Source of the DNA: Flavobacteriaceae bacterium
GTDB lineage: Bacteria; Bacteroidota; Bacteroidia; Flavobacteriales; Flavobacteriaceae
Direction: 5' to 3'
Assembly: GCA_965224465.1 (NCBI GenBank)
Contig: OZ245049.1
Span: forward strand, 3,900,001-3,932,000
DNA length: 32,000 nt
The position numbers were made by a program, and so were the translations under genes. Of this stretch, positions 1 through 32,000 are shown in pieces. Position 1 is the stretch's first letter. Every line of letters starts with the position of its first letter. The notes beneath the pieces were generated by a model. It was not told where the DNA came from. It saw only the letters and a program-made list of their open reading frames with translations, and did no database searches.

Positions 1-184
1 GTTTAAAGGAAATACAGAAACTATTTTTCCTTTAACACTAGATGATGAGCACGGGTATTTATACACCGCTATGCAAATAGAACAACGCAATGGTGATGGT
101 TATTTAATTCGTCGTTCTTTTGATGCCATGATTGTCAAAAAAACAGCCTTTTTAAATGCCTACCCACTTCAAAACCCAGAATAA
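1..184 (+). CDS. Cassette gene S (small hypothetical protein), 3' fragment; the 5' end lies outside the window
   Basis: Identical to the 3' part of ORF 2034..2258. The stop TAA at 182-184 overlaps the ATG at 184 (TAATG). Confidence 0.6.
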   Translation, partial: FKGNTETIFPLTLDDEHGYLYTAMQIEQRNGDGYLIRRSFDAMIVKKTAFLNAYPLQNPE

Positions 185-563
185 TGAGTGATTTTTGGAA
201 AAACAAACCTTTAGAAAAAGTGATACGTCACCAAATAGAGTATCATCAAATAAAACAAGAACGTATAAAACCTAATAAACGCCTAGAGATACAAGAAGCT
301 AACGATCAATTTTTTGTAACAAATGAAACAGAAGCATTAACCGCTTTTTGGTGCTATTTTAGTATGGGTGTGGGAGGGGTGTTTTTTTTAATTATCGTAC
401 AATACTTTGGTGTTGGGTTTGTTAATATGGTTACTTTATGGATAGGATTACCTTTTGTTTTATTAGCTTTATTTCATTTAATCATATTCTTTTTAGTACC
501 AATAAAAGAAATAATATTAGACCGTTTACATGGCAAAATAACGTATCCTCGTTTGTTTGGTAA

Positions 564-1687
564 GCTGAATTCAAGTCACAAACGCAACTTTTAGTTAAAT
601 AATAATTGTTCCATTACAAATATAGGGTTTTGATATTTATGTCTCTTCCTAGGTCTGTTATTTAATTTTGTTTCTACCTCTTTGATTCTTTGATCTGTTA
701 GGTTTGTAAAGTCACTTCCTTTGGCAAAATATTGTCTAATCAAACCATTTAAATTTTCGTTAGATCCTCTTTCCCAAGAGTGATATGGATGCGCAAAAAA
801 GTAATCAATACATAAATTTTCTGCAACCTGCTCATGGCCTGCAAATTCTTTTCCATTATCAGCTGTTATAGTATGTAGATAAGGCTTCCAGTCTTCTAAT
901 ATTTCATTGATAGCTTTAGTGACAACAACTGCTTCTTTAGAGCTTACTTTTTTCATTTTAAGCATTCCAGAAGCTCTATCATTTACGGTAAGTATGGCTT
1001 GATTATGGTTTTTACCTATGATTAAATCGACCTCTAAATCTCCAAATCGATTTCTTTGTTCAACAACTTCAGGGCGTTGTTCTATACTAATACGATTCTT
1101 TATAACCCCTCTAGAATCCTTTGATGAGCCACGTTTTCTATATCTCCTTCCCTGTCTGCGAAGGTGTGTATGTAAATCACCATCATTCCTCTTGTCTTCC
1201 CTAATATGCTGATATATACGCTCAATAGACACCGTTTCTTTACCTTGTTTTTTTAGGACACCAACTACTTGCTCAGGACTATAATCGTCTCGCAATAACA
1301 ACTCTATTGCTTGTTGAATATCTTCTGTAAAGCGTTTTCTTTTAGGCTTTTCTTTATGACGTTTAGCATACTTTTTTTGGGCTAATTCATGCTTGTAAAC
1401 TCCATTTCTTTTGTCTGAATTACGCTTAATCTCTTTGCTAATAACAGACTTGTCTTTTCCTATAGCAGCTGCTATCTCAACCTGTTTATAACCTTGTTTT
1501 AACATGCAACAAATTGTGTATCTTTGCGCTTGGGTGATGTGTTTCATACAACTTCTTTTTTCGAGATTTGAGACCGTAAGATACATATCCATCAAGACAA
1601 GAAAGGTAGGTTTTCCTACTTTTCTGTTTTGAAAATATAACCATCATAGAATCAAATCGAAAAGTTGCGTTTATTAGTTGAATTTAA
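564..1687 (-). mobile_element. IS30-family insertion sequence (~1124 bp)
   Basis: Imperfect terminal inverted repeats: GAATTCAAGTCACAAACGCAACTTTT at 567-592, versus the reverse complement of the right end, AAATTCAACTAATAAACGCAACTTTT. Flanking GTAA at 560-563 and 1688-1691. Removing the element plus one GTAA restores the uninterrupted sequence tttggtaataaag seen in copy 3. The exact junction is ambiguous by 1-2 nt. Confidence 0.85.
591..1547 (-). CDS. IS30 family transposase
   Basis: N-terminal HTH (QRYTICCMLKQGYKQVEIAAAIGKDKSVISKEIKRN), DDE core (LEVDLI ... TADNGKEF) and the family hallmark NENLNGLIRQYF. The track ORF extends to 1595. The ATG at 1547 (MKHITQAQRY) fits typical IS30 N-termini better. 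Confidence 0.9.
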   Translation of the reverse strand: MKHITQAQRYTICCMLKQGYKQVEIAAAIGKDKSVISKEIKRNSDKRNGVYKHELAQKKYAKRHKEKPKRKRFTEDIQQAIELLLRDDYSPEQVVGVLKKQGKETVSIERIYQHIREDKRNDGDLHTHLRRQGRRYRKRGSSKDSRGVIKNRISIEQRPEVVEQRNRFGDLEVDLIIGKNHNQAILTVNDRASGMLKMKKVSSKEAVVVTKAINEILEDWKPYLHTITADNGKEFAGHEQVAENLCIDYFFAHPYHSWERGSNENLNGLIRQYFAKGSDFTNLTDQRIKEVETKLNNRPRKRHKYQNPIFVMEQLLFN

Positions 1688-2033
1688 GTAATAAAGAGCA
1701 TCGTACCATACAATTTGATTCGTTGCACGTGTATGCTACCATGACCACCACTGGCGATTTTGCTGCGACAGGAAAAAAAATACGCATTAAAGACAGAAAG
1801 TACAGTTATACATGGGATTTAGAAAGTAGTAATCCAGATGAATATTGGAGTTTTATGGTGTGGTATATGGATAGGAACAGGCCATTGCCTCCTGGTACTG
1901 CTTTTGATCCGTATAGGAAAAAGGACTTTGAGCGCAGAAAAACCGCGGGATTTCCTAAGCCTTTATATCCAAGCAATATAGCAACACCTGAATTTACCAA
2001 GTCGCAACAAAAAGAACGGAAATTAATTGGAGG

Positions 2034-2258
2034 ATGGTAATAAAATCGCATGCAAAAAATGCTGTATTATGTAAGTTTAAAGGAAATACAGAAACTATTT
2101 TTCCTTTAACACTAGATGATGAGCACGGGTATTTATACACCGCTATGCAAATAGAACAACGCAATGGTGATGGTTATTTAATTCGTCGTTCTTTTGATGC
2201 CATGATTGTCAAAAAAACAGCCTTTTTAAATGCCTACCCACTTCAAAACCCAGAATAA
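2034..2258 (+). CDS. Cassette gene S (74-aa hypothetical protein)
   Basis: Its ATG overlaps the upstream L stop (ATGGTAA) and its stop overlaps the downstream L start (TAATG). Conserved in three copies. Confidence 0.65.
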   Translation: MVIKSHAKNAVLCKFKGNTETIFPLTLDDEHGYLYTAMQIEQRNGDGYLIRRSFDAMIVKKTAFLNAYPLQNPE

Positions 2259-2990
2259 TGAGTGATTTTTGGAAAAACAAACCTTTAGAAAAAGTGATAC
2301 GTCACCAAATAGAGTATCACCAAATAAAACAAGAACGGATAAAACCTAATAAACGCCTAGAAATACAAGAAGCTAACGATCGTTTTTTTTGTAGAAAATG
2401 TATCAAGTGCACTGATTTATTCGAAAATATCATTTTTTACAAGTATAGCCTTTGTTCTGATTTTTTATTTAATTTCTTTAATGAATATAAAGGGGGGATT
2501 TCCTTTAAAAGGATATTTAGGAATTACCCCTTTTTTGCTAATAAGCCTTATTTTTCTAATCATACATTTTATGGCGCCAATAAAAGAAATAATATTAGAC
2601 CGTTTACATGGCAAAATAACGTATCCTCGTTTGTTTGGAAATAAAGAACATCGTACCATACAATTTGATTCGTTGCACGTGTATGCTACCATGACCACCA
2701 CTGGTGATTTTGCTGCGACAGGAAAAACAATACGTATTAAAGACAGAAAGTACAGTTATACATGGGATTTAGAAAGTAGTAATCCAGATGAATATTGGAG
2801 TTTTATGGTGTGGTATATGGATAGGAACAGACCATTGCCTCCTGGTACTGCTTTTGATCCGTATAGGAAAAAGGACTTTGAGCGTAGAAAAACCGCGGGA
2901 TTCCCTAAGCCTTTATATCCAAGCAATATAGCAACACCTGAATTTACCAAAGCGCAACAAAAAGAACGGAAATTAATTGGAGGATGGTAA
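2258..2990 (+). pseudogene. Cassette gene L copy 2, frameshifted by one extra T in a homopolymer tract
   Basis: ORF 2258..2644 carries the L N-terminus and ORF 2481..2990 the L C-terminus in another frame. T8 at 2383-2390 contrasts with T7 at 3333-3339 in intact copy 3. Deleting one T gives one open frame across 2391-2481. Confidence 0.8.
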
Positions 2991-3208
2991 TAAAATCGGA
3001 TGCAAAAATTGCTGTATTATGTAAGTTTAAAGGAAATACAGAAACTATTTTTCCTTTAATACTAGATGATGAGCACGGGTATTTATACACCGCTATGCAA
3101 ATAGAACAACGCAATGGTGATGGTTATTTAATTCGTCGTTCTTTTGATGCCATGATTGTCAAAAAAACAGCCTTTTTAAATGCCTACCCACTTCAAAACC
3201 CAGAATAA
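2984..3208 (+). CDS. Cassette gene S (74-aa hypothetical protein)
   Basis: Same overlapping start and stop arrangement as 2034..2258. Differs from it at 3 nt, all amino-acid changing (H6D, N9I, T27I). Confidence 0.65.
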   Translation: MVIKSDAKIAVLCKFKGNTETIFPLILDDEHGYLYTAMQIEQRNGDGYLIRRSFDAMIVKKTAFLNAYPLQNPE

Positions 3209-3939
3209 TGAGTGATTTTTGGAAAAACAAACCTTTAGAAAAAGTGATACGTCACCAAATAGAGTGTCACCAAATAAAACAAGAACGGATAAAACCTAAT
3301 AAACGTCTAGAAATACAAGAAGCTAACGATCGTTTTTTTGTAAAAAATGTATCAAGTGCACTGATTTATTCGAAAATATCATTTTTTACGGGTCTAGGCA
3401 TTCGCTTGTTCTTTCTTTTAATAACAATTGGAACTCCAAAAGAAAAAATACAAATAAATTTAAATTTGGTAGTTATTCCTTTTATATTAATAAGCCTTAT
3501 TTTTCTAATCATACATTTTATGGCGCCAATAAAAGAAATAATATTAGACCGTTTACATGGCAAAATAACATATCCTCGTTTGTTTGGTAATAAAGAACAT
3601 CGTACCATACAATTTGATTCGTTGCACGTGTATGCTACCATGACCACCACTGGCGATTTTGCTGCGACAGGAAAAAAAATACGCATTAAAGACAGAAAGT
3701 ACAGTTATACATGGGATTTAGAAAGTAGTAATCCAGATGAATATTGGAGTTTTATGGTGTGGTATATGGATAGGAACAGGCCATTGCCTCCTGGTACTGC
3801 TTTTGATCCGTATAGGAAAAAGGACTTTGAGCGCAGAAAAACCGCGGGATTTCCTAAGCCTTTATATCTAAGTAATATAGCAACACCTGAATTTACCAAA
3901 GCGCAACAAAAAGAACGGAAATTAATTGGAGGATGGTAA
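3208..3939 (+). CDS. Cassette gene L copy 3, intact 243-aa membrane protein (hydrophilic N-terminus, two hydrophobic segments, ~140-aa conserved C-terminal domain)
   Basis: Single uninterrupted ORF. Hydrophobic segments are ISFFTGLGIRLFFLLITI and VVIPFILISLIFLIIHFMA. No family recognised. Confidence 0.75.
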   Translation: MSDFWKNKPLEKVIRHQIECHQIKQERIKPNKRLEIQEANDRFFVKNVSSALIYSKISFFTGLGIRLFFLLITIGTPKEKIQINLNLVVIPFILISLIFLIIHFMAPIKEIILDRLHGKITYPRLFGNKEHRTIQFDSLHVYATMTTTGDFAATGKKIRIKDRKYSYTWDLESSNPDEYWSFMVWYMDRNRPLPPGTAFDPYRKKDFERRKTAGFPKPLYLSNIATPEFTKAQQKERKLIGGW

Positions 3940-4093
3940 TAGAAACTACTTAGATACATCTATAATACGCAATATATGATGCGCTAACAGATTTTCGTAA
4001 ACATAAAAAAATTACACCTAGCCACCTGTCACATGAATAAGATTTGCGTAAGTGTAGTGTTTATGATTCTAAAAAGATCATGGGTGTTTTTTA

Positions 4094-4253
4094 TACCAAC
4101 TTCATTTCCAAGTGACGGTTTAGAAATAGAATTACTTTTTTGTTCTAGCTAGGCGGAAAATGGAAGGATAGCCTTAGCTATCGTTCTGTTTTTCAACAAC
4201 GATAGCACGTAAAATAGACTATTTATATCGGTCATTTTGGATTTTAATTGGTA
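4094..4253 (+). repeat. MITE-like intergenic repeat, full-length copy A (~160 bp)
   Basis: Left arm TACCAACTTCATTTCCAAGTGACGGTTTAGAAATA. The reverse complement of the right arm is TACCAATTAAAATCCAAAATGACCGATATAAATA, an imperfect ~34-bp inverted repeat of the left arm. The core matches copy D. Confidence 0.8.
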
Positions 4254-4256
4254 GTA

Positions 4257-4366
4257 TAGCTAGGCGAAAATTCTTAGGGTAGCCATTAGCGATCGTTCTA
4301 TTTTTATCAACGCTAGAACATATAATAAAATATTTATATCTGTTATTTTGGATTGTAGTTGGTGTA
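4257..4366 (+). repeat. MITE-like repeat copy B (core + right arm only), starting 3 nt after copy A
   Basis: tagctaggcgaaaa...caacgctagaaca...atatttatatctgttattttggattgtagttggtgta aligns with the core and right arm of copies A and D. Confidence 0.7.
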
Positions 4367-4567
4367 CGTTATACGTGTCTCGGATGCTGGTTTTGTTTTC
4401 AAGCAACTCAAATCTTTAAGTAACTGTTTGGGAATGTGTGATCGGATCGGATGTTTGTCCTGTATAAATTTGAAGCTATTTGGGTTTCTGTAGTAAACCG
4501 AAATCTTGACCTGAATGTTCTTCTTTTCTCTGTTTATAATTTTTTTATATTTTCATTAAATTTACAG

Positions 4568-4597
4568 TTGTAAATTTAAATAAAGGTTGTACCTTTG
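4568..4597 (+). promoter_or_regulatory. Putative Bacteroidota sigma-A promoter of tRNA-fMet (-33 TTG, -7 TACCTTTG)
   Basis: TACCTTTG at 4590-4597 fits the TAnnTTTG consensus and ends 10 nt before the tRNA 5' end. TTG at 4568-4570 lies 19 nt upstream of it. Confidence 0.5.
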
Positions 4598-4607
4598 CAA
4601 TCGAAAT

Positions 4608-4680
<73 letters not shown>

Positions 4681-4690
4681 CTAAAAGCGG

Positions 4691-4722
4691 AAAGCTTCAT
4701 CGTAAAGATGGAGCTTTTTTTT
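4691..4722 (+). terminator. Rho-independent terminator after the tRNA
   Basis: Stem aaagcttcatc / gatggagcttt with loop gtaaa, followed by a T run. Confidence 0.7.
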
Positions 4723-5075
4723 GTGAAAAAATGTAGCTCCCTGTGATGGAATTAAGCAGAAACTGGAGGGTAATAAAAGACGTATGAGAATTATAAGTGC
4801 TTTTACGCTTGTAATTATAAATAAAGGAGCTTTGTATGCTGCCTCTTTTGTGCTTGATATGGGGATGATAGTAGAGGTGTTTGACTGTTTAGTGTCAGCT
4901 TGTTTATTTTCTTTTAAAAGCGTTGTTTAACGCCTCTTTAATTTGTTAAAGCCTATAATTATATTGAATTATTTTTTACAAGATAAAAGGTATAATAGCT
5001 TCGCCTTTGTTATCGCAATCTAAGTATGCAAATAGGTGTGAAATAGAAACCATAGAATGCAACATTATATACTTA

Positions 5076-5183
5076 TACCAACTACATCTCCAAGTGACGG
5101 TTTAGAAATGGAATTACTTTTTAACAACGCTAGAACCTAAAATAAACTATTTATATCGGTTATTTCGGCTTGTAATTGGTGTA
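5076..5183 (+). repeat. MITE-like repeat copy C (both arms, ~52-nt internal deletion)
   Basis: taccaactacatctccaagtgacggtttagaaatggaatta...aacaacgctagaacc...ctatttatatcggttatttcggcttgtaattggtgta. Confidence 0.75.
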
Positions 5184-5303
5184 AACCGCTTTCAAGATAA
5201 TGGTTTTGGTATAACAATGACCTTTGAGTATTTCTTTTTGGAAACTATTAATTTAGAATTAATTATTCTTTATCCAGATAAAGAACAATGTTCATTTGAT
5301 GGT

Positions 5304-5333
5304 GAAAAACACGGTTGGTGTTTTCCAACCGTG
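5304..5333 (-). terminator. Rho-independent terminator of small ORF 5346..5498
   Basis: Perfect 9-bp stem cacggttgg / ccaaccgtg with a 6-nt loop, followed by a U run on the minus-strand RNA (gaaaaa on plus, 5304-5309). Confidence 0.75.
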
Positions 5334-5345
5334 TCGATTTTATTG

Positions 5346-5498
5346 TTATTTTTTTGAACTAGAAGAACCTCCTTTTGAGCCAGATGAACTTCCTTTCGAA
5401 CTTCCTCCTGATTTACTTGATGAAGCATTGCTTCTTCCACTTCCAGATTTATTTCCTGTTGCACTTGGTGCATTTTGCATTCCGCTTGATTTTGCCAT
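5346..5498 (-). CDS. 50-aa Ser/Gly/Lys-rich hydrophilic small protein (below the ORF-track cutoff)
   Basis: Manual translation gives MAKSSGMQNAPSATGNKSGSGRSNASSSKSGGSSKGSSSGSKGGSSSSKK-stop. ATG start, with a strong terminator 13 nt downstream. The track ORFs 5270..5473(-) and 5296..5517(+) are other frames of the same low-complexity DNA. Confidence 0.55.
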   Translation of the reverse strand: MAKSSGMQNAPSATGNKSGSGRSNASSSKSGGSSKGSSSGSKGGSSSSKK

Positions 5499-5698
5499 AC
5501 TAGTTTTTTTTATTTAACACCTACTTCTGTTTTTAGTCTTTTTTCGGTTTATTCCGACTTTTTTTATCGAATTGCGTAGAACGTTTAGCTAAGCGCAGTG
5601 CGGATGTAGAAATGCGAGGCATTTCGTTAAGCAAGAGCAGAGCTGTTCTTTGTTAATTTTCTTTCTCAGAAAAACAAATCATTAGATTTTATTAATCT

Positions 5699-5842
5699 TT
5701 ACTTTTTAGAATTTTTAGCTGCTGCACTTTGGGCTCTAGCAGCAAAACTTCCTTTTGTTACTTCTCCAGAATTTGAAGATTTTGAAGAATTACCTTGTAT
5801 TCTTGCTGCTGCAGATTGTGACATTGATTTTGATTTACTCAT
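5699..5842 (-). CDS. 47-aa hydrophilic small protein with a duplicated AAR-x-Q motif (below the ORF-track cutoff)
   Basis: Manual translation gives MSKSKSMSQSAAARIQGNSSKSSNSGEVTKGSFAARAQSAAAKNSKK-stop. Same strand as 5346..5498 and upstream of it. Confidence 0.45.
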   Translation of the reverse strand: MSKSKSMSQSAAARIQGNSSKSSNSGEVTKGSFAARAQSAAAKNSKK

Positions 5843-6063
5843 AATATTTAAATTAAGTTATTAGGCTTCACTTTTTAGAAGACTCTCTTCTATTAAAATC
5901 TTATTTACACCTCAAATATCCAAAAGATTCCATTTAATTTTCTCACTTTGTGATAAAGTCATCCTATTTGGGATATAGGGCTTGTTTTTGTGGTTTTATA
6001 TAGAAAAGCAACTTGAAAAACAGTATTTTTAGGCTGAAATTAGCAATACTGACGCCCTTATTT

Positions 6064-7098
6064 ATGAAATTATTATTTAATGAGTTAATTAGAGAAGTAG
6101 AAAGAGTTATAGATATAGCTCCTGTTTTTCTAATCTTTGTTGTCCTGCTTGTTTTTAGGAACTGGTACAATCGTTACAAAAAACACTCTTATAGAGATTT
6201 AAATGCACAACTAAACAATGTATTGGATAAATCACAAAAAGAAAACATTGACTATAAAGAGCAATTAAAAAAACATAAAATTATTAAAGGGAAACTTGTA
6301 AATAAGCAAGAGGAGGTTCTTGAATTAAAACAAAATATAGAAGAGTATAATCAGAAATTTCAAATTACTTTAAGTCAAAAAGAGGCAGAAATAGCAGAAC
6401 AAAAAGAAAAGAGAGGTCATCAAGAGGAAGCTTACAAACGTTATGTTAGTTTTAAAAATGTAGAAGCCAACAATTCGCGACTTGGGGCGCATTTTATAAA
6501 AAACGTAATTAGTCAGGTTCATGAAGATTTAGAAGACTTACAATCTGGGTACAAAACTTTTTTAGGTGTCCAGTTTAAAATGAGAAAAAACAAACAAAAG
6601 ATACTTCCTATTAGAGTATTAAAAAACATCTTTAAGCTTTTAGATTACAATGTTTCTGCTCTTAATAAAGAAAGTACTACTTTGAAAAACGAACTTAACC
6701 ACATCAGTTTATTTTTAGAACTGATTCAATATTTAAAGCCGAATACGAAAATTATACTGAACAATTCACTAAGTAAAAGTCAAAATAACTCATTAAGAAT
6801 TAAACCTACGTTGTTTTTTCCATTTATAGAAAATGCGTTAAAACACGGTAGCTTAAATGAAGAAAATTCTTTTATAAGCATAGAGTTAAAAGAAAATTCG
6901 GAAAGACAATTAAGCTATTGTTTGGTAAATAGTGCAGAACAAGCTTTATCCTCGCAAAATAAAGATTCAGAAACAACTAACTTCGGATTAAAAGCATTAA
7001 AAGAATTACTCAACGTCTATTATCCTAAAAGTAAACTAGAACACAAAATATTGTCAAATAATCAGTATTTATCTAAACTAACCTTAATCTTACATTAA
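6064..7098 (+). CDS. LytS/YehU-type sensor histidine kinase (single TM, long coiled coil, no recognisable sensor domain)
   Basis: H-box-like NSRLGAHFIKNVISQV and the PFIENALKHG motif typical of LytS-type kinases. The track ORF starts at TTG 6013. ATG 6064 (MKLLFNELIREV) is the more likely start. Confidence 0.75.
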   Translation: MKLLFNELIREVERVIDIAPVFLIFVVLLVFRNWYNRYKKHSYRDLNAQLNNVLDKSQKENIDYKEQLKKHKIIKGKLVNKQEEVLELKQNIEEYNQKFQITLSQKEAEIAEQKEKRGHQEEAYKRYVSFKNVEANNSRLGAHFIKNVISQVHEDLEDLQSGYKTFLGVQFKMRKNKQKILPIRVLKNIFKLLDYNVSALNKESTTLKNELNHISLFLELIQYLKPNTKIILNNSLSKSQNNSLRIKPTLFFPFIENALKHGSLNEENSFISIELKENSERQLSYCLVNSAEQALSSQNKDSETTNFGLKALKELLNVYYPKSKLEHKILSNNQYLSKLTLILH

Positions 7099-7854
7099 AT
7101 GATTCGCTATATAATTGTAGATGACGCCCCTCAAACTTTAGAAAAAGTTAAAGCAAAAATAGATACTATATCAAAAGATTATGATTTACTTCATATTGCT
7201 AGCTTTAATAGCTCTAAAAAAGCTTTTGAGGAAATTAAGAAAGAAGACTATGATTTATTAATAGTAGATTTTGAAATGCCTGTGTACAATGGAATCGAAT
7301 TAGCTCAAAAGGTAGCTTCTAATAAAAAAATTATTTTTTTAACCTCTACAATAGATAATGAAAAGTTGGTTATAAATAGCCTTGATATTTCTGGTTTCTT
7401 AAGTAAGCCTTTTGATATTGAAGAGTTTAAGGTTGTTTTGAAAAACAAGATTATTGGTAAGATAATTACTGAAATCACATATAACAAAAAGGACTTATTG
7501 ACTATTGGAATTGGTGTCACTCAGGATATAGGATTTTATCCTGATAAAACGTTTTACATTACTACTTCTAGAAATCAAAAAGGAAAGCAAGCTAAAAAAA
7601 ACTATGTTCATTTTATGGGTGAAAAAGACGAAGTTATTGTAGGAAATGTTAGAATTAGTATTAACGAACTATCTGAAAAATTAAAGCCTTATGGTTTTGT
7701 AAAAATTAACCAGAGTACCATTGTTAATTTATCCAAGATTGATAGGCGATATAACAAAGAGCTTACATTAATAGACTGTGGAGAAAAGTTTACCATTGGT
7801 GATCAAGAAAAATCAGGAATAATAATCAAAATACGTTCTTTATTAGGTGTCTGA
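7099..7854 (+). CDS. LytTR-family response regulator
   Basis: Receiver residues IIVDDAP, LLIVDFEMP, IIFLTS and LSKPF. C-terminal LytTR-like segment GFVKINQSTIVNLSKI. The ATG directly follows the kinase stop. Confidence 0.85.
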   Translation: MIRYIIVDDAPQTLEKVKAKIDTISKDYDLLHIASFNSSKKAFEEIKKEDYDLLIVDFEMPVYNGIELAQKVASNKKIIFLTSTIDNEKLVINSLDISGFLSKPFDIEEFKVVLKNKIIGKIITEITYNKKDLLTIGIGVTQDIGFYPDKTFYITTSRNQKGKQAKKNYVHFMGEKDEVIVGNVRISINELSEKLKPYGFVKINQSTIVNLSKIDRRYNKELTLIDCGEKFTIGDQEKSGIIIKIRSLLGV

Positions 7855-7915
7855 CGAAAAGTTGAATGCTTAAAAAATAATCTGTATAAGTTTTGGAGTG
7901 TCGATATTCAGTAGG

Positions 7916-7933
7916 TATTATTATTATTATTAT
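7916..7933. repeat. (TAT)6 microsatellite, intergenic
   Basis: tattattattattattat read directly from the sequence. Confidence 0.9.
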
Positions 7934-8290
7934 CCAGACGTATGTATCTAATAAGCGTCTTCCAAAGCCACAAAATAATGTTATGTGCAATAATATTGTG
8001 TAAATAGATTCTGTAGTTTATTTTGAAAGTAGAGGTGTGCTTGTTTTCGAATAAAGGCGTGTCTAGTTTACATAAATACGTGAGCAAGTAAAAATAGGAA
8101 CCTGTATTCTAGAAACCACCTTATATTTAACGCATGTTCATAAATAACACGAAAAACAACTCTAAAATGACTGTTTTGATTGTAAAACGAAGGGAAAAAA
8201 GAGAATTACGGGAATACCGTACTTTTTATTTAGAACATTTTTCGATCTTCGCAACAATAAGAAAATGGGAAATTTAGTGAAAAAGATTAT

Positions 8291-8326
8291 TAAAAAGAGA
8301 GGATTAAATAAATCCTCTCTTTTTTG
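8291..8326 (-). terminator. Hairpin terminator overlapping the response-regulator stop codon
   Basis: agagaggat / atcctctct stem flanked by A and T runs. The stop codon at 8304-8306 lies in the loop. Confidence 0.6.
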
Positions 8327-8966
8327 CTTCAAGCAATAATAGTTCACTGTCTCCTTCTATATTAAATGCTAATTTGATGTTTTTTTTACGCTTTTCTATG
8401 GCGCTTAATGACAAGTCAATATAGTTAACAAGATTTTTTGTTTTGATACCTTTAGAAAGATGGTGTAATATTTTCATGTCGTTTTTATCTAAAATACAAT
8501 CATTTTGAATGATGCTGTTTTTAAGTTTGTTAACAGTCTTACTATAGTATTTCTTATTGTTTAAAACTGTTTCAAAAGCAAGTCTTAGTATTTTAGCGGT
8601 CGTGTCACTTTTAATTAAAATACTATCATGCGGTATTTTTTTTATGATGTTGTGTAAACGATCTACACTGTCAATCATGGTTAAGATTATAATTTTTGCA
8701 TTTGGAAATTTTGTTTTAGCATAGTTAGCTAGATCTTCACCAGAGGTTAAGGTTCCGTCTTTTGATGCAGGTAATTGAATGTCTATAAAGAACATGTCAA
8801 ATCCGTCATTTAATGTGGCTTTTGTGATTTGCCGAATAGCTTGATCACAGTCTTTAGCCATAAGAATATGAAGGTTTAAATCTTTGTTATAGGATAAAAT
8901 CTTTTTATAACCTTCAATAATTGTGGGGTGATCGTCAATCATTAATATATTTATCGTATTTTTCAT
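8304..8966 (-). CDS. NarL/FixJ-type response regulator (REC + LuxR-type HTH)
   Basis: ILMIDDHP, FFIDIQLP and IIILT receiver motifs. C-terminal HTH LSKGIKTKNLVNYIDLSLSAIEKRKKNI. Confidence 0.85.
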   Translation of the reverse strand: MKNTINILMIDDHPTIIEGYKKILSYNKDLNLHILMAKDCDQAIRQITKATLNDGFDMFFIDIQLPASKDGTLTSGEDLANYAKTKFPNAKIIILTMIDSVDRLHNIIKKIPHDSILIKSDTTAKILRLAFETVLNNKKYYSKTVNKLKNSIIQNDCILDKNDMKILHHLSKGIKTKNLVNYIDLSLSAIEKRKKNIKLAFNIEGDSELLLLEAKKRGFI

Positions 8967-8980
8967 AATGCTACTTCAAT

Positions 8981-9015
8981 TCATTTATATCGGTCATTTT
9001 AGATTGTAATTGGTA
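8981..9015 (+). repeat. Solo right arm of the MITE-like repeat (copy H)
   Basis: tcatttatatcggtcattttagattgtaattggta matches the right arms of copies A and D. It spans the kinase stop codon (8999-9001). Confidence 0.7.
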
Positions 9016-11014
9016 TTTTAATGTGAATTTGTGTTCCTAGTTTAGTTTTTGAAATAAATTTGACATTTCCTTTTAAATCTTTTACTCGGGACTTTATATT
9101 TTTTATACCGATGCCTTTTTTTGTCTTTTTAATATTAAACCCAATGCCATCATCTTCGATATTAAATAGGATAAACCCGTTCTTTTCTGAAAAAAGGATG
9201 CGAACATTCGATGCTCTCGCATATTTGTTGATGTTTTGAATGGATTCTTGTAAAATTCTGTAACAATTAATTTTAATGGTATTCGATATTTTTTCTGAAT
9301 TTAAGTTTTCACTAAAACGCACGTCGTATTCAAAGTTAGTTATTTTACTTTGTTTTAATAATAATTGAAGGATGAGAGTTTGAAAACTCATGCTTTCATC
9401 GAATTTACTGGAGTATAGATCATGAGATATTTTACGAATATCTTCTTCTATTGATTGTAATTCTTCAATGCTCTTTTCTCGGTTTGCGATGTCTTTTTCT
9501 TCGTTACTTTCGTTTATAGCATCTAAGCTTAAACGGGTTCCAAAAAGTCTGCCTAAAATATCATCATGCAGTTCTTTAGAAAATCTCTTTTTTTCTTTTG
9601 AGCTACCTTCATTAAACATTTTTTGCTGAGATAACATTAAATTATAGATTTCTACGTTTGCCTTACCTTGTTCTTGAATATGTTCCAATTCTTTATTTCT
9701 TGATCTTTGTCTAAGGTAAATAAAGAAAAGAATACTGAAACTAGCTCCAACTATAGAAAACAAGATTACTTGCCATTTTTCTTTTTTTTCTATTTCTTTT
9801 TCTATAATTATTTCATCTGTTTGATAGGCGATTCTTGTAAATTTTTCTCGTATGATACGTTCTTGTTGCTGTAGGCTATCTGATAGTTTTATGTATTTTT
9901 CTAAGTGTCTTTGACCTTTTTTTCCTGGTTCAAGTTTAGATAATAGTAGGTAGGACTCTAGAAGTCCTTCATTATAATTTGATTCTTGTGAGATTTTTTT
10001 AGCTGTTAAAGCGTGGTTAATTGCTGTTAAAGTATCGGATTGACTAAGGTAATATTCGGATAAATGTTGATTGCTCATCACTTGTCCGTTTTTAAAATGT
10101 AAACTGTCTCTAATTTTTAAGGATTTAAAAAATAGTTCAGGGAGTTTATTTAGTTGCTCTAATTTAAAATAGGAGTATGCCAAATTGTCTAATAAATTGG
10201 CATACGTTTGAGGCCTATTACTAAGAAGACCTTTTATTTTTAATGCTTGGAGGTAATACGTAATGGATTCTTCATATTTTTCGCTTTTGTGATACACCCA
10301 TCCTATATTGTTGATGGAAATTGCCTCTAAATATTTTGTGTTTCCTGCTAACTTCAAATTTTTGATTGCTTTCAGGTTGTTTTCTATGGCGAGATTATAA
10401 CGACTTAATTTATTATAAACAACGCCTAAGTTATTGTAAGCTAGGTATAAGCTTCTGTATTGGTGGTTGTTTTTTAAAATTTCAATTGCTTTTATGGAAT
10501 TAATTTCACTGCCTGTGTAATCTTTTATGTTTTCTTGGATTATCGCTAGACTTAAGTAATTTCTTCCTACATCCTTTTGTTTATTTGCTTTTTTGTGAAG
10601 CCTTAAAGCTTTACTGTAAAAATAAAAAGAACTATCAGGTTTGTAACTTAGCTGATAATAATATCCGAGATTTTCATTTATTAAGGCATAACTTAGAGTG
10701 TCTTTTTTAATAGAAGAAACTTTTAATGCAATGAGGTTTAGTTTTTTGAACTTTTCTAAATCCCCTTTTATTAGGTAATCGTAGGCTGTTTTTAAAGCTG
10801 TATTTATTTTTAAAGAATCATTTTTAAAATTGGATATAAGTAATGTTGTTTTCTTTAGTACATCTATTTTTAAGGAGTCTCTTATAAAAGAAGTGTTTAA
10901 TTCTATGGTACCTGTAGCGGGTAGCGTGTGTTTGTCTGCAGCTGTTCTTGGAGTGCACTTTGCAGAGCAACACATGGAGAAAAAGAATAGAATTATTACA
11001 AAACGACGCGTCAT
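8999..11014 (-). CDS. TPR-repeat sensor histidine kinase (HisKA_3 + HATPase_c)
   Basis: N-terminal signal, TPR-like repeats, TM segment VILFSIVGASFSILFFIYL, H-box ELHDDILGRL and ATPase motifs NINKYA, EDDGIGF, KGIGIKNI. Confidence 0.85.
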   Translation of the reverse strand: MTRRFVIILFFFSMCCSAKCTPRTAADKHTLPATGTIELNTSFIRDSLKIDVLKKTTLLISNFKNDSLKINTALKTAYDYLIKGDLEKFKKLNLIALKVSSIKKDTLSYALINENLGYYYQLSYKPDSSFYFYSKALRLHKKANKQKDVGRNYLSLAIIQENIKDYTGSEINSIKAIEILKNNHQYRSLYLAYNNLGVVYNKLSRYNLAIENNLKAIKNLKLAGNTKYLEAISINNIGWVYHKSEKYEESITYYLQALKIKGLLSNRPQTYANLLDNLAYSYFKLEQLNKLPELFFKSLKIRDSLHFKNGQVMSNQHLSEYYLSQSDTLTAINHALTAKKISQESNYNEGLLESYLLLSKLEPGKKGQRHLEKYIKLSDSLQQQERIIREKFTRIAYQTDEIIIEKEIEKKEKWQVILFSIVGASFSILFFIYLRQRSRNKELEHIQEQGKANVEIYNLMLSQQKMFNEGSSKEKKRFSKELHDDILGRLFGTRLSLDAINESNEEKDIANREKSIEELQSIEEDIRKISHDLYSSKFDESMSFQTLILQLLLKQSKITNFEYDVRFSENLNSEKISNTIKINCYRILQESIQNINKYARASNVRILFSEKNGFILFNIEDDGIGFNIKKTKKGIGIKNIKSRVKDLKGNVKFISKTKLGTQIHIKIPITI

Positions 11015-11242
11015 TCAACTTTTATTTTAATCAAAGTAAATCAATTAAAATCAAATAGGTATTCTATTTCTCATAATAATAGTAAGCAAGTTTGTAAATA
11101 GTATCCTATTTGGAACACTACGGACTAAATTCTCAATGGATTGTTTGAGATTAATAGTTATTAGCATTGCGTATAGGCTGTTTTTTGTTTTAGTAATGAG
11201 TGAATAAAGATGGGTGTTTACCGAGATCGTACGGTTCTGAAA

Positions 11243-11400
11243 TACCAAATACATTTCCAAGTGACGGTTTAGAAATGGAATTATTTTTATTTTAGATAGG
11301 CGAAAAACGGAAGGATAATCTTAGATATTGTGCTGTTTTTCAACTGCGTTAGAACGTGAAATAAACTATTTATATCGCTCATTTTTAATTGTAATTGGTA
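11243..11400 (+). repeat. MITE-like repeat, full-length copy D (~158 bp)
   Basis: Collinear with copy A across left arm, core and right arm. Confidence 0.8.
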
Positions 11401-11404
11401 TTAC

Positions 11405-11441
11405 AATAAAACCCCCAAACAGCAGCTGGCTTTTTGGGGGG
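11405..11441 (-). terminator. Rho-independent terminator of the small lipoprotein gene
   Basis: cccccaaa / tttggggg stem followed by a U run on the minus-strand RNA. Confidence 0.65.
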
Positions 11442-11464
11442 CTCTAAAGATATGGTTTTATTTG

Positions 11465-11659
11465 TTATTTTTCAGCATTTTCATAACCTGGAGGAGGAGG
11501 AGGAGGAGGAGGAGGATTCTCTCCTCCTCCGGTATCATCCGCAAACAATTCTTGGCGTTGATATAATTGTAAATCTTCATCTGAATCTGTTTTTGTACAG
11601 GATGTAAAGAGTGCACTTAATAAGATAAGAGCAGCTATTATTTTTATAGGCTTTTTCAT
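11465..11659 (-). CDS. 64-aa lipoprotein with a Pro9 tract
   Basis: Signal peptide plus lipobox (LLSALFTSC). The mature part is acidic and ends NPPPPPPPPPGYENAEK. Confidence 0.7.
   Translation of the reverse strand: MKKPIKIIAALILLSALFTSCTKTDSDEDLQLYQRQELFADDTGGGENPPPPPPPPPGYENAEK
11490..11516. repeat. (GGA)9 trinucleotide microsatellite encoding the poly-proline tract
   Basis: 27 nt of perfect GGA repeats on the plus strand, read as CCT codons on the minus strand. Confidence 0.95.
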
Positions 11660-11986
11660 TTCATTGATTTAAAATTTGACAAAAGCCGTCCTACTCAATT
11701 AAAATTTGAGGTATGTTTTTTACATTAAGACGGTAAGAAACAATCAATGTGGGAAGACATTGATTTCAAATAGAATGAAGCGTAAACAAGCTTTCCCTTA
11801 CTGGAATTACGGTTTCATTCTATACTTTTTGAAGCTTCAATTTTCGATCGAAAAAAAAATTAATCAATTTTTATAATTCAAAATTAGTTGTAATTTGGCG
11901 GGTTTTATTACTTGGAAATTGGTTATTGGTAAGTGGAAAGGGGGCAGTAGGGAACTGTCCAATTTGAAGGGTGAATGGAGTCTTTT

Positions 11987-12757
11987 TTAGCCTAGAATTA
12001 TGATGTGATTTTCTATGGAACTGGTTTCTAAGAAATCCCTAATGGTATGCATTCTGAATTTTAAACTTTTAGAGAATGGTATGATTTGATTGGAGAATTT
12101 TAAAGTACATTGAAATTTACTAAAGTGAATTTTAGTTACGTATTGTACGTTTATCATGTAGCTTTTATGAATGCGTACAAATATATTTGGAAGTTCTGTT
12201 TCGAATTTTTTGAGGGTGCTACATGATGTAACCATAGATCCGTCTTTTAAAAAAAAATCAGTTGTATTGTTATCTGCTTTTAAATAGATAATGTCTACGG
12301 TTAATAAAAATCTATATTCCGTAAACGATTTTAAACAAATGGATTCTGTGGGTGGTTGATTCTTTTCAAATCTCAATAACGATTTCCTTAAGTCAAAGTT
12401 ATTTAAGGGTTTTAATAGATAATCAAAGACACCGTTTTTTATCGCTTTATAGGAGTGATCTGTGGAGTCACTTAGCATTATAAATAGGGGTAACGTTTCT
12501 ATGAATTGACGGAGTTCATGAATAATACTAAAAGAACACTGTTTTTTAGCTTCTTCTTTTTCTTCTGCTAACTCTGTGTTTAGAAATACTAAATGTGGAT
12601 TTTGATCAAGAATTAAATTGATTGCTTCTTCTTTGTTTCTTGCAATTCCAACACAGTTGTAGCTAGGGTGATTCTCAAATTGATATCTGAGTTTATTCAC
12701 ATCATCAATTTGCGGATCTACAATTATGTATTTGTATTTTCTAGCAGAAAAATTCAA
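11987..12757 (-). CDS. Orphan LytTR-family regulator with a degenerate receiver domain
   Basis: C-terminal LytTR-like region (FVRIHKSYMINVQYVTKI). The receiver has IIVDPQ instead of the DD pair and VFLNTEL where the phospho-acceptor Asp is expected. The start is a TTG at 12757 with no nearby ATG, so the start is uncertain. Confidence 0.7.
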   Translation of the reverse strand: MNFSARKYKYIIVDPQIDDVNKLRYQFENHPSYNCVGIARNKEEAINLILDQNPHLVFLNTELAEEKEEAKKQCSFSIIHELRQFIETLPLFIMLSDSTDHSYKAIKNGVFDYLLKPLNNFDLRKSLLRFEKNQPPTESICLKSFTEYRFLLTVDIIYLKADNNTTDFFLKDGSMVTSCSTLKKFETELPNIFVRIHKSYMINVQYVTKIHFSKFQCTLKFSNQIIPFSKSLKFRMHTIRDFLETSSIENHIIILG

Positions 12758-12966
12758 TTTATTTTAGCATGTTTTTGAATCTTAAAATTAGTAGTAATTG
12801 CAGTATGAATGCTACGGTAAAACCGTAGATGTTTAAGTTTTTATAAAGGGGAGAGCGTGGTTGTGGATTGTGTTTGGTTAATGGCTAAGGAGGTGCTCTT
12901 GTTTTGATTGTAAGGGTATGTGACGCCTTTAGATGCGTTTTTGTTAAGAGATGCTTAGTAACAATA

Positions 12967-13001
12967 AAAGCTCCTTAAAACGTTGTTTTAAGGAGCTTTT
13001 A
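12967..13001 (-). terminator. Hairpin terminator downstream of 13055..13609
   Basis: 12-bp stem aaaagctcctta / taaggagctttt. Confidence 0.65.
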
Positions 13002-13054
13002 TGATTTAAGAGTCAAGTTTTTGTAGCGTTTGATTCTTATTGTGATAGGTGGTA

Positions 13055-13609
13055 TTACGATTCTTTGGTCAATGTGTTTTCATCAATATGACTGAAAATT
13101 TTACCGTAAATATCTATCACAGTTTCTTGTGTATAGTGCAATGTATTGTCTTTGATTTTAAAAACTCTTTTAAATGATTTAGTCATGGCTTTTTTCTGCA
13201 TAAATGCGGATTGTACAATGCCTCCGTTTGAATCGTTTTTGTCTGTGAATACGCTTAGGGTTAGTTGATTGTCTGTTGATTCAAATTCCCCAGTAGCCAG
13301 TACGCAAACCCCTCTTGGGATTGAAAATGAGTTTAGGATGGTATTGTTGTTTTTGTCCCATATCCAGTGACCTGTTTCACTATGAGACACTTTATCATTT
13401 GATTTTTCTCTCACCACCTGGTTGTACTCAACAGCAATTAATTCCTGTTCTTCTGCATTTTCTATTGCAATATCAACGGGTTTAATTGTTAATGTTTCAT
13501 AATAGGGGTTGTTTTCATCTTCATTTGGTTTTGGAGCGAGGTCAATTCCTGTATTTCCTTTCCATGTACCTACTAATTTAGCTAAAGGATTTTCTTTTAA
13601 TTTGTTCAT
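13055..13609 (-). CDS. Nitrobindin / THAP4-like heme-binding beta-barrel (DUF1794-like) protein
   Basis: N-terminal LAKLVGTWKGNTGIDLAP resembles the family LxxLxGxWxGxG signature. The size (184 aa) fits. Assignment is from memory only. Confidence 0.5.
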   Translation of the reverse strand: MNKLKENPLAKLVGTWKGNTGIDLAPKPNEDENNPYYETLTIKPVDIAIENAEEQELIAVEYNQVVREKSNDKVSHSETGHWIWDKNNNTILNSFSIPRGVCVLATGEFESTDNQLTLSVFTDKNDSNGGIVQSAFMQKKAMTKSFKRVFKIKDNTLHYTQETVIDIYGKIFSHIDENTLTKES

Positions 13610-13750
13610 TGGTATTGTCTTATGGGATTTAATTGTCGAAGATTTGATCTTGTTGAATGTATGCCTTGTAAAGCATAAATTAACTCCATAAAATTAGTGT
13701 TTTTATGTGTTAGAATCATTCTTTTTTAATGCCTATAAGAAGGAAAGTTA

Positions 13751-13789
13751 TATCCATTAAATTTCCAAGTGTCGGTTTAGAAAGGAGTT
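13751..13789 (+). repeat. Degenerate solo left arm of the MITE-like repeat (copy F)
   Basis: tatccattaaatttccaagtgtcggtttagaaaggagtt. Confidence 0.55.
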
Positions 13790-14054
13790 GTTTTTCACAA
13801 TAGGTTGTGGTAAAGTGACAATGTAATGCGATAGTATAAGCTAAATTACTGTTAGATAGCTTTTTTATTAATTTCTTGAAGGATTTTTTATCTGGAAGGA
13901 AAAAGAGGGGGTGATTAGAGTTGTTGCTTTATTTTTTAATGATAAAGAAACGGGAAATTGGAAATGATCGGAGTTATTGGTTCGTATTTATTTTCTTGCC
14001 TGCTTTGACAAAAGAAACGAAGGTTAAAGATGTATTGGTTTTAGTTTAAGGCTT

Positions 14055-14939
14055 TTATAAGGTGATGGTTTCCCCCATTTTAATAGTGGTTTCCAGGCCT
14101 TTTTTAGTGTTTATGATAAGGTCTTCGCTAAAATGGATGCCTCCTTTGTTTTCGAAAAGAAGTACCAAGGTGGAACCTCCGAAAGAAAAGAATCCTTTCT
14201 CTTCTCCTTTTTGTATTGTCGTGTTATCTGTATAGGTTTGTGTAATTCTACCTACCATAGTTGCGCCTACTTCTGTGATTAAAATATCGCCTTGATCTGC
14301 TGTTTTAAGAGTGCTGTAGGCACGTTTGTTTTCACAAAAAATACGGAGACTTCTTTTTAAGGCAAATGGAGAAACCGAAAAATAATGCCCTTTTATTTCT
14401 GTAGAAGGTGAAATTATTCCCGAATATGGGAAATGAAATCGGTGATAGTCCGCAGGAGCAAGTCGAATAATTGCCATAGCACCATCTGCGTATTTTTGAG
14501 CAATATTTTTGTTTTGAGTAAAACTTACGAGGTTAAATTTTGTTCCTTTAATAAAGAAAGAGTCGACGTCTTTTATGGAAGGAAAAACTAGTATTTTACC
14601 ATCCGCAGGTGAAACAATATTTTTTTCTATTGTCCGTGCATTAGCGTTTAGTTTTCTGTAAAAGAAATCATTAAAAGATGTAAATTGGGCTAAGGTGTTT
14701 TTTCTACATTCTTGAATATTAACAGCGTTGACTCGTATAAATCTTTCTATTCGTTTGGTGGAATGTCTGCTATCCATATATTTCCCGCAGAGCACAGTTA
14801 CCATCTTTCGTTTCATCAAAAGGTGGAGTGTAGCTTTGCCAATAGAACCATTATAAAACCATTTTAAAAGTCCTTTTCCAGGGACAATCTCATGTTTAAG
14901 TTGATTCGTATTTCTTTCTATATAGTTGATTTTATCCAT
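14055..14939 (-). CDS. psd: Phosphatidylserine decarboxylase family protein
   Basis: The self-cleavage G-S-T motif in FSFGGSTLVLLFE near the C-terminus, plus PADYHRFHFP. Confidence 0.8.
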   Translation of the reverse strand: MDKINYIERNTNQLKHEIVPGKGLLKWFYNGSIGKATLHLLMKRKMVTVLCGKYMDSRHSTKRIERFIRVNAVNIQECRKNTLAQFTSFNDFFYRKLNANARTIEKNIVSPADGKILVFPSIKDVDSFFIKGTKFNLVSFTQNKNIAQKYADGAMAIIRLAPADYHRFHFPYSGIISPSTEIKGHYFSVSPFALKRSLRIFCENKRAYSTLKTADQGDILITEVGATMVGRITQTYTDNTTIQKGEEKGFFSFGGSTLVLLFENKGGIHFSEDLIINTKKGLETTIKMGETITL

Positions 14940-15303
14940 AAATTACGGTATTTACTTGCTAATCCATGGTTTATTACCAATTTTCTGTAACCGATGTTCA
15001 TTAGAAGGGGAAATTAATGCAAGGATACTAAATTTTTTCTTACGAGGAGGCTTCAAGTTGCATTTTACATTGTTTTTAGAACGTTTTATTTTAATTTTTC
15101 AAATTGTATTTGATGGATTTGGTTTGTATCTGAGGGTGAAAAGCAGGAAGTATTTAAGGGCGTATTTTTTAATCTGTGAGGTTTTTTTTATTCTCTTATT
15201 GAGGATTTTAAAATAAAAATTATATTCCGAAAGTATACCTCGTAGTCTCAAGGTAGGCTTATTGATTGTTTGTATCATAATTTAGCTGAGGTGATTTATA
15301 AAT

Positions 15304-15332
15304 AAGAAAGGGTTCTCTAGAGAACCCTTCTT
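15304..15332 (-). terminator. Palindromic hairpin downstream of the last PUL gene
   Basis: aagaaagggttctct / agagaacccttctt, a 14-bp stem with one bulge. Confidence 0.6.
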
Positions 15333-15352
15333 ATGAAAAAATAATATACTTA

Positions 15353-15392
15353 TACCAACTACATTTCCAAGTGACGGTTTAGAAATGGAATT
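15353..15392 (+). repeat. Solo left arm of the MITE-like repeat (copy E)
   Basis: taccaactacatttccaagtgacggtttagaaatggaatt, ending 8 nt from the stop codon of 15401..16813. Confidence 0.75.
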
Positions 15393-15400
15393 GGTCTTAC

Positions 15401-16813
15401 TTATTTAGTAGCACCATATACATTTATTTCTGCCAAATGATCATAGTAGTTAGGGCCTTCTATTGCGACGTATTTAAAGTACCTAGCAATAATAGCTTTG
15501 TCCAAAGTGTTTAATTGGGCTGCATTTGTTTTTTTCATAGTATAGGTGCCTACAGCAATCCATGTTTTATTGTCTGTACTTACAAAAAATTGATGTTTTG
15601 TGTGTCCTGTTGAACGATTTTTCCATCTGAATAATTCGAAACTTGAAATTGTTTTTTCAGATTTCATGTCTACAACAATACTGTGTGGATAGGGTGCTTT
15701 TACAGCCTTCCATTCAGAATGCCAAAAAGTATTTAAGTTCCCATCAATTATATTTGTAGCTGGTTTAGGAGGGTGTTGTGAAGAATAGCTGATAACTTCC
15801 CAGTCGGTTTTGTTAAACTTAAGGGCTTCAATTGGAGTTACTGTGAGTGCGATAGGTCCAAAACTATTCCCGTAAGCATCACTAATAGAGACGAGTATCG
15901 TTTGTGAGATCCCTTCTAGTCCTCCTAGTGTATTCCCTCCTAATTCTGTATTTGAGCTTATTTGATGTGAAGAGGTTTTTCCTTTAACATTATAGGAAAA
16001 TTTTAGCCCTATATTTTGTTCTGATGGATTTTTCCAAGTAATAAATACCCCTCCTAAAATAGGTTTGAGTTTTACGGATTCTAAAATGGATGAAATACTA
16101 GGGAGTTTAAATGGAGACCAGTCCGAAGCAAATAGGTCTATAGAAGTTTCTTCACCTGTTTCTTCATCTATAGAGGTAGGTACATAATAAGTACGGTAGG
16201 TTATTGGCTTATCAATGTCAACGTTGGTTAATGTACCTGCTGTCTTATCGTAACTTATTTTACAAATAATTTCTTTTCCTGAGTCATCTGAGAATTTAAT
16301 TTCGGTATCTCTAGCTAGGTCATCACTTGGTTTTAGTTCTATAAGTGCATTTCCAGTATTGCCAAAAGAGAAAGTTTCAATAGCTCTAGGGTTTAGGTTT
16401 TTTCTATAGGTCTCTCCGTATGCCGTTGCATACGTAATTGCATTAACAGAGGTGTTTGCTAGTTTATCTCTTGAAATCACATTAAACTCGTAGGACTGTT
16501 CTTCCAATCCTTCAATTAATAATTCGAGTTTGTCTGTCTTATTACTCGATTTTTTATACGGAAATACCTGTTTCCCTTTTCCTTTGTTCCAGGTAACTTC
16601 TATTTCTTTTACATTAAATGCATTGCTTATATAACCAATTATTTTAATTCTTTTGTTTCCAGAGAGGACGTTTAATGAATCTATTTTATTGGTGTAAATC
16701 TGTTCTCCATTTTCGGTGTATTTTTCATGAAATTCGAAAGTGTCATTACAAGCAGTAATTCCAAATAGAATGGATAAAATTATAGGTATGATATAATATT
16801 TATGGTTTCTCAT
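15401..16813 (-). CDS. PUL-associated surface lipoprotein with a C-terminal F5/8 type C (discoidin) domain (DUF4998-like N-terminus)
   Basis: Lipoprotein signal MRNHKYYIIPIILSILFGITAC if started at ATG 16813; the track start at 16897 would overlap the upstream gene. C-terminal NIIDGNLNTFWHSEW is discoidin-like. Confidence 0.8.
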   Translation of the reverse strand: MRNHKYYIIPIILSILFGITACNDTFEFHEKYTENGEQIYTNKIDSLNVLSGNKRIKIIGYISNAFNVKEIEVTWNKGKGKQVFPYKKSSNKTDKLELLIEGLEEQSYEFNVISRDKLANTSVNAITYATAYGETYRKNLNPRAIETFSFGNTGNALIELKPSDDLARDTEIKFSDDSGKEIICKISYDKTAGTLTNVDIDKPITYRTYYVPTSIDEETGEETSIDLFASDWSPFKLPSISSILESVKLKPILGGVFITWKNPSEQNIGLKFSYNVKGKTSSHQISSNTELGGNTLGGLEGISQTILVSISDAYGNSFGPIALTVTPIEALKFNKTDWEVISYSSQHPPKPATNIIDGNLNTFWHSEWKAVKAPYPHSIVVDMKSEKTISSFELFRWKNRSTGHTKHQFFVSTDNKTWIAVGTYTMKKTNAAQLNTLDKAIIARYFKYVAIEGPNYYDHLAEINVYGATK

Positions 16814-16833
16814 AATTTGTTTCTTAAAATTAA

Positions 16834-18021
16834 TTATTTTTTGATTTGTCCCCAGAATGTTATTTCTGCTGCATTTGTAATTCCTGAAGAATTCCATGTT
16901 TCATGAATTGCAATTCTAAAATACCTTATCTCAATAGGTTTGTCAAAGGTGTACTGATCTCCTGCTTCGGCATGATCCATATCCTCATCTGTGTTCTGTC
17001 CTATTGGAAGTCCTGATGGTTTGGTAGATTCGCAGTGTCTTAAAAGAATCCAGTCATCTAAATTCCCTTCAATACCAGGGGTTTCCTTGGTTCCATATAC
17101 GGTGTATTTTTTTGGGTTACCATGGGTGTATGCGAACTTAGAATGCGTAGTTTGGTATAGGGTAAATCTACTAAGGGTTACGTTCACTCCTAAGTCAACA
17201 GTTAGCATGCTAGGGCGTACGTGATCTCCTGGAGTATGTACAATGGTTTTTTTATTGTCATCAAAGAAATTCCAGTAGTCTCCTGACCAAGCATCCCAAT
17301 TATCATCGTTTTGTAAGACTATTTTCTTGAATTTTTTCTTGTCCAAACGCTCTTCAAATAAGGGGGTTAATAGTAGGTCTGTAGTTTTAGCATAGATGGT
17401 GTCAGAAAAATTATCATATCGGTCTCTAACAATGGCACAAAATAAAGTAGGTTTTGGGGCGAATCCTCTAACGGATGTTTTTGAAGATGCCTGTTCTGTG
17501 TATTGAGTTTTGATCAGTTCTATTTTTCCTTCCTCATTTTTGGCTAATAAATCAATGGAAATAGGGGTGTTGAATTTGTTTTCCCAACTAAATTTAGCGC
17601 CTCCAAAATCACTTGTAATAAGAAGGTTTTTTTGAATTATTTGAACAGGTGATATCAGCGGCTTTTTTTTAATTATAACGGGTTCTGATTGATTATTTGA
17701 GCGGTCTACGGTATAAATTTTTATTGTTTTTTCTTTCGTATTTCCGAGTCCTAAAATTTGTATTTCATTATCAAAAATAGAAGCCTTTACTTCCGCTAAT
17801 TCTTTTTTAGAATTGAGGTATTCTGCCTTTACATATAAGAGGTCAGTCCCTTGAGGGAGGTCATAACTAATGTTAAAGCCTCCATTTGTAGGGATTGTTA
17901 TTACATTTTCTACCATTGCTGGTTTCTCTGTGTCGTTTGATATTGGACCGTGTTGGTATTCTTCACAGCCAAAGAAGAGTAAGGATAAAGATGCTATTAA
18001 ATAATTGATTTGGTATTTCAT
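16834..18021 (-). CDS. PUL-associated surface lipoprotein with a C-terminal F5/8 type C-like domain (DUF4959/DUF5000-like)
   Basis: Lipoprotein signal MKYQINYLIASLSLLFFGC from ATG 18021. Position immediately downstream of SusD. Confidence 0.75.
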   Translation of the reverse strand: MKYQINYLIASLSLLFFGCEEYQHGPISNDTEKPAMVENVITIPTNGGFNISYDLPQGTDLLYVKAEYLNSKKELAEVKASIFDNEIQILGLGNTKEKTIKIYTVDRSNNQSEPVIIKKKPLISPVQIIQKNLLITSDFGGAKFSWENKFNTPISIDLLAKNEEGKIELIKTQYTEQASSKTSVRGFAPKPTLFCAIVRDRYDNFSDTIYAKTTDLLLTPLFEERLDKKKFKKIVLQNDDNWDAWSGDYWNFFDDNKKTIVHTPGDHVRPSMLTVDLGVNVTLSRFTLYQTTHSKFAYTHGNPKKYTVYGTKETPGIEGNLDDWILLRHCESTKPSGLPIGQNTDEDMDHAEAGDQYTFDKPIEIRYFRIAIHETWNSSGITNAAEITFWGQIKK

Positions 18022-18050
18022 ATTGATGTTGTTTAAGTTGATAAAAGAGA

Positions 18051-19940
18051 CTACCATCCTGGATTTTGAATGAGACTTGGGTTTTTTATTATTTCTCCTT
18101 CAGGAATAGGCCATAAATAATCCTTTTCACTAAATGTAGGGTTGTACAATACTTTTACAGTATAATATTCATTGATATCTTTTTCTAGTATATTCCACCC
18201 TTTGATAGGCTTGTTCATGTGTTTTTTTGCCAGTTTCCATCTTCTTAAGTCCCAGAAACGGGTGCCTTCAAATGACATTTCTATCATTCTCTCACGCTGA
18301 ATTATTTCTCGCATTCCTTGTTTAGTACTTGGTTTTGAAGGATTTTTTGAATATTTCCCCCAACTACTAACCACGCTTTTTAACCCACCTCTTTCTCTTA
18401 CTAGGTCTATATATTCGTATACTTCATTGTCAGGACTTCCTTTGCTTTCGTTTAACGCTTCTGCATAATAGAGGTATAGGTCTGCTAATCGTACAATAGG
18501 GAAGGCAAAACGTTTGGAGGTAAATTTTGTTCCATTTTGCACTAAGGTTTTCATAGAGACTAACTTTTTCGGCCAATAGCCTGTTGCAGAATACGAAGTA
18601 GTTGAAAATACAGAGGCGAATTCTCCTTTTCTTGCATGGATATACCATGGGTCTTTGTCAGATTTTTCTTTTCCATTTCCAAACCATACACTTCTGTCAA
18701 AAGCTAAATCTGCATAAAAACGAGGTTCTCTTTCGAAATTAAGAATGGCTGTTTTTTGACCTTCTTCTATATAGTATTTGTCTTCTTGGGAGGCTGTTTT
18801 TAATTTAAACCTATTGGTGTAGTCATAATTGATGTCTTCATTAATTGGTACGCCATTTTTTGAGTAGTACATTTCAGCGATTCGCATTGGAGGACAGTGT
18901 CTTGAAAACACAGGGTTGGTTGTGTAGCTGTATAGTCTAGGCATTGATTCGTATTCTATGCTAGCGGTATTACTAGTTTGTCCCCAAATAAGTTCAGAAT
19001 TCCACTTCTCTGTAATGCGACCTCTCAATGCTGATTTTAACATGGTCTGGTCGGATTGAGGAAATGCATTTGTATAGTCTGATTTTAGATGCAATCTAAA
19101 ACCTGCATCATGGCATAAGTCAATTGCTATTTTGGTGGCTGTTGCTGCTTTTTCCCATTTACTTGCATCGTATTCCTTAGGGAAAAAAGACTCCCCGTTT
19201 TTATTTGTAAAACCAGAATACACACTATTTCCATTAAACAAAGGGCTCGCGTAAGTAATCAATACACGTGCTTTGATAGCGGCGGCTATGGGTTTGGTAA
19301 TACGTCCTAAATCTTGATCTTCAAACTGTAAGATTAGCGGCAAGTCTTTGATGGATTCATCTAGTAGTAAAAGGATGTAATCTATAGTTTCATCGGTAGT
19401 GTTTCGAACCGCTTTTACGTTATGTGTGGATTCTGTTACAGGAACTAATTCTTTATTATTTACAATAGGGCCGTACATTCTAAATAGGTAAAAATGAAAA
19501 TAGGCTTTTAAAAATTTTGCTTCAGCAATCCATTGTTTTTTTTCGTATTCGTCAAGCCCTTGTACTTTACCAATGCGACTTAGAAATATATTGCAATTTC
19601 TAATTCCTACATATAGCCCAGATTGTCCTCTTTCTTGCCATTTGTTATATTGGCTGTTGACTACGCTTTGAAATCCTTTTGCTATCTGAGTTCCTGCTCT
19701 GTAAGCAGATTTTTTAGGATACCAAATTTCATCGGCACCATTTAAAGCTGGGTTTTTCACGCTTCCAGGAGAAGGGATTCCCATATACAGCGTGTAGAGA
19801 AACTTTTGCGCATTGTATCTGTTTGAAAATGCATTGTCTAATGTTGCAATATTATCGGGAACTACGTCTAGGTAATCATCTTTACAAGATATAAATATGA
19901 TGGCGAGTGTAGCACAGAGTATGTATATATAATTTTTCAT
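18051..19940 (-). CDS. SusD/RagB family nutrient-binding outer-membrane lipoprotein
   Basis: Lipoprotein signal (LAIIFISC), ~630 aa, directly downstream of the SusC-like gene. Motifs such as RFWDLRRW are typical of the family. Confidence 0.9.
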   Translation of the reverse strand: MKNYIYILCATLAIIFISCKDDYLDVVPDNIATLDNAFSNRYNAQKFLYTLYMGIPSPGSVKNPALNGADEIWYPKKSAYRAGTQIAKGFQSVVNSQYNKWQERGQSGLYVGIRNCNIFLSRIGKVQGLDEYEKKQWIAEAKFLKAYFHFYLFRMYGPIVNNKELVPVTESTHNVKAVRNTTDETIDYILLLLDESIKDLPLILQFEDQDLGRITKPIAAAIKARVLITYASPLFNGNSVYSGFTNKNGESFFPKEYDASKWEKAATATKIAIDLCHDAGFRLHLKSDYTNAFPQSDQTMLKSALRGRITEKWNSELIWGQTSNTASIEYESMPRLYSYTTNPVFSRHCPPMRIAEMYYSKNGVPINEDINYDYTNRFKLKTASQEDKYYIEEGQKTAILNFEREPRFYADLAFDRSVWFGNGKEKSDKDPWYIHARKGEFASVFSTTSYSATGYWPKKLVSMKTLVQNGTKFTSKRFAFPIVRLADLYLYYAEALNESKGSPDNEVYEYIDLVRERGGLKSVVSSWGKYSKNPSKPSTKQGMREIIQRERMIEMSFEGTRFWDLRRWKLAKKHMNKPIKGWNILEKDINEYYTVKVLYNPTFSEKDYLWPIPEGEIIKNPSLIQNPGW

Positions 19941-19953
19941 GTTCTATTAGGTA

Positions 19954-22900
19954 TTAAAATGAAACGTTTAGTCCTAGGTTAAAGACTCTTTGATTAGGGT
20001 ATCCCAATCCCTTTCCTGCCAATTCAGGATCCCATAATTTGAATTTACTCTTTACAAAAATATTTGTTCCACTTGTGTAGAATCTAATTTTTTCCATTTT
20101 TAGTCTTGCTGTAGTTTTTGTAGACAATGTATATCCAACTTCCACTGTTTTTAATCGGAGGAAAGCTCCATCTTGCATAAACCAAGTACTTATTTGTGTG
20201 TTGTTGTTTACATTTTTATTAGAGAGTCTTGGCCAAAGGGCATAAATATCTCGGTTTGTTTCTGACCAATGGCTATCTGCATAGGATTTTATCAATTGTT
20301 TTTCGCCCACAAAAGGAGATACATTTGCTGGGTTTACAAAGAAACTTGAATTTGCTGCTCCTTGGAAGAAACAGGAAAAGTCAAAACCTTTGAATCCCGT
20401 AGAAAGTCCAAATCCATATACGATTTCTGGAACGGTTGGGTTTCCTATAGGCACCTTGTCAAGGGAGGTTATTTTTCCGTCATTGTTGATGTCTTTGTAT
20501 TTAATGTCTCCTCCAGAATATTCTCCACCAAAAGATTGGGTGGGAGAGTTATTTACCTCGTTTTGGTCTACAAATAAACGCTCCGCTACATATCCCCACC
20601 ATTGTTTAATAGGCTGCCCAACTCTAGACAACCAAGGTGTTTTGCTATAGTCAGGTTCTTCCATCTTTGTTATTTTGTTGGTAGCATAGGTGAAGTTTCC
20701 ACGTCCCTGTAGCCAAAATCCACTTCGGAAGTTTTTTGTGTAAACTAGGGAACCATCAATACCACTACTTTCTGCTTCTCCAATATTGGCTCTAACGCCT
20801 GCTTGGAGTCCCATGGATGAAGGCAGTATTCTGTTTGCTAGAATGTTTGATCTTTTTTCTTTAAAGATGTCGACCTTTAAATCTATTTGATTGAACAATC
20901 CTAATTCTAAACCAATATTCATTTTTCTTGCAGTTTCCCATGTAATGTTCTCGTTTGCGTATCGTGAAATACTTACGCCATGGTATCCGTTGTCAAAATC
21001 TTTCCCAGTGGTGTAGCCACCCTTGTTTAAATTTACCCGAGATAAGTAAAAAAATCTGTCGTTTGAACCTCCGATTCTATCGTTTCCAACAAGTCCATAA
21101 GAACCTTTTATTTTTAATGTATTAATTGATTTATGCGTACTTTTCATAAATGCTTCATCAGAAACCAACCAACCTAAACCAATGGAAGGAAAGAATCCCC
21201 AACGTTCTTTTTTAGCAAATCTTTCAGACCCATTGTATCCAAAATTTATTTCAGCAAAATAGCGTTGACTATTGGAATAGGTAAAACGTCCTGCAATTCC
21301 CATGTTCCTATAGGGTAAAGATTTTTCTAGGTTTTTGGAGTCCTTAATCGAAAGGGAAGTCAGTCTGTTATTCATAGTGAATACCAATAATCCACTTACT
21401 TCATTTACATCATCAATTTCGCTTGCATAGTGTAATCTTGATTCAAGGTATGTAGTTGACGATATGTACCGGTCTCTTTGATTAAAACTCAAGTGTTCTG
21501 TTCCTTCCTCTTCGTTAAGAGGAATTAATTTAACCTCTTTAGTTTCTCTGTTTAACTTAGGAGTGTAGTAATAAGGTTTGTAAAACCGATCTACAATATA
21601 AGAGGATTTTTTTGTACCATTGAATATTAGTTTAAACTTCAAGCCCTCTGTTATAAAGTCTAAGTCTTGTTTGAATTCTAACTGTGCAATTATTTTAGAT
21701 TTGGAACTTTCTTTATATCCACTTACCATTTCTGCATAAGGGTTTAAGTATTGTCCATTGTCGTAATTTCCAAATAATATGTGTTTTGTGAACTCGTTTT
21801 CACTGTCTTTCTCATAGTAAGGTTTAAAATAAACGGGGTTACTTCTCATTACCATTTTGTAGATGTCAGAACCGCTTTGTCTTGGTCCTGTAAGATTTTC
21901 AAAATTTACATTGAAAGATAATTTTAATTTTGAAGATTTTGTTAGATTGATGTTTGTGTTGGAACGTAAATTGTATTGTTTGTAGTTGATATTGCTGTTG
22001 AAATCATTAATTTTTGGAACTTTTAAAATACCATTGTCTTGTGATCCTGCTATTGAGACATAATACCGAGCCGTTTTACCTCCCCCTTTTAAATTTAGAT
22101 TGAATCGTTTGTTTACAGTATAGTCTTTAAATAATTCTTTGTGCCAATCTGTGGTTGGATAGAGTTGAGAATTGGTGCCTGCTTCTGTATTTTCTATCTT
22201 TTCTAACGAATACGGAAGTAGTCCTAATGGATCTCTTGTTCTAACAGCTTCATTTCCTAGTTTCATATAAGTGATAGGGTCTGCTAGTTTAATGTTGCTT
22301 GTAGGTCTTGACATTGAACTCTCAATTCTTACAGATACACGTACAGGGCCTTCCTCTCCTTCTTTTGTGGTTACAAAAATTACTCCGTTAGCTCCCCTGG
22401 CCCCATACAAGGCTGTAGCACTAGCGTCTTTTAATATAGAGAATGCTTCAATGTCGTCTGGGCGTAGTCTTCGTAAATCACTTACGCTTAATTCTACACC
22501 GTCAATAAGAATTAGAGGACTGGATCCATATCCAAAAGTAGTAACACCACGAATAAAAAATTCAGCATTGTCGTTTCCTGGTTCTCCACCGCGTTGATAG
22601 GCAATCAATCCTGAGACTCTACCTGCAAGAGCCGTTGTTAAATTACTAGAAGCTATTTTTAATTCTGCTGGCTTTACAGTGGTCATCGAAGATACAATGC
22701 TTCTTTTTTTCTGTTGACCAAAACTTACAATCATTACTTCGTCTAATTGACTTACGTCTGGTTTTAAAGTAATATCTATCTTAGTGCGTCCTTTTACAGC
22801 AATCTCTTTACTGGTAAAACCCATAAAAGATACTTTTAGGATGCCTGTTGGACCTACTTTTATCATGTAATTCCCGTCAAAATCTGTTGTGACACCTGTT

Positions 22901-23043
22901 TTTGTACCTTTTATAGTTACTGACGCGCCAGGTAATGGGGTTCCAATTTCGTCAAATACGATTCCTTTAACCATATTTTTTTGGGCTTGTGCATAGGTAA
23001 TGCTGAGCGAAAAAATCAGTAGAAAAGAGATTAGTTTTTTCAT
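19954..23043 (-). CDS. SusC/RagA family TonB-dependent outer-membrane transporter
   Basis: Signal peptide, carboxypeptidase-regulatory-like domain (VKGIVFDEIGTPLPGASVTIKGTKTGVTTDFDGNY), plug region, ~1030 aa, C-terminal ...LGLNVSF. Confidence 0.93.
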   Translation of the reverse strand: MKKLISFLLIFSLSITYAQAQKNMVKGIVFDEIGTPLPGASVTIKGTKTGVTTDFDGNYMIKVGPTGILKVSFMGFTSKEIAVKGRTKIDITLKPDVSQLDEVMIVSFGQQKKRSIVSSMTTVKPAELKIASSNLTTALAGRVSGLIAYQRGGEPGNDNAEFFIRGVTTFGYGSSPLILIDGVELSVSDLRRLRPDDIEAFSILKDASATALYGARGANGVIFVTTKEGEEGPVRVSVRIESSMSRPTSNIKLADPITYMKLGNEAVRTRDPLGLLPYSLEKIENTEAGTNSQLYPTTDWHKELFKDYTVNKRFNLNLKGGGKTARYYVSIAGSQDNGILKVPKINDFNSNINYKQYNLRSNTNINLTKSSKLKLSFNVNFENLTGPRQSGSDIYKMVMRSNPVYFKPYYEKDSENEFTKHILFGNYDNGQYLNPYAEMVSGYKESSKSKIIAQLEFKQDLDFITEGLKFKLIFNGTKKSSYIVDRFYKPYYYTPKLNRETKEVKLIPLNEEEGTEHLSFNQRDRYISSTTYLESRLHYASEIDDVNEVSGLLVFTMNNRLTSLSIKDSKNLEKSLPYRNMGIAGRFTYSNSQRYFAEINFGYNGSERFAKKERWGFFPSIGLGWLVSDEAFMKSTHKSINTLKIKGSYGLVGNDRIGGSNDRFFYLSRVNLNKGGYTTGKDFDNGYHGVSISRYANENITWETARKMNIGLELGLFNQIDLKVDIFKEKRSNILANRILPSSMGLQAGVRANIGEAESSGIDGSLVYTKNFRSGFWLQGRGNFTYATNKITKMEEPDYSKTPWLSRVGQPIKQWWGYVAERLFVDQNEVNNSPTQSFGGEYSGGDIKYKDINNDGKITSLDKVPIGNPTVPEIVYGFGLSTGFKGFDFSCFFQGAANSSFFVNPANVSPFVGEKQLIKSYADSHWSETNRDIYALWPRLSNKNVNNNTQISTWFMQDGAFLRLKTVEVGYTLSTKTTARLKMEKIRFYTSGTNIFVKSKFKLWDPELAGKGLGYPNQRVFNLGLNVSF

Positions 23044-23367
23044 AAAGTTAATTTAAAATTCAGTTAATAAATTGTTTTAGTTATTTACTTGGATGGTTTC
23101 TTGTTTTACGTTTGTAGTTGGAGTATGCTGTTTTAGGAACCTGTGCAAAAACGAATCATTTTTTCTAAAAATCTTTTTTTTACACTCGTTTTTCAGTTCT
23201 TAATTTTCTTTCAAATTGAAGCAGGCGTTTTAAGGGTGCTTTTCAGGGATTGTCTTTTTTTTAACAGAAACTTAACTTACTGATAACAAAAGTGCTACTA
23301 TGCCTTAGAAATTAGGTAGATATTTTAATCGTAAAAGAGGTTAAATTGACTCATAATTTTAAGAAGT

Positions 23368-23401
23368 TGAAAATATACTCCTAAGTGATGAAAATATACT
23401 C
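23368..23401 (+). promoter_or_regulatory. Perfect 13-bp direct repeat TGAAAATATACTC x2 with 21-bp period in the susC/HTCS divergent intergenic region
   Basis: 23368-23380 and 23389-23401 are identical, with a spacing of two helical turns. Candidate site for the AraC-type DNA-binding domain of the adjacent HTCS. Confidence 0.35.
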
Positions 23402-23519
23402 TTTTTGGTGTGATTTGTGAGGTTTAAAATACGGGGTGTAGAATAGTTTAGCTATATATTAGTTCCACTAATTACTTTGAGAAAAACTCTTGTGAAATTC
23501 ACTTATATTAATATGCATA

Positions 23520-26500
23520 ATGGATAAGATAGTTGATTGTAGGTTTGGGAAATACAGATATTTTTATGTGTTTTTGTGCTTGTTTTTTGAATTGTTATCT
23601 ATTAGGATCGTCGCACAGGAATATTCTAATTTCAGGCATTTATCTCCTGTTATAAATAATAGGTCAGTTCAATTTCAAGATGTATTTCAAGATCAATTGG
23701 GATATATGTGGATGATAAATAATGGAAGAGTCAAAAAATATGATGGGTATAGTTACTTAAGCATTCGTGTAGATTCTATTTTTGAAAATCCTCTGTCAAA
23801 TGATATTGTTTTTAAAGGAGTAAAAGACCTGCAAAATAATATTTGGTTGATCAGTAAAAATGGATTGGTAGCTGTTTACAATATAGAAGTAGGTTTTAAA
23901 TCTCCCAAATGGATTCAAGGGATTAAGGTTCAGTCTATTTCGTTTTTTGAAAACAATGTTTTTATTGCTTCAAAAACAGGAGGTATTTATAGGTACGATT
24001 TGTTTTTAGATCGGCTAGAAAAACTCACTACAATTCCTAATATCTTCTCAAATAAATCCGAAATCACAGGGCTAGTATGTGTAAATAGAGATGAATTGTT
24101 TATTGCAGCTAGTTACGGAAAGGTTTATAATTACAATTTTGCTACGAAAAAATTAGAGATATTAAAAGCTGTTTTTAGTGATTTCCTTGGAAATGTGAGA
24201 ATTATAGCAGATACGCAAGGACGTATCTGGATTGGAACAGAAATTTATGGAGTGTTTGTATATGATCCAGAAAAGAAGGAATTTATTCAAAATCGCTTGT
24301 TTAAAAAGCCACTATACAATATAAAAAACGAAATGGTGATCTCTATGTTCTGTGATCATAATGGGACGATGTGGATAGGAACAGACGGTGGTGGTTTGTA
24401 TCGGGTACAACAGAGTGGTGCCATTAACTTGTACACCTATAGTGAAATAAACAATTTTTCTTTGAGCAGTAATACAATCATCGCAATATATGAAGATAAG
24501 CATCGTAATGTTTGGATCTTACCAAATTATGGAAGTATAAATATATTAGTAGGAGCTAATAACACTATAGGATATCATCAGGGGACAGAAAATCATATTC
24601 CATCACGTGTTTTATCTGTTCACAAAACAAAAAATGGAGATCTATGGGTTGGGACAGATGGGCAAGGGATTACGCGTATTCAAAATTTTGGAAAAATAGA
24701 ACAGAAAGAAAAGCAGTTTTTTAAACCGATAGGTCATGAAAAAGGGATGTATGTACAAACCATTGTAGAAGACAGTAGTTCTAATATTTGGTTCGGAACC
24801 TATAAAAATGGTTTGTGGCATTACGATACAAAGACTTCTTTATTTGATCATATACGATTTAAAAATCAATTAGGACAGCCTGTTACAGATGTTCGAACTA
24901 TTTTTAAAGATTCTAAAAATAGAATTTGGGTGGGGTCTAATATCGCAATCAATGTTTATACGGATAATAAACGTCTGTTAGCTACTTTTTTAAATAATAC
25001 AAAAGGTTTAAAAGGCTTGGTAACGGAAAGTATTATTGAAGATAAGCAAGGAGGGATTTGGATAGGGAATCTAAAAGGAGGCTTGTTTAAATTGAATGAG
25101 GACATGGAGGGTTTGAACAATTCTTTCTTTACCTATCACAGTTATTTTGACGAAATCACCTTTGATAAAGATGTTTTAGGAATTACTTATATGTCCTTGG
25201 GAGAAGGGACCTCTATTTGGCTGGTAAGTAACTGTGGTGTTCTTATAGAATTTGATACCCAGACGGGTGAATATACGTCTCATCGCCAATTAAATAGGAG
25301 GGCTAACATAAAAATACTGTCTGTTTTAGTACAAGATGCCCACAATTTATGGCTGAGTTGTTACAATGGGATTGTACATTATAATACTTTAGAAAAAAGT
25401 GTGAATAGGTTTCATGATGTTGATGGCTTACAAGATAATTTGTTTTTACCGAGAGCTGCTTTAAAAACAGAAAATGGTGAGTTTTATTTTGGAGGTATTA
25501 AAGGGGTGAGTCACTTTGATCCTTCAAAAATTAAGAAAACAATAACAAAAGCAAATTTGGTTATAAATGCCTTGGAAGTTTTAAATAAACCAGCAGGATT
25601 CCTAATTCCTAATCAAATTAAAAATGGAATTGAACAACTTAAAAGTATTGTTCTAGAAGCTGATCAATCCTCTTTCTCTTTTCGGTTTTCGGCGATAGAT
25701 AATATATTAAAACCACGATTTAGATATGCTTATAGATTAAAAGGGTTTAATGATGACTGGGTGGTTGTCAGAAAAGAACGCTTGGCAACCTATACAAATA
25801 TTCCTTATGGGGATTATGTTTTTGAGGTAAAAGCGGGTTCAAAAGAAGGAGGTTGGGATGTCGGTGTTAAACGTATTTCGATACACATTAAACCTCCGTT
25901 TTGGAGAACAATTTATGCGTATATTATTTATCTATTTATTTTTATATTGATATTTTATAGCTTGATAAAAGGCATAAGTTTAAGAAGAGAATTGATTTCT
26001 GGACAGGTTATTTCACAAAAGGAGAAAGAATTACATAAGGTTAAAATGGATTTTTTTTCCAAAATTTCTCATGAAATTCAAACGCCCTTAACACTTATTA
26101 TTAGCCCTATTGACGATATGTTAAATAGGGCAGAGCTCAATGGGAATAGATTGCTTCAACAGCGATTACAAATTATTTCTAACAATGTGAAACGCTTGTC
26201 TCGAATTGTATTTGAACTTACAACAGTACGGAATAAAGAGCTTGGAAATGCACGTTTATTTGTTAGTAAAAATGATTTATGCCATGAAATTTCGAAGATA
26301 TCAATCTCTTTTCAAGAGCAAGCACGATTAAAAAACATTGATTTCTCGGTGAATTGTCCTCAGAATTTGAAGGAAGTATGGTATGATACGGATAAAGTAG
26401 AACACATTTTATATAATTTATTGTCAAATGCTTTTAAATTCACTCCTAAAGAAGGGAATATTCAATTGATGGTTGTCCCTATAAATAATAAGAATTCCAT

Positions 26501-27632
26501 TAAAATTTCAATTTCAGATTCTGGCCCAGGAATTTCTAATGATGAACTGGAGAGTATATTTAATCTGTTTTATCAATCTGAAATGGGGAAAAAACACAAA
26601 GGAATGGGAATAGGATTGGCGTTGACAAAAGATTTGGTAGACCTCCATCGAGGGAAAATAGATGTAAGTTCTTCTCCTATCGAAGGCACCGTGTTTACTG
26701 TAGTGTTGCCTATTTCTGAGGATGCCTATTTAGAAGAAGAACGTGTTGTTGCCGAGTCAAATATAAAAACTATTGACGGTCTGTTTCCTATTCAAGAAAG
26801 TATAAAGAATTTTCCAGTACCTAAAATAAGTAAAACTGTTTTAGTTGTAGAAGATAATATAGAGTTGCAACTTTTTTTAAAGGATTTATTATTGCCCTTG
26901 TACCAGGTTCTCGTTGCAGATAATGGAGAAGAAGGCTATGAATCGGCAAAAGCAAACCATCCCGATTTAATTTTGAGTGATATTATGATGCCTGTGCTAG
27001 ATGGCTTAGAGATGGCAAAATTATTGCAAAAAGATGTGCTTACCCAGCATATTCCTGTCGTATTGTTGACCGCAAAAAACACGACCAATTCTAAGATTAT
27101 AGGTTTGCAGTCTGGAGCTATAGAGTTTATAAAGAAACCTTTTGACACGAAAGAGTTGATGTTGAAAATCAACAATATTATGGTGACAACAGAGCATATT
27201 ATTTCTAAGTTTAGGAAAGAAATTATAAGTCAGCCTATAATTAATATAGAAAAATCTCAAGACGATGTGTTTCTTGAAAGCCTTATTGCGGTAATCAATT
27301 CTAAATTAGAGGATCCAAATTTTAAAATGGAAGAATTGGCAGATGCTTTGCACATGAGCTATTCTGTTTTATATAGAAAATGCCATGGACTAACCAATAA
27401 GAGTTTGGTGGATTTAGTGCGTTTTTTACGCTTGAAAAAAGCAGCTGTCGTGATTGCGAAATTTGGATATAGTGTTGCTGATGCGGCTTATATTTCTGGA
27501 TTTAACGATCCGAAATACTTTTCTAAGTGTTTTAAAAAGAATTTTAAGAAAACGCCTAATGCCTTTAAAAAAGAAGCCCAAGAAATGGGTTCTGAAGCCT
27601 GCTTAAAAAAATACAAATTAGATGTTTTTTGA
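23520..27632 (+). CDS. Hybrid two-component system regulator (periplasmic beta-propeller/Y_Y_Y sensor, HisKA, HATPase_c, REC, AraC-type HTH)
   Basis: Repeated WIGT/WVGT propeller motifs, TM segment IYAYIIYLFIFILIFYSLI, H-box FSKISHEIQTPLT, GMGIGLALTKDLVDLHRGKI, receiver VLVVEDN...DLILSDIMMPVLDG, and a C-terminal AraC HTH (PKYFSKCFKKNFKKTP). Confidence 0.93.
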   Translation: MDKIVDCRFGKYRYFYVFLCLFFELLSIRIVAQEYSNFRHLSPVINNRSVQFQDVFQDQLGYMWMINNGRVKKYDGYSYLSIRVDSIFENPLSNDIVFKGVKDLQNNIWLISKNGLVAVYNIEVGFKSPKWIQGIKVQSISFFENNVFIASKTGGIYRYDLFLDRLEKLTTIPNIFSNKSEITGLVCVNRDELFIAASYGKVYNYNFATKKLEILKAVFSDFLGNVRIIADTQGRIWIGTEIYGVFVYDPEKKEFIQNRLFKKPLYNIKNEMVISMFCDHNGTMWIGTDGGGLYRVQQSGAINLYTYSEINNFSLSSNTIIAIYEDKHRNVWILPNYGSINILVGANNTIGYHQGTENHIPSRVLSVHKTKNGDLWVGTDGQGITRIQNFGKIEQKEKQFFKPIGHEKGMYVQTIVEDSSSNIWFGTYKNGLWHYDTKTSLFDHIRFKNQLGQPVTDVRTIFKDSKNRIWVGSNIAINVYTDNKRLLATFLNNTKGLKGLVTESIIEDKQGGIWIGNLKGGLFKLNEDMEGLNNSFFTYHSYFDEITFDKDVLGITYMSLGEGTSIWLVSNCGVLIEFDTQTGEYTSHRQLNRRANIKILSVLVQDAHNLWLSCYNGIVHYNTLEKSVNRFHDVDGLQDNLFLPRAALKTENGEFYFGGIKGVSHFDPSKIKKTITKANLVINALEVLNKPAGFLIPNQIKNGIEQLKSIVLEADQSSFSFRFSAIDNILKPRFRYAYRLKGFNDDWVVVRKERLATYTNIPYGDYVFEVKAGSKEGGWDVGVKRISIHIKPPFWRTIYAYIIYLFIFILIFYSLIKGISLRRELISGQVISQKEKELHKVKMDFFSKISHEIQTPLTLIISPIDDMLNRAELNGNRLLQQRLQIISNNVKRLSRIVFELTTVRNKELGNARLFVSKNDLCHEISKISISFQEQARLKNIDFSVNCPQNLKEVWYDTDKVEHILYNLLSNAFKFTPKEGNIQLMVVPINNKNSIKISISDSGPGISNDELESIFNLFYQSEMGKKHKGMGIGLALTKDLVDLHRGKIDVSSSPIEGTVFTVVLPISEDAYLEEERVVAESNIKTIDGLFPIQESIKNFPVPKISKTVLVVEDNIELQLFLKDLLLPLYQVLVADNGEEGYESAKANHPDLILSDIMMPVLDGLEMAKLLQKDVLTQHIPVVLLTAKNTTNSKIIGLQSGAIEFIKKPFDTKELMLKINNIMVTTEHIISKFRKEIISQPIINIEKSQDDVFLESLIAVINSKLEDPNFKMEELADALHMSYSVLYRKCHGLTNKSLVDLVRFLRLKKAAVVIAKFGYSVADAAYISGFNDPKYFSKCFKKNFKKTPNAFKKEAQEMGSEACLKKYKLDVF

Positions 27633-27696
27633 TGTGAAAACCTCGTAAACAGCAAGTACTTCTTACAATCTTTTTTTATTCGTAATGATTGTATTT

Positions 27697-28706
27697 TATG
27701 CTTGTCCGCTAGTTTCCCTAATATTTTTGTTGTATTTTCATAAAACATAAATAATCGATATGAGATTAATTGAATTTAGTGAGCACTACCCAGATGAAGC
27801 CAGTTGTAAAGCAGCATTTAAGTCCTATCGCGAAAAAGAAGGGGTTAAGTGTAAAAAGTGTGGAGGAACTACTCATTATTGGAAAAAGAAACGAGAACAG
27901 TGGGAATGTAAAAACTGTACTCACAGAACAACGTTGAAAAGCGGTACTGTTATGCAAAGCAGTAAATTACCTTTTAAGTATTGGTTTATAGCTATGCATT
28001 TAATAACAAGCACAAAAAAATCATTTTCGGCTAAAGAGATTCAACGTCAGATAGGTCATAAAAGATATGAGCCTATTTGGGCAATGGTTCATAAGTTAAG
28101 ATGCGTTATGGGGTTAAGAGACGATGAATATCAGCTTAGTGATGAGGTTGAATTGGATGATGGGTTTTTTGAAACCGTTTCAATAACAAGAGATAAAACA
28201 GCACCTTTAAAAAGGGGGCGAGGAAGTCAAAGACAATCAATAGTATTAGTAAGTATAGAGTCTAAACTAGAATCAGAACACTATAACAGCAAGAAACACA
28301 GGGTGAATAAGAGAGTGAAATTCCTAAAGATGAAAGTAATCAGTTCTTTAAAGAAAGAAGAGGTAGCTCAAACTGTAAATCAAATGGTTGAAGGAGGTAG
28401 CAAAATAATTTCCGATGGATCAAATAGCTTTAATGACTTGACTAAGGATTTTGAACTAGTCTCTAATGTTGTGCCAAAGAAAAATATCAATTCTATTTTA
28501 CCTTGGGTTCACAAAGCAATTAGTAACGCCAAAAGGCTATTACTGGATGTCCATCATAGAATAGATGATGATTTTCTTCAAAATTACTTGAACGAGTACT
28601 GCTACAAATTCAATAGGAGAACATTTAATAACTTATTCGACAGGCTTATGATTGCAGCGGTATCATATAGATGGAATTATCTTGGGGAAGTTAACGGATA
28701 AGCATA
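27697..28706 (+). mobile_element. IS1595-family insertion sequence (1010 bp) with 8-bp target-site duplication
   Basis: IR-L is TATGCTTGTCCGCTAGTTTCCCTAA (27697-). The reverse complement of IR-R is TATGCTTATCCGTTAACTTCCCCAA, matching at 20 of 25 positions. Identical TTGTATTT flanks at 27689-27696 and 28707-28714. Confidence 0.85.
27760..28701 (+). CDS. IS1595 family (ISXO2-like) transposase
   Basis: N-terminal zinc-ribbon (CKKCGG...CKNC) followed by a DDE-type domain. The stop codon lies inside IR-R. Confidence 0.85.
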   Translation: MRLIEFSEHYPDEASCKAAFKSYREKEGVKCKKCGGTTHYWKKKREQWECKNCTHRTTLKSGTVMQSSKLPFKYWFIAMHLITSTKKSFSAKEIQRQIGHKRYEPIWAMVHKLRCVMGLRDDEYQLSDEVELDDGFFETVSITRDKTAPLKRGRGSQRQSIVLVSIESKLESEHYNSKKHRVNKRVKFLKMKVISSLKKEEVAQTVNQMVEGGSKIISDGSNSFNDLTKDFELVSNVVPKKNINSILPWVHKAISNAKRLLLDVHHRIDDDFLQNYLNEYCYKFNRRTFNNLFDRLMIAAVSYRWNYLGEVNG

Positions 28707-28729
28707 TTGTATTTCTTGCGTGTTATAAT

Positions 28730-28768
28730 ACATTTATAAGTGACGGTTTACAAATTGAATTATTTTTT
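28730..28768 (+). repeat. Degenerate solo left arm of the MITE-like repeat (copy G)
   Basis: acatttataagtgacggtttacaaattgaattatttttt. Confidence 0.5.
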
Positions 28769-28935
28769 GGTTCAAAAAAAAGGGTAAAAGAAATACATCT
28801 TTTACCCTTTTTAATTCAAACAATTCAAACAATAAAATAATTCAGTAACCTCGACCCAAGGGGGCGAGGTGTGTTTTCTGAAAGACTTTTTTTATTTCAA
28901 GGCTGAGCCTCAGGAAATACCCTTTAAATAAGGGG

Positions 28936-30288
28936 TTAAAAAGTGTCTTTCATCCAATTATAAGGTTTGGTTTTTATCCAGTTTCCTCTAGTAAAGTCTG
29001 GGAAGTCTTGAGGTTCACCATTATTTTCTATTGATAATTCAGACAATGGAGTAATGGCAGACCATGCAGCCGCATCATAAGCATCCATTGGGGGAGCTAT
29101 ATTTTGTTTAGCAGATTCTACAAAGGCGTTGATTACAAACCAGTCCATACCTCCATGTCCTGCACCTGAAGCTATTTCTCCGTATTTTTGCCATAGTGGG
29201 TGATCGTATTTTTTTAACCAGTTGCTAGCATCATCCCAGCGGTGTGGATCAGAAATACCTTCAATATATATGCGGTTACCGTCTACTTCCCACAATCCAT
29301 TGGATCCTTGAACTCTAAATCCTAGAGAATAAGGTCTTGGTAAATTACAATCATGCGTCACAATAATGCTTTCGCCTTTTGCAGTTTCTATGGTGGTGGT
29401 AATTACATCTCCTTGCTTGAATTTTAATTTGGCATTGGGGTGGTCTTTTCCTCCGTTTTTAACAATATAATCATGCAGTCCGATGCCTTTGGTTGCTGTA
29501 GAAGTAAGGGATGTAAATCTGTTTCCTCTGTTAATATCACACATGGCGGCAATTGGGCCTACACCATGGGTAGGGTATACGTCAGCATTTCTTAATAAAG
29601 AATGTTGTGTACGCCAAACAGATTCTGAAATTCCTTTTTCTCCAAATTCTACTCCTTTGCCATACGCAGATTTTCCATCATTTAGTTTTACAAAACGCAA
29701 ATCGTGTTGGTAGCCACATCTAAAGTGAACCAATTCTCCAAAAACTTGTTGTTTTACCATGTTTAATACCGCCATAATATCTCTTCGGTAATTTACATTT
29801 TCTAGGATCATTAGGTGGGTTCCTGTTTGTTCGTGTACATTTACAAGATCCCAACATTCTTCCAATGTGTTTGCTGCAGAAACTTCTAGGGCAGTATATT
29901 TCCCGGCTTTCATAGCGTTTTTTGCCATGCGCGTATGCCACAACCATGGGGTAGCTATAATTACAGCGTCTACATCTTTTAATGCTAATAAGTTCTTGTA
30001 ATCATTCTCATCTTTACTAAAAACAGCAGGCTTGTCTTGTCCTTTTTTATCAATTAACTTTAGTGCAAGCTTGATTCTTCTTGGATCAATGTCACAAATG
30101 GCAGTTACCAAAACATCGTCTCTATTTAAAACATTGTTTAAGTGATTGGTGCCTCGTAAACCGACTCCAATCATTCCAACTTTTAGTTTTTGTTTCCTTT
30201 TTATAGCGCCAAAACTAAGGTTTGGGCTTAGTGCAATTCCTGCGCCTACAATCGCGGTTTTTTTTATGAAATTTCTTCGTGTACTCAT
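28936..30288 (-). CDS. Tat-exported Gfo/Idh/MocA family oxidoreductase (GH109-like architecture)
   Basis: Twin-arginine signal MSTRRNFIKKTAIVGAGIALS, then the Rossmann motif KVGMIGVGLRGTNH. Confidence 0.85.
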   Translation of the reverse strand: MSTRRNFIKKTAIVGAGIALSPNLSFGAIKRKQKLKVGMIGVGLRGTNHLNNVLNRDDVLVTAICDIDPRRIKLALKLIDKKGQDKPAVFSKDENDYKNLLALKDVDAVIIATPWLWHTRMAKNAMKAGKYTALEVSAANTLEECWDLVNVHEQTGTHLMILENVNYRRDIMAVLNMVKQQVFGELVHFRCGYQHDLRFVKLNDGKSAYGKGVEFGEKGISESVWRTQHSLLRNADVYPTHGVGPIAAMCDINRGNRFTSLTSTATKGIGLHDYIVKNGGKDHPNAKLKFKQGDVITTTIETAKGESIIVTHDCNLPRPYSLGFRVQGSNGLWEVDGNRIYIEGISDPHRWDDASNWLKKYDHPLWQKYGEIASGAGHGGMDWFVINAFVESAKQNIAPPMDAYDAAAWSAITPLSELSIENNGEPQDFPDFTRGNWIKTKPYNWMKDTF

Positions 30289-30326
30289 GAGTAATATGAA
30301 ATTTTGATGTTATTAATTGTTTTTAT

Positions 30327-30845
30327 TTAGCCTATTTTTGATGCCTTTGAGGTTGCATATCCCCAAATGGTGTATTTTCTTATAAAAAATAAGTAGTCGT
30401 ATATTTGTTGTTCTTTGTTCGTAGCATTTTGTTGTTTGCTAGGGTGCTTTTTTATTTCTGATGTTGAGAAATAAGAGGAGATTAAGGTTTCTATGTCTTT
30501 AGTATTTTCTTTGAGAATTGAGGTATTGTATGTCCTTTCAAAGGTGTTTTTAAATGCGATTGCGCCTTTTAAAAATAAATCTTGTTCTGAGGGGGAAATC
30601 ACATCATTTAAAACAAGGTCTATAAATTTAGGGATTTCAACGTTTGCTATTGATTCCGATTGTATAGGAAGGATAATGTGGCTTATCTTTTTTAGAACAA
30701 GTGCTTCTTTTGTCGCTAGAAATAGGGGTGTCCAAGCGGTTTTTGTATTGGTGTTACAGGAAGATAGCAAGGACATTAAAGTAGGTGTAGCAATGGTTGC
30801 TCCTAGAGCATAGGTCATTGTTTTGAGTAGCTTTCTTCTATCCAT
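30327..30845 (-). CDS. Gluconate 2-dehydrogenase subunit 3-like small subunit (Tat signal)
   Basis: MDRRKLLKTMTYALGATIATP twin-arginine-type signal, ~170 aa. Its start overlaps the stop of the GMC oxidoreductase gene by 8 nt. Assignment is largely by context. Confidence 0.6.
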   Translation of the reverse strand: MDRRKLLKTMTYALGATIATPTLMSLLSSCNTNTKTAWTPLFLATKEALVLKKISHIILPIQSESIANVEIPKFIDLVLNDVISPSEQDLFLKGAIAFKNTFERTYNTSILKENTKDIETLISSYFSTSEIKKHPSKQQNATNKEQQIYDYLFFIRKYTIWGYATSKASKIG

Positions 30846-32000
30846 GTTGTTCTTTTTTTAAATAAGTTACGGCATGGTTGGCAGCTCTTGCTGTGAGTGC
30901 CATATATGTAAGTGAAGGATTTTGATACGCAGATGAAGTCATACAGGCACCATCTGTTACATATACATTAGCGACACTGTGTAGTTGGTTAAATTTATTG
31001 AGGACTGATGTTTTTGGATCGTGTCCCATACGTGCAGTTCCCATTTCGTGGATGGCGTTTCCTGGTGCGCTATGGTGGTCATAACCTTGTACATTTTTGT
31101 AGCCTGCGGCATGTAGCATGTTTACAGCTTCTTGCTGCATATCTTTCCGCATCTTGCGTTCGTTTTCTTTGAATTCACAATCAAAATTAACAATTGGCAA
31201 GCCCCATTCATCCTTTTTGTTAGGATCCAAAGATAATTGGTTTTCGTGATATGGGAGTGTTTCTCCAAAACCATTAATACCAATTTTCCATGGACCAGGA
31301 TGGTCTAATTGTTCTTTTAACTCTTTTCCAAAGGTCATTTCTTTAATCGCAGATTTCCAATTTTTACGACTTGCACTTCCTTGGAAACCGTAGCCTCTTG
31401 TGTAATTTGTAGGGTCTCCATGCTGTAGGTTTTTAAATCTAGGGATGTGAAAACTGGCAGGTCTTGTAGTATCGTTCAAATCGTTTTCAAAACCTTCAAC
31501 ATCTGCTGTGGCACCTACTTTAAAATGATGATCCATTAAATTGTGTCCCAATTCTCCACTGTCATTTCCCAATCCATTGGGGAATCTTTTACACGTAGAG
31601 TTTAATAAAATGGCGGTACTCCCTACGGTAGAAGCACAACAAAATATGATGGAAGCTTTATAAAAGGTTTTTATATGAGTATTGGCATCAATAACAAGAA
31701 CTCCTGTTGCTTTTTTTGTTGCATCATCATATATAATTTTGGAAACAATGGCGTATGTTTTTAATGTCATATTTCCCGTGCGTTCCGCAGCAGGTAGGGT
31801 GGCAGCGTTACTGCTGAAATAGGCGCCTAAAGGACAGCCTCTCATGCATTTATTTCTGCGTTGACAATGGAATCGCCCTGTGCGTGTTTTTTGATCGGTT
31901 AAATTTGCAAAACGTCCTATGGTTAGATGTCTTCCTGAGAATTTTTCTCCAAGTGTTTTTTTGAAATGCGTTTCTACGACATTCAAATCCATAGGAGGTA
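30838..32000 (-). CDS. GMC family oxidoreductase, C-terminal part (the gene continues beyond the window)
   Basis: C-terminal GMC motifs (AIHEMGTARMG, NVYVTDGACMTSSAYQNPSLTYMALTARAANHAV). No FAD-binding N-terminus is present and the frame stays open to position 32000, so the Met at 31992 is not the true start. Confidence 0.85.
   Translation of the reverse strand, partial: PPMDLNVVETHFKKTLGEKFSGRHLTIGRFANLTDQKTRTGRFHCQRRNKCMRGCPLGAYFSSNAATLPAAERTGNMTLKTYAIVSKIIYDDATKKATGVLVIDANTHIKTFYKASIIFCCASTVGSTAILLNSTCKRFPNGLGNDSGELGHNLMDHHFKVGATADVEGFENDLNDTTRPASFHIPRFKNLQHGDPTNYTRGYGFQGSASRKNWKSAIKEMTFGKELKEQLDHPGPWKIGINGFGETLPYHENQLSLDPNKKDEWGLPIVNFDCEFKENERKMRKDMQQEAVNMLHAAGYKNVQGYDHHSAPGNAIHEMGTARMGHDPKTSVLNKFNQLHSVANVYVTDGACMTSSAYQNPSLTYMALTARAANHAVTYLKKEQHG

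Follow-up and report, generated by a model that had tools for sequence, protein, structure and literature searches.

Pore-forming colicins are countered by small inner-membrane immunity proteins (Cai, Cia and ImmE1) whose transmembrane (TM) helices recognise the membrane-inserted helices of the toxin, and specificity resides in this membrane-embedded part. In Rhs and CDI systems, orphan modules are lined up downstream of the full-length gene, each consisting of a truncated 3' piece of the toxin gene with the matching immunity gene behind it. Their shared sequence permits recombination with the main gene, and because the orphan piece encodes the toxic C-terminal domain, it is able to re-arm that gene. 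Among T6SS effectors, members of the BTH_I2691 family form pores that were shown experimentally to depolarise membranes, and these toxins are neutralised by a membrane-embedded immunity protein binding the toxin TM region (PMC13133200). The named BTH_I2691/VasX effector-immunity pairs are VasX-TsiV2, Tke5-Tki5, Ptx2-Pti2 and Bte2-Bti2, and Tki5 was reported to bind the TM region of its toxin within the membrane (PMC13133200). For the orphan immunity genes of Vibrio, an origin by duplication has been argued against (PMC5361080). Here we describe a repeat array from a marine member of the Flavobacteriaceae that is, in our assessment, quite probably an orphan, polymorphic immunity array for a pore-forming T6SS effector, with remnants of the effector gene left between the immunity genes.

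Layout of the array and its damaged copies

The window (the whole stretch of 32,000 nucleotides analysed) opens with three repeat units of ~950 bp, the structure of which was checked to the base (Table 1). The units consist of a 74-codon reading frame, S, and a longer gene, L. Adjoining frames overlap throughout, with ATGGTAA common to the L stop and the S start and TAATG common to the S stop and the L start; the S1 stop overlaps the L1 start at 184. A tRNA-Met gene lies 669 bp after the L3 stop, and dispersed repeats are found on the flanks of the array. The same 5.24-Mb contig encodes two more intact L paralogs (P0002 and P0132) and three distinct S sequences; the array extends past the window, which probably holds its distal end.

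Only L3 is intact. L1 was hit by an IS30-family element with imperfect terminal inverted repeats, a transposase reading frame on the minus strand (591-1595) and a 3-bp TAA target duplication (561-563 and 1689-1691); when 184-563 is joined to 1692-2040, an intact 242-aa reading frame results. L2 carries a frameshift in a homopolymer, where T8 at 2383-2390 stands against T7 at 3333-3339 in L3, and removal of the one extra T regains a 243-aa frame. The loss of two of the three window copies fits dispensable orphan copies.

Differences between units are concentrated within L. The cores of L2 and L3 are exactly 98 nt each and share 52 ungapped matches, with borders at ATCATTTTTTAC and TAATAAGCC, whereas L2 and L3 differ at only 16 of 858 flanking positions (core versus flanks, Fisher p = 3e-37); across the units, flanks are 98-99% identical. 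The original prediction, made from the letters of this DNA, had reported the three units with all their overlaps, a probable upstream continuation, the tRNA ~670 bp past the array, a single intact L copy beside one with an insertion sequence and one with a frameshift, and the sharply bounded 98-nt cores of copies 2 and 3 with a ~191-nt version in copy 1. All of these observations were reproduced here.

Table 1. Features of the repeat array and its downstream landmark (positions within the window)
Feature	Position	Strand	Evidence or remark
S1, partial remnant from the 3' end of a VasX-like effector gene, open at the upstream edge of the window	1..184	+	tblastn vs P0123 residues 1018-1077, 92% identity; matches P0121, same contig
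L1 5' part, putative immunity paralog, hairpin super-type B, interrupted by IS30	184..563	+	
L1 variable core, TM1 + loop + TM2	308..498	+	differences from copy 3 cluster there; ~191 nt
IS30-family insertion sequence	564..1688	-	NCBIfam transpos_IS30, E = 1.2e-86
L1 3' part, conserved cytoplasmic C-terminal domain	1692..2040	+	
S2, 225-nt effector 3' remnant, 74-codon ORF	2034..2258	+	63/74 identical to P0123 C-terminus; equals P0131
L2, putative immunity paralog with +1 frameshift	2258..2990	+	one T fewer gives 243 aa
L2 variable core, loop + periplasm-proximal halves of TM1 and TM2	2441..2538	+	52/98 matches to L3 core
S3, 225-nt effector 3' remnant	2984..3208	+	64/74 identical to P0123 C-terminus
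L3, intact 243-aa two-TM inner-membrane protein, putative immunity protein	3208..3939	+	
L3 variable core	3390..3487	+	
tRNA-Met, downstream landmark outside the array	4608..4681	+	ARAGORN; Rfam 64.9 bits

Origin of the 74-codon reading frames

The contig that contains the window also encodes P0123, a protein of 1077 aa. P0123 matches the Pfam family PF20249 VasX_N (E = 1.4e-10, 41.9 bits against a gathering score of 27), which corresponds to the MIX-containing N-terminal region of VasX. Residues 648-817 match NCBIfam NF041559 BTH_I2691_fam (E = 2.6e-16, 59.3 bits); this match covers model positions 647-837 only and does not reach the curated cut-off of 150 bits, and is a significant partial homology rather than subfamily membership by NCBI's rule. 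The effector profile also matches the solved Ptx2 toxin (9qpv_A, E = 5e-7). On the strength of this homology P0123 can be assigned to the VasX/BTH_I2691-type T6SS pore-forming effectors (the VasX/Tke5/Ptx2/Bte2 family). A PAAR gene (Pfam E = 2.7e-22) lies directly upstream of the effector in 12 related loci, and a TssD/Hcp gene is present in one locus (L001).

The S copies are identical at 63-64 of 74 positions (86%) to the last 74 residues of P0123. S3 is also 68% identical (E = 1e-34) to residues 562-635, the tail, of an effector from Aquimarina muelleri, which is N-terminally truncated and still directly precedes seven L genes. When S was queried with phmmer against 1.84 billion (1.84e9) representatives, the matches were mainly effector C-termini and fragments, the effectors concerned being ~1080-1100 aa long. 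The one free-standing short frame among these representatives was P0139 (73 aa, 39% identity, E = 1.2e-4); it comes from an unrelated metagenome contig, where it abuts an L-like start, and is itself a remnant. In four related arrays (L001, L003, L004 and L005) the standard spacer between L genes is a remnant of 33-42 nt encoding FLNxYPLQNPK-stop; L002 and L003 contain longer ones, 99 and 198 nt in length, and across related genomes remnant length ranges from about 33 to 200 nt. These similarities identify S as the final 74 codons of a VasX-like effector gene, which have travelled with the adjoining L gene. TAATG, where the two frames overlap, was inherited from the junction of effector and immunity gene, and the ATG within ATGGTAA arises incidentally from the Gly-Trp-stop with which L almost invariably ends.

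The original prediction had taken S and L for a two-gene cassette with an unrecognised 74-aa protein, and the overlaps for a translationally coupled chain. Under such a reading S would be a functional protein that works with L as its co-factor or regulator, or that acts as a decoy derived from the effector C-terminal module, and this view could draw on the fact that all three S frames are open (3/3), each with an ATG and each overlapping its neighbours, and on P0139 standing before an L-like start in an unrelated contig. We nevertheless consider a functional S unlikely: it is at odds with the 86% identity to the tail of an effector from the same genome, with a match list that apart from P0139 holds effector C-termini and fragments, and with remnants in related arrays that are mostly too short for a domain. 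Moreover, the S start codon arises from the conserved last codons of L (GGW-stop), the S copies differ by 0 synonymous and 3 non-synonymous changes (10 and 4, respectively, in the L2-L3 flanks), and in a low-confidence effector model, where a beta-rich region starts near residue 874, S contributes no more than the final strands of that region. The two-gene cassette is not upheld, though the intact S frames may still be translated.

The L family and its variable membrane hairpin

L belongs to an uncharacterised family of inner-membrane proteins with 680 homologs in Flavobacteriaceae. No Pfam model and no solved structure matched L, and fold searches against PDB and BFVD with a confident AF2 model of L3 (pLDDT 85; TM helices 51-73 and 85-105) gave no significant match. 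The Bfi2 immunity model (NCBIfam NF053700) scored 17.5 bits with L3 (E = 0.002), against a curated cut-off of 350, and covered no more than residues 84-143; it gave partial matches of ~60 residues to 47 of 112 family members (best E = 5.6e-7); L is at most a distant relative of the Bfi2 immunity family. In 18 related loci the effector stop lies between -28 and +10 nt from the start of the first L gene. In most of these loci L forms an array, of up to 10 copies, and beside a single effector its copy number ranges from 1 to 10. Comparable arrays occur in 22 other genomes. From this context we infer that L is the immunity protein of a VasX-like T6SS effector. A polymorphic immunity gene array had been offered as a speculative reading in the original prediction, which had also proposed profile searches of S and L, structure prediction with fold searches, and a comparison of related loci; of the readings offered there, it is this one which the present analyses support, with L directly behind a VasX-like effector in the related loci and mostly in arrays of up to ten copies.

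Among the five L paralogs of this genome, identity is 88-98% over the N-terminal part and 96-99% over the C-terminal part, but drops to 24-60% in the core. The best match of every core comes from another genome, at 71-96% amino acid and 77-84% DNA identity, and flank DNA identity to the genomes with these matching cores is only 74-89%. Specifically, the L1 core is closest to A. muelleri copy 2 (P0023; 74% amino acid, 77% DNA identity), the L2 core to P0009 and A. muelleri copy 4 (P0012; 78% and 84%), and the L3 core to P0003/P0004 and to copies in L003 and L004 (84% amino acid and, for the latter, 82-83% DNA identity). The P0132 core is 96% identical to the core of the L copy that stands first, next to the effector, in L002 of another genome, so that the closest core relatives of individual paralogs include an effector-adjacent L, next to those from A. 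muelleri, L003 and L004 at 74-84% for L1-L3. Flanks are likewise homogenised in A. muelleri, and are not in L002 and L004. Because the cores are closest to other species while the flanks are homogenised within the genome, the pattern points to concerted evolution around what appear to be old specificity types. The original prediction had described a variable membrane hairpin between a conserved N-terminus and a conserved C-terminal domain, and in this it agrees with the structure model, which has two TM helices, and with the paralog identities. The idea of a cassette-like segment has to be given up: the core is part of old paralog lineages, with counterparts in other species, that escaped within-genome homogenisation, and is neither a mobile cassette nor hypermutated. 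The membrane hairpin probably decides which toxin variant is blocked.

Three other explanations bear on the same observations. The L paralogs might all be required together against the one resident effector, by way of dosage or as hetero-oligomers, or their role in the membrane might be a different one, connected with effector export. Multiple L copies beside one effector would suit this, as would the strongly conserved cytoplasmic domain with its 18 invariant columns, which suggests a common function beyond toxin recognition. It is an improbable account, since the core types are discrete lineages that reappear from species to species, in different orders, the P0132 core looks like an acquired or retained cognate immunity gene by its identity to the L002 copy, two of the three window copies are inactivated and thus dispensable, and A. 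muelleri keeps seven L genes behind a truncated effector. Active diversification of the hairpin, by a diversity-generating retroelement, programmed cassette switching or phase variation instead of retention of old alleles, would account for the sharp borders of the variable segment, and the L2 homopolymer frameshift could in principle toggle expression. We regard it as very unlikely: each core has a counterpart in another species with the DNA divergence expected between species, and the cores are therefore stable lineages that were not newly mutated. The IS30 transposase is the only enzyme frame inside the array, no donor template repeat or reverse transcriptase was detected within 1-6000, and no phage or PADLOC defence signal was found. 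An assembly artefact of a single-copy locus is hardly credible. Near-identical flanks are the type of repeat that assemblers mishandle, and the frameshift lies in a homopolymer, but three different cores, unit-specific substitutions, an IS30 copy with its target duplication, a multi-megabase contig and the comparable arrays of other genomes all speak for a genuine array.

For the preferred reading, an orphan immunity array, we propose the following course. The founding unit would have arisen in a single illegitimate event that placed effector codon ~1004 behind the end of an L gene, and would then have spread by unequal crossing-over or gene conversion. Conversion tracts running from the conserved C-terminal domain of L through S into the conserved N-terminus of the next L would have made the flanks of one genome almost uniform; the hairpin cores, too divergent for conversion and presumably selected to stay different, would persist as old discrete types common to other species. 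In the predicted topology, the short N-terminal strands and the ~140-aa C-terminal domain of L are cytoplasmic and the two-helix hairpin spans the membrane. Each hairpin type may neutralise one toxin variant inside the membrane, probably by binding a variable patch of the toxin (P0123 residues 681-720) beside conserved hydrophobic helices. In the effectors, this patch shows 45-52% mean pairwise identity, compared with 72-99% in the adjoining segments. Its co-variation with the adjacent L core was not significant (rho = 0.25, p = 0.37, six pairs), and the structure model of the effector (pLDDT 38.6) was too poor for use. The array would then give protection from the resident effector as well as from variants delivered by neighbouring cells, and is a useful natural pointer to the specificity determinant.

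Comparison with described systems

Arrays of orphan immunity genes are a known kind, and what is new here is the putative immunity family, L. L has no known sequence or fold relationship to the immunity proteins of pore-forming colicins, and differs from them in its large conserved cytoplasmic domain, which they are not known to have. With the orphan modules of Rhs and CDI systems, to which PMC5361080 also refers, the array shares units composed of a 3' toxin-gene fragment and an immunity gene, with common sequence through which recombination with the main gene is possible. However, the remnant here is limited to the 74 residues at the C-terminus, far beyond the pore-forming region (648-817), and cannot supply a new toxin.

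Like the BTH_I2691/VasX pairs, the present system combines an effector in which a VasX_N domain and a BTH_I2691 region, the latter with hydrophobic helices, can be recognised with the gene of a (here putative) inner-membrane immunity protein, which in the related loci follows directly downstream. On the other hand, L has no match among solved structures or Pfam models and resembles the Bfi2 model over ~60 residues, the BTH_I2691 match of the effector stays below the curated cut-off (59 vs 150 bits), and in the related loci the effector is accompanied by a PAAR gene instead of a DUF4123 adaptor.

Another parallel is with the aux clusters of Vibrio cholerae (Kirchberger et al. 2017, PMC5361080), where a string of immunity genes lies 3' of an effector-immunity pair, the nearest relatives of single copies are cognate immunities from other strains or species, the array retains fragments of effector 3' ends, and both illegitimate and homologous recombination are invoked. 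The present array differs in its setting, a system of marine Flavobacteriaceae with PAAR and a Bacteroidetes-type Hcp (TssD, PF17642), and in comprising a single immunity family with near-identical flanks and an identical junction within this genome. These last features point to tandem spread and gene conversion of one founding unit, as opposed to independent sequential displacements.

Array units and their surroundings

Listing of ORFs, a repeat search and inspection of the sequence identified three units of ~950 bp arranged head to tail, each comprising a 74-codon ORF (S1-S3) and the gene of a membrane protein with two transmembrane (TM) helices (L1-L3). The L stop and the S start have ATGGTAA in common, while TAATG is common to the S stop and the L start. 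The original prediction had reported these units and overlaps, a divergent segment in copy 1 and 98-nt cores (the variable hairpin segment of L) matching at about half of their positions in L2 and L3. Its numbers were reproduced exactly by three-way alignment and counts: 52/98 core positions match, versus 16 differences over 858 positions in the flanks (Fisher p = 3e-37). Only one L of the three is intact, as had been noticed, since L1 is cut by an IS30 element (transposase match E = 1.2e-86; 3-bp TAA duplication) and L2 is frameshifted. The latter carries an extra T (T8 run versus T7 in intact copy 3) without which a 243-aa ORF is obtained; this homopolymer frameshift could be a sequencing error or reflect slipped-strand on/off switching.

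Coordinates of features in the window
Feature	Coordinates	Strand	Remark
S1 (unit 1)	ends 184		begins off window start
L1 (unit 1)	184-563 + 1692-2040		split by IS30
Divergent stretch of copy 1	308-498		
IS30 element	564-1688		
S2 (unit 2)	2034-2258		
L2 (unit 2)	2258-2990		+1 frameshift
T8 run in L2	2383-2390		
L2 core	2441-2538		98 nt
S3 (unit 3)	2984-3208		
L3 (unit 3)	3208-3939		intact, 243 aa
L3 core	3390-3487		98 nt
Dispersed repeat sites	4079-4371, 5061-5188, 8983-9022, 11228-11407, 13736-13790, 15338-15404, 28731-28773		
Low-complexity ORFs (putative)	5270-5498, 5699-5842	-	47-67 aa
Polysaccharide utilisation locus	15401-23043	-	unrelated to array
DUF4959/DUF5126/DUF5000/DUF4998 F5/8-type-C surface proteins	15401-18057	-	
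SusD-family protein	18051-19940	-	
1029-aa ORF adjoining SusD	19954-23043	-	

Scanning of positions 1-5000 returned 14 sigma-70 promoter-like sites versus 20.7 expected from shuffling (Bacteroidetes-type promoters lay outside the scan) and four terminator-like sites versus 2.7 expected, none of them within the array units. The L3 stop is followed after 669 bp by a tRNA-Met gene. The 28 kb downstream are ordinary for Bacteroidetes, with genes for phosphatidylserine decarboxylase and two-component regulators as well as a polysaccharide utilisation locus that contains SusD. Two ORFs for putative low-complexity peptides rich in Ser, Gly and Lys are located between the tRNA gene and an operon with a LytTR response regulator. 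We also observed a dispersed intergenic repeat family made of two modules, with cores CATTTCCAAGTGACGGTTTAGAAATGGAATT and ATTTATATCGGTCATTTTGGATTGTAATTGG, which occur together or apart at at least seven sites. Two repeat copies within positions 1-8000, the part scanned, had no match in Rfam; the repeats could be REP/MITE-like elements or a regulatory/terminator element.

Origin of the 74-codon ORF

Pfam, PADLOC and PHROGs profiles returned nothing for S, nor did a word-indexed search find a match to it outside its own genome. In Aquimarina muelleri (CP196409), a 636-aa ORF is followed by seven L genes, with its stop overlapping the first L start and a TssD (Hcp) gene upstream, and S is 68% identical to the last 74 residues of this ORF (E = 1e-34). 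When the latter was used as query it retrieved P0123, a 1077-aa protein encoded outside the window but on the 5,241,564-bp contig that also encodes the proteins of the window; the C-terminus of P0123 is identical to S1-S3 at 63-64 of 74 residues. An exhaustive phmmer search of S against 1.84 billion representatives yielded eight hits: the C-terminal ends of proteins of ~1084-1101 aa, truncated fragments, and a single 73-aa ORF that adjoins an L-like start (MSKNWFKQ...) and has no effector upstream. In relatives, the position of S is taken by a 33-42-nt tail remnant encoding FLNxYPLQNPK followed by a stop, and the effector-tail remnant measures 99 nt in locus L002 and 198 nt in locus L003. S had been regarded as a novel 74-aa protein; with matches that are mainly effector C-termini and fragments, this claim did not hold, and on sequence grounds S is the tail of a toxin gene and not a gene family.

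The S ATG sits in GGA-TGG-TAA, the codons for the nearly invariant Gly-Trp-stop end of L, so the S start codon is a by-product of L. The S copies differ by no synonymous and three non-synonymous changes and the L2 and L3 flanks by ten synonymous and four non-synonymous ones, patterns that, although the numbers are small, fit a remnant next to an immunity gene. The L-to-S junction is identical in all three units, which indicates that the 225-nt remnant was made once and then spread. In tblastn, homology to S seemed to reach a further 20 codons back into the 3' end of L, but this stretch contained a stop and gave weak matches only, and was rejected as alignment slop.

P0123 matches Pfam VasX_N above gathering (E = 1.4e-10), and its residues 648-817 partially match NCBIfam BTH_I2691_fam (E = 2.6e-16, below the curated cut-off). 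Searches of PDB sequences with P0123 or the A. muelleri effector singly gave no match; only a profile of 18 effector homologs reached the solved Ptx2 toxin 9qpv_A (E = 5e-7) and, weakly, 9r8g_A, a 996-aa VasX_N protein. A PAAR gene (Pfam E = 2.7e-22) is located directly upstream of the effector in 12 related loci. An AF2 model of the 1077-aa effector built from nine sequences was too poor for a fold search (pLDDT 38.6). Members of the VasX, Tke5, Ptx2 and Bte2 family depolarise the inner membrane through ion-selective pores, and immunity proteins embedded in the membrane, with genes immediately downstream of the toxin gene, neutralise them (PMC13133200). In the A. muelleri locus (L001; CP196409 4037-15236), some 400 N-terminal residues are missing from the effector homolog, the VasX_N delivery region among them; several small ORFs lie between TssD and this effector and seven L genes are still kept, so that the locus looks like a "disarmed" one keeping only immunity genes.

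The L family and its variable core

L has 680 homologs, all of them unnamed, in Aquimarina, Cellulophaga, Tenacibaculum, Olleya and relatives. We drew 22 loci with L from GTDB representative genomes, a set that excludes the window genome. Tandem L arrays of up to ten copies were present in all but two of these loci, and a full-length P0123 homolog ends -28 to +10 nt from the first L start in 18 of the 22. The guess that the window holds an immunity array is probably right, as L arrays abut a VasX-like effector in 18 related loci, and from this conserved context together with its architecture we infer that L functions in immunity.

L itself, which had not been recognised from the sequence, matched no characterised family significantly in profile searches, structure prediction or Foldseek. 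No significant match was obtained against Pfam, PADLOC and PHROGs, and no match in PDB sequence searches with L or an L profile. The AF2 model of L3 (pLDDT 85, pTM 0.79) has short N-terminal strands, TM helices at 51-73 and 85-105, and then a beta-sheet and helices; the Lys/Arg distribution suggests that both termini are cytoplasmic and the short loop periplasmic. Foldseek of this confident model against PDB and BFVD returned nothing at E <= 0.001. Its top weak matches were PH domains (E >= 0.1), insufficient to assign a PH-like fold, and the only Pfam hit for S or L, DUF4271, was sub-threshold and treated as noise. The NCBIfam Bfi2 immunity model partially matched 47 of 112 L members, with a best E = 5.6e-7 that is far below the cut-off. 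Literature searches on Bfi2/Bfe2 returned almost only unrelated papers, and neither this L family nor gene conversion in T6SS immunity arrays was the subject of any paper returned by searches on T6SS/VasX with Tenacibaculum or on T6SS immunity with gene conversion. In Tenacibaculum arrays an extra ~248-aa ORF (locus L009, 8509-9255) lies between some L copies, and spacers between copies are 779 nt in L009 and L011 and a regular 128 nt in L018, which may point to a second gene family, or to other remnants, interleaved in these arrays.

Counting P0002 and P0132 beside L1, L2 and L3, the window genome encodes no fewer than five L paralogs in this subfamily. Identity between pairs is 88-98% across residues 1-42 and 96-99% across 106-243 versus 24-60% across 43-105, which bears out the sharply bounded hypervariable core framed by conserved ends. 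The closest relative of each core is in another genome: copies in loci L003/L004 as well as P0003/P0004 for L3 (84% aa), P0009 and A. muelleri copy 4 for L2 (78%), A. muelleri copy 2 for L1 (74%), the effector-adjacent L of L002 for P0132 (96%) and P0010 for P0002 (71%). Over their C-domains, these partners reach only 76-86% identity. Since the DNA identity of matched cores between genomes (77-84%) equals that of the flanks (74-89%), the cores are old and stable lineages that have diverged as expected between species.

The unusual part is the flanks, which have been homogenised within the window genome. A. muelleri likewise has C-domains 89-98% identical and cores 45-69% identical, and homogenised flanks are absent in L002 and L004 (78-86%). 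Such a pattern marks concerted evolution, driven by gene conversion or unequal crossing-over. Tracts of conversion would halt where the sequence diverges too far, and the 225-nt remnant plausibly spread on tracts that reached from the L C-domain across S into the next L N-terminus.

A candidate specificity interface and known systems

Tki5 binds the TM region of its toxin, and the Tke5 study states that how membrane immunity proteins neutralise these toxins "remains to be elucidated" (PMC13133200). P0123 has a single variable patch with sharp limits, residues 681-720, where effectors that are otherwise 80-99% identical show a mean pairwise identity of 45-52% (72-99% on either side). It falls within the BTH_I2691 region, shortly before a pair of hydrophobic helices (~755-800) that is highly conserved. 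In the L005 effector, 38 residues are inserted immediately after the patch. L2 and L3 differ exactly in the periplasm-proximal halves of both helices and the loop (residues ~62-94). A toxin inserting from the periplasm would be able to reach no part of L other than the hairpin and its loop; hairpin type and effector patch could then be matched specificity determinants of intramembrane neutralisation, and the array would confer immunity to several effector variants. Across six effector/first-L pairs, the patch did not co-vary significantly with the core of the neighbouring L (rho = 0.25, p = 0.37). That the L hairpin, especially the periplasm-facing TM1/TM2 halves and loop, and effector residues ~681-720 form a lock-and-key pair setting VasX-type immunity specificity is a possible but on balance doubtful proposal. 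If true, flavobacterial genomes would keep a key library by gene conversion of flanks, with the effector tail kept as a handle for recombination and translation initiation, and natural variation would map the neutralisation interface of a widespread toxin family.

VasX/Tke5-type pore formers are widespread T6SS weapons, and here paralogs identical save for a ~30-60-residue membrane hairpin, alongside an effector with one matching variable patch, constitute a natural experiment. Hairpin and patch are nominated as specificity-determining surfaces, a testable pointer to VasX-type toxin recognition. The L family (at least 680 members, unannotated, no Pfam model) would also let "hypothetical" arrays of marine Flavobacteriaceae be annotated, including those of the fish pathogen Tenacibaculum maritimum, and it offers a case of an immunity array shaped by concerted evolution.

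T6SS clusters of V. cholerae contain orphan immunity gene arrays, where incoming effector-immunity modules displace old effectors and leave the old immunity genes and effector 3' ends (PMC5361080). These are the closest described phenomenon to the window array, which shares with them effector remnants and the cross-genome relatedness of single copies, and probably also its location. Unlike them, it consists of one family with flanks homogenised within the genome and one shared junction, which argues for tandem spread and gene conversion and not for repeated independent displacement. The array also resembles Rhs and CDI orphan modules, but its remnant has no toxic domain and therefore cannot re-arm an effector. 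L is a new, unannotated and putative immunity family in a known kind of system, extending a known theme rather than opening one.

Follow-up and report, generated by a model that had tools for sequence, protein, structure and literature searches.

A probable MITE family of uniform local orientation in a marine Flavobacteriaceae lineage

Overview

The repeats scattered over the window (the whole stretch of DNA that was analysed, 32,000 nucleotides of a Flavobacteriaceae chromosome) are most likely copies and decayed fragments of a non-coding MITE that underwent amplification within one marine Flavobacteriaceae lineage; we assign this reading a probability of about 0.8. The unit is small, has terminal inverted repeats and no coding capacity, is associated with a target-site duplication and occurs in many dispersed copies. 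We count eight of them in the window, seven in contigs of ENA assembly ERZ25073217 and at least ten in other assemblies, at unrelated loci. The original prediction had described the repeats as MITE-like, and this description holds in view of the target-site duplication, an empty orthologous site and the copies in other genomes. A MITE is an ordinary, known kind of element. The results provide a defined MITE family (with its ends, its 3-bp T(T/A)A duplication and its variants) for the poorly studied, uncultured marine and subseafloor Flavobacteriaceae.

The window has 33% G+C and carries SusC/SusD genes, hybrid sensor kinases and LytTR regulators. Among named entries, its Gfo/Idh/MocA protein is closest to one labelled "MAG: Flavobacteriaceae bacterium" (92% identity), followed by proteins from Polaribacter, Lutibacter and Aureibaculum at about 83-84% identity. 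Loci from other assemblies are referred to below by numbers with the prefix L.

Copies in the window and structure of the unit

A profile was built from five full copies and run over the window with nhmmer (--max, filters off). It recovers exactly eight units, all on the + strand, each positioned as had been predicted or a few bases away. The units are:

4094-4253, + strand: copy A, full, 160 bp (nhmmer E=1e-50, model 1-158)
4257-4366, + strand: fragment D, core and right arm, starting with TAGCTAGG (nhmmer model 51-158, E=3.5e-19; alignment)
5076-5183, + strand: copy C, both arms, core lost (nhmmer model 1-47 and 95-158; alignment)
8981-9015, + strand: fragment H, right arm only (1 mismatch in 23 nt; nhmmer model 126-158)
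11243-11400, + strand: copy B, full, 158 bp (nhmmer E=2e-45)
13751-13849, + strand: fragment E, diverged left arm and part of the core (nhmmer model 4-92, E=1.4e-6; 2 mismatches)
15353-15399, + strand: fragment F, left arm only (nhmmer model 1-47, E=6e-11; 0 mismatches)
28728-28773, + strand: fragment G, degenerate left arm and spacer, CCAAC tip missing (nhmmer model 7-52, E=5e-6)

The extents first proposed were retained for five units and revised for E (longer, reaching 13849), with F running to 15399 and G occupying 28728-28773. No independent minus-strand copy was found in the window with nhmmer --max. The minus-strand matches are weak reverse self-matches of full copies only, as inverted arms would produce. 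A direct search with the 23-nt cores of the arms gave the same polarity: the left-arm core TTTCCAAGTGACGGTTTAGAAAT occurs six times and the right-arm core ATTTATATCGGTCATTTTGGATT five times at no more than 3 mismatches, always on the + strand, with 0 occurrences of either expected from shuffled sequences.

The unit is ~160 bp long (158-190 bp across copies, with long variants of about 180-190 bp). It begins with TACCAA and ends with TTGGT(A/G), and the terminal hexamers TACCAA and TTGGTA form a perfect inverted pair. The inverted arms of ~37 nt are imperfect (27 of 37 positions are complementary), and the arm consensi of the original prediction are correct. Copy A consists of a left arm, a T-rich spacer, a two-hairpin core and a right arm; its left flank is TTA, and on the right it adjoins fragment D, which begins 3 nt beyond it. 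In the copies from the North Pond MAGs (see below), the order is left arm, T-rich spacer, two-hairpin core, an optional module of ~23 nt and right arm. As had been predicted, the element has no coding capacity, the longest stop-free stretch being 34-37 aa. Pairwise identity among full copies is 79-92%, and copy A of the window is nearer to copies from other genomes than to copy B. The family is thus not young, and copies within a genome have not been homogenised.

Several structural variants were observed. An extra module of ~23 nt (e.g., TTGTGCTCAACCTGATTTGGC) is present between the core and the right arm in L002, L003, L006 and L009. A small G+C-rich hairpin insert (CCGACGGGTCGG-like) is found at the junction of spacer and core in L006 (4870-4890) and L013 (about 10790-10810). 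Copies with the extra module or the hairpin insert form long subfamilies of 175-190 bp. Copies C (5061-5075) and F (15338-15352) share ~13 nt of similar sequence, AT(T/A)ATATACTTA, upstream of the TACCAA terminus, which is preceded by CTTA in 6 of about 14 copies. These similarities point to a target preference of greater extent or, in some copies, to a left end that is slightly longer.

The repeats had been described as intergenic throughout, which applies to all of them except fragment H. On the opposite strand, H supplies the 3' end of a histidine kinase gene (8999-11014, - strand), namely its last four codons and the stop codon. This TPR histidine kinase ends with IPITI* in the window and with IPILNQMK* in a relative (L018), where the orthologous junction is devoid of the arm. 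The comparison indicates that the insertion of H rewrote the C-terminus and the stop codon of the kinase. Other insertions of the family are located inside operon spacers, e.g., that of ahpC-ahpF. Copy B lies just past the terminator hairpin of the upstream small gene, and its flanks do not match (AAA and TTA). Fragment F ends 1 nt before the stop codon of the gene at 15401-16897 (- strand).

Imperfect inverted repeats of 60-160 bp that follow gene ends in the same orientation bear a superficial likeness to the attC-like recombination sites of an integron cassette system, but the context effectively refutes such an assignment. The segments flanked by the repeats hold genes on both strands, a tRNA and a 13-kb polysaccharide-utilisation locus, and no integrase was found among the ORFs of the window (Pfam scan, ORF list). 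Moreover, the attC core sites RYYYAAC and GTTRRRY are not matched by the ends TACCAAC and TTGGTA, and the copies in other genomes occur singly, inside ordinary operons such as ahpC-ahpF.

Copies in other genomes, an empty site and the target duplication

The evidence for mobility of the MITE comes from other genomes. A 20-mer from the left arm was scanned against 185,579 species-representative genomes. The scan returned nine true copies, in the North Pond Flavobacteriaceae MAGs NORP129, NORP150 and NORP167, and one chance match inside a glycosyltransferase gene (L004), which was discarded. Further full copies were found in GCA_016764435.1, in a Logan contig and in ENA assembly ERZ25073217. Altogether, at least five other Flavobacteriaceae assemblies carry full copies, which lie at unrelated loci. 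In other collections, the left-arm 20-mer had no match in a scan of JGI metagenomes, and blastn against plasmids gave no match to the element. A 19-mer scan of metagenomes returned five matches, all of which are chance matches with unrelated flanks, and the sole match in viral contigs is likewise a chance match, inside a cyanophage psbA gene.

One of the copies in NORP167 (L005) resides in the spacer between ahpC and ahpF. The same spacer was retrieved from other assemblies via AhpC homologues. It is filled in L005, L013 (GCA_016764435.1) and L014 (the Logan contig) and empty in L015, a relative with an AhpC that is 94% identical. In the orientation of the element, the empty site reads GGGGTG-TTA-AAAGAAGG and the filled site reads GGGTG-TTA-[TGCCGATT...AATTGGTG]-TTA-AAGGAAGG, with the element in the outer brackets. 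The comparison of the filled and empty sites fixes the ends of the element and reveals a 3-bp TTA target duplication, which answers the earlier call for a search for target-site duplications. Identical 3-nt flanks (TTA/TTA or TAA/TAA) were also observed at L001, L003, L005/L013, L007, L008 and L009. In total, about 7 of 11 copies have matching flanks, and those of B, C, L006 and L010 do not match. By itself, this concordance is only weakly significant (about p=0.09), given that TTA or TAA is found on nearly every flank. The 3-bp duplication is carried by one empty site, that of ahpC-ahpF, with the concordant flanks in addition.

These features are consistent with the following course of events. 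A DDE-type transposase encoded elsewhere would recognise the arms and excise the element, which would then be pasted into AT-rich intergenic T(T/A)A sites, where the repair of the staggered cut would double the 3 bp at the target.

Resident insertion sequences and the search for a partner transposase

The window contains two insertion sequences:

564-1688: IS30-family element with inverted ends of ~29 nt; transposase at 591-1547 (- strand)
27697-28706: IS1595-family element with inverted ends of 28 nt and an 8-bp TTGTATTT duplication (27689-27696 and 28707-28714)

The original prediction found no convincing match between the arms and either of these elements, and the comparison of their ends leads to the same result. 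The IS30 ends (GCTGAATTCAAGTCACAAACGCAACTTTT) share with the arms only a short TTCAAGTSAC-like stretch, and the IS1595 ends are unlike the arms. Two elements from other contigs were also considered as partners and rejected: the ends of the IS4-like element of L017 do not match the arms, and those of an element with an IS5/PIF-like transposase (L021, 5856-6671), which read GAAGTGATTTAAAC..., are unlike them. Neither a cognate autonomous IS with matching ends nor a longer element bounded by these arms was found in the window and the related contigs, and in the genome collection none of the nine genuine arm matches is followed by a transposase.

A 3-bp TTA or TAA duplication is the signature of Tourist/PIF-Harbinger elements, and subgroups of the bacterial IS5 family generate duplications of 2-4 bp that are centred on TA. 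The duplication of the MITE is like that of the Tourist/PIF-Harbinger-IS5 group; the only IS5/PIF-like ends seen in the related contigs (L021) are unlike the arms, and no link is shown. The resident IS30 element splits one gene of a tandem set and is flanked by a TAA duplication (561-563 and 1689-1691), which was defined against the uninterrupted paralogue at 3560-3600. This duplication has the same length and is of the same sequence type as that of the MITE. Identical or near-identical IS30 transposases are encoded on seven contigs, among them contigs of ERZ25073217. The duplication type fits IS5/PIF-Harbinger-like or IS30-like enzymes, and we regard the TAA duplication of the resident IS30 element as a lead, not as a link.

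Lineage-specific gain and decay of copies

Syntenic scaffolds of relatives were reached via the psd and Gfo/Idh/MocA genes of the window. Scaffold_143 of TULL18 (L018 and L028) is syntenic with the window over 36.8 kb, with a protein identity between 80% and 96%, and contig NVRM01000010.1 of NORP167 together with scaffold_564 (L029/L030) is syntenic over about 20 kb. No element copy is present in these ~57 kb, as opposed to five copies or fragments (H, B, E, F and G) in the window. The syntenic spacer of L018 at the place of copy B is devoid of the element; clean empty-site junctions are not definable for B, E and H, the syntenic spacers of L018 being too diverged. At fragment G, L028 has a spacer of 78 bp between two convergent genes, where the window has the IS1595 element, which is missing from L028, and about 200 extra bases. 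The extra bases include the arm, and it is the arm that ends exactly at a terminator hairpin shared with L028. Fragment G is located immediately upstream of this hairpin and 14 nt past the target duplication of IS1595. Taken together, synteny indicates that the family spread to many loci in the lineage of the window after its split from the sequenced relatives, which makes this a recent lineage-specific expansion.

Contigs of ERZ25073217 encode transposases that are identical to those of the window and seem to be from the same organism. Among these, one full copy lies in L011 and four partial copies lie in L016; in L017, a solo left arm adjoins a full copy. No element copies were found in L021 and L022.

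The fragments show recurrent features. Deletion derivatives include an arm-plus-arm unit of 72 bp (L008), and internal deletions break at microhomologies (T-runs in C, TATT in L008 and GGAA in L010). Breaks at such short microhomologies are typical of decay by slippage, from which arm-only fragments and half elements result. A recurrent breakpoint is located between the two halves of the element, at the junction of GTTC and TAGCTAGG: fragment D starts there, and fragment G (28773) and the solo arm of L017 (6740) end there. A full copy adjoins a half-unit both in the window (A and D, 4254-4257) and in L017. For these two pairs, a nested insertion was considered; the complementary halves and duplications that it predicts are absent. 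The targeting of own ends, as practised by IS30-type elements, could account for both pairs.

Orientation of the copies

The claim that all eight copies have the same polarity is confirmed by nhmmer (8/8 on the + strand), and the uniformity recurs on other contigs (L016, 4/4 on the - strand; L017, 2/2 on the - strand). The probability of such uniformity is about 0.002 when A and D are counted as one event and L017 is ignored. The same-strand polarity is probably real, and chance is a poor explanation. The original prediction had derived a strand-specific role from this polarity. The data do not establish such a role: there is no consistency relative to genes and little sign of covariation, most copies are decayed fragments, and in relatives the relation to GC skew is mixed. 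Orientation relative to the flanking genes does not provide a rule either. Counted over every locus, about 12 insertions point the same way as both neighbours, 5 (H, B, E, F and L005) run antisense to both and 4 are placed between convergent genes.

One form of a strand-specific role would be that of a structured RNA or cis-acting transcript element (3'-end stabiliser or terminator) that is functional from the + strand only, the spread and orientation of which are kept by selection. Many copies are indeed located directly past gene ends, and the + strand folds far better as RNA than the - strand, both for copy A (-46.8 kcal/mol, z -5.6, vs -34.0, z -3.4) and for copy B (-37.5, z -4.0, vs -23.0, z -2.2). 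In addition, the central hairpin with its T-rich tail scores as a weak terminator-like site. The top strand is, however, G+T-rich (G 28-30 vs C 18-24), and the asymmetry of the folds may be an effect of composition only. A compensatory double change was found in 1 of 36 consensus pairs (covariation term -0.09), in copies that, at 79-92% identity, are too similar for a strong test. The five antisense insertions also argue against a transcript element, as does the finding that most copies in the window are fragments that are incapable of the fold. In an Rfam scan of the window, only tRNA-Met passes, and lenient scans of the elements alone return noise (E>1). The possibility, raised earlier, that the motif belongs to a catalogued RNA family can thus be set aside with respect to Rfam, even at lenient thresholds. 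A sigma-70 promoter scan gave no excess over shuffles, with a consensus that is uninformative for Bacteroidota. Overall, we consider an RNA function of the repeats improbable.

GC skew was used to relate the orientation to replication. The skew and the strand of the element are +0.086/+ in the window, +0.14/+ in L011, -0.17/- in L016 and -0.09/- in L017. By total GC skew, each of the four contigs from the window's organism therefore has the top strand of the element on its G-rich strand, as a bias linked to replication would have it. The skew of L016 and L017 is dominated by gene direction, which makes the replication inference weak for these two contigs. When the skew component is separated from gene direction, it has the wrong sign at L001 (a=-0.12, element on +) and L013 (a=+0.06, element on -), and in relatives the orientation versus the replication-type component of GC skew is mixed overall.

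A cut-and-paste DDE mechanism does not by itself predict a uniform orientation. Our leading guess for the uniformity over tens of kilobases is a bias in insertion or retention that is tied to the direction of replication. In its explicit version, a DDE-type MITE would have its insertion or survival coupled to replication, such that the G+T-rich, hairpin-prone top strand is always the leading-strand sequence (the lagging-strand template) and the orientation flips at origin and terminus; we regard this version as unlikely. Replichore polarity is known for the single-strand elements of the IS200/IS605 group and for TnsE targeting by Tn7, and we know of no ordinary bacterial MITE with such a polarity. 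Should the orientation follow replication across the whole genome, the family could serve as a simple model of fork sensing by a cut-and-paste element or of selection on repeat orientation. Absent a link to replication, the finding is an ordinary repeat annotation.

The polarity could also stem from single-stranded DNA transposition or fork targeting (in the manner of IS200/IS605-derived PATEs or of Tn7 TnsE), with the top strand always being the lagging-strand template. The uniform orientation inside each contig and the location of the top strand on the G-rich strand in the four contigs would agree with this, and the top strand of copy A folds slightly better as ssDNA than the bottom strand (-19.4 vs -16.2). 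IS200/IS605 elements have, however, neither terminal inverted repeats nor a target duplication, and the repeats have clear terminal inverted repeats and a 3-bp duplication that is confirmed by the empty site. PATEs have subterminal hairpins, and their left flank is a fixed tetra- or pentanucleotide that occurs on the left only, whereas the flank is TTA or TAA here and is mirrored on the right. No Y1/HUH transposase is encoded at any locus examined, and the reservations about skew apply here as well, namely the wrong signs at L001 and L013 and the dominance of gene direction in L016 and L017. We consider such a mechanism improbable.

Comparison with known repeat families

The MITE resembles well-known families in general organisation. 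Correia elements (NEMIS) of Neisseria and ERIC/IRU elements of enterobacteria are non-coding units of 100-160 bp, present in large numbers between genes. Their terminal inverted repeats are long and imperfect, and the whole unit forms a hairpin once transcribed. Internally deleted variants and short AT-rich target duplications also occur in these families. In contrast to them, the duplication is 3 bp, T(T/A)A, in the family reported here (TA in Correia and ERIC elements), the host belongs to a marine Flavobacteriaceae lineage, and there is no sequence similarity. To our knowledge, a uniform regional orientation has not been reported as a hallmark of the Correia or ERIC/IRU families. The BOX and RUP elements of Streptococcus pneumoniae are likewise modular, structured and non-autonomous, with variable internal modules, but their sequences, module sets and hosts are unrelated. 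The same applies to MITEPgRS of Porphyromonas gingivalis, another modular, structured and non-autonomous repeat with an unrelated sequence, module set and host.

MITEPgRS illustrates that MITEs exist in Bacteroidota (PMC4596501). A bulk survey, the NAR 2024 MITE census (PMC11602168), reports tens of thousands of MITEs in Bacteroidota, Flavobacteriales included. The arm sequence had no match in the literature and no paper specific to a Flavobacteriaceae MITE was found, in a comparison that covered sources other than the supplementary lists of this census. With respect to the sources covered, the MITE family is, as far as checked, previously undescribed.

Other observations in the window

Two further gene regions deserve mention. 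In the region 1-3939, a gene for a 243-aa protein without a Pfam match is present in three tandem copies that are about 950 bp apart. The third copy (3208-3939) is the sole intact one. The IS30 element interrupts the first (184-594 and 1678-2040), and the second consists of two overlapping ORFs (2258-2644 and 2481-2990), apparently due to a frameshift.

The gene for phosphatidylserine decarboxylase (14055-14939, - strand) is flanked by the left-arm fragments E and F. It is missing from the syntenic region of NORP167. Beyond two close relatives, the best matches of the encoded protein (57-62% identity) are not from Flavobacteriaceae but from Marinilabiliales (Draconibacterium, Marinifilum and Ancylomarina). 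The pattern of matches hints at a horizontal acquisition of this gene.
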